A stretch of 64,000 bases of DNA from Macrostomum lignano (lineage: Eukaryota): assembly GCA_002269645.1 (NCBI GenBank), contig NIVC01000353.1, forward strand, positions 434,001 through 498,000. The letters run 5' to 3'. The notes beneath the pieces were generated by a model. It was given only the letters and a program-made list of their open reading frames with translations. It made no database searches and was not told where the DNA came from. Positions 1 to 64,000 of the stretch are shown here, one piece after another. Each line of letters begins with the position of its first letter. Position 1 is the first letter of the stretch. The translations under genes and the position numbers were made by a program.

Positions 1-690
1 ATAATTTAGCTCGTAAAGCATACTAAGTCTATTTGAATTTGGTAGATGTATCTATATAATATTATTGTATTTTTATATATTTTATAATTATCATCAAGAA
101 TGTCATGTATGAAAAGCTGCAAGCACTGTATTTATTAGCTTTGTAACACTCTATAGGCCTACCAAATACTATAGCTCTACCAAATATAACTTTCATAGAC
201 TTAATCTAAGTGAAAAAGTTATAATTGGTCATATTAGAGACAAAAAGATTTTCAATGACTCATGGACCATTGAAATGAATCAAATATTTGCTGACAATTT
301 AAATTATATTTACAATTTTTGCCTATTTACATTTATATAAAGGCAGAATCAACATGTCTATGTCAATGCTGGTATTGTTTATATTATTCAGAATCAAAGA
401 AATAGTAGTTTATTTATATTATATAGTATATGTTCATAGATTTTTATATATATATTTGATATTTTGCTTCATTTTTTTAATATTTGATATTCTAATGTAA
501 AACTTAGACTTAAATAATAAATATAGATTTTATATTTTATATTTTATTTATTTTACATATGTATTATGTTTACATTTATACATTGTACAACATAAAACTA
601 TTTCTTTTAGTTACTAGGCTGGTCCTGTTCTTTGCTTAAAAACCTAGAGTTTAGCTTAAATAGAAAAAAGGGCTTAGGTTGCATTAACCA

Positions 691-2961
691 TTGCTTAGCT
701 ACTTTTTCTGTGTTCTTTTGTTTCAGTCATATAAGAGATCATACAAGCAGTGCACTCATGAAGAAGACCTATCAAGCGATTATGAAGTTGATGATGATGA
801 TAATGAGCCATCACCACTAGGCAAAGTTGCTGCATCATTAGAAGAATCTACAGCTGCACTCTACAGCTGTATTGCAAATGAGCAGGGTGAAGAGGAACAG
901 CAAGCCGTCGACTGTTATGCAGCTTTTTCTACCATTGCAGCTGATGAAATGCTTGAAAGATATTCACCCGAACTAATTTTTTCTGCATTTTTTCTAATTT
1001 ATTCATTAAAATTCAAGCTTTCTGAAGTAGCTACAAATGCCCTTTTAAAGACCCCACCAATAATACTGGCCCAAGGCAGTACTAGACCTACTGGATTTAT
1101 TTCATCTGTTGATCGGATGAAGTCTGTATTTTGTCAGAAATTCCGCAATTTTTCTCAACTATATGAAAAGTACCATGTAAGCAGTGATTCTATTATTTGT
1201 GTCTTTGATTTTGTTGAACAGTTAAAAATTATTATTTCGTGCAATTATGATGCTTTAGTAGCTTACTCCTCTGAATTAAAGTCTGAAAATGGAGACATCC
1301 TCAGTCAAAAGGACCTTGAAAGTATTCCCAATGTATTTGACATCTATATATTATTGTCATGTGATGGAAGTAACCCATACAAGAGGCGCAGATGCTCTTT
1401 GTGGCCTCTACATGGTATCATTTTAAATCTTCCTCCGTCTCTTCGTTCTAGTTTTAGTTGCTCTGTTATTTTTGGCTTTTGGTTCTCTGTCATAAAACCA
1501 AACTGGAATGCCCTTGTATCCAGATCTCTTGGTGGCATCCCATTCGGCGAAGTTCTTGATGTTGAAATCAAAGGAAAGATAGTAAAGTTTCGCCCACTTT
1601 TGTTTGGCTGTGTGTTTGATTTGCCCGCACTTGCAAGTGCATTCAACATAAAGCAATATAACGGTATTTTTGGCTGCCCATTTTGCAAAATTGCAAGTGA
1701 AAAAAGTGGAAAACATGGTGGTCGAATGTATCCCACAAGTCATCTTCCTTTTGAGAGGAAAACATCTGCAGAGTACCGTGAATTTTCAAGGCTTGCGAGC
1801 CATGGTGGTGTTGATATTTTTGGAATCAAAGGTGTCTCTGCATTTGCGACCTATTTTACATTGCCTGATGATTGTTTGCTAGATGGGCTTCATCTTCTGT
1901 ATGAGAATTGTGCTAAATCATTGTTCACTGCAATATTTGAAGGCGGCCACTCGTGCACATTTTCACTTGGCCGGGCTTCAAAAGAGTATGTGGCTAGTGC
2001 TTTGCGGACAGTTTGCTTTCCAGCTGGATTTTCTACTCTTCCAAATGTGAGCTCCCTGTCCACCTGGAAGGGGCATGATTTCAAAACTTTTTTGCTCTAT
2101 CTAAGCCCATTTTCTTTTCTTGCGGTGATGCCTGAGCAGCAATATTTTCATTTACTAACTTTTGTGCTGGCTTCCCGAATCGCCAATGAGCCGGATGTCC
2201 GGAAAAACTTGGCCGATTTCAACATTCTTGTCCATCATTATGTCACTAATATTGAAACAATTTATGAAAAGCGGTTTGCTACATTGAATGTGCATTTGCT
2301 GACCCACCTAAAGGAGCACTTGGCTAAGAATGGTGCCATGCCTTTCTATTCGATGTTTTCATTTGAGTCCCGATTTGTTGAAATTAAGAAGTTCATGTGC
2401 GGTACTAGGGGTCACTGTCATCAAATTGCTGAAAAGTTGATGCTTTTTAAATGCCTGTGTCATTTTTTTTCTCAATTTTCGACTCGTCTACCATCTGGTA
2501 TGAATCATATTTATTCAAAGAAATCGTTTTTAACTACTCCGAAGCTCCTTGATGAGCACCGTTGTCTGCTAAATGGTTTCGTCTATCATTCAACATCGTA
2601 TTCGCGGCGAGGAAAGTCTTGTAATAATCTTTGTATGTTCGTTTTCAATGGGAAGCTAAGATTTGGCCAGATAAACTCATTTTCTAACCATGATGGTACT
2701 ATATATTTTTACGTCGATGTCTTCTTAGTGAAACCGCTTTTGGATCTTATTGATCTGTCCTCTGGTGCTATCAAAACTGATGTTTTCAATGTCTGCTGCA
2801 AGTATAGTCATTACTTTGTGTTTTTTGAGAATGTAGCCGCGAGGAATGTCGAAATCATTGCCCGAAATGTCAGGGCACTGTGTTTGTCAATGACATGTAC
2901 TGTCCGATCCAGGAAATACATGTTTTTGACACCTGTATCAACCATTTTTGAACACCATTGA
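691..2961 (+). CDS. EnSpm/CACTA (CMC superfamily) DDE transposase; true start probably in an upstream exon (acceptor-like tttcag at ~721-726)
   Basis: 756-aa ORF with the motif series typical of animal EnSpm/Transposase_21-like proteins: LSCDGSNPY..SLWPL, FDLPA..FNIKQYNGIFGCPFC, DGLHLLYEN, WKGHDFKTFLLY, NVHLLTHL, SMFSFESRF. Element termini not identified. Confidence 0.85.
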   Translation: MLSYFFCVLLFQSYKRSYKQCTHEEDLSSDYEVDDDDNEPSPLGKVAASLEESTAALYSCIANEQGEEEQQAVDCYAAFSTIAADEMLERYSPELIFSAFFLIYSLKFKLSEVATNALLKTPPIILAQGSTRPTGFISSVDRMKSVFCQKFRNFSQLYEKYHVSSDSIICVFDFVEQLKIIISCNYDALVAYSSELKSENGDILSQKDLESIPNVFDIYILLSCDGSNPYKRRRCSLWPLHGIILNLPPSLRSSFSCSVIFGFWFSVIKPNWNALVSRSLGGIPFGEVLDVEIKGKIVKFRPLLFGCVFDLPALASAFNIKQYNGIFGCPFCKIASEKSGKHGGRMYPTSHLPFERKTSAEYREFSRLASHGGVDIFGIKGVSAFATYFTLPDDCLLDGLHLLYENCAKSLFTAIFEGGHSCTFSLGRASKEYVASALRTVCFPAGFSTLPNVSSLSTWKGHDFKTFLLYLSPFSFLAVMPEQQYFHLLTFVLASRIANEPDVRKNLADFNILVHHYVTNIETIYEKRFATLNVHLLTHLKEHLAKNGAMPFYSMFSFESRFVEIKKFMCGTRGHCHQIAEKLMLFKCLCHFFSQFSTRLPSGMNHIYSKKSFLTTPKLLDEHRCLLNGFVYHSTSYSRRGKSCNNLCMFVFNGKLRFGQINSFSNHDGTIYFYVDVFLVKPLLDLIDLSSGAIKTDVFNVCCKYSHYFVFFENVAARNVEIIARNVRALCLSMTCTVRSRKYMFLTPVSTIFEHH

Positions 2962-3007
2962 TGTTTTTGTCAAGACATGAAGTCAAGGGCTGCTGATACT
3001 AGCTAGT

Positions 3008-3540
3008 TATAGCATTTTGCAGTCAAGTCTGAACTGCGGGCATTCAAATTAGACGCTTGACCAGATCTCACTGCTGGCACAAATGCTATCTATGGCCTAG
3101 ACAAAATCACACTGGTGGGCACTCAATTTAGACAAGGGGCATTCAAATTAGACAAGTTCTCAGGCGCATTGGCTGGGCAATTCAAGATCGTGTTGCGTCT
3201 GTTGTACACTGATGATCTCTTGACATCCAACATGTTGGCAATTTCAGCCACAGAGTCACCACGTTGGCATGCCCCAATAATGAGGTCACGCTTCTCTCTG
3301 GAAATTCTTGCATAGCGACGAATCGGATTGTCCATGGTCTTTCTCTCTGGCACACATAGACTTTCCGCTGCTTGTCTAATTTGAATGCCCGTTGTCTAAA
3401 TTGAGTGCCCGTCAGTGTGTTTCAGTTTGTGCCACAGACATAAAGTTCTGCTTGACTTGGGGACGGATTCTGAAATTTGGCTCTTCCCTTCTTGTCTAAT
3501 TTGAATTCCCGCAGTTCAAACTTGACTGCAAAATGCTATA
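3008..3540 (-). mobile_element. Internally deleted Tc1/IS630-like element (MITE-sized) retaining a transposase HTH remnant
   Basis: 47-bp TIRs at 3008-3054 and 3494-3540 (tatagcattttgcagtcaagtYtgaactgcgggMattcaaattagac, 2 mismatches) with TA at both ends. Internal repeats of gggca(t/c)tcaa(a/t)ttagac. Minus-strand ORF 3123-3353 has the HTH-like ISREKRDLIIGACQRGDSVAEIANMLDVKRSSVYN. Confidence 0.8.
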
Positions 3541-3627
3541 TTAGTTTTAGTCTTAAAAAACTTAGGTCTAGAAAACTTAGAAATTCACAATATTGAGCGA
3601 ATATTGTAAATAAATACCTTTCAGCTG

Positions 3628-4690
3628 ATGGCACAAGCCCAACGTTCTCGACGACCTGTTCCCCGACTCCAAAGTGAACCGTCTAGTGACTTCTTCCTCT
3701 TTTGGTACAACGGTAGTGGAGTTTACTCCGAAGTCTTTTCTTACAATGCGACTGCTCTTCAGTCGATTCCTCCCGAGGTGAGGGCTACCTTGAAGAGAGG
3801 TCAAGAAGTCAAAACCAGGAATGGCTCTGTAATTGAAAAAAGCTGTTTTTTTGGCTAGAGGCACCTTGTCACAATTGATTTCGGCCTCAAAGCTGCTTGA
3901 TACAGCTATTGAAGAAATGGATATTATTGACACTGACAGTGTCATGAAGATTAGCTTGAGTGACTACTCAAATTCAGGGCCTAACAATGCAGATTGTGAC
4001 GCTGATCTAAGCTCAAGCGATGACAGCTCATCTGCAGCGTCTGATTCGCAGTCCAGTCGCAGGCGCAGTCAACCAAGCCAATCTGGTGGAGGTGCGACGG
4101 CAGAAAAGCGCCCAAGGATTGCCTCTAATGACCCGATGGTGCGCGAAAGAGCTAAGCTGGCTGCACTTCAGTCAGCTGAGTCAACTGAAGTTGCGGCTCC
4201 GCAGACGCCTCATTGTGCATCAATCGCCGTGCAGGAGACGCCAAGAGTTGAGGTTCCATCTAGTAAAAGCAAGTGTTGCGGCGACAGTCTGCTCGACGTT
4301 ATGAAGCAGGTTTTGAAAGAGCAAAGGCGGACAAATCGCCTTCTCGCTGACTTGGTCGCAGCTAAGGAACAGCGAGTTGTCCATGCTGCTAATCTCTCCG
4401 AGTTTGTGTGCCACGATGGCAGGACCGTCGATTTAGAATCGATTAATCGGCATGATCCCAACTCGTTTGCTAGAAAGTTTGTGACCATTGTGCATGGGAA
4501 GGATGCGCTGAAGGGTCGCTTGCTATCAAGCAAGAGAAAGAGTGATCGCCTTCTCTTTACTAAGGAGCAGTATAACGACGTTTACAACGTCGTTTGCGCC
4601 AGATTTCCAGGCTGCTCGTGGCCTTCAGTTGAAGCAAGTGTAAACCAATTCCTTAGGGACATTTGCACGAGCAAGGATAAGGACAAGTAG
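3628..4690 (+). CDS. Putative transposon accessory protein with C-terminal BEN-like domain; split by a one-base frameshift at the A6 run ~3836-3841
   Basis: ORFs 3628-3858 and 3833-4690 join (..GSVIEK/AVFLARG..) if one A is removed. Acidic Ser-rich linker and coiled coil, then DPNSFARKFVTIVHGKDALKGRLLS..YNDVYNVVCARFPGCSWPSVEASVNQFLRD, which resembles BEN domains. Same strand and directly downstream of the transposase. Confidence 0.55.
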
Positions 4691-6081
4691 TACCTTTTAC
4701 ACGAAATTAGTAGTAGCAGTGAGCCGACTTCTATGCCTTTAAAGTGCAATTTGTCCTACTTTTGCTGCCATTGATTTAAAATGTACAAAAACTTGCGAAA
4801 CAAATCCCGAATATTAAAAAAATTGCAGGTACTTTAATTTGTTAATTTTTTTCAAGTTTTTTATCTGTTGGCTTTGATCTGACTTACAATTAGTACGGTG
4901 TATGTGGCATTATTATTAATGGTAAGCATCTGTAATCTCGATAGTACTAAAAGCGTATTATATTGATTTTATTACGTAATATTTACATTTTGTTGAATTT
5001 CTTGACTTTTGGTAGCACTTTGTTGTCAGGGAGTTGTACATGACGATTGCTTCCTGCTGTCTGACTTGACTCCTGAGCAACAAGGGCTGCGCCGGTTCTG
5101 CTTTCCACGCCGAAAAGCATTATGTCCTACATTAACTTTGAATTATGTACGCTGGTATGTCTTACCGATAAAAATCCGATGCTTGTTTTTGTAACAACAA
5201 TAAATTTGACAAAGATTGTTGAAGTTTATTCTTGTTTGCTTTGGCCAGGCACATATGAATATATAAGTTGATGAATATGAATATTTCATAAATGTAATAT
5301 AGAATATTATAAATTAGAATATGAATGTATCATATAGGATCTGAACTGGGTATTTGAGCTATAGTCGAAAAGATTTCCGAATGCAAATACCACCTACAGA
5401 TTGTATCATCTGAAGTACGTGTCAACCATCATTTTTAAACCACTGAGCTGAGCTATTAATCTTCGTGCAAAAGCATTGGAAACTGATATTTGTATGCCAT
5501 ATGTGCGTGAAGCAAATGAGAATAAACTACAGATGGCACAGCTGGACATGTCATATGGTAAAAACCAAAAGTTTAACATTTTTGTAGCTTTTGCCAATGA
5601 AGTTGTGTCTAGCACTTTGCTTTAGCGAAGTTTCTATGAAATATGTTTCATGATTACACTTTGAGAAACTTTGTCACTTACGTTCTTGTTTCTTTTCTGA
5701 TAGCAAAAGTTTGAATTTTAAACAGGCTCTTGGATGTCATACAAATTTTATGGTGAATTCCCTACGCTGCCATGACTGTGATGTAATGTTGAAAAGCGAG
5801 CATCATTTGCATGCATGCACCATGGTATGGAAGGGAAGGGAAGGCCTCATGAACAACAGCTACGAGGCTCGTAAAGGCAAGCACGCACGCGTACGATTGT
5901 AGTGAAAATGAAAGAAACGCATTGATTCACAATTACAATGATTGCAATAAAATTGCGTTATCATTGCAATAATTACAATAACAATTACAATTTCCAATTA
6001 TAATTATTGCACTTTTATTGCAATTTTTGGCAAGAAGAATAACAATCGGATTGCAATCTTCGCAATAATTTTCGATTAGTG

Positions 6082-6135
6082 TAGATAGATAGATAGATAG
6101 ATAGATGGGTAGATAGATAGATAGATAGATAGATG

Positions 6136-6178
<43 letters not shown>

Positions 6179-6179
6179 G

Positions 6180-6244
<65 letters not shown>

Positions 6245-6324
6245 ATAGATGGATAGATAGATAGATAGATAGATAGATGGATAGATAGATAGATAGATAG
6301 ATGGATAGATAGATAGATAGATAC

Positions 6325-6355
<31 letters not shown>

Positions 6356-6356
6356 C

Positions 6357-6388
<32 letters not shown>

Positions 6389-6448
6389 ATAGATGGATAG
6401 ATAGATAGATAGATAGATAGATGGATAGATAGATAGATAGATAGATAC

Positions 6449-6480
<32 letters not shown>

Positions 6481-6639
6481 ATAGATGGATAGATAGATAG
6501 ATAGATAGATAGATGGATAGATAGATAGATAGATAGATAGATGGATAGATAGATAGATAGATGGATAGATAGATAGATAGATACATAGATAGATAGATAG
6601 ATAGATAGATAGATGGATAGATAGATAGATAGATAGATG

Positions 6640-6675
<36 letters not shown>

Positions 6676-6676
6676 C

Positions 6677-6722
<46 letters not shown>

Positions 6723-6771
6723 GGATAGATAGATAGATAGATACATAGATAGATAGATAGATAAATAGATG

Positions 6772-6802
<31 letters not shown>

Positions 6803-6827
6803 GGATAGATAGATAGATAGATAGATG

Positions 6828-6875
<48 letters not shown>

Positions 6876-6883
6876 AATAGATG

Positions 6884-6916
<33 letters not shown>

Positions 6917-6923
6917 ATAGATG

Positions 6924-6978
<55 letters not shown>

Positions 6979-6979
6979 G

Positions 6980-7050
<71 letters not shown>

Positions 7051-7051
7051 G

Positions 7052-7086
<35 letters not shown>

Positions 7087-7260
7087 GGATAGATAGATAG
7101 ATAGATAGATAGATGGATAGATAGATAGATAGATAGATGGATAGATAGATAGATGGATAGATAGATAGATAGATAGATGGATAGATAGATAGATAGATAG
7201 ATAGATGGATAGATGGATAGATGAATAGATGAATAGATAGATAGATGAATAGATGGATAG
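6082..7260. repeat. Imperfect (GATA)n microsatellite, ~1.2 kb, with GATG/TACA/TAAA variants
   Basis: Directly visible. Source of the spurious YLSI ORFs. Confidence 0.98.
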
Positions 7261-7323
7261 TCAGTCAGTCAGTCAGTTAGTCAGCCAGTCAGACAATGCC
7301 GGATTAATCATTAACACACTAAC

Positions 7324-10300
7324 CTTGGTCAGCCAGGCCGCCTCCTGAGTCTCCTCAAACAGCACCGCATACTCTGCCAGTTGTTGTTGAACAAATTTAT
7401 CCAGCACCTCGGTTCGAACTCGGAATTCCATCAGGTCGGCAAGTCTGCAACAGGCCTCCACTTGGCCTCTCTGCTGCTGCAGCTCCCTAGGCGGCCCAGT
7501 CAACAAGTCGCGTAATTCCGTTTTAACTCGACCACTGAGTTCCGCTTCTAATGAGCGCGCCTCGTTGCGCAGCTGCTGCAGCTGGGGGACGTCCATGAAC
7601 CGGTCCAGCCCCGCTGTGACCTCGTGGATCTGAGAGCCGGGTGTGCGGTGGATCTTCTGAATTTGTGAATAGTCTGCTTCTCCAATTAGTGAATCTGCCT
7701 CTCCAATTCGTGAATCTGCTTTTCCAATTTGTGAATCTGCTTTTCCAATTAGTGAATCTGCGTCTCCAATTTGTGAATCTGCTTTTCCTTCTCCAATTTG
7801 TGAATCTGCGTCTCCAATTTGTGAATCTGCTTTTCCAATTTGTGAATCTGCTTTTCCAATTTGTGAATCTGCGTCTCCAATTTGTGAATCTGCTTTTCCT
7901 TCTCCAATTTGTGAATCTGCGTCTCCAATTTGTGAATCTGCTTTTCCAATTTGTGAATCTGCTTTTCCAATTTGTGAATCTGCGTCTCCAATTTGTGAAT
8001 CTGCTTTTCCAATTTGTGAATCTGCGTCTCCAATTTGTGAATCTGCTTTTCCAATTTGTGAATCTGCTTTTCCAATTTGTGAATCTGCTTCTCCAATTCG
8101 TGAATCTGCTTTTCCAATTTGTGAATCTGCTTTTCCAATTTGTGAATCTGCTTCTCCAATTCGTGAATCTGCTTTTCCAATTCGTGAATCTGCTTTTCCA
8201 ATTTGTGAATCTGCCTCTCCAATTTGTGAATCTGCGTCTCCAATTTGTGAATCTGCTTTTCCAATTTGTGAATCTGCTTTTCCAATTTGTGAATCTGCTT
8301 TTCCAATTCGTGAATCTGCCTCTCCAATTTGTGAATCTGCCTCTCCAATTTGTGAATCTGCTTTTTTCAATTTGTGAATCTGCCTTCCAAATATTCGCCC
8401 TTGCCTCACCACCTGCTACAATAGTCAATACATTTTCCATCAGAAGACATGCAGACGGAGTAAACTAACCAGTACCTTACACTAAGATAGAATATTCACC
8501 TTGCCAAGGCACTGAGCCAACGCATCATAGGGTCGATCATTTCTCAGCATCAGCGCTTTCATTTCGTCGACGCCATTAATCAAAATGACAACCTGATTAA
8601 GCGCCGTAATACTGCCTGTCAGGTTCCGTTTAGCCGTGTCTAATCTGCGGATGTCCCTAGTCAGGTCCAGCACTGCGGCCTCCGAGCGGTCGGCGCGTTC
8701 TTTGATGTCTCGCATCCGATCGAACAGGTCGGCTATGGCGGCTCGAGCCGCGTCGATGGCCGTGCAACTGTCGTCTGTGAGGTCGCTGCTGCCGCCGCCG
8801 TCGTTGGTGGCTGCGGCTGACTGGCTCGATGCGGATTCACCCTGGATTTATTTAAAGGTCGCATTGATTAAATAGTAAAAGAATTAAAGGCGTCTCTGTG
8901 TACTTTGACAACCCAAGGACCTGGAAGGGGTGGCAACTGGCCAAGAAACTGACCTTCTGGGAGGCTGGTCCAGCAATTGAGGATCTGGGAGGCTGGTCCA
9001 GCAACTGAGGATCTGGGAGGCTGGCCCAGCAACTGAGGATCTGGGAGGCTGGTCCAGCAACTGAGGATCTGGGAGACTGGCCCAGCAACTGACACTCTGG
9101 GAGGCTGGCCCAGCAGTTGAGGATCTGGGAGGCTGGCCCTGCAACTGATGAGGGTCTGGGAGGCTGGCCCAGCAACTGACACTCTGGGAGGCTGGCCCAG
9201 CAACTGAGGATCTGGGAGGCTGGCCCAGCAACTGAGGATCTGGGAGGCTGATCCAGCAACTGACACTCTGGGAGGCTGGCCCAGCAATTGAGAATCTGGG
9301 AGGCTGGCCCTGCAACTGATGAGGGTCTGGGAGGCTGGCCCAGCAACTGACACTGGGAGGCTGGCCCAGCAGTTGAGGATCTGGGAGGCTGGCCCTGCAA
9401 CTCATGAGGGTCTGGGAGGCTGGCCCTGCAACTGACACTCTGGGAGGCTGGCCCAGCAATTGAGGATCTGGGAGGCTGGCCCTGCAACTGATGAGGGTCT
9501 GGGAGGCTGGCCCTGCAACTGATGAGGGTCTGGGAGGCTGGCCCTGCAACTGACACTCTAGGAGGCTGGCCCAGCAATTGAGGATCTGGGAGGCTGGCCC
9601 AGCAACTGAGGATCTGGGAGGCTGGCCCTGCAACTGACACTCTGGGAGGCTGGCCCAGCAATTGAGGATCTGGGAGGCTGGTCCAGCAACTGGGGATCTG
9701 GGAGGCTGGCCCAGCAACTGAGGATCTGGGAGGCTGGCCCAGCAACTGAGAATCTGGGAGGCTGGTCCAGCAACTGACACTCTGGGAGGCTGGCCCAGCA
9801 ATTGAGGATCTGGGAGGCTGGCCCTGCAACTGACACTCTAGGAGGCTGGCCCAGCAATGGAAGATCTAGGAGGCTGGCCCTGCAACTGAGGATCTGGGAA
9901 GCTGGCCCTGCAACTGACACTCTGGGAGGCTGGCCCTGCAACTGACACTCTGGGAGGCTGGCCCTGCAACTGATGAGGGTCTGGGAGGCTGGCCCAGCAA
10001 CTGAGGATCTGGGAGGCTGGCCCAGCAACTGAGGATCTGAGAAGGTACTTACGCCAGGGTACAATACTATACACTACCAAATAAGGCACAAAATCAATAA
10101 ATGATCTACAATTACCTGAACAGCCACACGCAGCTCAGAATCCAGCTGTGCAATCTGAGCCCTGATGCCAGATAGAACATCGTCAAGCCCAGCTAGGCTC
10201 TGCTCAGTAGGAAAAATCCTATTAATATAATCTGTAGCGCAGAAATTAGCCTGATCGAGTGGATCATTAGGATCCACCAGCTCTTGTAGTGCAGCTTCAA

Positions 10301-10367
10301 CCTCGGGCGGAAATGTCATCAAAGCATCTAACTGCTGTTGTTGTTGAGCTGCTTCAGTGTCGGACAT
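7324..10367 (-). CDS. VPS53: Vacuolar protein sorting 53 (GARP/EARP subunit), first three coding exons (10116-10367, 8500-8841, 7324-7629); 3' exons not in window
   Basis: GT-AG phase-0 junctions give a continuous ~300-aa product: FPPEVEAALQELVDPNDPLDQANFCATDYINRIFPTEQSL, LTRDIRRLDTAKRNLTGSITALN, KFVQQQLAEYAVLFEETQEAAWLTK. This matches the Vps53 N-terminal domain. Confidence 0.93.
7660..8385. repeat. 21-bp minisatellite (AATTTGTGAATCTGCTTTTCC)n in Vps53 intron 2
   Basis: Directly visible. The unit is a multiple of 3, which explains the stop-free ORFs 7273-8412, 7523-8440, 7641-8468 and 7749-8348. Confidence 0.97.
8955..10040. repeat. 28/31-bp minisatellite (CTGGGAGGCTGGCCCAGCAACTGAGGAT) in Vps53 intron 1
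   Basis: Directly visible tandem array with GAGGAT/GACACT/GATGAGGGT unit variants. Confidence 0.97.
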
Positions 10368-11499
10368 CTTCAGATTGAGTCTTGATGCAGAAGTTTTAAA
10401 AAAAACTAACTCCTTTTTACTACTAGATTTAGTAGTAGTATATAAAAATCTGAATGTGAATGTGAATCTTAGGTTTTTAACTAGTCATATTCAATTGGCT
10501 ATCAAAATTTATCATTGATATAGTGACATACAAGTATATTTGGCTAAAATACTTTATAATAGCTTTTACCCGTAAAGGACAATAAAGGTCAATGTGACAA
10601 CTAGATCTTGAGCTAATCAATCAATCTAAAAACATAGTAGGTAGCAAGCTTTTTTACACTATAAAGCAAGGAAATCTTATCTAATATTTAAAAACTGTTG
10701 ACACTAGAAAAGAGTTCCTACTTAGTCTATTGCTAACCAACTTTTCAACTAAATTGTAAGTATATACAAGTAGAAAAATATTACAACTAATAAAAATACA
10801 AAAAATATAACTGATAAGGCCTTTATTCCTATAAGTCAACTTCAAAGTGCATTTTATGATTATAACTAAAAATTCAAAAGAATACACTTTTATAGATTGA
10901 TTAGGTATAAAGCAAACAACAATTATACAAAAGTTGAATAACTAACATAGATAACCTTATACAGAAAAGCTAATACAAACCTGAATTTTCCTATAATTAG
11001 GCCTATCAAAACCTCAAAGATTGATTTGATGAAAGTAACTAGCCTAATATTTAATGCCATAATAAAGAACCTAAAAATACTAAAGAAATATACTTCATTA
11101 CATTGATATAATGATAACTTCTAGTGGTTCTTATAATTAACCTTAGCTAATCTTAATATAATGAATTTTCTTTTAATGACCATAAAAATAGCCATTTTGC
11201 TTCTTGATCTTGATAGTGATTATAAAATAACAGCTTCACTATTTATATAATTACTCTTAGTTAGTTAAGAGTAGCTTAGATAGTATAAACAAACCATAGG
11301 CATAGTCTTGTATTATAGAGGTGGCATTTACATGGGAACATTTTTGGCTGCCATGGAAATTATGCACAACCAACAATAACACTTTCTATGGGGGGCCTAT
11401 GAGATGTTGCAGCAATAAATTACCTTTTGTGTGGTTGCTACAATAAAAGAACCTTTCAAGGTACAATGGTCATTCCTAAAGTCTTTAGAATAGAAGGGA

Positions 11500-12480
11500 T
11501 ATGAAGGAGTAAAACTTTTTGTTCGCCAACTTTCACCCATAGACTAAATTATTTACCATTAATGTATATTAAGTTTTGTTGCCATTCACTCAGCCAACTC
11601 TGAGTTAAAGTCTGATTAAGCAGGCACCCTACGCTAAATGTCATGGAGCTTGAAAATTGCAATTTTTGCGCCCTGATCTATTATGACTTCAAGTGCAACC
11701 TGATGCTAGCAGAATGTTTTTCTCAGCTTGCAACTGCCTTCCCTAATGAGTCTCCATCTCAAGCGACTGTGTACAACTAGTATTGCAAGTGTTGTTTGCA
11801 GCGCACCTGCCTGAGTGATGAAGGTTGCAGCAGTTGGCCCTCGACAGCACAGCTGTAACCCAGCACATCAATGAAGCTGAGCAATTGGTAAACGAGAATA
11901 GGCATATAACCTACAACGAGTTACAGTCACAACTAGGCATTGGATTGGGGCAGGTGCACTCTATCCTACACAAACACCTGGGCCTGCAGAAGCTGTGCAC
12001 TCGATTGGTGCCCCATTCACTGTCACAGGAGCAGAGATGGGTCAGGGTGGACTGGTGCGAGAAAATGCTAAGAGAATTTGCTGGAGCAGCATCAAGGAAG
12101 GTTTTTGACATCATTAGTAGTGATAAGACCTGGGTGTACCAGTGTGACCCAGAGACAAAGTGTCAGTTGACAGTCTGGTGCTTCTCCAGCGATGACCATC
12201 CAACCAAGGTGCAGAGGCCCCGGAATGTTGGAAAGAAGATGGTTGCCTCCTTCATCATAGCCTCTAGCCATTTGGTGTCGGTGCCCCTGGAGGATCATTG
12301 CACAGTGACTGTGGCATGGTACACTAGCCATTGCCTTTCTCAAGTCATCAGTGCTTGGTGCCAGAGGTGACCAACCACAGGAACCCAAGGCCTCCAGCTG
12401 CACCAGGACAATGCCAGTGCCCACACTGCATGGTTGACTTCTGCCTTCCTGGAGAAAAATGGAGTCAAGCTGGTCTCTCA
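11500..12480 (+). pseudogene. Decayed, 3'-truncated mariner (DD34D-type) transposase
   Basis: ATG 11643 gives MELENCNFCALIYYDFKCNL..SPSQATVYN* (mariner N-terminus). Then LVPHSL (WVPHEL-like), SSDKTW (TGDETW-like) and LHQDNASAH. In-frame stops at 11778 and 12368. Sequence stops before YSPDLAP. Confidence 0.88.
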
Positions 12481-15400
12481 CAGTGTGGCAGTTGGGGCTG
12501 CCACTAACAGTTAATGAAACGTTTTCTCTAAATTTTGTAAAGTATTTTTATGTGTCAATTGAATCTCCACACTTTTTATGATGTATCCGGCGTTCGTGAA
12601 TATTATTGAGTTATTATTTAGTCAGTATTTATTCAGTAGTGAGTTTCCTATTTCCGCGATACTTACTGTACCTACTTTATTACTATTGTTTACTGTATGT
12701 TAACTCCTATCGTATTTGAAACGCGAATGCGCTGTGTTTGGTGTTATAGGGTTTTTCTAGGCGCTGTAGTAGTTGTAGAGTAGCGTAGTTTCCAGAATTC
12801 AAGTCCATCCAGTTTAAATAATAAACCTAATTACTTTTATTGCAAATAGATTATACAAATAAATATGAATTAAATTAAGGCGCATTGCACCCACCAAGCA
12901 AGGACGCATTCATTCATCCGTCTGTCATCACAACGAATATTCTTTTTGAATTGTTTGACTTCAAGAAGTTTATTTTAAAATTTTGAAATTTAAATTTTTT
13001 TTTCGACGCTTATTAAACCAACCCGTGACCATTCTCTGCAGCTGTCCCCAGTTTTGGCCGGCCTGTGTGTCCACCCTGTGTCTCCAGTTGTTGGTATATA
13101 TTTCGTCATTTTCCCCGTTCTTGTGATGGTTTTCCCACACCTTTCTCTGGCCTTTTGCATCCCTCTTTTGGTAACTTTGTTTGACTCCCTATGTTTTCCG
13201 TGTTTAAGTTTTCTGTTCTTTGCTTGGTCCCCGTGACCACCTTTTTTGCCTCCAGTGTTTGACCCCAATAGTCCATCCGTTGCGTTTTTAATCCCTGTTT
13301 AATGGTGCCCCTGGAGCTGCCCATTTTTTTCTTTCCCCGTTTCCCTCCCGCTTACATCCCTTTTTCTTTTCCCTTGCCGGCCCTTTGTCTTTGCCTCGCC
13401 TTGCCCATTCAATTTAACTGTTAATATTTAATTCCGCCCAATTTATTACGAAGTGTTTAATTCGAATTAGTTCGTTTAGCTATCCAGTAGTGCACCGCGG
13501 CACCAGCCGAATCAATCCGCCGGAGTAGGCTCGGTCGACATCTATTATTTTAATACTCTTAGCTATATAATTTCACACGCTCGCCAATCTACATGTATTC
13601 TGCTGACTGAGCAAATTATTATCTTACCGCTCAATAAGCTCTAATAAAACAGTTGATCCGCCATTAATTTCGTTAAATAATCTGAAGCCTAGCATATTTT
13701 GAGTCATTTGCCCGTGGGGCGTAAAATAACCCAGTCTCATCTCTCGAAGCAAGCTCTGAGACTTCAACGTTCCGTAATACGCAAATTACGGTGGTGGCAG
13801 CGCTACTCTACTGTTAGTAACAGGTCAAGCATACGAGATACGTTAAGCTTTCGGTGTCTGAGGACCCGTTCTGAACGCTCGCGCCAACGAAGACCGCTCG
13901 CCTACGACTAAACTACCCTCCCCCGGGATTGAGGACCCCGGCAGTCGGAGTATCTACGAGACATTTCAATTGGAATTCGTTCACACGAATTTTCCGGATT
14001 TAATCTGTGCGAATTAACGACGGCGCCGATTCGAACGCCTGAGCCGCTCATACTCGACATTAAATCAAGCGAACACCGGACGATCCTACCCACAACCAAG
14101 AACTCTAATCCGCCCCCACCTCAGTAGCATGATACTTTTTTCTAGAAAGTTTCGAATCAAAAAAAGTTTTTTAAGGCATAATATATGCTAGAAAATGTAA
14201 ACTTCTTTGTGTTAATTAACATATTAAATTCGTGTTCTAATTTAAGTTGCTGAGTTGCTTTGAAATGAACCTATATTTTTGTTAAAGTAGCTATCTTTAC
14301 TTGCCAAGCTTCAAATTAAAATACTAGAGTTCGCCGCGCTAGCTGTATGGGCCCGCTAAACACATTTACATATGATGATGCATTGTGTATGCATAAAAAT
14401 GACTCTATGTATAAAATGACTATAAAAATGATGACATGTACATTTGCTAAGATGTCAAGGCTTATGGGAAAATTTATGAGATGTCAAGCCCATAATGAGA
14501 ATCGCTGAGATGTCAAGGCTACCTCGAGTGAGGGAATTGCTGAAATGCTATGCCATTGGCTTTTACTCCAGGCGAATTGCTGAGATGTCAAAACTCATGA
14601 AAGGATTGCTGAAATGCAGCTGTTGGCTCGTCAGGGAAAGTGTTGCTGAAATGCCAAGGGTCAATTGGATGAAGTTGTTGGTAGGCCAAGGCAAAAATGT
14701 ACAAGGCAAAAGGCTCATTCTCCTAAATTGGTGTGGATGAGTGTGTCCGCAAGAGCTGGAACACAGCAGCTCCCTGAACTGAGTGCACGGTTCCTGGATT
14801 TAATTTGCTGTTAAGTTGTTGTAGCTGATAATACAGCAGTCGATAGTGTAGTAGCAATATATGGTTTGGTGGCTACTACCTCCCGTTGTTTTTGCTGCAG
14901 CTGCCTTGTTAATAAAGAGAAATTGGGGTGGCGTGCGTTGCAAGCCGGTCTTTGGATTGGTTTAGAGAGATTTTTTGTTGTCTTTGTGGCTGATTTTTTT
15001 TCGCTGAAATTCAGCTAGTATCGTGTTGCCAAAGCGACAGAGGAAACTGTTTACTGAGGGACACCCGGGGGAAGCCGAGGTGTTGCTACCAGTTGCTGCT
15101 CCTCCATGCATAGAATCTCGATCAATGTATTTTTCTCTAAGTATTCGAAAGCTGCTGCATTTTAGCGTGAATTTTCTTTTCCGCCCTAGTTTAATCCGTT
15201 GGCATCTCTTTGTTAGTGTCTTTCAGTCTCAACTGAATGCTTTCTTTCTACTGCTTCCATGAGCAAAAGAGATGCCGATTGTTTTTGCTCTCCGATCTGT
15301 TGATTTATCCTGGCACTGTTCACTTTTCTCGTCATCATCCGTTTTGAGGATTTAATTTTATCTTAAAATGAGCGGATTCAAGTTTTCAAGCTCACATATG

Positions 15401-15541
15401 GATGTTTCTTTAAGGACTGAATTGAAGGCACTGCGCGGAATGGGAGCTCAAATGATGGGTTCAACTGCCGCTGGCTTTGAAATGGTGGGCTGTCTTCTGA
15501 AATTTAAGATTAACCACTTGAGCTCCGCCTGAAATCCAAAG

Positions 15542-16019
15542 CACACTGAAAAACCCACTGGCTGCAGAGCGGCCATAGACAATTCTAACCCCAGATTCAC
15601 TCGTCCCGAGCCTAACCGATAGGACCATATTCATGTAGACAAAGTCGAAGACTCTGATATAATCTGTGTTCTTGAGTCTATGGTGGAGAGCAAAAAAGAG
15701 ACAGAAAGAAGTCTCTCTCGTGAAGCTGAACTGTCACTCTGTTTTCTTTACTAAATTTTATCTGCTCATTGCAGAAATAACTCATTGCTGCTCCGACTTC
15801 GTAGCTTCGTTTGTTTGTGCTTGTTCTGTTTTCCTATCTACAGCAAAATAATTATTTATTTTAGGTGACATTACATAATTAATATCAAAGAAATGCTTTT
15901 CCTAGGACCCAGTCTAAATTTTCTGCTTTTCTATCTTAACGACTCTGATCGTCCTGAGTCGACGACTCTTTTTCTCCTCTGATGGCTGCTCTGCAGCCAT
16001 ATCGGGGATTTTCAGGGTG
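15542..16019. mobile_element. Possible non-autonomous element with CAC...GTG termini
   Basis: cacactgaaaaacccactggctgcagagcggccat (15542) is an imperfect inverted repeat of gatggctgctctgcagccatatcggggattttcagggtg (ends 16019). No clear TSD. Confidence 0.4.
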
Positions 16020-18000
16020 ACTTAAAATCGGGCCATAGACGGCAGAATTCGAGCAAATGTCAATGGGAATATCGAAGGTTAGCAAATGGCTGCTCTGCAG
16101 CCACCGGGTTCGATAGGGTTAAGTGTCTCACTTTAGCCAGCAGCCTTACCTTCCCCTCAGTTCCCCTCAGTTCAGCGGGTCACATTTATAATACGGAGCC
16201 TTCTCAGACTGCAACCATCCTGCAACGGGGGTGCCGTAGCCCGTCTCCGGTGGCGCTCTGATGTTCCAGCGGGCCAGGGCTCGATTCCAAGTGCAGTCAC
16301 ATTTATTTATTTGAGACTAAACTGGAATATCGGCTCGTGCAATTAACAACACCCTTGAGGGCCAACCCCCAAGGCACAGGGAAGTGCCTAACGATAAATC
16401 AAGTTGGAGTGGCTACAAAGTATAGTATATAAGAGCGAGCCTAGGTTTGGAGCACCCCTTTCTCATCAGAGCAAAATCCTACTTCTTATTTGTCATTTCT
16501 CAGTTCTCGTTTCTCCATTCTCATTTCTAATTTCTAATTTCATTTCTCTTGATTCGCCAAGGTATGCTTCAGAAAGATTTAATTGACTCGGACAGACTTG
16601 CCTGTCGAGGCAAAAATTGCAAATAAATGTTAATGTTAAGATAGGAAAATCTAAGCTGTTGAAGTGTGCTGTAGGAACTCCTGGTCTGACGCAGCCGCAG
16701 CTGTTGCGCAAGTGACACCGACTCTTCATTGTCGACGCTGAAGAATGAAGCGTCGTTGATGTCGTCTAGCTCGTACGTTGGGCGAGTCGAAGAATGCGAT
16801 ATCAGAGCGGACAAATCGCTGACAGTTTTGCTGGTGCTCCGCCTTTGAGTGAGACGATTTCACGCGCCGCCAACCTCCAGGCGTCTCTGGACTGACTCGA
16901 TGAGCTGCAGCCTGAAGGCAGACGCAGCCCGCCAGCTGCGTACGTCTAATCGACGGTAGCCGCTTCGCTGGTTTCTGCGCACCCGAGCGCTGCCCGTCTT
17001 CAAGCGTGCAGCGTATCTGGTAGCTCCGATCGTCCTCGAGACGCGTCCAGCCTCGGAGCAGTGCAGCAAAGCGGAGCCTTGATTCTCCAGCTTGAATACC
17101 TCTTCATCTTTGAGGAATGATTCCAATACACGCTCTTATTGTGTAGAGGAGTTTGGCCTGCTTTACAAGTATATGGAGATGATCTTCTCGACTTTTTCAC
17201 GTTTCTGCCACGTTTTTCTTCTGAAAATTCCATTTATTTTAACTTTGCAAGGCATTGCCCTTTCGATCTGTCCAATGCGACTCACTACTCAGCCTTTTCA
17301 GGTTCTCAAGACTGCATGGGGTCCGGAAGAAAGGAATCGAAGCGCGATCTACAAAATGATGCAGCGTTGCAGAAGCACAATGCTTGGAATAAATATACAA
17401 AAAGAGGCAGGACTAGAGTCTGGTTGTGCTTTCAGACAGCGGTAGCAGACTGACTTGTAGTCAAATTTTGATTTTTTACTTCTTCCAATAGTTTGGCGAC
17501 ACGGGGGGTTCCTGATTCCTGCAGGTTCCTTGTAGAGAGGACATGGCCAACAAGCCATGAAAAGCCGCCCCCCCCCCTGCTGACAGTTAAAATGCAGTCC
17601 AACAGTACTCATTTTACAGTAGTTATAATATTTGGCGCAACATGCGATGCAAAATAAAAAATCTCAATATGTAGATAGAAGTACATTTATTCTTGGTTTT
17701 AATTTATTTGAGCTCGTTTTATGTAAAAAATACAAGCACATACAGTCTCAGTTCATGTAAGCTTTCAAAACAACAGAACACTTATCATGCAGCTTTGTCA
17801 TAGGACTTTGCATGTACAATCTACATCATCAACATATCATGTACATAAACAATAATTTAACAGAGCTACATGTAGCTGTAAGTGTTTGAAACAAAAGAAA
17901 ATTGATTATAAAATCTTAGCCTTTTCTAACTTTAAGACTTTAAGGGTTCAAGAAGAGCAATCATACGATGATCAACAAGCTCTTATGTTTTGAAGGTCGG

Positions 18001-21000
18001 CTACTGCGGCACAACCAAATCGCTAGTGTAGTGCGTCTTCGGGATTGGCGTCGATTTGTCCTTTTTAGCCGACGTCGGCCTTTCCGAGTGACAATCGCAC
18101 GGCGCGAAGCGGAATACTTTCAGGCAGTGCAGCCCGTTGGCAGCGAACTCCGTGACGGCCAGGTGACCCTCGGGAGTGAACCGGGCGCACTGAACGTTGC
18201 CTAGATCGTCGACAGGACCCAGAGCCTGAGTGTGCAGATTTAGTTTGTGATGAATCGAATGACATGTATTATAGCATAAATCCAACCAACTCTAAATGGT
18301 CGATTTGTTGCTTCAATAAGATGTAAATTACAGTAAAGTACTATGCGCTAAGGTGGGTTTCAGGTGCTAATTTAGATCACTGTGTCTGAGGGTTTGCAAA
18401 AAATTTCAGTAGCTCCAAGATGGGTGTCTGAGGTGCAACAGCACTCCCGTAGCTCCAAGATGGGTGTCTGGGGTGCAACAGCACTCCCGTGTAGCTTCAA
18501 GATGGGTGTCTGGGGTGCAACAGCACTCCCGTAGCTTCAAGATGGGTGTCTGGGGTGCAACAGCACTCCCGTGTAGCTTCAAGATAAGCATCTGGGGTGC
18601 AACAGCACTCCCGTAGCTCCAAGATGGGTGTCTGGGGTGCAACAGCACTCCCGTAGCTCCAAGATGGGTGTCTGGGGTGCAACAGCACTCCCGTAGCTTC
18701 AAGATGGGTGTCTGGGGTGCAACAGCACTCCCGTAGCTTCAAGATGGGTATCTGGGGTGCAACAGCACTCCCGTGTAGCTTCAAGATGGGTATCTGGGGT
18801 GCAACAGCACTCCCGTAGCTTCAAGATGGGTATCTGGGGTGCAACAGCACTCCCGTGTAGCTTCAAGATGGGCATCTGGGGTGCAACAGCACTCCCGTGT
18901 AGCTTCAAGATGGGTGTCTGGGGTGCAACAGCACTCCCGTAGCTTCAAGATGGGTGTCTGGGGTGCAACAGCACTCCCGTGTAGCTTCAAGATGGGCATC
19001 TGGGGTGCAACAGCACTCCCGTAGCTTCAAGATGGGTGTCTGGGGTGCAACAGCACTCCCGTAGCTCCAAGATGGGTGTCTGGGGTGCAACAGCACTCCC
19101 GTAGCTTCAAGATGGGTGTCTGGGGTGCAACAGCACTCCCGTAGCTTCAAGATGGGTATCTGGGGTGCAACAGCACTCCCGTGTAGCTTCAAGATGGGTA
19201 TCTGGGGTGCAACAGCACTCCCGTAGCTTCAAGATGGGTATCTGGGGTGCAACAGCACTCCCGTGTAGCTTCAAGATGGGCATCTGGGGTGCAACAGCAC
19301 TCCCGTAGCTTCAAGATGGGTATCTGGGGTGCAACAGCACTCCCGTGTAGCTTCAAGATGGGTGTCTGGGGTGCAACAGCACTCCCGTAGCTTCAAGATG
19401 GGTATCTGGGGTGCAACAGCACTCCCGTGTAGCTTCAAGATGGGTGTCTGGGGTGCAACAGCACTCCCGTAGCTTCAAGATGGGTGTCTGGGGTGCAACA
19501 GCACTCCCGTGTAGCTTCAAGATAAGCATCTGGGGTGCAACAGCACTCCCGTAGCTCCAAGATGGGTGTCTGGGGTGCAACAGCACTCCCGTAGCTCCAA
19601 GATGGGTGTCTGGGGTGCAACAGCACTCCCGTGTAGCTTCAAGATGGGCATCTGGGGTGCAACAGCACTCCCGTAGCTTCAAGATGGGTGTCTGGGGTGC
19701 AACAGCACTCCCGTGTAGCTTCAAGATGGGCATCTGGGGTGCAACAGCACTCCCGTAGCTTCAAGATGGGTGTCTGGGGTGCAACAGCACTCCCGTAGCT
19801 TCAAGATGGGTGTCTGGGGTGCAACAGCACTCCCGTAGCTTCAAGATGGGTATCTGGGGTGCAACAGCACTCCCGTGTAGCTTCAAGATGGGTGTCTGGG
19901 GTGCAACAGCACTCCCGTAGCTTCAAGATGGGTATCTGGGGTGCAACAGCACTCCCGTGTAGCTTCAAGATGGGTGTCTGGGGTGCAACAGCACTCCCGT
20001 AGCTTCAAGATGGGTGTCTGGGGTGCAACAGCACTCCCGTGTAGCTTCAAGATGGGTGTCTGGGGTGCAACAGCACTCCCGTGTAGCTTCAAGATGGGCA
20101 TCTGGGGTGCAACAGCACTCCCGTAGCTTCAAGATGGGTGTCTGGGGTGCAACAGCACTCCCGTAGCTTCAAGATGGGTGTCTGGGGTGCAACAGCACTC
20201 CCGTAGCTTCAAGATGGGTATCTGGGGTGCAACAGCACTCCCGTGTAGCTTCAAGATGGGTGTCTGGGGTGCAACAGCACTCCCGTAGCTTCAAGATGGG
20301 TGTCTGGGGTGCAACAGCACTCCCGTGTAGCTTCAAGATGGGTGTCTGGGGTGCAACAGCACTCCCGTGTAGCTTCAAGATGGGCATCTGGGGTGCAACA
20401 GCACTCCCGTAGCTTCAAGATGGGTGTCTGGGGTGCAACAGCACTCCCGTAGCTTCAAGATGGGTGTCTGGGGTGCAACAGCACTCCCGTAGCTTCAAGA
20501 TGGGTATCTGGGGTGCAACAGCACTCCCGTGTAGCTTCAAGATGGGTGTCTGGGGTGCAACAGCACTCCCGTAGCTTCAAGATGGGTATCTGGGGTGCAA
20601 CAGCACTCCCGTAGCTTCAAGATGGGCATCTGGGGTGCAACAGCACTCCCGTAGCTTCAAGATGGGTGTCTGGGGTGCAACAGCACTCCCGTGTAGCTTC
20701 AAGATGGGCATCTGGGGTGCAACAGCACTCCCGTAGCTTCAAGATGGGTGTCTGGGGTGCAACAGCACTCCCGTAGCTCCAAGATGGGTGTCTGGGGTGC
20801 AACAGCACTCCCGTAGCTTCAAGATGGGTGTCTGGGGTGCAACAGCACTCCCGTAGCTCCAAGATGGGTGTCTGGGGTGCAACAGCACTCCCGTAGCTCC
20901 AAGATGGATAGTGAGGCCGATGTCAAAGACTTCAGAGCTGCTGCGAGCTCCAAGATGTGAGTCAGGGAGTGCAAAAGCAATGCTAAGATAATTATTCAAA

Positions 21001-24000
21001 GGAAAAAGAAAGCCGCCATCCACTTGACTTCCCGGACGAGCTCACCTGTTGGTGAAATTTGCCAGTCAGAGCGTACACATTCACCGTATGATTGGTGGCA
21101 TCGGCAATCAGCAGCAGGTCGGCCGACAAATCGACGCTGGTCGGCAGCACGGCGAGCCCGGGTCTCGACGCCGCAGGCTCGAACGTCAGCTTGCAGACGC
21201 CGTCGTAGTCAAATAGGCGAGCAACTCCGCAGGCCGTGTCGCAGAGGGCAATCAGCTGGCGATTGGCGGCCACGCTGTACATCTGCACCGGGCTGGCGAT
21301 GGCGGCGGCGGCAGCGGCGGATTTGGCTCCGGTTGGCGTGTCGATTGGAAAAGATTTGTCAAATTTGCAGCCTTTGCGGTACATTTCAATCTGAGAGTGG
21401 AAAGATTTGTTTGCTGGTCCGTTAGCTATTTGTAGTGTTGATAATGTAGCGGCGAATATCAGTTGCGACTCGTTAAGAATTATTGGGATTTTTCATGAAG
21501 GATTGCGACTTATGCTGGAGAGGAGTGCAGCCTGCTAGACAGGAGCCTAATCTGTTAGACAGGAGTGTTGCTTGTGTCAGACTGATTGACAACATGTTAG
21601 ACAGGAGTGTTGCTTGTGTCACCTGATAGACAACATGTTAGACAGGAGTGTTGCTTGTGTCACCTGATAGACAACATGTTAGACAGGAGTGTTGCTTGTG
21701 TCACCTGATAGACAACATGTTAGACAGGAGTGTTGCTTGTGTCACCTGATAGACAACATGCTAGACAGGAGTGTTGCTTGTGTCACCTGATAGACAACAT
21801 GTTAGACAGGAGTGTTGCTTGTGTCACCTGATAGACAACATGTTAGACAGGAGTTTTGCTTGTGTCACCTGATAGACAACATGTTAGACAGGAGTGTTGC
21901 TTGTGTCACCTGATAGACAACATGTTAGACAGGAGTGTTGCTTGTGTCACCTGATAGACAACATGTTAGACAGGAGTTTTGCTTGTGTCACCTGATAGAC
22001 AACATGCTAGAGAGGAGTGTTGCTTGTGTCACCTGATAGACAACATGTAAGACAGGAGTGTTGCTTGTGTCAGACTGATAGACAACATGTAAGACAGGAG
22101 TGTTGCTTGTGTCAGACTGATAGACAACATGTTAGACAGGAGTGTTGTTTGTGTCACCTGATAGACAACATGTTAGACAGGAGTGTTGTTTGTGTCACCT
22201 GATAGACAACATGTTAGAGAGGAGTGTTGCTTGTGTCACCTGATAGACAACATGTTAGACAGGAGTTTTGCTTGTGTCACCTGATAGACATGTTAGAGAG
22301 GAGTGTTGCTTGTGTCAGACTGATAGACAACATGTTAGACAGGAGTGTTGCTTGTGTCAGACTGATAGACAACATGTTAGAGAGGAGTGTTGCTTGTGTC
22401 AGACTGATAGACAAAATGTTAGAGAGGAGTGTTGCTTGTGTCAGACTGATAGACAATATGTTAGACAGGAGTGTTGCTTGTGTCACCTGATAGACAACAT
22501 GTTAGACAGGAGTGTTGCTTGTGTCAGACTGATAGACAACATGTTAGAGAGGAGTGTTGCTTGTGTCAGACTGATAGACAAAATGTTAGAGAGGAGTGTT
22601 GCTTGTGTCACCTGATAGACAAACATGTTAGACGGAGTTTTGCTTGTGTCAGACTGATAGACAACATGTAAGACAGGAGTGTTGCTTGTGTCACCTGATA
22701 GAAACATGTTAGACAGGAGTGTTGCTTGTGTCACCTGATAGACAACATGTTAGACAGGAGTGTTGCTTGTGTCACCTGATAGACAACATGTTAGAGAGGA
22801 GTGTTGCTTGTGTCAGACTGATAGACAACATGTTAGACAGGAGTTTTGCCTGTGTCACCTGATAGAAATGTTAGAGAGAAGTGTTGCTTGTGTCACCTGA
22901 TAGAGAGCATGTTAGAGAGGAGTGTTGCTTGTGTCAGACTGATAGACAAAATGTTAGAGAGGAGTGTTGCTTGTGTCAGACTGATAGACAATATGTTAGA
23001 CAGGAGTGTTGCTTGTGTCAGACTGATAGACAACATGTTAGACAGGAGTGTTGCTTGTGTCAGACTGATAGACAACATGTTAGAGAGGAGTGTTGCTTGT
23101 GTCAGACTGATAGACAAAATGTTAGACAGGAGTGTTGCTTGTGTCACCTGATAGACAAACATGTTAGACGGAGTTTTGCTTGTGTCAGACTGATAGACAA
23201 CATGTAAGACAGGAGTGTTGCTTGTGTCACCTGATAGAAACATGTTAGACAGGAGTGTTGCTTGTGTCACCTGATAGACAACATGTTAGACAGGAGTGTT
23301 GCTTGTGTCACCTGATAGACAACATGTTAGAGAGGAGTGTTGCTTGTGTCAGACTGATAGACAACATGTTAGACAGGAGTTTTTCCTGTGTCACCTGATA
23401 GAAATGTTAGAGAGAAGTGTTGCTTGTGTCACCTGATAGAGAGCATGTTAGATAGGAGTGTTGCTTGTGTCACCTGATATAGAGCATGCTAGACAGGAGT
23501 GTTGCTTGTGTCACCTGATAGAGAGCATGTTAGACAGGAGTTTTGCTTGTGTAACCTGATAGACATATTAGAGAGGAGTGTTGCTTGTGTCACCTGATAG
23601 ACAACATGTTAGACAGGAGTTTTGCTTGTGTCACCTGATAGACATGTTAGAGAGGAGTGTTGCTTGTGTCACCTGATAGAGAGCATGTTAGACAGGAGTG
23701 TTGCTTGTGTCACCTGATATAGAGCATGTTAGACAGAAGTCTGTTAGAGAGAAGTGTCACCTATTAAACAGGGATTCTTCCCATTCCCCAAAATTTTGTG
23801 CTTTGAGTCTACTCAATTAATTACGAGTAAGCAGGTTTCTTACAAAACTGCATTAAAAATATATTTGCAAGAAGGCTGTCGGGCACCCGAACGTCATTCT
23901 GCCCTTTCGCTGACTGCTGAGCACAGGAGAGCGGTATGTACATCTCTGTGCCTAGGAGGTTGGCCCTAAAGGGTGTACGTGATTCGGAACTGCATGCAAT

Positions 24001-25802
24001 GAACAGCATTTCACCTGTCTGGCTTCGCTAACAACGATGATGTTGTGCCCAGCATCGCAGGCGATGGCCACTGGAGCGGCTCTAGTTAAAAACATCATTC
24101 TCAAACTGCCTTTTGGCCGGAAAATCTGTACCCGATTATTTCCGGTATCGGCTACAGCGTAATTTCCGGTCGGCATCCAAGCGACATCCAATGGGCTGTC
24201 CAGTTCGCCCGGTGCAGAACCTTTGCCGCGGCCGATAATGTTCTTGAACACGCCGGCAGAGTTGAACAGCTGCACCCGATGATTCTCGGTGTCCGCGATG
24301 GCGAGTTCACCGTCCGAGGCGACGCTTAAACCGCGAGGATAGCAAAAGTAGCCTTCGCTTGAGCCACGCTGACCGACCGAGTGCAGCAGCTTGTCTTTGC
24401 TGAGTAGTCGGTGGGATAAATTAATTAATAAGGAAGCTTGAGCTCTCTTGTGTCTTTAGTATACCCAATTCCTGTTTCAGTAACCCCCCCCCCAATGCTT
24501 CAGTTACACCCGATGCTATTCTTCAGTAACCCTCCCGATGCTTCAGTAACCCTCCTGATGTCTCAGTACCCTCCCGATGCTTCAGTAACCTTCGATGCTT
24601 CAGTAACCATCCCTATGCTTACAGTAATCCCCGATGCTTCAGTAACCCTCCTGATGTCTCAGTACCCTCCCGATGCTTCAGTAACCTTCGATGCTTCAGT
24701 AACCATCCCTATGCTTACAGTAATCCCCGATGCTTCAGTAACCCTCCTGATGTCTCAGTACCCTCCCGATGCTTCAGTAACCTTCGATGCTTCAGTAACC
24801 ATCCCTATGCTTACAGTAATCCCCGATGCTTCAGTAACCCTCCCGATGCTTCAGTAATCCCCAATGCTTAAGTAACCCTCCCGATGCTTCAGTAACCTTC
24901 GATGCTTCAGTAACCTTCGATGCTTCAGTAACCTTCGATGCTTCAGTAACCCTCCCGATGCTTCAGTAATCCCCGATGCTTCAGTAACCTTCCATGCTTT
25001 AGAAACCCCCCGATGCTTCAGTAACCGCCCCCCCCGATAGTTCATTAACCTTCCCAATGCATCAGTAGCCTCCACGATACTTCAGTATCAACCCCAATAG
25101 CTACTTTAAGTAACCCTTGATTCAAAACTTCATTCTACAGGAGACGAGACACCTCTCAACAATCTTTGTTATGCATCTCTAATTTCGGACGTCACTCACG
25201 GCTTATCCTCGAACCGGAACTGTTGCACTTTGTAATGCAAGGCCTGCACATCCTGCTGGGTCTGCTTGAGACCGAATGCCAGCAGAAACGCCGGCCAATG
25301 CTGAGAGTCATGCTTGTCCTGCTGAGATGATGGACGACACGAGTGAGCTGAAATTTTGTTAGTAGAAATATGAGTAATCAAGTTGAACTTTAGTTGTATC
25401 ATAAACAAAGCTTTATTAAAAAATGGAAGCAATCATCGTACGACGATTTTGACGCCAAAGAACAAAACGTTCATTTGACGGCGATATAATGACGGTCACC
25501 TAAATACCATACCGTTTCCCTGAAGACCATACCGGTCACCTGAAGCCCCTTATATCTAGCTCGTAAGACGTCAAAAGATCAGCCTGCTCTCCTTATAAAT
25601 CCTCAGTTGTCGCATCTGTTTTTGATGCGGAAAAGTGCCAAGCAGCAAAATCCATTGCGAGCTTACCCGACGGATGCACCGACTTAAACACGCGATGTGA
25701 GCACTCCGTGTTGAGCAGATGATTCGACGGGTAGCTCTGACGGATCTCAACGGCGCACGGGCCGAGACGTTTCAAACGAAGCTGAGATTGCGAATCCACC
25801 AT
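18001..25802 (-). CDS. NHL-repeat (six-bladed beta-propeller) protein, ~410 aa; exons 25667-25802, 25200-25347, 24015-24399, 21046-21390, 18001-18225
   Basis: All junctions are GT-AG and phase-compatible. NHL repeats: FCYPRGLSVASDGELAIADTENHRVQLF, LDSPLDVAWMPTGNYAVADTGNNRVQIF, LPTSVDLSADLLLIADATNHTVNVY. The start codon assignment is tentative. Confidence 0.85.
18410..20908. repeat. 40/42-bp minisatellite (GTAGCTTCAAGATGGGTGTCTGGGGTGCAACAGCACTCCC[GT]), ~2.5 kb, in NHL-gene intron
   Basis: Directly visible. No unique spacers. Confidence 0.98.
21550..23745. repeat. 41-bp minisatellite (TGTTAGACAGGAGTGTTGCTTGTGTCACCTGATAGACAACA), ~2.2 kb, in NHL-gene intron
   Basis: Directly visible. An internal higher-order duplication (~0.5 kb) is apparent from repeated variant patterns. 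Confidence 0.98.
24465..25075. repeat. ~17-20-bp repeat (CCCGATGCTTCAGTAACCCT) with three 96-bp higher-order units, in NHL-gene intron
   Basis: Directly visible. Confidence 0.95.
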
Positions 25803-26140
25803 TGCGAACCTGAAAGGGGGTGTTCAAACTGGCCTCTCTATCTGCTGCTGTGAAGCTAAAGAGAAATTTTCGAAGCAGCGGTCTCTCCTATTAAAGCTTT
25901 AATGAAGAAAGGCTGCAGGGTACAGTACAGCCATTGTTAGCCCTGTTACCAAGCGCCAAATTCCAATAAGAAGCTTAAATTTTCTTTCTTTCTCTGCCTG
26001 CAAAACTGTGCAAGGCTGTTGGCCTTAAAAGCTGCATTGAGGGGTCGCATCTCCATCCACCCTGCTCGCTCGGTTTTTACGCGTGTGCATAAGAATTGTA
26101 CGGCAATAAGGTTGCCGCACTGCCTGTCTATCAGTTTATA

Positions 26141-27023
<883 letters not shown>

Positions 27024-27326
27024 GTATCTATCCATCTCAGATACACTCGCATTAAATGTAGAACAACTGCAATTAGTGCATCACTCGCTAGTGCAGCATA
27101 ACACTTTTTCTGTCAGCATTTTATTTATGATTGTACTCATTAAAAAGCAAAATGGCGATTAAGTGTACATTAGATTAGGTCACTCGTTCATGAAATAAAA
27201 AGTACTTCATCAAAGAAAACATTGTCATTAGTAAGTGAAACTCCCTTATTACCTACGCACACTATGATAGGCAAAAATGTTTAGTGAATCTATGATGGAT
27301 TCCGTTTGCTTTCGACTTACTTTCCG

Positions 27327-27529
27327 TCAGCCCTGAGCAGCAGCGTCTTTTCGCTTCTTGTTAGCTTCCATCATTCTATTCACGAGTTCTTGAGCGGGGA
27401 CCTGCTTTTGCATCTTCGTCTTCGTAGCCGCCCGTTCTGCTTGAGACATGGCGGGCCGGTTTACGGGCCAGCTGATGTCCATTTTCTTCTTTGGTGGCGC
27501 CGACTTAAACGGATTTTTGACGCTCTTCA
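27327..27529 (-). CDS. Cationic secreted-peptide family, copy G1: intact exon 2 without its own exon 1 (duplicate of G2 exon 2)
   Basis: Acceptor ctttctcctttcccag|tg (phase 1). Encodes (V)KSVKNPFKSAPPKKKMDISWPVNRP..EANKKRKDAAAQG*. AATAAA on the minus strand near 27120. Confidence 0.7.
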
Positions 27530-27554
27530 CTGGGAAAGGAGAAAGGCGGCTCCG

Positions 27555-28345
27555 CTGTGTCTATTTGCCCTATTCCACTGTGTCTATCTGCCATATTCCA
27601 CTGTGTCTATCTGCCATATTCCACTGTGTCTATCTGCCATATTCCACTGTGTCTATCTGCCATATTCCACTGTGTCTATCTGCCCTATTTCACTGTGTCT
27701 ATCTGCCATATTCCGCTGTGTCTATTTGCCCTATTCCACTGTGTCTATCTGCCATATTCCACTGTGTCTATCTGCCCTATTCCACTGTGTCTATCTGCCC
27801 TATTCCACTGTGTCTATCTGCCATATTCCACTGTGTCTATCTGCCCTATTTCACTGTGTCTATCTGCCATATTCCGCTGTGTCTATTTGCCCTATTCCAC
27901 TGTGTCTATCTGCCATATTCCACTGTGTCTATCTGCCCTATTCCACTGTGTCTATCTGCCCTATTCCACTGTGTCTATCTGCTCTATTCCACTGTGTCTA
28001 TCTGCCCTATTTCACTGTGTCTATCTGCCCTATTCCACTGTGTCTATCTGCCTTATTCCACTGTGTCTATCTGCCATACGCCGCTGTGTCTATCTGCCCT
28101 ATTCCGCTGTGTCTATCTGCCCCATTCCGCTGTGTCTATCTGCCCTATTCCACTGTGTCTATCTGCTATATGCCGCTGTGTCTATCTGCCCTATTCCACT
28201 GTGTCTATCTGCCCTATTCCACTGTGTCTATCTGCCCTATTCCAGTGTGTCTATCTGCCCTATTCCAGTGTGTCTATCTGCCCTATTTCACTGTGTCTAT
28301 CTGCCTTATTATTCTGCTGTATCTATCTGCCCTATTTTCTGCCCT
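27555..28345. repeat. 23-bp minisatellite (TATTCCACTGTGTCTATCTGCCC), array 1
   Basis: Directly visible. Source of the CHIPLCLSALFH ORFs. Confidence 0.97.
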
Positions 28346-28349
28346 ATTC

Positions 28350-29340
28350 AAGGCTAGCAGCAGCCTGATGAGCATCCTTAAAAAGCAGGGACACTCGGTC
28401 CGCTTGATCCGAGACGCTAAAAAGTCAGCTCTCATACAACTTGGACTTTACATAGATTTTCAGTGGGCTTTCGGCTTTCAAGACTGCAGAAACCGAGACT
28501 GTGCTGTATGCCGACGACACGGCTGCTTTGGCCAAGTTTGTCCCGGTTCCACAGCAACTAAAATGGCCTACAGAATTTGCCAGAAGGTCCGCTGTGACTC
28601 CAGGTGCGCGGTCTACGCAATTCTTTGCAACACCTGCAATGGCCGTTGCATTTATGTCGGCGAAACAGGTGGAGCTATCAAGGTCAGACTCCAGGCCCAC
28701 CTAAGTGACATTAGGCTCGCTAAGGACACCCCTGTTAGCAGACATTTTTGCTCTCCGAATCACTGCCTCGACTATCTTCGCTTCATGGGGCTCTGGTATC
28801 TCAGCACCGAGAGCGAGACCAGCAAAGAAGGAGCGCTACGCAGACGCAGGGTCATGGAACAGAAACTCATCTCCCTGCTGAGCACGCAGTCACCTGCAGG
28901 CCTCAATACAATTAACAGCAACACAAGCGCTTGTATCCCAATAGTTATTCCTTTTACGGATAGATCGACTAATATTGTACACGAAATTCGCACTGTTCTC
29001 TCAAACCATGCACATGGGTTGGACACTGTTGCTGCGTACACTCGAGCACCCTCTCTAAAGGACATTCTTTGCCCCTCAAAACTGCCTGCCCTCACTGATG
29101 GTATTGATTAAACTTTCAGAGTGAGCACTATTGAGCAACGTGCGACGGAGACGCTATTTGATTTTATAAACTAACTCACAATTCATTTTATTTCCCACTT
29201 ACAATATAAACTTCGTTCCATTTTATAGCACAATTATACTATTGTAAAACCCTGACGAAGGCCATTTCACGGCCGAAATATCGGTTTACCATAATTCTTA
29301 TATTTTTTGACCTTTGTGACTATCTTATTTATTTCTCAGT
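28350..29340 (+). mobile_element. 5'-truncated Penelope-like element (subfamily A): end of RT thumb, Cys-rich linker, GIY-YIG endonuclease, 3' UTR with hammerhead
   Basis: C-terminal part of ORF 27306-29111: FQDCRNRDCAVC, AVYAILCNTCNGRCIYVGETGG..RLQAH, EQKLISLLSTQSPAGLN. Homologous but clearly diverged from 32780-33535. Confidence 0.9.
29247..29287 (+). ncRNA. Minimal type I hammerhead ribozyme (PLE-associated)
   Basis: AAACC-CTGACGA-a-GGCC(atttcac)GGCC-GAAA-TATC-GGTTT: stem I, CUGAnGA core, stem II, GAAA, very short stem III and UC cleavage site. Confidence 0.85.
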
Positions 29341-29364
29341 TACCTTGGATAGAGCTGCCACTGC

Positions 29365-31304
29365 GTGAGAGGTTTTTTCAAACGTCTATCTACTCCCTGG
29401 ACCAGTCAGCTCTCTCTTTGGCTATCTGAGAATGCCGAGAAGCAGCCGCGCACATGGCACAATTCTGAAAGAAAACCTGCTGAGCGAAATTACCGACAAC
29501 ATCAAAACACCCGCACTGGAGGGCATCAACACCGCTCACGGCCAGACCACAGGCCTCCAGACGCTACGCAGGACAGGACGGGCGGCGACCGGCAACAACG
29601 TCGGAATGCATGTGGGTCGCTGACAACCGCCGCGTCCGGAGTCGCCCGCCAAGTCAAACAGCTGTTTCGTGCTGCTCACCACCTGGAAAATTGGCAGGTG
29701 ACACCATCTTCGATCCGACTAAAGTCTCAGCAGCTGAAAACACTAATCAGGCCTGCAGTGCCCACGGAATCGACAAAATCGCGGATTGCTGAGAACGCCG
29801 ATCAGTGGGAAGTCAGCACGCTAGACACAATGCAGAGCCATTATGAGATCAGCATCCATCATCTAGCTGCTGAACTTCTGGAAGCCAGGAAGGACGCTGA
29901 CCCTTCTGATTGGGAAACCGGCTGGCAAGTCGGTTTTCACTGGGCGGCGAAGGACCTCGGCAGAAGATTCAGCTACAGCCCTGATCTGCTGCAATACCGG
30001 TTGAAAAAATGTCCATCGAGCTGAAGGTACCTGAATTTACTGCTAACAAAGGTAGGACTATCTCTTCTTTTGATACTGTGATTGTAAGTAACCAAACCAC
30101 CAGCTCTATGGGGGTTCCCGTTTCAAACCTCTTGTCTGGGGTGGTGGGTTCGAATCAACCCCACCAAGCCGCCAGCCCTGTGACAACTGAGCAGGGGAGG
30201 GAGCAACCAGCAGGGAATCGTCCCTCCAGCCCTTCAACGGGCATGGAAGAATCTCCCGACTGGCGAGGCTTTAACGAGGAACCGAGCATGCTAAGCCATA
30301 CGGACGAGGACAACCAAGCTTGCCCGCCGATTTTTCCGACAGAAGAGCCGCCTGAAGGACTCAATACGCAAATGCAGGGTCCAGTTGCCTGTGACCAGGG
30401 GCTGGACACGGGGGTGGTCTGTGACCAGACACCTCCACCTGCAAACTCCATTGCTGCTGATCAAAACGAATCAGCTATTTCGATACCTGCCATCTTGACT
30501 TCGAGTCGTCAACAGCAGAGTCAAGTCGCCTGTGACCAGGGGCTTGACACGGGAGTGGTCTGTGACCAGACATCCCCAGCTGCTGCTAATAGCAACAACA
30601 CCGATGCCAGCCAGGCTGACTCTTCCGTGTCTTTTGCGACACCCACCGACAACGATGCAGTTCTACAGAGTAGATTTGCTTGCGCTGAGCCACCCAGGCT
30701 TGCCAGTGACAACAATAGGGACAGTCTTGAGCTGACCCCTCCTCGATCGGCACTTGCTCAACCAGGCCAGATTAACGTCCATAAGGGATTTAAGAAAGAC
30801 TGGAAACTGACCCCTATCGAAAAGTCAACGATCGCGATCGGCGATGAGAGTCTCTCTGAGCCCGGGCAAGCGCACCCAGATGTACAATTTGAAATTTTTC
30901 CGAATCTACGCGCTGAGAACCTAATCAAGGTGCTGCGTGAGCAGTTGAAAAACCCTAGCTCAGCTGTCAAAGCGGTCATTCTCTTCCCTTGTGGTCATGA
31001 CCTGTTGAGACAATTTGAAGGTGTCCTCGACAAACAGCTCACGACAATTGTGAATCATTGTCGCAAGGCCTTTCCAGAGGCAAACATCTACACACTTGAC
31101 TCAGTGGTGGATGCCGAGGCAACGGACAGCGTCCGAAGCAACGTGGAAAAATTGAACCGCCATGCCCAGAATCTCAACCAGAAGGGGCACATGTCACTAC
31201 CCAGACAGGGTTTGACCTTCCTGTCAGACAAGGTCACACTATCTGACCAATCGGCCTTGGAGGTCTTCAGGATTGTCTACGGCAAAGTGCAAAAAAACTT
31301 GTAG
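29365..31304 (+). CDS. PLE ORF1: helical N-terminal domain, low-complexity linker and C-terminal SGNH/GDSL-esterase-like domain; frameshift at the A-run ~30004-30009
   Basis: ORFs 29365-30024 and 30009-31304 fuse (RLK-MSIEL) if one A is removed. KKDWKLTPIEKSTIAIGDESL..FEIFPNL..VILFPCGHD..AFPEANIY resembles SGNH-like ORF1 domains of retroelements. Confidence 0.6.
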
Positions 31305-31333
31305 GTTTTAGGAATGCGGCTAGCAACCAAGTC

Positions 31334-33535
31334 TTGAACTTATCGAATTATCGTCTTTCTGACTGCGAAACCGAAATTTTAGGAATGGGGAAGAACTTTG
31401 TGCCAGCCCCAATTGTTATGGGGTCCAGCGTCCTTTCTGACTCCATCAAGGTTTTCAAGCGGAGAATAGTTCTTAACTCCCTGCTTCAGCGTCGCACGTG
31501 TGCTTTCACCCCGCGCATCCCTTATACTGGCCGAGCTTCGATCCCCAACATCAACTTGGACAAGTGGCGCTCTCACAGAGACCTTTTTGAAAGCCTTGAC
31601 AGGATTAGAATTCCAAGAATCATACACAACAAGCCAAACCTTCAGGAGCAGCAGAGAATGGCACTGAAGACTCTTCGAGACAATAGCAGTATCGTCATTA
31701 AACCTGCCGACAAGGGCAGCAATATGGTCGTTTTGAATCGAACTGATTACATACTGGAAGCTAACAGGCAGCTCTCCAACAGGACCTTCTACCAACCCCT
31801 TGACACTGCAATGAGCGCCCAGACCAGTGCCATTATCAAAGCCATTTTTCAAGATCTTAAAGAAGAAAAGATAATTACTAATCATCAATACTCGCAACTG
31901 ATTCCGCCAACTATTCCAAGAGATCGATTTTTTTACCTTTTGCCAAAAATCCATAAGGATCCGAAGAATGGCCTACTCCTGGAGTGCCTCCTGGGAGACC
32001 CATTGTCTCGGACTGCAGCTCGGAAAGCTACATGAGCGCCAAATTTATCGATCTCTTCCTACAGCCGATCGCTAAGGAACAAGACTCCTTCATCCGAGAC
32101 ACGGACCACTTTCAAGCGGCTATCAATGATTTGATTTTTGAAAAAGACGAAAATGTCTTTCTGGTTACAATGGATGTTGAATCCCTGTACACCAATATTC
32201 CCACTGATAAGGGGATGGACGCCATTAGAGATGCCTTTCAAACATTTCCCCAAACCTCAAGGCCAGATAACCATCTTCTTGCGCTCCTGGACATTAACTT
32301 GAACAAAAATGATTTTGTTTTCAACGACGCGCTACCTTCAAGTCAAAGGCACAAGCATGGGAAAGGCCTTTGCGCCATCCTACGCCAACATATTTATGTC
32401 TGCCTGGGAATCCAAAGCTTTAGAAACTGCTCCGTTTACCCCTCGTTTCTTCAAGCGCTACATTGACGACATTTTTATGGTCTTCGTCGGCACTGAAGAC
32501 GAACTAAAGGAGATGCACAAGCATCTGAATGAGTTCGATTGCAACATCCGACTCACGATGCAATACAGCAGAGAGAAGGTTCACTTCCTGGACTGCTGTG
32601 TCAGTCTGACTGACGAAGGCAACAACAAGAGACTTTCGTGCTCAATCTACTTCAAACCCACCGATTCACGTCAGCTTTTAAATCCGGGGTCTTTTCACCC
32701 AAAGCACACTTTTAAAGGTATACTGAAATCTCAGTTCCTCCGTTACGCTCGCCGTTGCACATTTAAAGAAGACTTCGATGAGGCCAGCAGCAGCTTAACA
32801 AGCATCCTGAAGAAACAAGGTTATTCTGTGCGCTTAATCAGGGATTCTAAAAAATCTGCCCTCATCCAGCTGGGCCTCTACATTGATGGTCGGTGGGAGT
32901 TCGGCTTCCAGGATTGTGGCAATCTAAGCTGCCGTCCTTGCAGAGAGCACGGGAATTTTGGCCAAGTTTGTTTAGGGTCCAGCGCTACAAAAATGATTTA
33001 CAAAATTTGTCAAAAAGTCCGCTGTGACTCCAGGAATGTGGTGTATGCCATTCTGTGCAAGACTTGCAATGACCGCTGTATCTACGTAGGTGAGACTGGA
33101 GGCGCTCTTAAAGTCAGACTTCAGGCTCACCTGAGCGACATTAGACTGGCTAAAGACACCCCAATCTCCAGGCACTTTCGGTCACCAAACCACAGTATTC
33201 AGGACCTCCGCTTTATGGGTCTGTGGTACCTCAGTACTGAGTGCCTGACCACTAAAGAGGGCGCTCAACGCAGGCGGAGGAATATGGAACAGAAGCTCAT
33301 CGCTTTACTACAGACCCAGACTCCAGCAGGCTTAAACACCGTCATCACTGAAAAAGACGCCTGCATCCCAATAGTGATCCCTTTCACGGACCACTCTGGG
33401 CGAATTGTTCATCAAATTCGCACGGCCATTTCGAACCACGCTGCAGAGCTGGATACGGTGGCTGCCTATACTCGCTCACGCTCATTAAAGGACATTCTAT
33501 GTCCACCCAATCTGCCTGCCGTAACTAATGGTTAG
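31334..33535 (+). CDS. PLE ORF2: TERT-like reverse transcriptase plus GIY-YIG endonuclease; two single-base frameshifts (~31968, ~32330)
   Basis: Motifs: IKPADKGS, FYLLPKIHK, PGRPIVSDC, TMDVESLYTNIP, QVKGTSMGKAFAPSYANIFM, RYIDDIF, HFLD, SFHPKHTFKGILKSQFLRY, VVYAILCKTC..IYVGET. Confidence 0.93.
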
Positions 33536-33713
33536 GCCCGAAACTCAAACCTCTTTTCAGATGAGCACTAGATGTACAGATGTACACACGCGTTGCAACG
33601 TGCCCGCCCAACCATATTGATTATTTTATTTTATTCGCGTCTTTCTATACTCACTATAAATATTTAACTCTGTTTTAATTTGCCCTTTTTTCACAGTTTT
33701 TTATTTACAATTT

Positions 33714-33750
33714 ACCCTGACGAAGACCCTGTTTAGGTCGAAAATTCGGT
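33714..33750 (+). ncRNA. Minimal type I hammerhead ribozyme (PLE-associated)
   Basis: ACC-CTGACGA-a-GACC(ctgttta)GGTC-GAAA-ATTC-GGT. Confidence 0.85.
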
Positions 33751-34112
33751 TCTTTTCTTAGAATTAAAGAAATTGTGAATTTGCTTCAACTGTGTGCGTG
33801 GTTTCATTTCGCATTATCTATCTCAGATACACTCGCATTAAATGTAGAACAACTGCAATTAGTGCATCACTCGCTAGTGCAGCATAACACTTTTTCTGTC
33901 AGCATTTTATTTATGATTGTACTCATTAAAAAGCAAAATGGCGATTAAGTGTACATTAGATTAGGTCACTCGTTCATGAAATAAAAAGTACTTCATCAAA
34001 GAAAACATTGTCATTAGTAAGTGAAACTCCCTTATTACCTACGCACACTATGATAGGCAAAAATGTTTAGTGAATCTATGATGGATTCCGTTTGCTTTCG
34101 ACTTACTTTCCG

Positions 34113-35662
34113 TCAGCCCTGAGCAGCAGCGTCTTTTCGCTTCTTCTTAGCTTCCATCATTCTATTCACGAGTTCTTAAGCGGGGACCTGCTTTTGCATC
34201 TTCGTCTTCGTAGCCGCCCGTTCTGCTTGAGACATGGCGGGCCGGTTCACGGGCCAGCTGATGTCCATTTTCTTCTTTGGTGGCGCCGACTTAAACGGAT
34301 TTTTGACGCTCTTCACTGGGAAAGGAGAAAGGCGGCTCCGCTGTGTCTATTTGCCCTATTCCACTGTGTCTATCTGCCCTATTTCACTGTGTCTATCTGC
34401 CATATTCCGCTGTGTCTATTTGCCCTATTCCACTGTGTCTATCTGCCCTATTCCACTGTGTCTATCTGCCCTATTCCACTGTGTCTATCTGCTCTATTCC
34501 ACTGTGTCTATCTGCCCTATTCCACTGTGTCTATCTGCTCTATTCCACTGTGTCTATCTGCCCTATTCCACTGTGTCTATCTGCTCTATTCCACTGTGTC
34601 TATCTGCTCTATTCCACTGTGTCTATCTGCCCTATTTCACTGTGTCTATCTGCCATATTCCGCTGTGTCTATCTGCCCTATTCCACTGTGTCTATCTGCC
34701 CTATTTCACTGTGTCTATCTGCCCTATTCCACTGTGTCTATCTGCTCTATTCCACTGTCTATCTGCTCTATTCCACTGTGTCTATCTGCCCTATTTCACT
34801 GTGTCTATCTGCCATATTCCGCTGTGTCTATCTGCCCTATTCCACTGTGTCTATCTGCCCTATTTCACTGTGTCTATCTGCTCTATTCCACTGTCTATCT
34901 GCCATATTCCGCTGTGTCTATTTGCCCTATTCCACTGTGTCTATCTGCCCTATTCCACTGTGTCTATCTGCTCTATTCCACTGTCTATCTGCCATATTCC
35001 GCTGTGTCTATTTGCCATATTCCACTGTGTCTATCTGCCCTATTCCACTGTGTCTATCTGCCATATTCCACTGTGTCTATTTGCCCTATTTCACTGTGTC
35101 TATTTGCCCTATTCCACTGTGTCTATCTGCCCTATTCCACTGTGTCTATCTGCCCTATTTCACTGTGTCTATCTGCCTTATTATTCTGTGTCTATCTGCC
35201 ATATTCCGCTGTGTCTATTTGCCCTATTCCACTGTGTCTATCTGCCGTATTCCACTGTGTCTATCTGCCATATTCCACTGTGTCTATCTGCCCTATTTCA
35301 CTGTGTCTATCTGCCCTATTTCACTGTGTCTATCTGCCTTAATCTTCTGTGTCTATCTGCCATATTCCGCTGTGTCTATTTGCCCTATTCCACTGTGTCT
35401 ATCTGCCCTATTTCACTGTGTCTATCTGCCTTATTATTCTGCTGTGTCTATCTGCCTTATTATTCTGCTGTATCTATCTGCCCTATTTTACAGTATGTAT
35501 CTGCTCTAATCCTTAATCTTATTTCGAGCCCTATCAGCTAAAACACAAATAAGCATATTTACCTTTTGCCATAATAGGCCTGGGGCATCCTTGAACTTCA
35601 GTAGCTAACATCAGAGCCATTACCAGCACGCACAGAGCTGTGAGAAGTTGGCAGCTAGACAT
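34113..35662 (-). CDS. Cationic secreted-peptide family, copy G2 (exon 1 35563-35662, exon 2 34113-34315) with premature TAA at 34176-34178
   Basis: Exon 1 MSSCQLLTALCVLVMALMLATEVQG-CPRPIMAK, donor AAAG|GTAAAT (phase 1), acceptor tttcccag|tg. CAA in G1 is TAA here. Confidence 0.75.
34340..35500. repeat. 23-bp minisatellite, array 2 (G2 intron)
   Basis: Same unit as 27555-28345. Confidence 0.97.
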
Positions 35663-36513
35663 TTTCGTATTAATATTTCTAGATTTGTTTAGATTTTCGG
35701 CTCGTGAACTAATCAGTTGTATTGTAGAGGTGGCAGTTCTTCAACTGAAGTCACAACAGCTCAAAGACGCTTTGTTACGAGTGGCTATGCGGCACCAGCG
35801 TAGTGAAAGTGCTACCGAAAATTTCTGGCAACAAGCATAACTTGCGTTATTTTTTGCCACAGACAAGTTGACAAGTAAGATATGGGCAACCAACTGCGAT
35901 AGAATCTCGCAAAAGTGCAAGTTTTTATCATTTCACTTATTACAGAATATTTAGAATTTATCTAGTGCAGACTTGATATGCAAATGGTGTTGAATTTTTT
36001 TAAAAGTTTGAAAGGATAAAAGCATATCTTTTCGTTATTGTTTGAGATGTCAATGCTGATGCTAACCAAGATGTTCTTTTTCTGGAATTGATTGATTTCT
36101 AGACTATTGCTTAAAGTACTGTTTTTGATCAACGAAGTAAGAATTTTAAGGCTCACGGTGAGAATCTCTAAGATGTAAGAAGTTTAATTTGGTGTAGATT
36201 AATTTTGCGCTGTGGCGGCCAGAATGTACGCGACCGGCAGCACCAGTGCAGCCGCACTGGAAACCCCCCAACCTCTGTCTAGCTGAGGTGGGGTGGGTGC
36301 TCACTAAGCTAGCCGGCTCGCTAAGCCGGGGGGGGGGGAGTTGGCGTAGCCAATCACGCCACGCCACCTTTTCGCACCTCCCTATTCCCCTCAATATCGC
36401 GCTGTTTGTGTAAATATAAATATACGCACAAAGCAGCGCAAAATCTTTGCTGCCATTGCATCTATTGAACTAAGAAGGCCTTCCGCCTCAGCGCTAAAAT
36501 TTCGTTCCGACAA

Positions 36514-36905
36514 ATGCCTGAGTCTGAGAGTGAACGCCAGCTTCGACTAAAAAATCAGTGTGAGTGTCGATCACGACTTGAAACGCGTTCACAGGTAGGA
36601 GAGACATCGAACATTGGTAGGAAGAAGACGCACGCGGCTGTAAACGATTCATCTGAACGGGAGGATAGGTTGACGAGGCGTTCGGCTTCGTGGTGGACGT
36701 TGGTGTTCCAATTGTAGGCGGAATGGGAGATGCAAATTCCTATTACTCTTACACCTGCTGCTTCGTCCTAAACAGTTTCTATTGCCGGTGATGGAAATTG
36801 TTTTTTTTCATGCGGTAATTGCTGACCAGTTCGAAGGTACGCCTCCACATATGGAGTATATTAGCGTTCGACGTGCTATTGCAGAGCATATTTCTCCCCT
36901 ACTAT
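36514..36905 (+). pseudogene. Helitron/Helentron-like fragment: charged-repeat N-terminus and broken OTU protease motif
   Basis: MPESESERQLRLKNQCECRSRL.. at 36514. At 36781 IAGDGNCFF(+1 T)HAVIADQF..YISVRRAIAEHI is an OTU catalytic motif. No Rep/helicase seen, so the Helitron origin is inferred. Confidence 0.45.
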
Positions 36906-37249
36906 GTATGCTCGTAGTAATGGTCCGATCGGGTTTAGTTTGGTAGGGTGTTAAACCAGTGGGGCGTGGCTCTTGTGCTTTGATGCGGGGTGGTGGGGCC
37001 GTGCTTTGGTCCCGTGCCATCGGTTTGGGTGCCTTTATTTAGCGCCTCTGGCCCGCTAAGTACGTGTCGATTTTTCTCTTTTAAGTCTCCAAGATGTTCT
37101 AAGTTTTGAGTCCTTTAAAATAAAGTAAATACTCGTAAATACGAGTTTACGTAAATACAGTACGCTCGTACGCTCGTATTACTGCGGCCAGACTCGAACT
37201 TGCGCCTCTCGTGCTATCTGCCTTGACTTCGTCTCACCGGTTTAACTAT

Positions 37250-37700
37250 GGATCAGATTGTTCCACTGTTTCTATTCCACTGGGTCTATCTGCCCTATTC
37301 CACTGTGTCTATCTGCCCTATTCCACTGTGTCTATCTGCCCTATTCCACTGTGTCTATCTGCCCTATTCCACTGTGTCTATCTGCCCTATTCCACTGGGT
37401 CTATCTGCCCTATTCCACTGTGTCTATCTGCCCTATTCCACTGTGTCTATCTGCCCTATTCCACTGTGTCTATCTGCCCTATTCCACTGTGTCTATCTGC
37501 CCTATTCCATTGTGTCTATCTGCTCTATTCCACTGTGTCTATCTGCCCTATTCCACTGTGTCTATCTGCCCTATTTCACTGTGTCTATCTGCCCTATTCC
37601 ACTGTGTCTATCTGCTCTATTCCACTGTGTCTATCTGCCCTATTCCACTGTGTTTATCTGCCCTATTTTGCTGTCTATCTGCCCTATTCCACTGTGTCTT
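37250..37700. repeat. 23-bp minisatellite, array 3 (not inside a recognisable peptide gene)
   Basis: Same unit. Confidence 0.96.
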
Positions 37701-38049
37701 TCAGGTTGACATTTTCGCGTAAAATTTTTTACTAAAATTACATTCTAACTCGCGTACTAATAGTTTGTAGAAGCGAATTTTTTTCTACACCATAAAGTCG
37801 TGTTTTTACGAGTTTAACCACAGACATTTGATAATTAAGTAGTACCAGAGAATATTGAGTATACATAGAATGCCAACGAAGCTTTTAAAAAGTGAAGCCG
37901 ATTTTCGCGTTCCGCCGGAAGTTTGGTTTTGGACCATAGACTAAAAATATATTTAAAAGCGTTATTTATTCTCATAGACCAAAGAGCGGCAGCACTTGTA
38001 GGAGTATATTTATTACAAGTATATTTTTAGCTCAAAACAATTTAGTCGC

Positions 38050-39700
38050 GTCGGGTGTCCTGAAGACTGGCATCATAAAGACATGGTGCGCAGAGAATCC
38101 GAGACTTCCAGACAATCAACCCCCGTTTGCTCTTGACACCTTCGCAAACTGAAACCCAGCAGAATGTTTCTTTTAAACAGAAACTTTACAGCACCTGTTG
38201 CACTAGTTTCAAACTTTGGTATAGCCACGACAGCGCACCTTGTTCCCATTCCGAAAAAGCCAGGTACGATCAGGATCATTTAACACAGGGAATATACACT
38301 CGTAGCTGATATTGTGCACCCCGAAGCTCTTCAACAAGATCTTGCGTGGGGCCGAGGAGCCTCTGGCGGCTGTCTACCTGCAGCGACAACAGGCTGCTGT
38401 TGACGAAGCCATCCATGGGCGTCACCGCTGCTGGACCCGACGCCAAACGGCGCGCGGCCTGGTCCGTCATCAAACGCTCTGACCGGGCGGAAGTGGAGCA
38501 TCCCGCTCAACCCGGCTGGCGATAATCCGGATCAGTGGAAGAAATAACGTCGCCCCCGCTGCCAAACGATCTGAGGCTGCCGCAGGGGACGGCATTTTGC
38601 TGACAGAGGGTTTCAATGTAGCACAAGTCAGCACAGCCGACGTTGTGATGCTCGCTCAAAGACTTCGGGTGGCAAAGCGCTGGGTCCGGACGAGGTGCCC
38701 GAAATCTTCCGTATCTTCGCTATTCCGAAGAAACCGTGTACCACGCGCGGCACAGTGGTGCAGATCCTGGCTCTTCGGCGAGTCATCGAGGAAGCGCGGA
38801 CCCCCAGTCCAGCCTGATTACTCTCTTATTGACTTCAGGAAGGTCGTGAGGGCCGTGCTCCCAATGGTGCTTACAATTGTGATGTTCAACGTGCCAGAGC
38901 AGCTGATTTCCGCCGTCATGGCGCTGTACCATGGCACGAGAGCTGCTATGCGGACACCGGACGGCCTGTCGGATTTCTTTGAGACATCCTCTGGGGTGCT
39001 TCAGGGAGATACGCTTGAGCCATTCCTGTTCGTCCTGCTGCTTGACTGGGTGCTGCGAACCGCCCCAGCTCCCTTCTACCGACGACGGCTTCCTGCTGCA
39101 ACGACGCGTGGGTCTTCGCCAACCGGAGAGGCGGCTCGGCGTGCTTGACTACGTCGAAGATTTTACCTTGCTGTCCTCGACCCTCGAGGGCGCCCAGCGC
39201 CAGCTAGACTGGCTGTTGAGCGTTGCAGTGAGTGTCGGACTGGTAATCAACACGCGAAAGACCGTCGTGCTCTGCGTGCCGGGCGACATCGAGGCTGCAA
39301 TTTTCTGCCGAGACGCTGACAGACAGGGGACGAGGCTTCCGCGCTGTCAGCAGTTCGTCTACATCGGCGGTCTGATGCCTGACGTTCGCGAGGCCTGCTA
39401 GGCGCTACAAGTGCGGCTACGAGCGAGTCACCAATGCGGCACTCTACCGCCGCACCGGCCTGTCCCGTCCTAGCGAACTGTTGCGCACCGGGCAACTCCA
39501 TCTGGCAGGCCACATCCAAGCTGAGTCGTACTGCTCACAACCGGTGCCGAAGGTGCTGTTGCTCAAGCTGCAGGCACCCTACCGGCAGGGCAGGTGCGCA
39601 CTCGGCGTTTCGTCGACTGCCTGCTGACTGAAATGATGCCGGCGGTGCGGCCTACATTCGCGCCCAGGCCTTGAAACGAGCCCTGTGACCCAGGCTCACT
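38050..39700 (+). mobile_element. Degenerate RTE-clade non-LTR retrotransposon fragments (RT and 3' end)
   Basis: TAHLVPIPKKPG (~38230), IPKKP (~38722), GVLQGDTLEPFLFVLLLDWVLR, LDYVEDFTLLS..SVGLVINTRKT, FVYIGG. Many frameshifts. Followed by a (GTT)n tract at 39740-39780. Confidence 0.85.
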
Positions 39701-39739
39701 CTTGACTGGCTGACAATGCATTTTATCGTTGTTTTTGCT

Positions 39740-39779
<40 letters not shown>

Positions 39780-39808
39780 TTGTATTTTTATATTTGTTTA
39801 AACGTATA

Positions 39809-40657
39809 CACCATTTTACCTCCTATTTTGAACAAAGTCTTGTTCAAAAGAAACAAGCAGAACTTCAATTCAAACACTTTAGGAAATATCAGCCCTTGCG
39901 AAACTTCAATTCAAACAAAGTCCCTTTCTATTGAAACAGAAGAACTTCAATTCAGACTGTCTGTGGCCAAAATTGTCCCCGAATGACGCGCATGCACAGA
40001 TTTGAAATTCAAAAGAAACAAAGTCACATTCTATTTCGACAGAGATTTTTGCGCATACATTTAGATACGAGTACATTTTTAGTACATTAATCTAATTTTT
40101 TGTTTTTCCTGTACTGAAAAACTGTACAATCGTTGCGCAATAAGAAACGATATGAATGCTGAAGATCAGATTGAAGAAGACGATGATCAATTGCTGGAAG
40201 AAGGTGGAATCGGTGAATAGCACGGGAATCAGTCGATTGCGACCTATCGGCGAGACATTCTGTACAGCATGGTGGACAGAACCATTGGCTGCATCTCTGT
40301 GGACAAGTGCACTGAGTGGTTCAACCATGTGTTTACATGCTTCCCTCGCTGCCTTGGTGGACAGGCAATTGATAGTTAGGTGTCTCAAGTTGGCCAACTG
40401 ACACTGTCTTGTTCCTGTTTTTCATTTTACTCTTATGTTCGTCGATATGCTGTGTTTTATCCCTTTGTCGAAATAGAATGTGACTTTGTTTCTTTTGAAT
40501 TTCAAATATGCGCATGCGCGTCATTCGGAGATAATTTTGGCCACAGACAGTCTGAATTGAAGTTCTTCTGCTTCAATAGAAAGGGACTTCGTTTGAATTG
40601 AAGTTCTGCTTGTTTCTTTTGAACAAGACTTTGTTCAAAATAGGAGGTAAAATGGTG
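39809..40657. mobile_element. MITE with long (~230-250 bp) TIRs and TA target duplication
   Basis: TA|CACCATTTTACCTCCTATTTTGAACAAAG.. at 39807-9 and ..GGAGGTAAAATGGTG|TA ending 40657-9. Arms 39809-40070 and ~40465-40657 are inverted copies, the left with an internal duplication. Confidence 0.85.
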
Positions 40658-41050
40658 TAATACATCTGTTAGTAAAAGTAAATAAATAACATGCATACAT
40701 ATAGATATACATGTATATGTAGAGTAGAGCGTTGCAGACAATACATCTTAGGCATTCAGTACGAGTACACGTAACTCGTACGGCTCGTAGATGGATACAT
40801 GCTTTATTACGGCAATAAAGCTATTTTCTAACTTGCAATTTTATTTATTACAGTTTCGCTACTCTCATTAAAAACAAAATTGGTGACTGAAAATAACATA
40901 AAAAAAGCTACTCATCCTCGTTCAAAAAATAAACAGTAGGCAGTAAAACTTACATTGACTGCTCAAAAACTACGAGTATAATCAGTAAAAAGTAGAGCTC
41001 TTTGACCACCACATGAGCTTATTGTCGAAAACAGTAAACTTGTTTTCGCT

Positions 41051-41975
41051 TTATCGGCGGCCGGCCTGCTTTCTTTTAAAATAAGCCGCTTCCCGCTGGC
41101 TTTTCATATTCTTCAAATCCTTATTGATGGAATCTATTGGGGCCTTTTTTGACGTGGTAGGCCGGTTCACGGGCCAGCTGATGTCCAACTTCTTTTTTTG
41201 TGGCGGTGGCGCCGATTTAAAAGGATTTTTGACGCTCTTCACTGTGGAAGGAGAGTGCGGCGGCTCCGCTGTGTCTACCTGCCCGATTCCGCTGTGTCTA
41301 TCTGCCCCATTCCACTGTGTCTATCTGCCCCATTCCACTGTGTCTACCTGCCCTATTCCACTGTGTCTATCTGCCCCATTCCACTGTGTCTATCTACCCA
41401 TTCCGCTGTGTCTACCTGCCCTATTCCGCTGTGTCTACCTACCCTATTCCGCTGTATCTATCTACCCATTCCGCTGTGTCTACCTGCCCTATTCCGCTGT
41501 ATCTATCTACCTATTCCGCTGTGTCTACCTGCCCTATTCCGCTGTATCTATCTACCCATTCCGCTGTGTCTACCTGCCCTATTCCGCTGTATCTATCTAC
41601 CCTATTCCGCTGTATCTATCTACCCTATTCCGCTGTATCTATCTACCCTATTTTGCTGTGTCTATCTACCCTACTCTGCTGTGTCTACCTGCCTTATTCC
41701 GCTGTGTCTATCTACCCTACTCCGCTGTCTACCTGCCCTATTCCACTGCGTCTATCTACCCTACTCCGCTGTCTACCTGTCCTATTCCGCTGTGTCCATT
41801 TACCCTATCCCACTGTGTCTGTTCCTAAATCGTATTTCGAGCCCTATCAGCTAAAACACAAATAAGCATATTTACCTTTTGCCATAATAGGCCTGGGGCA
41901 TCCTTGAACTTCAGTAGCTAGCATCAGAGCCATTACCAGCACGCACAGAGTTGTGAGAAGTTGGCAGCTAGACAT
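41051..41975 (-). CDS. Cationic secreted-peptide family, copy G3, intact, 96 aa (exon 1 41876-41975, exon 2 41051-41241)
   Basis: MSSCQLLTTLCVLVMALMLATEVQG-CPRPIMAK|VKSVKNPFKSAPPPQKKKLDISWPVNRP..REAAYFKRKQAGRR*. Canonical phase-1 GT-AG intron with acceptor ctctccttccacag. Confidence 0.82.
41270..41820. repeat. 23-bp minisatellite, array 4 (G3 intron; diverged variant units)
   Basis: Same family, TATTCCGCTGTGTCTACCTGCCC-type variants. Confidence 0.95.
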
Positions 41976-42899
41976 TTTTGTATTAATATTTCTAGATTTG
42001 TTTAGATTTTCGGCTCGTGAACTAATCAGTTGTAGAGGTGGCAGTTCTTCAACTGAAGTCACAACAGCTCAAAGACGCTTTGTTACGAGTGGCTATGCGG
42101 CACCAGCGTAGTGAAAGTGCTGCCGAAAAATTGCTGGCAACAAGCATAACTTGCGTAATTTTTTGCCATAGATAAGTAAGATTTGATCAATCAAGTGCGA
42201 TAGAATCCGGCAAAAGTGCAGATTCTTATTATTTCCCTATTTACTTTCGCTGATTACAGGAAATTTAGATTTGGAACTTCTAAAGACCTTTACTGCTGTG
42301 TCCCAAAGTAGACTGACGTCGCAATTAGAATTTAATGTAACTTGCATCACTGAATATAGATATTTTAGTATATTAGAAGCTCTATGGCTTTTTTGTTAAT
42401 TATCGTAGTTTTATACAAGAAAGAAGTCATGCATAGAATGAGTATGAGATGAATGTACATAAGTCTACGTACATTCAAATTTAATCAACACATCTCATCC
42501 CAGATAGTTAACCAACGAATGGACAGAAGCCCTCGAAGTCACACTCGCCTCCTACAATCTGACAGGTGCGCAACTGAAAGTCTGACATTTTCAAGCCGAG
42601 AGCTACCGGGCAAGCGACCATCCAACTCTCCGTTGAGGGACCACTCTGTTTGGACACCAGCAATAACGATACTGGATCTCCTTGCGCGACACCGCAGCAC
42701 CAGCTGCCCGTGATCGCCAGGGGTCAGCGGAATGGCAGCGACGCCTCCCGTTGCACTCGGATGCTTAGAGCCGCCTACAGCTGAGTCAAAAGAGGCGACA
42801 GCAGTGTAGCCACCCATGGAAGCGACAATTTTAGCTTGAGAGGCAGCCAAGGAGTTAGGTCAATCTTCCAGGTGATTATGTGATCATCTCCAGAGGTCA

Positions 42900-43510
42900 C
42901 ATTCCGCTGTGTCTATCTGCCCTATTCCACTGTGTCTATCTGCCCTATTCCACTGTGTCTATCTGCCCTATTCCACTGTGTCTATCTGCCCTATTCCGCT
43001 GTGTCTATCTGCCCTATTCCACTGCGTCTATCTGCCCTATTCCACTGTGTCTATCTGCCCTATTCCGCTGTGTCTATCTGCCCTATTCCACTATGTCTAT
43101 CTGCCCTATTCCACTGTGTCTATCTGCCCTATTCCGCTGTGTCTATCTGCCCTATTCCACTGCGTCTATCTGCCCTATTCCACTGTGTCTATCTGCCCTA
43201 TTCCGCTGTGTCTATCTGCCCTATTCCACTGTGTCTATCTGCCCTATTCCGCTGTGTCTATCTGCCCTATTCCACTGTGTCTATCTGCCCTATTCCGCTG
43301 TGTCTATCTGCCCTATTCCGCTGTGTCTATCTGCCCTATTCCGCTGTGTCTATCTGCCCTATTCCGCTGTGTCTATCTGCCCTATTCCGCTGTGTCTATC
43401 TGCCCTATTCCGCTGTGTCTATCTGCCCTATTCCGCTGTGTCTATCTGCCCTATTCCGCTGTGTCTATCTGCCCCATTCCACTTTGTCTATCGACTGTAT
43501 CTGCCCTGTT
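42900..43510. repeat. 23-bp minisatellite, array 5
   Basis: Same unit, highly homogeneous. Confidence 0.96.
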
Positions 43511-43777
43511 CCATACGAACGTAGGCTAGTTGACCTTGACGCCAAAATTCTCTATGAATGGACGATGATTCTGTATTTACCTGTTAGAGATTTCTACTCG
43601 CTGATGGTATTCAAATGCAACTTTTCAATGCCTAAAATCTATGAGAGTGACGTCGGCACTGTACAGGAACTGCATGACTATTTCTCTGACTTCTCTCAGT
43701 AAAAGCAATGTCGAAAGAGTATGATCTATATTGTACCATTGTCACTGCAGACAAGACATCTTAGATAATTAGTGTGT

Positions 43778-44673
43778 AAACTGCCAGCCGACAACTGCCA
43801 GCCGACAACTGCCAGCCGACAACTGCCAGTCGACAACTGCCAGCCGAGAAAACTGCCAGCCGACAACTGCCAGCCGACAATTGCCAGCCGAGAAAACTGC
43901 CAGCCGACAACTGCCAGCCGACAATTGCCAGCCGAGAAAACTGCCAGCCGGAAAACTGCCAGCCGACAACTGCCAGTCGACAATTGCCAGCCGAGAAAAC
44001 TGCCAGCCGGAAAACTGCCAGCCGACAACTGCCAGCCGAGAAATCTGCCAGCCGACAACAGTTGAAGGAGAAAGCATTCAAATTTTGTATTTTAGGTAGC
44101 CTTTGTTCTTTCTTTGAAAGCTTTATTTAAGTAAAGTAATTTAATATACTTATCTAGGATTGCGTCATATAGCAATCGCAATCGCAAATTAAATAATAAA
44201 GTAAATATAAACTTTCAATACAGAAATATTTACAATAGGCATTACAAAATGCCTTCTCCTTCACATATATACTTCTAATGGAAATCTGAAAAATTTAGGG
44301 AAGAGAAGGGCGACATTTAAGGCTACCCCACAAGCCTTTTGCTAGCCAAACAGTTTTGTGCTTTTTACTTAGCTAATAAGTAGGCTACAGTAGATTCAAT
44401 TATCTAGAACTTGTCCGCTGGCAGTTGTCGACTGGCAGTTGTCGGCTGGCAGTTTTCCGGCTGGCAGTTTTCTCGGCTGGCAATTGTCGACTGGCAATTG
44501 TCGGCTGGCAGTTGTCGGCTGGCAGTTTTCCGGCTGGCAGTTTTCTCGGCTGGCAATTGTCGGCTGGCAGTTGTCGGCTGGCAGTTTTCCGGCTGGCAGT
44601 TTTCTCGGCTGGCAATTGTCGGCTGGCAGTTGTCGGCTGGCAGTTGTCGGCTGGCAGTTTTCCGGCTGGCAGT
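43778..44673. mobile_element. Foldback-like structure: two inverted arms (43778-44060, 44412-44673) built of 14-16-bp CTGCCAGCCG(ACAA/AGAAAA/GAAAA) units
   Basis: Arms are reverse complements around a ~350-bp AT-rich spacer. No TSD found. Confidence 0.55.
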
Positions 44674-44775
44674 TGGGGTGGACCCCCCATGTCCAGCAGA
44701 GTGGACGACAGCGCACCTAGGTCCCAGTTCGAAGAATCCCGGCACGACCAAGATCGAAGAACACAGGGGCAAATA
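44674..44775 (+). mobile_element. Short RTE RT fragment
   Basis: PAEWTTAHLGPSSKNPGTTKIEEHRG, homologous to the fragment at ~38230. Confidence 0.6.
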
Positions 44776-45262
44776 CGTATTCAAATTAAACCTTACGATA
44801 CCTACAATTTATGAGTGATGTTTACACTCAACTGCATCACCATTACTTTGAGCTCTTTCGCTAAAATCAATGTCAAAACGCGTTTTCGAATATTTGTTGG
44901 ATGCATTACTTTACGCTTGTATACAAGCTATAGAGTACACGACTAGAGCGTTGCAGACAATATTGTACATGTTAGGCATTCAGTACGAGTACATGCAACT
45001 CGTAGATGGATACATGCTTCATTATGGCAAAAAGCTATTTGCAACTTGCAATTTTATTTATTAAAGTTTCGCTACTCTCGTTAAAAAGGGTGACTGAAAA
45101 AAATGTACAAAAAAGCTATACTCGTACTCCTTCAAAAAAATAAACAGCGTGCTAGTAGTCAATAAAGAACTCACATTGACTGCTCAAAAACGATGATCAG
45201 TAAAAAGTAGAGCTCTTTGACACCACATGAGCTTGTTGTCCAATGCAGTAAACTTTTTCGCT

Positions 45263-45677
45263 TCATAGCTTGCCGGCCTGCTTTCTTTTAAAATAAGCCG
45301 CTTCCCGTGCTTTTTTTCATTTTCTTCAAATCCTTATTGATGGACTTCATTGAGGCCATTTTTGACTTGACAGGCCGGTTCACGGGCCAGCTGATGTCCA
45401 GCTTCTTTCTTGGAGGAGGTGGCGGCGATTTAAACGGATTTCTTATGTTCTTCACTGCGGAAGAAAGGAGAGGCTCCGCTGTGACGAACTGCTCTATTCC
45501 GCCGTGTTTATCTGTCCTATTATTCCTACATCGTACGTAGAGCCCATGTCAACTAGAACACAAATTAGGATATTTACCTCTTCTTAAAATAGGCCTAGGG
45601 CATCCTTGAACTTCATTAGCTAACATCAGAGCCGTTACCAGCAAACACAGACTGGTGAAAAGTTGACTGTTCGACAT
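45263..45677 (-). CDS. Cationic secreted-peptide family, copy G4 (exon 1 45578-45677, exon 2 45263-45454); +1 A in an A7 run near 45311-45317 shifts the C-terminus
   Basis: MSNSQLFTSLCLLVTALMLANEVQG-CPRPILRR|VKNIRNPFKSPPPPPRKKLDISWPVNRP... As assembled it ends KMKKSTGSGLF* (45288). With one A fewer it ends AREAAYFKRKQAGKL*, like G3. 123-nt intron. Confidence 0.75.
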
Positions 45678-45962
45678 TTTCGAAATTAATATTTTTATGC
45701 TTTTTTTACTCTTACTAAAATGGTAGCAATTATCTACTCGAATTAGAAATAGCTCAAAGCTTAGGTTTATTTTGGCCATGGACGATTGCAAAGATATAAA
45801 GTCAAATAATTGACTAAGATCTGGCGAAAGTGCAATATTTCTTCAAGTTGACTTACATGTACTTTACGCAGATGTCTATGGCCTAGACACCAACTGAGAG
45901 TCGGCATTACCTAAACCCTACATGTAGTCACATGCCAGATTTCGTTGGACATTATTAATTTT

Positions 45963-46759
45963 ATGCTGTCGCAGCCAGCAAAATTTCTTACTTGGAGCAA
46001 ATGCTTGGCATTCCTGTGTCTACTGGTTGTGATTACAAATCTTATTTCGTTGCCCATAGCAACCGAAGGATGCAGTAGCGGTAAGAAGAGATGGAATCTT
46101 GTTTCTGAACTTGGGAAATTTGTATAACGAGGGGACTACTCAGGTATAGAAGCGTCCGAAACTAAACGTTTCTTGGAAAATTTAGATTCTTAGAAAAGTT
46201 AGAAAATTAAAACTCTTATAGCTGAGTGTGTAGCAATAAAGTGTAACAGAATGATAAAATATGATAAAATAGATTTATAAAACCAATGAGTCGAGCTTTA
46301 ACCATGAATCTTTTATGATTTTTTATGATATAAAATTAACACAGAATCCTAATCTTCTGAACGAAAAAAGCTCTATGAATATCAATAGAGCTATAATAAA
46401 AAAGCAAGACATCAAAATATGAACATTGTCTCATATCAAGACGAAATTTAAAAAGCAATAATAGTTTTTGTGCTGAAAAAATGAAAACCTATATCTCCAT
46501 AATGTTTTTTTCGGAAAAAACCTGCCTCCTCTCCTAAAATTTTCAAAGAAACAGTTTCCAATCATTTTAGTTAAGTAGTCCTTGGTGTATAATAACTTTA
46601 CTTATAATTTAGTTTCCGCCCCCTAATCCTCTCGCCCGTTTCCCAGTCCAGTGCGTCAGACTAGTAAAGTGGTCTGCACCGTCTACCCGCCTCCAAACTC
46701 GAACAAGGGCCTACAAGCATGCTACCAAACATAAGCAGGCCAACATTTCGCAATGCTAG
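45963..46759 (+). CDS. Putative small secreted protein G6, head-to-head with G4 (exon 1 45963-46080; exon 2 starts 46647 or 46652)
   Basis: MLSQPAKFLTWSKCLAFLCLLVVITNLISLPIATEG-CSS, strong donor AGCG|GTAAGA (phase 1). Branch point CTAAT, pyrimidine tract and CAG at 46621-46646. Exon 2 is uncertain. Confidence 0.5.
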
Positions 46760-48027
46760 CAGCGGGCCGCAAGAGCAGAATTAATAGTATGCTGCCCAGA
46801 TAGACACGCCGCGTGGATCTGCTCTGCTTGCCTATAAATACTATACAAGTTTCAAACTTTAACAACTGGATGGTGAATTCACTCAGCGCATTATAGCATA
46901 CAAGCTACTTTCAGTTCAGTAGAAGTTGAAATACAAGTACAAGCATTGTAATTGCATTCCTTAAAGGCTCATTTATTGCTTCTCTGTCACATCCCATGCA
47001 GGCCATCCGTAGCTAAACCCTTAGGCCCAGGCCTAATTTTTATGTACATGTACATTTTAATGTACACGTCAATGTACATTTCAGTTGCCTTGGCTTACAA
47101 TGAACATTATGACTGAACCTAATTGTATTTTACTAAACACAAGTGTCTAAGCGGCCCAAGTATTTTATCATAAAATAGTTTATGTTAGCTTGTAGTTCAT
47201 TAGAGTTTATATAACTGTCATTCACTTTGTTTATCTGAATTCAGTACATTTTATAGTATACCTTTCTAATGTAGAAACACTTGCTGAAACTATACTGTTG
47301 TTATGCAATTTTTCTTTGTACAAATAAAGTAATTTTTTAATTAAAAATAACTTAAAGCGATTGGATACGTTTGTTAACGTTGTAAACTTTTCCGAGTACA
47401 AATTCAAATACATTGTTATTAAAGGTTCTACTGTTGTTGTAACGGCTAACTCAGAGAGCTGAAATTTAGGAAATGTGAATTTGATCGTGGCATGACATTG
47501 CCCAGCATGCATTCTATTTTAATCAACAAAAAAACTTGACGGAGTTTGAGTACTTGACCTAACATGATGTTTGAGTAGTCGCTGAGTTAAGAGAGGCTGA
47601 AAGTTTAACATGAAAGCCCCAACGAGCTGTAACAGCTGTAACAAACTGTGCCATCGAAGTTATAGAGCAGATCGTAGTCTACAACATGCCCCTTCGATAA
47701 CAAGTCTTTGGAAATAAAATTTGAGATCTTTCAAAGGGCACTAATAAGAACTCATCAAAGGGCAGGGGCTGATATAATACATAGGGAATTAAGTCTTTAA
47801 CTGACAGTACTTGAGTGCCTTCAGGAATCAGGAAAGCTATAAGTGGGGAGTCGGGGACTTGCTTCTGGCACGGCTGCTACGTGAGTACGTCAAGGTTGGT
47901 TGCGCAACTACGTCAACGGCCGGGGCGTGTTCATTACTATCCTCAACCTGTGGGGCGTGCTTGTTGGTTACTTGCTAGGCGTAGCAATTCGCCATCGAGG
48001 ACCCAAGCGGTGTTATATCGTCCGCGC

Positions 48028-49042
48028 GGGGCGCTTTCATTAGGCCGAAATTTCACTTCGCCGAAACTTCACTAGGCCGAAACTTCACTTTGCCGAAATG
48101 ACTAGCACGCTGTTTCAAAAGGCCGAAACTTCACTAGGCCGAAACTTCACATAGCCGAAAAATCATTTTAGCAGCGTCCTTACTATGGTCGAAAGGGGAT
48201 GTGAACTTAAGCCTCCAAAATGGAACCGCAAGCAGTGACGATTTCTCTGCACCAGTTTCTTTATTTTGACCTAAGTGTTTCTCTGCTACCAAAGTGGGAG
48301 CACGATATGGTCACTCAGTTTTTTGTATTTTCGACATTCCTGACTTCATTTGGGGGTGAACTCTGATTGCTTATTATTTTCATTGCATTTTCTGTCTCAG
48401 TCGGATGGACTTTTAAGTTATAGAGTGTTTGTATGTTTTCTATGGCTCCTTTGAAAGCATTCAGATTTGCCTGGATTCCGATTCGTAGAATATGCATGGC
48501 TCTAAGATTCACTTTAATGTTACCATGTTAGTTTCGGCCTAGTGAAGTTTCGGCCTAGTGAAGTTTCGGCCTAGTGAAGTTTCGGCCTAGTGAAGTTTCG
48601 GCCTAGTGAAGTTTCGGCCTAGTGAAGTTTCGGCCTAGTGAAGTTTCGGCCTAGTGAAGTTTCGGCCTAGTGAAGTTTCGGCCTAGTGAAGTTTCGGCCT
48701 AGTGAAGTTTCGGCCTAGTGAAGTTTCGGCCTAGTGAAGTTTCGGCCTAGTGAAGTTTCGGCCTAGTGAAGTTTCGGCCTAGTGAAGTTTCGGCCTAGTG
48801 AAGTTTCGGCCTAGTGAAGTTTCGGCCTAGTGAAGTTTCGGCCTAGTGAAGTTTCGGCCTAGTGAAGTTTCGGCCTAGTGAAGTTTCGGCCTAGTGAAGT
48901 TTCGGCCTAGTGAAGTTTCGGCCTAGTGAAGTTTCGGCCTAGTGAAAGAGGCTGCTAAAATGATTTTTCGGCAATGTGAAGTTTCGGCCTTGTAAAGGAA
49001 GATGCTTTCGGCGAAGTGAAATTTCGGCCTAGTGAAACCCCC
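48028..49042. mobile_element. Non-autonomous Mutator/foldback-like element with modular TIRs of a 16-bp unit (CTAGTGAAGTTTCGGC; ~25 tandem copies at 48540-48945)
   Basis: Left arm 48028-48175 is the reverse complement of the right arm. Near-perfect 9-bp flanking duplication cgtccgcgc (48019-27) / cgtctgcgc (49043-51). Confidence 0.7.
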
Positions 49043-49129
49043 CGTCTGCGCCGCGCCCGTCACGTTGGCTTGCCAATAATAAATGAGGATTCGAGCTGCC
49101 TAATGTGCCATGTCTTTAGCCAGGAGGTC

Positions 49130-49990
49130 AGCTCATCGCTGATGAATTCAGGGCCTTAATCGGACTCGAGAAATTCTGGAGCACCAATGCGTGTGACGAC
49201 TGTGTGAAGTGCGGTGATAACAGAAGTAAAAGTTCGGTTTCTACATGGAAAAGCTTCAATCCAGCCGGAGTGTGCATCAACAACAATAATGAGGATGTTG
49301 CCAGATCAATCCATTTGAAGCTTCTGAAATGGTGCGTCACGCTCTCGCGCAAGCCTTGGTCGGAGGACATTGCATGCGGTGCAACATAGTGCTCGACGTC
49401 AGATCGTACGCCGGGCCACGAACATGTACTTGTAGGCTGCTATGTACCCATTATGAGTTGTGAGTTTGAAGTGAATGGGCATTTCGCGGCCCATTGAATG
49501 GAAGTCCATTTTTGATGGTGAGCTTATTAGTACTGCTCGGCCTGAGATCACGACTTCCATGCAGTAACCAGACAACCCTTTTTGCATGACGCGTTGAACG
49601 AATGGTTCTGCGTCGATCTCCGCTACACAATGCGATTTTTCGGGATTACGGGCGATTCAAAGTTTACAAAGTTGATACGATACGAGCTAGCACTCTCTAT
49701 GCTTCCTGAATCCATGGCTTGGACCAACCCGTGTGATGGCGCATCAGAATCATTTAACTCTCCGGCGCATACTGAATGTCGTAATAGTCGAAATGCTATG
49801 GCTTAGCGATATATTTGTCGGGATTCCCAGAGATCGGCCAAATGGACGCATCAACGGCTGGTGATCAATATGACGATGGTGAACTTTCTAACCAGGATGT
49901 AGGGCTTGAGACGATGGGATGCCCAGAAGTCCGAGTTGAGTTCATCCAGTTGATGCTTGCCACTTGCCTGAGTAGATAGCATCCTCACAG
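49130..49990 (-). pseudogene. Degenerate Ty3/gypsy pol fragment (RNase H into integrase N-terminus)
   Basis: Minus strand HRLKPYILVRKFTIV..DHQPLMRPFGRSLGIPT..DYYDIQYAP, followed by broken zinc-binding-like segments. Confidence 0.6.
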
Positions 49991-50553
49991 GTGAAGAAAT
50001 TTGGGAGTACATGTACTTCTATGGCCCTGGCCTCAGACTAGAAACAACAGAACCGTCATTGGATTACCAACAATGAGAAGGATGCTTTAATCAAGTTTCG
50101 CCAAATAACGCAGCATCGGCAGAGTGATGGCAGTGATTTTCTTGCGACAAAGTAACATTCTCTGTAGCCTGTTCTGCTCAGTCGGGAAGCCACCTCGGAG
50201 GTACATATGTGCACAGAGGAGCAACAACAAATGTTAGAGGCCAATGAGCTGCTATCTTCGTAGTTGTATTCCCATAAAAATCAGTGAGTTGTTGTTCCTA
50301 GAGGTATGGAATTAGAAAAAGAACTTATGTATGTATACATGTTCATGTATTTAAGGAATATAGTAACATTATTTTACATCTTTCATCATTACTTAGATAA
50401 GACGCGCTTTGTGGCTACATACATGTACGCTCGTATATTTCATTTGTTAAAAACAAACACATTTACATACAAAACCAATTTTTTAGCTTCTCACACTGAT
50501 CGTGTACCTGCTGAAGTTGTTTTTTTATCGCTCATTACGAGCGTACTAACCTA

Positions 50554-51273
50554 TTAATCAAAGTCAAGAATATCCGTTACAACCTTTCCAGTGAATTTAG
50601 CCCCCTTTTTCATAAACTTCCGTTTTGCTTTTTTCTTAACCTTTTTCTGCGCGTAGCCCGCCACACTTGCCGCGATCTTCTGATTGACGTCAGCGTCTGG
50701 AAGCCTCCTACCGTCTGGTACAGCTGGTGGCGGGTTTTTGAACGGATGTATCTGTTTTTGGTGCATTGTTTCAAACTCCTTACCCTTCCGAAATCTAAAT
50801 TTTTAACAATTTTTAGAAAAAAATTGGGGATATTGATGGGTTTCGGCCTTTCAGCCCCCTCGTGGGGAAGCCTTCGGGCCTCAGGTCTCAGAAATAAATC
50901 AATTAGAGTCCTGGTCCCCCACTCCTGTCAGATGGTCAGCCACATGGTAGCTTGATCGTGTGGCGAGCAGTCTAGGTCCTATAGCTAAGAGAGGGACAGC
51001 GAGAGACAAGCAGGGAGAATTTTGAAGGTAGAAATTAGTTAATCCGCAGATTAGCTAACTCGCTGCCACCAGCCCGTACGTCCTGGCTCACCAGGACTCT
51101 CGAAATCGGGCTTCCGACTAGAAGGGGCTTTGCACTTACCTGCCAACTACACGTGTCTTTTTGCTGTCAATCTCGAAGTCATAGCCGATGTTAAGGGACA
51201 CTGCTGGGACTCGATCGCATTGGCCATGCAGGTACAGAGGGGACTTGTGCAGGGGATTCTTGCAGTGGCGAGA
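50554..51273 (-). CDS. Uncharacterised Lys-rich protein G5, last two exons (51140-51273, 50554-50794); upstream exons unresolved
   Basis: Donor GGCAG|GTAAGT (phase 2) joins acceptor tttag|a in frame: ..SKKTRVVGR|FRKGKEFETMHQKQIHPFKNPPP..KKVKKKAKRKFMKKGAKF..DFD*. Confidence 0.5.
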
Positions 51274-54200
51274 CTATGGGGTAGCTATACATGTACTATT
51301 ACATTGCTAAATACGAAGAATTGTACTTTTGGCCTTCAACGCGCCAACTAGCCTCTCATAGCGCTGATGATAGACTAACTCAAACTTCGGAGACCGCATG
51401 ATTCATTACCCGAGCCGCTTGGCAAACCTAGAGTGCACAAAGTACATCTCTGGCGCCGATTCTGCACTTCTGGCAGTTTTGCTCACTGATTTGATAGATT
51501 GGTCGACTGAGAACTGCCTTGCCATTGGTCCACTGTGACCGGCGCCTACTAACTACTCATCTGAGCCATCGGCGAACAAAGAAATAAAACCGATAACAAT
51601 AACTGTCAGATTTAACCTTCTCACTGAATCACTTCACACTTCAGATTGAATTGGAGTTTCGGACTTGGAGACTCGGACTCGGACTCGGAATTGGAGTTTT
51701 AGCAGTATTATTGAATGGTTTCCGCCTCAGTAACAGCACTACTGAACAAAATGAGCAAAAGTGTGCGCCTAATCCAGCTACTGAAACAGGGGACAGGTAA
51801 GGAATCCCCCAATCAAGCAAGTCTAGGCAGCCTCTCACCCAACCAATCAGAAGCTCAACAGCCGGAAACCAGGTAATCCACAGTGACCGAATCGGCTTAG
51901 TGCTTTGCAGTTGTAGACCCGGGATGATGCTGATGTCATAACCTTTGCAGATAGCTAGCAGGTGATGCTCTTAACTTTGATGTTCACTGCTGATGACCGG
52001 GGGAATTCGTCCTTGACGATGATGGGGGGAGTCGCAATCCGGGGATCAAGAAACGACGGTCGGTCCAGAGAGAGAGCAAGTTCCTGTTGGCCGGTCTCCA
52101 GAAAGGGTTAGTCCGAGCGGGCCAAAAACACCGGTTTAAATAGCCGCCAACTGGACCGCAGTTTGTTATAATGGAACACGTCGATTCTGATTGGCTGAGC
52201 CGATTTGTTAGAATGAGCGTCGAATTTCCTGCTTGGCTGAGCTTGTTGCCACCCAAAGTCACGTGACCGGCAGATCCTATCAGTTCCCTCGGGGTCGTAA
52301 AAATATGACAGGTGCGGCCATAAATCAATCAAAATCGCAACAAAATGATTTATGCCTTTTCGCGTAGAATTGACAAAAATCAATGAAAAAATATACATTA
52401 GAAAGCTCTTATTAAGTAGAAAGCGAAGATAATGAAGAGAAATCGCTAATCGCTAATCCCAACGTACTTTTAGGGGTAAAACGCATAGCTGTCAAAGCTG
52501 TCACACGCTTGAGTGAACACGAACAATAGGCCCTGACCTCATAAATCTTGATGGCCTGTCAAAATGATGAGAAAAAAGCTGCGTACCGCCCGCATCCTTT
52601 CAGACTATCTAGCGCCATGCAGCCTCCGCACTGAGTGAGGCGCAGGTTGCTGTCAGACCTGGCAGATTTGCTGGCAGATTAATATAGCTACAGAAGTCCT
52701 ACTAGTATGAATTCTAGAAAAATTACAAAAGAGGGAGAAAAACGCCCATAGCCTGCTGTTAGTAGGCTAGCAAGTTTGGAACCCGTGCGAGCGTGAAATT
52801 TGGAAAAAAGTGCGTCCTCATCAATATAACTACATGTATACATGAGCATAAATTTATGGTCGAGGTGGTGTATAGATTCGCGTTCGTATATGCATAAGAA
52901 AGTCGAGCTTTTATTGCCCTCTATTGCAGTCTTCTGCAGTCTGGTGATAATTTTCACTTGATTCATAAAAAAACTGGAATATATAGTGAAGAGGCAAAGA
53001 GATGGATGTGAATAATATGGTTTTTTCTTATCTAATTTTTTAAACATTAACTTAAAAAAACAAAGCAATACACCAAGTGGACACAAGGCCGTGGCGAGTA
53101 GCTAGTATACCGCCACGGCCGTTAAACAATTTTCAACTCTTAAGTACCCAAAACGTTCATGGATAGCAATAGTATTTTATGCATGTGAGAATATACTCAA
53201 GGACCGTTGTAAAACTACATACAGCTATATACAGTGGTCATTGAATAGACTTATCTTTCATTCTCATCAGTGATTTTTAAACACTGCCGGATTAGCTTAC
53301 CGATATAACAAAGTTGGTTTTAAAAATTATTTTAATAACAAAAGAATAGACCTTAAATGCAGTAAGGAGACAAATTAAATATCTGTAAATTGATTGCTGT
53401 ATGAAATCACAAAACCGTTTTTATGATAATGATTTGGAAAATAATTCTAATCTGATGTTTTTCTTCGAAAGTGGGCAAAAGCAGGCTAATTATTGTTGAC
53501 TCTGCTGCTGTTAATACCAACAAAATTTTATATTCTATGATTTGAAATTGTTTTTTACGAATTACTGTTATATATGTTATTTGGTGGTTGAAGCAAATGA
53601 ACTATTTTTTCGTACTGCTTCGTCTACTAAAAGTGACTTTACTTCGTCTACGCTTATAATTAAAAAATCATACCACATACCAGTCGTCCACTAACATACC
53701 TTACATGTATGCCTTAGCTACTATTTTCTATTTTTTGTTAATTTTGTTATTGATATTTTATGAATATACCTAACCTGTAAAATATTGCTAAACTAAACAA
53801 ATTAGGATAATAACACTTCAGTTTAAAACCCAAAAGTTAAAATGCTTTCAAATTTACTAAAAGAGAACATACTTGTCCTTTTCGAAATAATTTTTCCCAT
53901 ATATTATTAAACTAGACTGTCACGTCGGATTAGTCGTAATATATGAATGTATTTATTACTAACAATTCTCCATTTTAAGTTAATGCTTTATTTTTGTCAA
54001 ATAGTAATTTATATAAATGAATTATAAATGTAATATATAAAATGTAATATAAATGTAATATATAAATGTAAATGTAATATATATATGTAATAAAATGCAA
54101 TAATAAAATGAAATATAAATGAATTATAAATATATAAATGAATAAATTATTTGTGAAATAAAAGAAAGTATAATACTCAATGTGAAAATCTGAAAAATTT

Positions 54201-54363
54201 CAGTCTCATTAATAATATTCTAAATTTCAATTTATTTTTTTATCCATATGCCAAATATGTATGTTTTTATTTCCATATGTCTCTATTTGTTAGAAAATAT
54301 TTTAGATAATTTAGATAACACAATTTACACCCTTCATTTTGCATGCTAAATAATCTTTAAAAC

Positions 54364-55722
54364 ATGGCTCAGATCAAGCCACAGCCACTGCCAATGACCA
54401 GCCAACCAGGTTTATACATTATCACTGGTGCAGGTCGCGGCTTCGGCCGCACCCTAACCCTGGCCCTAGCAGAGGATGCCGCTCCAGGATCTCGTTTCAT
54501 CCTGATTGGCCGAAATAGCGAAGCCTTGGACTTGGTTGCTGCTGCTATTGCTGAACTGCGCAACGCCTCTGATGAAATTGAAACTCGAACTGTAAGTTTG
54601 GATTTAGGCCAGGCTAATGCTGATGCAATAGAGTCTGCTCTGCAAGAAGCCACTAAGAGTCCACTGTTGGGAACTTGTAAGTTTCATTGATTGGATTTTT
54701 CTTTTCAATTACTTCTTTTTCCCGAAACGAACTAATTGAGTCAATATTCAGTGACCCCATGATGTACCAAGAGGGGGTCATTCTCTAGTGACCCCATGAT
54801 GCACAAAGGGGAGATCACATCTTCCATGGCCTCAGTCTTATTCAGTGCCATAATGGTGAAATCTTTAACTGGAACAAGCTTCGGAAATAGCACAATTGAG
54901 CGGCTATATAAAGTACATAGTAAGTACCTCATGTACTTTTGTTCAAAACTTCTAGACGCACCCCCATTTGGCCTGCTGGTGCACAATGCCGGCACTCTGG
55001 GAATCTATGGCCAGAAATCCGACTGCCTGACTGATAAAGCGGTATTGGACGAGCATTGGAGTGTGAATATCACTTCTGTACTGCTGTTAAACGCCTACTG
55101 TCTTAAGCTGTCAATTGTGAATCAATGGTGGATAGTCAATGTTAGTTCGCTGTGCGCTGTGCAACCCTTCAAATCTATGGCTGTCTATTGCGCTAGCAAA
55201 GCTGCCAGGCTCATGCTGTTTCGCACTCTGGCTGCCGAGAGGTGAGACCTGAGATTGTTATTCTGGGCTAGATTGGGGGAGAGTCGAGCAGAGTGGGGAG
55301 AGTGAAGTAGATTAGGGGAGAGTGGGATAGATTGGGAGAGAGTGGAGTAGATTGGGGAGAGTGGGATAGATTGGGGTGGGGGAGAGTGGGTAGATTAGAA
55401 GAGAGTAGGGTAGAGTGGGGGAGAGTGGAGTAGAGTGGAGTAGATTGGGGGAGAGTGGAGTAGATTGGGGGAGAGTGGGATAGATTGGGAGAGAGTGGAG
55501 TAGATTGGGGGAGAGTGGGATAGATTGGGGGAGAGTGGGTAGATTGAGGGAGAGTGGGGTAGAGTGGGGGAGAATGGAGTAGAGTGGAGTAAATTGGGGA
55601 GAGTCGAGTAGATTGAAGAGAAAAGTGGGATAGACTGGATCGTCGATCAGTAAAATAGTTAGTTAGAATACTGATAGTAAAGAGACTTATGAATCGGTAG
55701 GTTGAAAGGCAGGCAGGTAGGC

Positions 55723-55778
<56 letters not shown>

Positions 55779-55781
55779 CAG

Positions 55782-55860
<79 letters not shown>

Positions 55861-55898
55861 CAGGACAGACAGACAGATAAACACTAAGACAGACAGGC

Positions 55899-55993
<95 letters not shown>

Positions 55994-56304
55994 TACCGCC
56001 GTTCACCCGCCGCAGGCCGGACCTGAGCCTGCTAAGCTACGGGCCGGGCCCCCTGGACACGGACATGCAGGCGCAGCTCAGAGAGTCCGCAGACCCGGAG
56101 TCCCGGGCGATGTGGCAGGACCTGCGCGAACGGCTGCTGCCACCGGCGCAATCGGCGCTGATTCTCGTCCGGATGCTGCGCCGTGGCGGCTTCGGCACGA
56201 CTGCTGGCGGCGAGCATCAGCAGGTGGACGTCTACGACGTGATGGACGAGCTGCTGCAGCCGCCGACGCCGCCAACGCCGGCTACCTCTGAGCAGGCCGA
56301 CTGA
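54364..56304 (+). CDS. SPR: Sepiapterin reductase (SDR family), ~295 aa; exons 54364-54676, 54956-55241, 56016-56304
   Basis: TGAGRGFGR, LVHNAGTLG, NVSSLCAVQPFKSMAVYCASKAAR, SYGPGPLDTDMQ, VDVYD. Phase-compatible GT-AG introns. Confidence 0.92.
55268..55640. repeat. Purine-rich ~19-20-bp repeat (GGGGAGAGTGGAGTAGATTG) in SPR intron 2
   Basis: Directly visible. Confidence 0.93.
55720..55993. repeat. (GACA)n microsatellite in SPR intron 2, ending ~20 nt before the acceptor
   Basis: Directly visible. Confidence 0.97.
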
Positions 56305-57419
56305 GAGCGGAGATCGTGGAGATCGGCTGCCTTGTTGGCCTAACTGATGGGTAAATTAATCTAGTTGATGTGGTTGATTGGTTTGTTAATGAAACTGATA
56401 ATTTGATTGATTTATCGATTTATTGATTTTTCGATTTATTGATTTATCGATTTTTGATTAACTGATCGATTTGATTGAATAATTAATTGATTTATTGAGC
56501 TATTGATCGATCGATTTGATTTGATGATTTAATAGAATAATCGATTGTTTGATATAAAAATGATTTTCATTATTTTGTTCTGATTATTATACAATTATGT
56601 TTCAGTACCTTTCTTATTAATCCTTACTCGTAATCCTTTGATAATTTTCTATGTGGTGAATAGATTATATAATATTGCTAAACTACTATTTAGCTGCTTG
56701 TGTAAGTGTGCCTAGTAATCGTAGTTATGGTTACCATATCCGTGTGCATTGACCTTCTTTGTCGCTTTGTCCGCTAGCATTGAACTATTTTTTCTCTCAT
56801 TTTCAATGGCGTTCCGGCTTTTTCTATTTGAATTATCGTGCTGGTATTTTTTATTAAACGCAACATTTTTCCGAAAACTACTTACATCCAGTTCTTTATA
56901 GTAGTGTGATTAGCGTATGATATTACTAAAGTTTTATTGCATTAGGAGTTGACTTTTTCATACAAGTTTTGATGCAATAGACGACATATTTTTCGTGTGC
57001 TTTTACTTCTCAGATATCAGTAGTATCTGCTAATATTATTACCGGTATTACTGATTTATAACAGTTTTGTTTTACTGAATCTATAATATGCTTATTTAAC
57101 TTAATGAGTTCTAAATTAATTATTATTCAGCTTTTTTGCGCTATTGTTTTTTATTTAATAATAAAACAGTATAGTTACCTATAAATAAATAAAATTTACT
57201 ATAAGATTTACTCAGCAATATTCCTCATCTACTGTTGTAAATCTGCACTTGTTTTAATTGTGTAATAAGTGAATTGTAATTATATAAACGGTAAATTAAC
57301 TTGTCTGTTTGTATTCTGAATTTTAAGTGCAATCACCGAAAATATTCGCTAACTCGGTGATCGGTCGTTTATAACGAATATTTTACTGATTAATCTGTTA
57401 TTCAGACAGATTCATCAGA

Positions 57420-57900
57420 CATTCACACAGACTATTCACAGAATGATTGGCTATTCACACAGACTATTCACAGAATGATTGGCTATTCACACAGACTATT
57501 CACATAATGATTCGCTAATCACACAGACTATTCACAGAATGATTGGCTATTCACACAGACTATTCACATAATGATTCGCTAATCACACAGACTATTCACA
57601 GAATGATTGGCTATTCACACAGACTATTCACAGAATGATTGGCTATTTACACAGACTATTCACAAAATGATTGGCTATTCACACAGACTATTCACATATT
57701 GATTTGCTATTCACAAAGAATATTCACAGAATGATAGGCTATTCATACAGACTATTCACATATTGATTTGCTATTCACAAAGAATATTCACAGAATGATT
57801 GGCTATTCATACAGACTATTCACATATTGATTGGCTATTCACACAGAATATTCACAGAATGATATGCTATTCATACAGTCTATTCACAGAATGATCTGCC
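57420..57900. repeat. 32-bp minisatellite (CTATTCACACAGACTATTCACAGAATGATTGG)
   Basis: Directly visible. Lies just downstream of the nAChR stop codon. Confidence 0.95.
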
Positions 57901-57997
57901 TTTCACATAGGCTGAATGCTAACTAAGTTCTAGGGTAAAATAACTACTGCATACATTAGTAGTACAATGAAACAGGCGCCCAGGTTCCATTTGTCAT

Positions 57998-60900
57998 TCA
58001 AGAGTGATCCTCATTGAAAGCGGGCGATGCCACACAGCAGATGGTGAAGAACATGGCCACTGTGAGCGCTGTGAACACCCAGAAAAATATCCTATCCAGA
58101 GCGAACGCCGCGTGCTTCCACACGTCGGATAATTCCTGCAACTCTTGCTGCTGCTGCTCCTGTTGCTTCTGCTTTTGCTGTAGCCGAGTTCCATCGCTTG
58201 TGCCATTAGATGATGCTGGGATTGGCTGTAGAGCGACCTTGAGTACATATTAATAAGTGAGAATAGCGGTAGAACTCTAATCAGCTGGATAATAGCTCTT
58301 TAACTAACCAGGAGAATAGCTCTCTAATCACATGGATAATGGCCCTCTTATTAACCTGTGAAGAATGACTAATTAACCAGGAGAATGGCTCTCTAATTAA
58401 CCTGGAGAATGGCTCTCTAATTAACCTAGAGAATGGCTCTCTAATTAACCTGGAGAATGGCTCTCTAATTAACCTGGAGAATAGCTCTCTAATCACATGG
58501 ATAATGGCCCTCTTATTAACCTGTGAAGAATGACTAATTAACCAGGAGAATGGCTCTCTAATTAACCTGGAGAATGGCTCTCTAATTAACCTAGAGAATG
58601 GCTCTCTAATTAACCTGGAGAATGGCTCTCTAATCACATGGATAATGGCCCTCTTATTAACCTGTGAAGAATGACTAATTAACCTAGAGAATGGCTCTCT
58701 AATTAACCTGGAGAATGGCTCTCTAATCACATGGATAATGGCCCTCTTATTAACCTGTGAAGAATGACTAATTAACCTAGAGAATGGCTCTCTAATTAAC
58801 CTAGAGAATGGCTCTCTAATTAACCTAGAGAATGGCTCTCTAATTAACCTGGAGAATGGCTTTCTAATTAACCTGGAGAATGGCTCTCTAATTAACCCGG
58901 TTAATGGCTCCCTAAATAACTATCATAAGGAGCTTCTCTGAACTACCTTAAAGTACGTTGATGGCAATGTCGGAGGCTGCTGCACTGGCGATTTCAACGG
59001 CGAATTCGAACTGTCGGTCGCTTCGGCCCAGCGGCGTCTAGTGGCCTGCTCATGCTGCTGGCCCAACGAGCAGCGCGACTCCGAAGCAGCCGCGCCCGTC
59101 GCTGTTGTCGCATTCTTTGACTTCCCTAGCGAGGAGCCAGTCCAGCGACGATGCAGTTTGGCGAGCCACACAATGTAACTCGGCAGTCGATGCCTTCGTT
59201 GGTGCAGACCCTGCTGATGCTCCTCCTGCTGATGCTGGTGATGCTGGTCGGCAAAGAACACTCGCGTTACAATCACCGACATGACAACTGCAAGGGCTAC
59301 CATTGTCATTGTGACAGTGAATAGCAGGCCTGAAAGTTCGGACAGTTTATCGAGGTTTGGAAGAGATTAGTTTCATTTTTAAGGTAGTATTCAGGTAGTA
59401 AACATGACTATCCTTGCTATCCTATCATTCTTAAGTAGCCTGTTAACTCGTAGGAATGCTTTACGTCCTGTTAGTCTAGAAGTCCTTGATTCTAATCTTG
59501 AAAAAATGAAACCGAGGAGTATTACTAACCAAGAATAGGAATGGCATCAGGTGTCGGCGGCATAGTCTCGCTCACCATCAGCAGGAAGACCACCAGAGCC
59601 AACAGTACAGTTATTTCAAGGTTAACCTTCTCGCCAGATTCTATTGGCAGGTAGAAGCCCAGAAATGAGACAAAGTAGATCAGCAGACAGGGACAAATAA
59701 GGTTGATAACGTAGAAAAGACACCGCCTGTACATGTGTATCGTGAAGTGAATAACTGGGAATGGCGACTTGCAGCAGGGATACTTGATCAGCTCTTGGCG
59801 CGGCGAAATTCCTGTCACTTTCCATTCTTGGTTTCTGGCATTGTAGTACACTTTCTGGTCGTCTCGGCCGGTGTGGTTAAGCGCCACCTGGAATCCGTCG
59901 TATGTCCACGACACGAACGTCACGTTGCAGTCCTGCGAGTCGAATGGGAAATAGCGCACGTCCAGGGTGCAGTACATTTTTACAACCATGGGAAACGTCC
60001 ACATTATTTTGCCGTTCTTCTCCACTATAGCGTTAGTGTTCATGTAGTCGGAGTATTCGTCGTTGGCGCTGAGAATTCGAAGCGAATCGGGTTGAGTTGA
60101 AGGTTTGATTCAAGTATGGTCAATTGAAGTAGTAGGACGCAACAAAATTGTCAGCTGTGGGATTTGGTGTCTTTACATCCTGTTGAGTCAGGGAGTGTCA
60201 GCTGTGGGATTCAGTGTCTTTACATCATGTTGAGTCATGGAGTGTCTGCTGTGGGATTCGGGTGTCTTTTACATCCGTTTGAGTCATGGAGTGTCAGCTG
60301 TGGGATTCGGGTGTCTTTACATCCTGTTAAGTCAGGGAGTGTCAGCTGTGGGATTTGGTGTCTTTTTACATCCTGTTGAGTCAGGGAGTGTCAGCTGTGG
60401 GATTCAGTGTCTTTACATCATGTTGAGTCATGGAGTGTCTGCTGTGGGATTCGGGTGTCTTTTACATCCGTTTGAGTCATGGAGTGTCAGCTGTGGGATT
60501 CGGGTGTCTTTACATCCTGTTGAGTCAGGGAGTGTCAGCTGTGGGATTTGGTGTCTTTTTACATCCTGTTGAGTCAGGGAGTGTCAGCTGTGGGATTCGG
60601 TGTCTTTACATCCTGTTGAGTCAGGGAGTGTCAGCTGTGGGATTCGGTGTCTCTACATCCTGTTGAGTCAGGGAGTGTCAGCTGTGGGATTCGGTGTCTT
60701 TACATCCTGTTGAGTCAGGGAGTGTCAGCTGTGGGATTCGGTGTCTCTACATCCTGTTGAGTCAGGGAGTGTCAGCTGTGGGATTCGGTGTCTTTACATC
60801 CTGTTGAGTCAGGGAGTGTCAGCTGTGGGATTCGGTGTCTTTACATCCTGTTGAGTCAGGGAGTGTCAGCTGTGGGATTCGGTGTCTTTACATCCTGTTG

Positions 60901-62959
60901 AGTCAGGGAGTGTCAGCTGTGGGATTCGGTGTCTTTACATCCTGTTGAGTCAGGGAGTGTCTGCTGTGAGATTCGGTGTCTTTACATCCTGTTGAGTCAT
61001 GGAGTGTCTGCTTTGGGATTCGGTGTCTTTACATCATGTTGAGTCAGGGAGTGTCTGCTGTGAGATTCGGTGTCTTTACATCCTGTTGAGTCATGGAGTG
61101 TCTGCTTTGGGATTCGGTGTCTTTACATCCTGTTGAGTCAGGGAGTGTCTGCTGTGAGATTCGGTGTCTTTACATCCTGTTGAGTCATGGAGTGTCTGCT
61201 TTGGGATTCGGTGTCTTTACATCATGTTGAGTCAGGGAGTGTCTGCTGTGAGATTCGGTGTCTTTACATCCTGTTGAGTCATGGAGTGTCTGCTTTGGGA
61301 TTCGGTGTCTTTACATCCTGTTGAGTCAGGGAGTGTCTGCTGTGAGATTCGGTGTCTTTACATCCTGTTGAGTCATGGAGTGTCTGCTTTGGGATTCGGT
61401 GTCTTTACATCCTGTTGAGTCAGGGAGTGTCTGCTGTGAGATTCGGTGTCTTTACATCCTGTTGAGTCAGGGAGTGTCAGCTGTGGGATTCAAGTTCGTG
61501 TGAATCCCGAATGTATCAGTTCGAATCTTCTATTCTGGTTGTATTTCTAGATTGCCTTTCATTCTGTTCCAACAAAGGTCAGGCGAAGCGCGATGTTTCC
61601 TCACTAATTGGTGATGATGAGATCCGGTCGCCAGATGCTCTTAGCAGGGATCCAGAATCTCTGTATGGGAAAGTCCTCCACGCTCCAAGTCAAATATTCG
61701 TCCCACCAGTGCTGGAAAAGAAGAACGACAACGGAAGAACGAGAATTTAAGAACGCTGCAAAAAAGTGCATTTAATTTTGATTGTTGATTCAGCTGTTGA
61801 TTCTGGAACTCTACCAGCGCCTTACCACTCGAACGGACACCTGCGCAGAGATGGTCTGATGGCGCTCACTCTGCAACGGGAAAATGTGGAACAATTTTGT
61901 GTGTGTGAACTGTAAAAATGGATGGCGGATTAATGGCGGTGCAGATAGCTTTTTTCCGGCAATTTCTCTTCATTTTAATGCTTATTTTATAGCTGTTTTG
62001 GAGGCCTCTTGGCTGCGCTATGCTTTTTCCAGTAGTTCTTTTTCGTCCCACCAGATTGTTGCTGCCTGTTTGGCAAAGCACCAATTTGAAAACTTTTTCC
62101 GCGAGGAATTTTTTTCTTCACAGAACAGTCGTTCGTTTTAGATTGACAGGACAGAATCAATCCCGCATCTGTCTGATAATGTCGCTCATGTTATACACAA
62201 TGTCACACATTTCAGACACAACCTCACACCTGTTAGACACAACCTCACACCTGTTAGACACAACCTCACACCTGTTAGACACAACCTTACACCTGTTAGA
62301 CACAACCTCACACCTGTTAGACACAACCTCACACATGTTAGACCCAACCTCACACCTGTTAGGCACAACCTCACACCTGTTAGACACAACCTCACACCTG
62401 TTGGACACAACCTCACACCTGTTAGGCACAACCTCACACCTGTTAGACACAACCTCACACCTGTTAGACACAACCTCACACCTGTTAGACACAACCTCAC
62501 ACCTGTTGGACACAACCTCACACCTGTTAGGCACAACCTCACACCTGTTAGGCACAACCTCACACCTGTTAGACACAACCTCACATCTGATAGGCACAAC
62601 CTCACACCTTGTTAGACACAACCTTACACATGTTAGGCACAACCTCACACCTGTTAGACACAACCTCACACCTGTTATACGCGATGTCACACCCGTTAGA
62701 CACATTATTATTTAAAATCTGTCACCCAGTAACAGTTATCACTTCACGACAGGCAATATAAAAATGTACATTTTCGTTCAACTTACAGTGTCCAAGATGT
62801 GAAACAGCGACATTCCAACACTGGTGTCCACCGGACTCGAATCCCTGCGAACCGGCCGGCTAGTGGTGTCGTATCCCCTGAGCAGTCGCTGCTTGAGCAT
62901 GTACTCAACCGATGCGTTGATGTGTAACTGGCGGTCTTCGGTTAGCGAGTAGGCTAGGC
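57998..62959 (-). CDS. Nicotinic acetylcholine receptor alpha-type subunit (alpha9/10-like); exons 62787-62959, 61826-61870, 61605-61711, 59530-60068, 58947-59329, 57998-58225; signal-peptide exon not found
   Basis: RPVRRDSSPV, WRPDL, Cys-loop CTLDVRYFPFDSQDC, SWTYDG, vicinal YPCC, M1-M3 with SGEKV, M4 ALDRIFFW. All junctions are GT-AG and phase-compatible, including the 45-nt exon typical of nAChR genes. Confidence 0.93.
58270..58915. repeat. 24-bp minisatellite (GGCTCTCTAATTAACCTGGAGAAT) with recurring longer variant blocks, in nAChR intron
   Basis: Directly visible. Confidence 0.95.
60150..61495. repeat. 47-bp minisatellite (CAGCTGTGGGATTCGGTGTCTTTACATCCTGTTGAGTCAGGGAGTGT) in nAChR intron
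   Basis: Directly visible. Confidence 0.97.
62205..62690. repeat. 21-bp minisatellite (CACAACCTCACACCTGTTAGA) in nAChR intron
   Basis: Directly visible. Confidence 0.97.
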
Positions 62960-63159
62960 CTGCGTTTAATCAGCAAGATTTCATATCCATATATTTTATA
63001 TTCCACAGCGTTCTCCTCCAACGAGACTATAGGGCATAGCATGGAAAATGGTGAACTAACTGGGCGTGTCAAATTAGGCGTCCTTGAGATACTAGATCCG
63101 GTGTCTGAGAGACTTTCTATTTAGTGACCTTGAGGAGTGAAGGTGTCAGTCACTAAAGT

Positions 63160-63485
63160 GCAACACTGGGTGTCCATTGGACGTCTCTGAGGTGCAACAT
63201 TGGGTGTCTCTGAGGTGCAACATTCGGTGTCTCTAAGGTGCAACATTCGGTGTCTTTGAGGTGCAACATTGGGCGTCTCTGAGGTGCAACATTCGGTGTC
63301 TCTGAGGTGCAACATTCGGTGTCTTTGAGGTGCAACATTGGGCGTCTCTGAGGTGCAACATTCGGTGTCTCTGAGGTGCAACATTCGGTGTCTTTGAGGT
63401 GCAACATTGGGCGTCCTTGAGGTGCAAAATTGAATGTCCTTGAGGTGCGAAATTGGGTATCCTTGAGGTGCAGCACTGGATGCCT
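63160..63485. repeat. 23-bp minisatellite (TCTGAGGTGCAACATTCGGTGTC), probably in nAChR intron 1
   Basis: Directly visible. Confidence 0.94.
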
Positions 63486-64000
63486 TGAGAAGCTATATAA
63501 CGAACTCAATACTGACGCTCGCTGAAATCCCATTGACGCCCTTAGTCGCTCCTCTTCAACTTAAAAATCCGGTTGACTCATTATTCTCACATTTGTTAAA
63601 GCATACAGCGAAGGATTTTTACTCCTAGAAATCTCAACTCAACGCAGCCCAGCTCAGAACGGGATTTCAATGTACAGTGACGGAATTCATAGAAGCGTAG
63701 CTAATTCTCACCTCGCAATCAAATAAGTCCCGATCGTCTCTACCGATTATTATCGAAATCCTACTTGACAAAAAAGGGCTTTACAAAAATCCCCACCCAA
63801 ATCCTGGCAGCGAACGGGTGGGATCCAGATTTCTTTTCCCGGGAATCGAGGATTCTTGGGATTAGGGCAAGGGGGCGGAGCACCCCAAATATCCCTACAA
63901 AAACTAAATGAAAAAAGCAACCATGCTCACTGGAGGACAGGAGCTCCACTTTTGCCAAACTCTTGGATGTGACATTCTCTGGTCTTAGGAGACGGGGAGT

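What the first reader, a model, noticed from the sequence alone, without database searches (positions are those of the whole stretch)
27028..35662. PLE insertion flanked by a ~1.3-kb duplication: proximal exon 2 has a stop codon, distal duplicate is intact
Seen: 27028-28338 is repeated at 33814-35489 (offset 6786; only the array length differs), bracketing the PLE like a giant target-site duplication. The first ~330 bp look identical by eye. Exon 2 differs at three sites: AAC/AAG, a synonymous Val change, and CAA in G1 vs TAA in G2 (34176-8). The only exon 1 (35563-35662) can therefore splice to a truncating exon 1.2 kb away, or across the antisense 5.5-kb PLE to an intact exon about 8 kb away. 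Inference: retroelement-driven exon duplication creating alternative terminal exons, with the full-length peptide depending on splicing over the element.
Basis: partly seen in the sequence, partly recalled or inferred. Interest (0 to 1): 0.72.

Follow-up and report, generated by a model that had tools for sequence, protein, structure and literature searches.

The report
Retroelement insertion that duplicated a flatworm exon

Summary
Window 27029-28338 and 33815-35489 are direct copies of a 510-bp unique part (3' UTR plus exon 2) and a 23-bp minisatellite, and they abut both ends of a 5,475-bp Penelope-like element (PLE) on the opposite strand.

The window is Macrostomum lignano Mlig_3_7, contig NIVC01000353.1. 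A collinear contig of the same assembly (L002) carries this locus with one copy and no PLE, so it serves as the empty site.

The two copies differ by 0.6%. Each differs from L002 by about 2%. The proximal copy carries the derived changes TAA and AAG.

The insert is a composite of two PLE lineages: a 1-kb 3' fragment followed by a full-length element. Each part carries a hammerhead-like motif.

My best reading (about 0.6) is a single target-primed insertion. The first nick fell at the edge of the (TATC)n microsatellite and the second break 1.3 kb away at the end of the minisatellite, giving a kilobase-scale target-site duplication.

The "alternative terminal exon" idea is not shown. The proximal copy keeps its own poly(A) signal. 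The only GenBank model (PAA84952.1) splices proximal exon 2 into distal exon 2 out of frame, not exon 1 to the distal exon.

An assembly artefact and a two-step origin remain possible.

The parts
26137..27037 (.). (TATC)n microsatellite, about 225 units. Its last units form the left edge of the duplicated block, and this edge is the inferred first-nick site.
   Evidence: Tandem Repeats Finder; sequence. The sister contig L002 has (AGAT)78 at the same place.
27029..27326 (-). Distal copy: 3' UTR and downstream flank of the host gene, including the AATAAA signal (reverse complement of 27120-27125).
   Evidence: identical to 33815-34112 except at 27033.
27327..27529 (-). Distal copy of exon 2. 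It keeps the ancestral CAA (Gln) and AAC (Asn) and carries a derived GTA. Its frame is open to the TGA at 27327-27329. Joined to exon 1 it would give a 100-aa precursor.
   Evidence: P0004 from the sister contigs has the same Q and N.
27530..28338 (.). Distal copy of the intron's 23-bp minisatellite (34 units), including the acceptor region.
   Evidence: same first and last units as the proximal array.
28339..28350 (+). 5' junction: a 10-nt extra partial array unit (CTGCCCTATT) followed by 2 nt before PLE homology begins. Read as a microhomology or filler junction.
28339..29350 (+). Upstream PLE fragment (PLEa). It covers the last ~251 codons of an RT-EN ORF (open, with a GIY-YIG domain) plus the 3' UTR, and takes the position of the upstream pseudo-LTR. 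It is only 70% nt / 77% aa identical to the matching part of the main element. The 3' limit is approximate.
29249..29286 (+). Hammerhead-ribozyme-like motif in the PLEa 3' UTR (CUGACGA, bulged A, GGCC...GGCC, GAAA, UAUC, then GGUU).
   Evidence: The features match the PLE min-HHRs described in PMC4209133. Rfam does not report it.
29351..33813 (+). Main PLE (PLEb). It has an upstream ORF1-like frame (29985-31301) and an RT/GIY-YIG ORF (31247-33535) broken by two compensating frameshifts near 31968 and 32330. Its 3' UTR ends at the duplication boundary. The 5' limit is approximate.
33714..33751 (+). Hammerhead-like motif in the PLEb 3' UTR. It has the same core, and helix II carries a compensatory change (GACC...GGUC).
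33815..34112 (-). Proximal copy: 3' UTR and flank with the AATAAA signal (reverse complement of 33906-33911). It retains the ancestral ...GAGATAGATA microsatellite edge.
34113..34315 (-). Proximal copy of exon 2, with the derived TAA stop (34176-34178) and derived AAG (Lys). Joined to exon 1 it gives a 79-aa product.
34316..35562 (-). Intron of the host gene, almost entirely 23-bp minisatellite (about 51 units, 34337-35512).
35563..35662 (-). Exon 1: start codon, a hydrophobic signal-peptide-like N-terminus and a GT donor.
27437..34187 (-). The 6,751-bp intron implied by the GenBank CDS PAA84952.1. The donor is CAG|GT inside proximal exon 2 and the acceptor is AG|AAC inside distal exon 2. Both ends carry the 6-nt sequence AAGCAG.

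Best explanation
A single retrotransposition event inserted a composite Penelope-like element (a 1-kb 3' fragment of one PLE lineage joined head-to-tail to a full-length element of another) just downstream of a two-exon secreted-peptide gene of Macrostomum lignano.

Inferred mechanism, by target-primed reverse transcription:
1. The bottom strand was nicked at the edge of the (TATC)n microsatellite (27028/27029), and its 3'-OH primed cDNA synthesis from the 3' end of the PLE RNA.
2. The top strand was broken 1.3 kb away, at the far end of the intronic 23-bp minisatellite (28338/28339), rather than a few bases away.
3. The cDNA's 3' end was joined there through a short microhomology (CTGCCCTATT).
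4. Filling in the two 1.3-kb single-stranded stretches produced a kilobase-scale target-site duplication that contains exon 2, the 3' UTR with its poly(A) signal, and the minisatellite.

Because the duplicated block is a complete terminal exon, the gene (exon 1 - intron - proximal exon 2 - poly(A) signal) stayed intact, and the distal copy became an orphan exon behind the element. The proximal copy later acquired a premature stop and an Asn-to-Lys change. The distal copy acquired two silent or non-coding changes. The minisatellites were reshuffled, and the PLE ORF picked up frameshifts.

Shown: the anatomy, the empty site, the polarity of the changes, and the heterologous nature of the two PLE parts. 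Inferred: that it was one event, the order of nicks, and the fate of transcripts.
For: 1. The duplication abuts both ends of the insert to the base and is in direct orientation.
2. A collinear sister contig of the same assembly (L002, NIVC01001978.1) has exon 1 - 36.7-unit array - exon 2 - UTR - (AGAT)78 once, with no PLE. Its sequences at both breakpoints match the outer flanks in the window.
3. The copies differ by 3/492 (0.61%) and each differs from L002 by 1.8-2.0%. They are therefore sister copies, younger than the split between the contigs. The two arrays share unit variants that L002 lacks.
4. The element's 3' end, 62 nt beyond a PLE-type hammerhead-like motif, meets the microsatellite edge. 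PLEs have a reported insertion bias for microsatellites (PMC8557442).
5. The 5' junction carries a 10-nt microhomology or filler. Microhomology-mediated 5' junctions are described for PLEs and LINEs (PMC3846280).
6. The two PLE parts differ mainly at third codon positions (47/34/142 by position; pS 0.80, dN 0.16) and the PLEa frame is open for 251 aligned codons. They diverged as functional elements, not in place, so the insert is not an old element whose flanks were homogenised.
7. The 2-3 frameshifts fit the number of indels expected from neutral decay since the duplication.
8. Kilobase-scale target-site duplications are a documented outcome of target-primed reverse transcription: L1 in NER-deficient cells, up to 6.7 kb (PMC5223499), and the Dualen LINE, median 900 bp (PMC9977147).
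Against: - Reported PLE target-site duplications are short: 8-10 bp or absent (PMC3846280). I found no report of a kilobase-scale one for a PLE.
- No other copy of this PLE family was available, so its true termini, and therefore the claim that the duplication begins exactly at the element's ends, rest on this one copy.
- The contig comes from a Canu assembly of PacBio CLR reads, polished with Pilon, of a repeat-rich and partly duplicated genome (PMC5730564). The region contains five arrays of the same 23-bp unit, and no reads could be inspected.
- The two arrays differ by 17 units and in their internal order. That is a lot of change for 0.6% divergence.
- A one-event origin cannot be formally separated from a tandem duplication with a later insertion at its junction.
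Confidence: 0.6

Rival explanations
1. Two steps. First a 1.3-kb tandem duplication of [exon 2 + UTR + minisatellite], for example by replication slippage or unequal exchange between repeat-rich flanks. Later a PLE inserted into the novel junction, which carries a (TATC)2 remnant that could attract an element preferring microsatellites.
For: The junction of such a duplication would read ...CCCTATTTT|TATCTATCTCAG, which contains two TATC units. PLEs favour microsatellites. Both breakpoints lie at the edges of tandem repeats, which are prone to replication errors.
Against: The element would have to land exactly on a single junction point while a 900-bp (TATC)n target lies 1.3 kb away. No short target-site duplication is recognisable around the insert; at most 2-3 nt are shared. 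No intermediate state was seen, since the sister contig has neither the duplication nor the PLE.
Confidence: 0.12
2. Assembly artefact. Either two haplotypes or homeologues of the locus were concatenated, or a chimeric join was made through the repeated arrays, so that the real chromosome has one copy of the block. The TAA and the other differences would then be allelic variants or polishing errors.
For: The assembly is redundant (764 Mb against a genome of about 500 Mb, with 180-312 Mb duplicated) and was built from PacBio CLR reads with Pilon polishing. A probable homopolymer error or variant exists nearby: an A7 run at 45311-45317 in paralogue 3, compared with P0003. The 0.6% divergence is within the range of allelic variation.
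Against: Both novel junctions (array end to PLE 5' end, and PLE 3' end to block start) lie in specific, non-repetitive contexts. Array 1 ends in the same degenerate terminal units as array 2 immediately before the PLE. Both junctions cannot exist in single-copy haplotypes unless the same composite PLE inserted twice, 1.3 kb apart and in the same orientation. The window contains no N gap and no other bracketing duplication.
Confidence: 0.13
3. The duplication is functionally exploited. Transcripts read through the proximal poly(A) site and are spliced across the antisense PLE, so the distal exon supplies an alternative C-terminus. This could be the full-length 100-aa form (exon 1 to 27529) or the frameshifted 94-aa form annotated in GenBank.
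For: GenBank protein PAA84952.1 is reproduced exactly only by joining exon 1, 34188-34315 and 27380-27436 across the PLE with GT..AG boundaries. The annotation was built from RNA-seq (STAR, StringTie, TACO) and BLAT-mapped Trinity transcripts. On the sister contig a 14-kb intron joins a paralogue's exon 1 to this gene's exon 2, so long-range joins are annotated elsewhere in this cluster.
Against: - The annotated junction uses weak internal sites instead of the strong natural acceptor at 27529, repeats 35 nt and shifts the frame.
- Its two ends share a 6-nt AAGCAG. This is also what one would see if a transcript from an allele with a 35-bp slippage duplication were forced onto a genome holding two exon copies.
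- The pipeline also merges neighbouring transcripts across repetitive spans of up to 10 kb.
- Neither the 100-aa nor the 79-aa product is in the protein collection.
- The proximal copy has an intact AATAAA.
Confidence: 0.15

Closest known systems
Canonical endonuclease-positive Penelope-like elements (Penelope/Poseidon, Neptune, Nematis clades)
   Same: Reverse transcriptase followed by a C-terminal GIY-YIG endonuclease with CCHH cysteines and an upstream CX4CxxC motif. A 5'-truncated copy sits upstream in a head-to-tail partial tandem (pseudo-LTR position). A hammerhead-like motif lies in both terminal regions. The insertion is at a microsatellite edge and the 5' junction shows microhomology.
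   Different: The upstream 'pseudo-LTR' is from a different PLE lineage (70% nt identity, synonymous sites saturated), not a copy of the same element. The flanking duplication is 1.3 kb instead of 0-10 bp. There is an unrelated 439-codon upstream frame with no detectable homologues. Rfam's hammerhead models do not score the motif.
Extra-long target-site duplications of LINEs: human L1 in NER-deficient cells (PMC5223499) and Dualen-4b_cRei in Chlamydomonas (PMC9977147)
   Same: The duplicated host sequence directly flanks both sides of a retroelement inserted by target-primed reverse transcription. The size is in the hundreds of bp to several kb. The proposed cause is a second-strand break far from the first nick. 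The L1 paper's authors already noted that such events could duplicate exons.
   Different: Those elements use APE and/or RLE endonucleases, and the events were caught de novo in culture or in mutation-accumulation lines. Here the element is a GIY-YIG PLE, and the event is a single fixed or segregating germline case inferred from one assembly. Its breakpoints sit at the edges of two tandem-repeat arrays.
PLE-mediated capture and amplification of host genes in Adineta vaga (PMC3846280)
   Same: A PLE is associated with a new copy of intron-containing host sequence.
   Different: In the rotifer the host gene lies between pseudo-LTRs and was moved to a new locus as part of the retrotransposed unit, with an 8-bp target-site duplication. 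Here the host sequence lies outside the element, at its original locus, on both sides. That is the signature of a target-site duplication, not of transduction.
L1-associated tandem duplications at insertion sites in cancer and experimental genomes (PMC11702581)
   Same: A local tandem duplication with a retroelement insertion at the junction, attributed to processing or replication of the broken ends before ligation.
   Different: Those are somatic events in human cells, of kb to Mb scale, with a different element class.

Membership tests
Penelope-like element (canonical EN+) | Reverse transcriptase domain related to PLE/TERT-type RTs | tested here: met
   Pfam RVT_1 matches 32303-33532 at E = 8.8e-5, below the gathering score. 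The protein search found 237 homologues at E <= 1e-10, down to 1e-191; the listed hits mostly combine RVT_1 with GIY-YIG. A 710-aa homologue (P0018) aligns along 31331-33436.
Penelope-like element (canonical EN+) | GIY-YIG endonuclease C-terminal to the RT, with Zn-finger-like cysteines | tested here: met
   Pfam GIY-YIG matches at E = 1.1e-3 and 1.9e-3, below the gathering score, in both PLE parts. The motif ...CDSRxxVYAILCxTCxxRCIYVGETGG... and an upstream CX4CxxC can be read directly. Homologues carry PF01541. The domain order matches the description in PMC8557442.
Penelope-like element (canonical EN+) | Partial tandem / pseudo-LTR architecture with a 5'-truncated upstream copy | tested here: inconclusive
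   The geometry is met: 28351-29102 is collinear with 32781-33532 at a constant offset of 4430. However, the two copies are only 70% identical and diverged under purifying selection. They are therefore two lineages, not two copies from one template.
Penelope-like element (canonical EN+) | Hammerhead ribozyme motif in the terminal repeats | tested here: inconclusive
   A 38-nt island is the only alignable part of the two 3' UTRs. It has the CUGANGA...GAAA...UC core, a bulged base 5' of helix II, a compensatory pair in helix II and a palindromic 4-nt helix III, as described for PLE min-HHRs. The pattern occurs twice in the window against 0.00 expected, though it was partly derived from these two sequences. 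Rfam finds nothing at E <= 5. Helix I of the second copy is weak. Cleavage was not tested.
Penelope-like element (canonical EN+) | Short target-site duplication of variable length (0 to tens of bp) | tested here: not met
   The flanking duplication is 1,310 / 1,675 bp. This departs from normal PLE behaviour; it does not argue against the insert being a PLE.
Retroelement insertion with extra-long target-site duplication | Direct duplication of host DNA abutting both ends of the insert | tested here: met
   27029-28338 ends where the insert begins, and 33815-35489 begins where it ends.
Retroelement insertion with extra-long target-site duplication | The empty site carries the duplicated segment once, with the same outer flanks | tested here: met
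   Sister contig L002. It is a homeologous or allelic copy 2-2.6% diverged, not the same chromosome in another individual.
Retroelement insertion with extra-long target-site duplication | The insert ends at the element's true 3' terminus at the first-nick site | tested here: inconclusive
   No second copy of the family was found in the window, in L002 or in the protein collection. The only support is that the 3' UTR runs 62 nt beyond the hammerhead-like motif in PLEb, and that a comparable distance in PLEa reaches the start of PLEb.
Retroelement insertion with extra-long target-site duplication | Both copies present on one DNA molecule | not testable with these tools
   Only the assembled contig is available. 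Reads SRX1063031 could not be accessed.
Alternative terminal exons created by exon duplication | Transcripts that use each copy as a terminal exon | not testable with these tools
   No RNA-seq access. The only indirect evidence is the GenBank CDS, which joins the two copies at internal sites. The 100-aa and 79-aa products are absent from the collection.

The most novel reading that the evidence does not exclude
GIY-YIG Penelope-like elements can complete integration using a second-strand break more than a kilobase from the first nick, here at the borders of a microsatellite and a minisatellite. This suggests that the second break is supplied by the host (a stalled fork or a structure-prone repeat) rather than by the element's endonuclease. 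If so, PLE insertions would be a source of kilobase-scale tandem duplications, including whole terminal exons, in the many invertebrate genomes where PLEs are abundant.
Probability: 0.4. Interest if true: 0.6.

Novelty: new member of a known kind. Interest (0 to 1): 0.42.

Why it matters
How PLEs integrate is poorly understood. The reviews cited here call for mechanistic work on their unusual insertion products. A PLE flanked by a 1.3-kb duplication, with a matching empty site, is a natural example showing that the distance between the two strand breaks can be very large in this class, as has been shown experimentally for LINEs.

It also shows how a retroelement can land next to a gene without breaking it, while leaving a spare copy of its last exon. 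In this case the in-use proximal copy later acquired a stop codon, and the spare distal copy still holds the ancestral sequence.

For users of the M. lignano genome there is a practical point. The GenBank model BOX15_Mlig033008g1 has a frameshifted C-terminus because it bridges the two exon copies, so it should be treated with caution.

Tried and rejected
- **Old PLE with homogenised flanks.** I considered that the PLE is old and its flanks were kept similar by gene conversion. Rejected: the 30% divergence between the two PLE parts lies mostly at third codon positions, with an open frame and no indels. It arose in active lineages, not in place.
- **Stepwise arrival of the two PLE parts.** If PLEa had inserted first and PLEb later made the duplication, PLEa would lie inside the duplicated block and so appear twice. 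It does not.
- **3' transduction or gene capture by the PLE.** Rejected: the host sequence lies outside the element on both sides at the original locus, and the right-hand copy continues seamlessly into the intron.
- **Defining the element's ends from other copies.** There are none in the window or L002. No M. lignano PLE proteins are in the protein collection; the best hit is 70% identical and comes from a metagenome.
- **Rfam.** Both the gathering and the permissive searches gave no hammerhead or any other family.
- **ORF1-like frame 29985-31301.** No Pfam family and no homologue.
- **Programmed -1 frameshift at A_AAA_AAC (31291-31297).** No downstream structure (z = +1.5). A 1-nt change in the A7 run is the simpler explanation.
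- **Literature search for the gene identifiers** (Mlig033008 and related): no paper.
- **Third contig (NIVC01001911.1).** The locus fetched (L003) ends before exon 2, so it could not serve as a second empty site.
- **Clustering of differences in the exon.** All three differences within 27038-27529 fall in the 203-bp exon. The chance of that is about (203/492)^3 = 0.07, so it is not significant.
Full report
**Source of the window.** The spliced product of the gene in the finding matches Macrostomum lignano proteins. The locus fetched for the best hit is 100% identical to window 17380-45662. The window is therefore Mlig_3_7 (GCA_002269645.1), contig NIVC01000353.1, with record coordinate = window coordinate + 434,000. 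This is a Canu assembly of PacBio CLR reads, polished with Pilon, of the DV1 line. That line carries extra large chromosomes, so the assembly is redundant (PMC5730564).

**The observation.** It is correct to the base.
- 27029-27545 and 33815-34331 align without gaps and differ at four positions: 27033, 27360, 27392 and 27462.
- Three of these lie in exon 2: AAC/AAG, CAA/TAA (34176-34178) and GTA/GTG.
- Both copies run into a 23-bp minisatellite of 34 versus about 51 units. Both arrays end in the same degenerate terminal units at 28338 and 35489.
- This is the only large non-array duplication in the window.

**The host gene.** It lies on the minus strand.
- Exon 1 (35563-35662) encodes a hydrophobic, signal-peptide-like N-terminus.
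- The roughly 1.2-kb intron is almost entirely minisatellite.
- Exon 2 encodes a lysine-rich tail.
- Two paralogues with the same layout lie at about 41.2-42.0 kb and 45.3-45.7 kb and are annotated as 96-aa proteins.
- No function is known. Pfam gave nothing credible, and the gene identifiers appear in no searchable paper.

**The insert.** 28339-33813 is a Penelope-like element on the plus strand, antisense to the gene.
[quoted passage not shown] The protein search found 237 homologues at E <= 1e-10; the listed hits mostly combine RVT_1 with GIY-YIG.
- It is a composite. 28339 to about 29350 is the last ~1 kb of one PLE (open frame plus 3' UTR). It is followed head-to-tail by a full-length element. 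This is the usual pseudo-LTR geometry (PMC8557442).
- The two parts are only 70% identical in nucleotides and 77% in amino acids. Differences by codon position are 47/34/142, synonymous sites are saturated, and there are no indels. They diverged as functional elements, so the insert was heterologous when it arrived. The element cannot be an old insertion with homogenised flanks.
- The only alignable part of the two 3' UTRs is a 38-nt island (29249-29286 and 33714-33751). It has the hammerhead core, a bulged base 5' of helix II, a compensatory G:C to A:U change in helix II, and a palindromic 4-nt helix III. These are the traits described for PLE minimal hammerheads (PMC4209133). The pattern occurs only at these two places in the window. 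Rfam does not detect it, so I call it a candidate.
- The RT ORF carries two compensating frameshifts near 31968 and 32330. It is preceded by an orphan 439-codon frame that overlaps it in the -1 frame at an A7 run.
- This number of frameshifts fits neutral decay since the duplication. The estimate uses 0.3% divergence per copy over 5.5 kb and an indel-to-substitution ratio of 0.15-0.3 measured against the sister contig.

**The empty site.** The cluster mate of the annotated protein (P0004, 100 aa) lies on two other contigs.
- One of them, L002 (NIVC01001978.1), is collinear with the window over more than 30 kb at 92-99% identity.
- There the locus reads exon 1 - 36.7-unit array - exon 2 - UTR - (AGAT)78 once, with no PLE.
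- Its sequences at the two breakpoints match the window's outer flanks.
- L002 and the paralogues give the ancestral states: GTG, CAA, AAC, and T at 27033. The proximal copy therefore gained TAA and AAG, and the distal copy gained GTA and the 27033 change.
- The copies differ by 0.61%. Each differs from L002 by 1.8-2.0%, and the flanks by 2.6%.
- The two arrays share unit variants absent from L002 but are internally reshuffled.

**Mechanism.** The simplest account is one target-primed insertion.
- The first nick fell at the microsatellite edge; PLEs favour microsatellites.
- cDNA synthesis ran through the main element's RNA and on into a second, heterologous PLE RNA or a read-through template.
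- The cDNA end was joined by microhomology (CTGCCCTATT) to a top-strand break 1.3 kb away, at the far end of the minisatellite.
- Fill-in then gave a 1.3-kb target-site duplication.
- Reported PLE duplications are 0-10 bp (PMC3846280). Kilobase-scale ones are documented for LINEs: L1 in NER-deficient cells, up to 6.7 kb, with the remark that exons could be duplicated this way (PMC5223499); and Dualen, median 900 bp (PMC9977147).
- Both breakpoints sit at the edges of tandem arrays. This hints that the distant break was supplied by the host. That point is inference only.

**Rivals.**
- A tandem duplication followed by insertion exactly at its junction needs a coincidence, but the junction would carry a (TATC)2 target.
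- An assembly artefact cannot be excluded without reads. However, both novel junctions lie in specific sequence, and both cannot exist in single-copy haplotypes.
- Stepwise arrival of the two PLE parts, and 3' transduction, are each contradicted by the layout.

**Consequences for the gene.**
- The duplicated block includes the AATAAA signal (33906-33911) and about 90 bp beyond it. The proximal copy is therefore a complete terminal exon, and the gene was not disrupted.
- The distal copy lacks an exon 1 of its own.
- The only annotated product, PAA84952.1 (94 aa), equals exon 1 + 34188-34315 + 27380-27436 exactly. That implies a 6,751-bp GT..AG intron from inside the proximal exon to inside the distal exon. 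It repeats 35 nt and shifts the frame.
- Because the annotation is RNA-seq-guided, some RNA evidence may link the copies.
- There are reasons for caution. The sites are weak. Both ends share AAGCAG, which is the footprint of a 35-bp slippage duplication in another allele forced onto a two-copy genome. The pipeline also merges transcripts across repetitive gaps.
- On the sister contig the model joins a paralogue's exon 1 to this gene's exon 2 over 14 kb. Models in this cluster are therefore loose.

**Verdict.** The structure is real in the assembly. It is best explained as a PLE insertion with an exceptionally long target-site duplication that copied a terminal exon. It is a new example, in a different retroelement class, of a known outcome of target-primed reverse transcription. 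The functional reading (alternative terminal exons) is not established.

Noticed in passing
window 29249-29286 and 33714-33751 (+): A hammerhead-ribozyme-like motif is conserved in the 3' UTRs of both PLE parts. It has a compensatory change in helix II, a bulged A and a palindromic helix III. Rfam's hammerhead models miss it even at E <= 5.
   Followed up: partly
window 29985-31304 and 31291-31297 (+): A 439-codon frame upstream of the RT ORF has no homologue in 5.8 billion proteins. It contains a 141-bp internal repeat (30369-30442 / 30510-30583). It overlaps the RT frame in the -1 frame at A_AAA_AAC, 5 nt before its stop codon. No downstream structure was found, so a 1-nt change in the A7 run is the likelier cause. 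A two-ORF PLE would be unusual.
   Followed up: partly
window 27551-28336, 34337-35512, 37272-37702, 41265-41820, about 42898-43495: The same 23-bp minisatellite fills the intron of each paralogue of the secreted-peptide family. It also forms two 'orphan' arrays (37.3 kb and 42.9 kb) with no recognisable exon beside them. These may be relics of lost gene copies.
   Followed up: no
window 45311-45317 (-): Paralogue 3 has an A7 run where the protein from the sister contigs (P0003) implies A6. This shifts the frame of its last 15 codons. It is either a real pseudogenising indel or a PacBio homopolymer error.
   Followed up: no
L002 10001-24164: On the sister contig, the GenBank model for the 100-aa protein (P0004) starts at the exon 1 of the upstream paralogue. 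It skips that paralogue's exon 2 (10897) and the gene's own intact exon 1 (about 22.93 kb). This is either a 14-kb intergenic splice or a multi-mapping artefact.
   Followed up: partly
L002 11867-17770: A 5.9-kb stretch on the sister contig has no counterpart in the window (it falls between window 40309 and 40321). It is probably another mobile-element insertion and is unrelated to the PLE at the nucleotide level.
   Followed up: no
window 26137-27037 versus L002 24467-24777: The (TATC)n microsatellite next to the insertion is 225 nearly perfect units in the window. On the sister contig it is 78 units at 91% purity.
   Followed up: no
protein P0006: A PLE RT fragment 58% identical to this element is deposited as a protein of a Kangiellaceae bacterial metagenome-assembled genome (V2I33_18800). 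It is most likely eukaryotic contamination of that bin.
   Followed up: no
window 18380-23700: There are very long tandem arrays with periods of about 40-82 bp. They lie within the span of the neighbouring annotated NHL-repeat gene (L001 19861-27662, equal to window 18001-25802).
   Followed up: no

Follow-up and report, generated by a model that had tools for sequence, protein, structure and literature searches.

On its minus strand, the window, a stretch of 64,000 nucleotides from the Macrostomum lignano DV1 contig NIVC01000353.1, carries a genuine cluster of small, tandemly arranged genes of two exons each, which encode secreted, very basic and mostly disordered proteins of about 8 kDa. Judged by their sequences, the copies are paralogs arranged in tandem at a single locus: paralog A is represented by G4, paralog B by G3, and paralog C by G2 and G1. 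The best explanation overall, to which we assign a probability of about one half, is that these genes constitute an orphan three-paralog family of secreted polycations, which would be produced by gland cells and bind polyanions.

Structure and annotation of the gene cluster

The motif coding for DISWPVNRP occurs four times on the minus strand (27454, 34240, 41160, and 45373) versus zero occurrences expected by chance, which confirms the four copies of the core motif listed in the original prediction. That prediction had assigned one architecture to all four copies. This holds for G4, G3, and G2, which are complete two-exon genes, but not for G1, which consists of exon 2 and a part of the intron; exon 1 was found only three times, tblastn included, and none of the three belongs to G1. 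Exon 1, which spans the EVQG/CPRPI boundary, is exactly 100 nt long and is followed by GTAAAT; a CAG precedes exon 2 (140-203 nt), and the intron is of the GT-AG type in phase 1. The boundary and length of exon 1 and the type and phase of the intron agree with the original description, as do the three exon 1/exon 2 junctions 45578/45454, 41876/41241, and 35563/34315. The sequence and the RNA-based annotation show that exon 1 encodes a cleavable signal peptide plus the first mature residues, and exon 2 the remainder of the protein (Table 1).

The genes had been regarded as hidden, which they are not, as GenBank already contains annotations for two of them. The spliced product predicted for G3 is 100% identical to PAA84953.1 (BOX15_Mlig020625g1), whose annotated CDS coordinates match our gene model; PAA84952.1 corresponds to G2 plus a piece of G1. 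The genes of the cluster are labelled "hypothetical proteins" there and are not new as gene records. The Mlig_3_7 annotation is based on transcript evidence only (StringTie/TACO on RNA-seq, BLAT of de novo transcripts, TransDecoder); consequently, the splicing of the cluster genes is RNA-supported.

On three contigs, which are 95-98% identical to each other, the cluster is flanked by an SDR gene on one side and an NHL-repeat gene on the other. The family comprises three paralogs, whose single syntenic locus was assembled three times; this is consistent with the DV1 assembly being known as redundant. All three paralogs have intact full-length ORFs on both of the other contigs.

Table 1. Features of the cluster; positions are counted from the first nucleotide of the window.
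Feature	Position	Strand	Remarks
G4 (paralog A) exon 1	45578..45677	-	100 nt; MSNSQLFTSLCLLVTALMLANEVQG/CPRPILRR
G4 intron	45455..45577	-	123 nt, GT-AG, phase 1; about two proto-units of the 23-bp repeat, no array
G4 exon 2	45263..45454	-	assembled ORF ends at 45288: 88 aa, tail STGSGLF
A7 homopolymer	45311..45317	-	+1 frameshift site of G4; A6 in L002, L003, L004
Orphan array	42901..43492	-	same 23-bp minisatellite as introns; upstream of G3
G3 (paralog B) exon 1	41876..41975	-	annotated CDS start of PAA84953.1
G3 intron	41242..41875	-	634 nt; 23-bp minisatellite at 41265-41820
G3 exon 2 CDS	41051..41241	-	spliced product 96 aa = PAA84953.1
Orphan array	37272..37699	-	same 23-bp minisatellite as introns; upstream of G2
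G2 (paralog C, 5' copy) exon 1	35563..35662	-	
G2 intron	34316..35562	-	1247 nt; 23-bp minisatellite at 34337-35512
G2 exon 2	34176..34315	-	premature TAA (34176-34178); CAA in G1 and L004
Probable Penelope-like retroelement	28337..33814	+	antisense to genes; between G1 and G2
G1 intron remnant	27551..28336	-	23-bp minisatellite, 34 copies; no upstream exon 1
G1 exon 2	27327..27529	-	intact C-type, 67 codons; partial gene copy
G1 3' flank	27029..27326	-	duplicate of G2 3' flank

Repeats, a retroelement, and damage in this haplotype

Minisatellite introns had been proposed for the genes in general. A 23-bp minisatellite does fill the introns of G3, G2, and G1 (24.5, 51, and 34 copies, respectively), but the G4 intron is plain; the phase-1 intron is expanded by this repeat in paralogs B and C. 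No exon relics were found beside the two orphan arrays of the same minisatellite. The insert between G1 and G2 contains an ORF (32309-33532) in which Pfam signals an RVT_1 domain (E = 1e-4) and, after it, GIY-YIG (E = 1e-3); another GIY-YIG lies within 28338-29108, and the insert includes a 5'-truncated, tandem partial copy (28351-28650 versus 32781-33080). Penelope-like elements have a reverse transcriptase followed by a GIY-YIG endonuclease in one ORF and often a 5'-truncated partial tandem copy; as the RVT_1 and GIY-YIG scores are below the Pfam gathering thresholds, this assignment is probable and not certain.

The segment 27029-27550, which consists of G1 exon 2 and its 3' flank, is 99.2% identical to 33815-34336, the corresponding part of G2; this similarity marks the two repeats as a recent duplicate bracketing the retroelement. 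In G1, the minisatellite continues directly into the retroelement at 28337, which is why exon 1 is missing. G1 is a duplicate of the 3' half of the gene, made in association with the insertion of the probable Penelope-like element, and gene conversion has evened out differences between the 5' regions of B and C. The clustering and the copy turnover proposed originally are borne out. The embedding of the genes in minisatellites, the orphan copies of the 23-bp array, and the retroelement inside the cluster could also suggest that the ORFs are carried by a transposon or satellite and are not host genes. We regard this as extremely unlikely: the family is confined to one syntenic locus with the same SDR and NHL flanks on three allelic or homeologous contigs, the proteins have no similarity to transposases or reverse transcriptases, and the retroelement lies on the opposite strand and is missing from contig L004.

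Sequence comparison further indicates that the cluster is partly degraded in this haplotype, in that the reading frame of G4 is shifted at a homopolymer, G2 is interrupted by a nonsense codon, and G1 is a 3'-half duplicate. With A6 in place of A7, the ORF of G4 reaches 45263 and gives a 96-aa product with a G3-type tail, which differs from P0002 only at one signal-peptide residue (N3/S3). As the +1 frameshift is located in an A-run, the "divergent tail" of G4 is not a real feature. The short tail of G2 results from a CAA-to-TAA exchange relative to G1 and L004, and the product of 79 aa is devoid of the last predicted helix. Divergent basic tails had been seen as fitting a lineage-specific effector family. 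They are no evidence of rapid effector evolution: the tails of G4 and G3 are identical in type once the frameshift is removed, G2 is truncated by a stop codon, and in the C-type tail the nucleotide homology ends right after DISWPVNRP.

Properties of the proteins and selection on the core

The N-terminus has a hydrophobic region of 15 residues (mean Kyte-Doolittle value 2.37-2.81), followed by a c-region (T/N)EVQG with valine at -3 and glycine at -1; residues 3-22 are predicted by AlphaFold2 to be helical, and each of the six signal-peptide replacements between C alleles exchanges one hydrophobic residue for another. Taken together, hydropathy, the -3/-1 rule, and the AlphaFold2 model point to a cleavable signal peptide, such that the product would enter the ER and be cut after EVQG. 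The mature chain comprises 54-75 aa (about 6-8.4 kDa) with a pI of 10.7-11.8, a GRAVY value of about -1, and one invariant, N-terminal cysteine. Small, strongly cationic proteins of this kind had been foreseen, and the counts made by hand were exact: 18 K/R versus 5 D/E among the 75 aa of the G1-type chain (exon 1 plus G1 exon 2), and 20 K/R versus 4 D/E among the 71 aa of G3. The proline content is 11-16%, lysine exceeds arginine, and PRP occurs once. The conserved Pro/Lys-rich core reads CPRPI...NPFKS..PP..KK[L/M]DISWPVNRP; according to AlphaFold2, residues 23-68 are disordered (pLDDT 50-60), and residues 69-95 form a C-terminal helix with pLDDT >90 in the B type as well as in the non-homologous C type. 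The tail is the least conserved part of the protein.

An antimicrobial function based on an amphipathic helix is contradicted by the tail helix, whose mean hydrophobicity is -0.36 to -0.55. Its hydrophobic moment (muH) of 0.27-0.41 is no better than that of shuffled sequences, as 645-1646 of 2000 shuffles reach it, whereas only 1 of 2000 reaches the value of 0.89 determined for the positive control LL-37. LL-37-type cathelicidins share with the family that they are secreted and cationic and have a helical C-terminal segment, but the M. lignano proteins are far more hydrophilic. As their helix is not amphipathic, a mechanism resembling that of LL-37 or the trematode HDMs (see below) is not supported.

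In the core (residues 26-61), the comparison of B and C gave 5-7 synonymous versus 3 non-synonymous changes and an omega of 0.09-0.14, values that derive from very small counts; a binomial estimate for the 7:3 case gave P of about 0.001. With an omega of about 0.1, purifying selection acts on the core. The dN/dS analysis suggested in the original prediction thus reveals constraint in the core; for A versus B, omega is about 0.8 overall, again from small substitution counts, and the 13.5 non-synonymous versus 1.5 synonymous changes in the tail are not significant. Between contigs, B differs by three synonymous changes only. Since the tail is disrupted at two of the three loci of this haplotype, selection may be weak.

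One could argue that the genes are transcribed but decaying orphan ORFs, i. e. a family that arose recently de novo or is quickly dying out, without organismal function. The three damaged copies, the A versus B omega, and the lack of homologs among 1.84e9 proteins would fit this reading, which is nevertheless quite improbable: all three paralogs are intact on the other two contigs, the core omega is low, the signal peptide has kept its hydrophobicity through its changes, all differences in B between contigs are synonymous, and the A7 run of G4 may be an assembly error.

Precursors of flatworm prohormones (npp, spp, FLP, NPF) are small and contain a signal peptide, multiple dibasic sites, and a short conserved stretch. 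The family resembles them in all of these respects, its conserved stretch likewise being surrounded by variable sequence. Convertases might cut at KK, KR, or RR and free a receptor-acting peptide such as (L/M)DISWPVNRP(x), perhaps also CPRPI... and NPFKS..PP, with the tails serving as spacers. The conserved 10-mer is invariably preceded by (K/R)KK, purifying selection falls mainly on the core and leaves the tails free to diverge or disappear, and C-terminal helices without an amphipathic signature make the tails look dispensable. Still, we consider this function unlikely. The sequences following the 10-mer (VKSK, TTSKK, AMSQAER) share no basic cleavage site, and none of the three paralogs has a Gly-dibasic amidation signal there; the sole Gly-dibasic site is found at the very end of B (AGRR), where A has AGKL. 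The putative peptide would vary at its C-terminus, which is not the variable end of most neuropeptides, and the precursors contain no repeated peptide copies. Moreover, conservation extends over the whole 36-residue core and is not limited to a short peptide, and the search of 1.84e9 proteins gave no similarity to flatworm prohormones.

Relatives and possible functions

The original prediction had recognised no family, and database searches concur: a profile HMM search with HMMER found no relative outside M. lignano among 1.84e9 representative proteins, and neither Pfam nor PDB (E<=10 each) gave a match. On these grounds, the family appears to be a Macrostomum-restricted orphan.

Proline-rich antimicrobial peptides (apidaecin, oncocin, Bac7) are short, cationic, disordered, and Arg-rich, with about 25% proline or more and repeated PRP/PxP motifs. 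The family shares the cationic, disordered, Pro-containing chain and a PRP at the mature N-terminus, but it has less proline and a single PRP, is Lys-rich, and is two to three times longer. Schistosome micro-exon genes (MEGs), which are lineage-restricted, small, secreted, and often clustered, possess many symmetric micro-exons of 6-36 bp. Here, too, a lineage-restricted flatworm family of small secreted proteins is clustered and has its signal peptide on a separate exon, but the genes consist of two exons of ordinary size. The trematode helminth defence molecules (HDMs; FhHDM-1/MF6p, Sm16 clade) likewise come from flatworms; they have a precursor of about 90 aa, an N-terminal signal peptide, and a secreted chain of about 8 kDa, and the position of their C-terminal helix, roughly residues 69-89 (PMC3093369), is similar. 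However, what HDMs conserve is a largely hydrophobic C-terminal segment, about 35 residues long, that includes an amphipathic helix (PMC3093369), whereas our family conserves the disordered middle and has a hydrophilic helix. HDMs are reported to be trematode-specific, and the profile HMM search revealed no homology to FhHDM-1 or Sm16, but only the family itself.

Transcripts limited to the prostate of M. lignano largely encode small secreted proteins without homologs (Weber 2018), and the seminal-fluid candidates Mlig-pro1-76 resemble the family in these respects. The products could accordingly be seminal-fluid (prostate), cement/shell-gland, or antrum secretions, which evolve fast under sexual selection and are transferred or deposited during mating or egg laying. 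Lineage restriction, clustering with copy turnover and gene conversion, and the excess of non-synonymous changes in the A versus B tail would be in line with this role. However, none of the four gene IDs (Mlig020625, Mlig033008, Mlig009388, Mlig027967) is contained in Additional file 16 of Brand 2020, a compilation of every M. lignano transcript characterised in situ (prostate, antrum, gonads, glands), and the supplements searched for Weber 2018, Grudniewska 2018, and Wiberg 2021 do not list them either. Although absence from targeted screens is weak evidence, the absence of the genes from the transcripts with published in situ patterns weakens the seminal-fluid version in particular, and we rate a reproductive secretion as unlikely.

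Our best guess is a secreted polycationic gland product. The predicted 54-75 aa chain, with its N-terminal cysteine, disordered core, and hydrophilic basic C-terminal helix, would bind polyanions such as mucus or glycocalyx glycans, the granule matrix, or microbial surfaces, a role suggested by composition. Binding would be electrostatic, with specificity contributed by the conserved core, and the free cysteine would allow dimerisation or tethering; lysis of membranes through an amphipathic helix would not be involved.

Hedgehog/Spitz-type ligands carry an N-acylated N-terminal cysteine followed by basic residues. The cysteine of the family might be N-acylated in a similar way or be used for covalent dimerisation, and the proteins might form a hitherto undescribed, Macrostomum-specific class of secreted effectors, in which the active part is the conserved, disordered Pro/Lys-rich core of about 36 residues with the obligatory N-terminal cysteine at its start. 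This proposal is a speculative one, with the odds clearly against it. If it were true, the proteins would serve as a tethered ligand or matrix organiser, with mucus or rhabdites, mating, or defence against microbes as the setting, and would differ in this from classical antimicrobial peptides.

Gene models and transcript support

A degenerate 26-nt pattern for the conserved motif DISWPVNRP matched the minus strand of the window at four positions (27454, 34240, 41160 and 45373; no match in 100 shuffles), and the exon encoding EVQG-CPRPI was matched at three positions only (35573, 41886 and 45588). The resulting gene copies G1 to G4 are listed in the table together with the neighbouring features. 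The two-exon anatomy of the original prediction proved largely correct: The junctions 45578/45454, 41876/41241 and 35563/34315 lie exactly where it had placed them, and its residue counts were exact when recomputed. The intron is in phase 1, because exon 1 consists of 100 nt. The spliced products comprise 88 (G4), 96 (G3) and 79 residues (G2); joining exon 1 of G2 to exon 2 of G1 gives 100 residues. The copies are not four equals, as had been assumed: A tblastn search of the window with all four products (E ≤ 10) detected four second exons and three first exons, no first exon for G1, and no further or relic copy.

Coordinates of the gene copies and neighbouring features in the window
Feature	Exon 1 or span	Exon 2 start	Strand	Remarks
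G4	45677-45578	45454	minus	donor GTAAAT; exon 2 after CAG
G3	41975-41876	41241	minus	donor GTAAAT; exon 2 after CAG
G2	35662-35563	34315	minus	donor GTAAAT; exon 2 after CAG
G1	none	27529	minus	no donor; exon 2 after CAG
Probable Penelope-like element	28337-33814		plus	5.5 kb; RVT_1 precedes GIY-YIG, and a 5'-truncated partial copy lies in tandem (Penelope-like layout)
Partial tandem copy within the element	28351-28650 vs 32781-33080			
Direct duplication of host sequence	27029-28336; 33815 onward			brackets the element
Intergenic 23-bp arrays	37272-37699; 42901-43492			upstream of G2; upstream of G3
Inverted 14-bp arrays	43779-44059; 44411-44675			between G3 and G4
NHL-repeat gene	18001-25802		minus	annotated, 412 aa; downstream of the cluster
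Minisatellite arrays in the NHL-repeat gene span	18409-20907; 21553-23740; 24521-25026			
ORF of 756 aa	691-2958		plus	weak Transposase_21 (tnp2) and DUF4218 matches

That the genes are split by minisatellites holds for G3, G2 and G1, whose introns contain a 23-bp repeat; it does not hold for G4, whose intron of 123 nt contains about two proto-units. The array of G1 stops at 28336, and the sequence beyond is unrelated. Both intergenic arrays of the same repeat hold the same position on L004, another contig with this cluster, and no exon relics were found beside them. The annotated NHL-repeat gene extends over three large minisatellite arrays as well; the location of minisatellites within genes may therefore be a general trait of the M. 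lignano genome and not specific to this family. The window contains no RNA genes according to Rfam and tRNA scans.

The product of G3 is identical over 96/96 residues to PAA84953.1 ("hypothetical protein BOX15_Mlig020625g1"), whose annotated CDS range on NIVC01000353.1 (GCA_002269645.1) matches our model. The annotation of this assembly was derived from transcript evidence only, namely StringTie/TACO on RNA-seq, BLAT of a de novo transcriptome, TBONE and TransDecoder (Wudarski 2017, PMC5730564). Therefore, the predicted splice is supported by RNA, and the two-exon genes are real and, contrary to the original prediction, not hidden. The GenBank entry for G2, PAA84952.1 (94 aa), is an unusual three-exon model across 8.3 kb (window 27380-35662), which consists of exon 1 of G2, exon 2 of G2 as far as ...MQKQ|GT, and an out-of-frame piece of exon 2 of G1; the G2-to-G1 join uses cryptic GT and AG sites. 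In our view, this model either results from incorrect mapping between two copies with 99% identity or points to read-through. On NIVC01000353.1, G4 is not annotated. A further GenBank model from other contigs (PAA62066.1/PAA62672.1, L004:10001-24164) joins a first exon of the G3 type to a second exon of the G1/G2 type, 14 kb apart. It is doubtful because the latter gene has its own exon 1, and is probably an annotation artefact of transcript mapping onto near-identical paralogs.

A syntenic locus of three paralogs

The same cluster is present on NIVC01001911.1 and NIVC01001978.1 with 95-98% identity to the window, and on all three contigs it lies between a gene for a short-chain dehydrogenase and the NHL-repeat gene. 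Its occurrence on three contigs is consistent with the published redundancy of the DV1 assembly. The additional contigs carry three complete genes: paralog A (G4 type; protein P0002, 96 aa), paralog B (G3 type) and paralog C (G1/G2 type; 100 aa; own exon 1 located at L004:22923). The family is one syntenic three-paralog locus. A transposon origin is excluded because the locus is single and syntenic.

A and B correspond along the entire protein, tail included. Between B and C, the correspondence extends from the 5' flank through exon 1 and the intron into exon 2, as far as DISWPVNRP only. Since nucleotide homology between B and C ends at this motif, the tail of C is either a different sequence gained at the breakpoint of a duplication or an old tail of paralogous origin that remained outside a conversion tract. 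The region upstream of G3 (window 41976-42130) matches the C type (G2 in the window and C on L004), unlike the B copy of L004 (L004:9846-10000); on sequence comparison, this indicates gene conversion between B and C in the window haplotype. Between B and C, L004 contains about 5.9 kb (L004:11867-17770) that are absent from the window (40309/40321), a structural difference between the assembly copies.

Exon 2 of G1 with its 3' flank (27029-27550) is 99.2% identical to the equivalent part of G2 (33815-34336). These regions belong to host sequence (3' flank, exon 2, minisatellite) that is directly duplicated over at least 1.3 kb. The first 300 nt of the duplicates are 100% identical, and the duplicates bracket the probable Penelope-like element, whose 3' end adjoins (TATC)2 left over from the microsatellite downstream of the gene. 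L004 lacks both element and duplication. Judged by the near-identical flanks, the element in between and the absence from L004, G1 is a recent partial duplicate bracketing a retroelement, in the manner of a very long target-site duplication. The duplication resembles a target-site duplication of unusual length, or one that arose during repair at the edge of the microsatellite. Two other features were seen in the window. The 14-bp repeat AACTGCCAGCCGAC forms two inverted arrays about 350 bp apart, which resemble a foldback element, and the 756-aa ORF is probably a DNA-transposon remnant.

Two of the tails that had been called divergent are explained by damage or, in G4, possibly by an assembly error. 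G4 contains a run of seven adenines where the other three copies contain six. If one A is deleted, the product has 96 residues, ends in the tail KKAREAAYFKRKQAGKL and is identical to P0002 except for residue 3 of the signal peptide (N vs S); therefore, the STGSGLF tail of G4 is a frameshift or a homopolymer assembly error. In G2, a TAA replaces the CAA found in G1 and L004 at the same codon, and the last 21 residues are lost.

Protein properties, constraint and possible function

The N-terminus contains an h-region of 15 residues with a mean Kyte-Doolittle hydropathy of 2.4-2.8 and a c-region (T/N)EVQG, in which positions -3 and -1 are V and G. We infer that the signal peptide is cut after EVQG and that a hydrophilic polycation is secreted. 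The mature chain has 54-75 residues, a pI of 10.7-11.8, 11-16% proline, a GRAVY of about -1 and one cysteine at +1. AlphaFold2 models consist of isolated helices and disorder only. For the B type, a signal helix (3-22) precedes disorder (23-68, pLDDT 50-60) and a C-terminal helix (69-95, pLDDT >90); for the C type, whose tail is not homologous, a signal helix (4-20) precedes disorder (about 21-62) and two C-terminal helices (63-73, 79-99). The conserved part would be a disordered Cys-Pro/Lys core.

This core is under constraint. Nei-Gojobori counts, which are small but informative, gave 5-7 synonymous and 3 non-synonymous substitutions between B and C in residues 26-61 (omega 0.09-0.14); our own binomial estimate for the 7:3 count is P ~0.001 against neutrality. 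The overall omega of A vs B is 0.83. The two B alleles differ by 3 synonymous substitutions only, and in the signal peptide each of the six replacements between C alleles exchanges one hydrophobic residue for another. Exon and flank identities between contigs were too uniform to reveal any allelic constraint.

Speculatively, the protein would bind polyanionic partners such as mucus or glycocalyx, granule matrix or microbial surfaces, and its free cysteine would permit dimerisation or tethering. An amphipathic-helix antimicrobial mechanism like that of LL-37 or HDM is not supported, because the tails lack amphipathicity: The hydrophobic moment of their best 18-mer (0.27-0.41) was reached by 645-1646 of 2000 shuffles, that of the LL-37 control (0.89) by 1 of 2000. 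A prohormone releasing a 10-mer is possible, as this segment is always preceded by (K/R)KK; however, a conserved C-terminal site after it and an amidation signal are lacking. The case for a role in seminal fluid is weakened, as the four gene IDs (Mlig020625, Mlig033008, Mlig009388, Mlig027967) occur neither in the full list of transcripts characterised in situ (Brand 2020, file 16) nor in the supplements of Weber 2018.

Taxonomic restriction and significance

In agreement with the original prediction, which recognised no family, neither a word-indexed search of 5.8e9 proteins nor an index-free profile HMM search of 1.84e9 representatives found relatives outside M. lignano, and Pfam and PDB sequences gave no match at E ≤ 10; the family is without detectable relatives. 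A full-text literature search for the four gene IDs and for peptide fragments and motifs returned no paper. The IDs are also absent from the supplements of Grudniewska 2018, Wudarski 2017, Wiberg 2021, a 2026 aneuploidy paper and Brand 2020, whose positional and social RNA-seq tables were covered as far as the early Mlig00 IDs.

These are already deposited, taxon-restricted secreted proteins of a familiar kind, a well-documented but ordinary family that alters no current concept. On a small scale, the locus shows clearly how orphan gene clusters change: An intronic minisatellite expanded, paralogs exchanged sequence by gene conversion, half a gene was copied in a 1.3-kb duplication that flanks a Penelope-like element, and haplotype-specific disabling mutations arose in a hidden polyploid. 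If the proteins are abundant gland products, they would provide molecular access to a flatworm secretion (mucus or rhabdite, pharyngeal or reproductive) with hardly any known protein constituents; M. lignano transgenesis would gain a compact promoter that is strong and tissue-specific.
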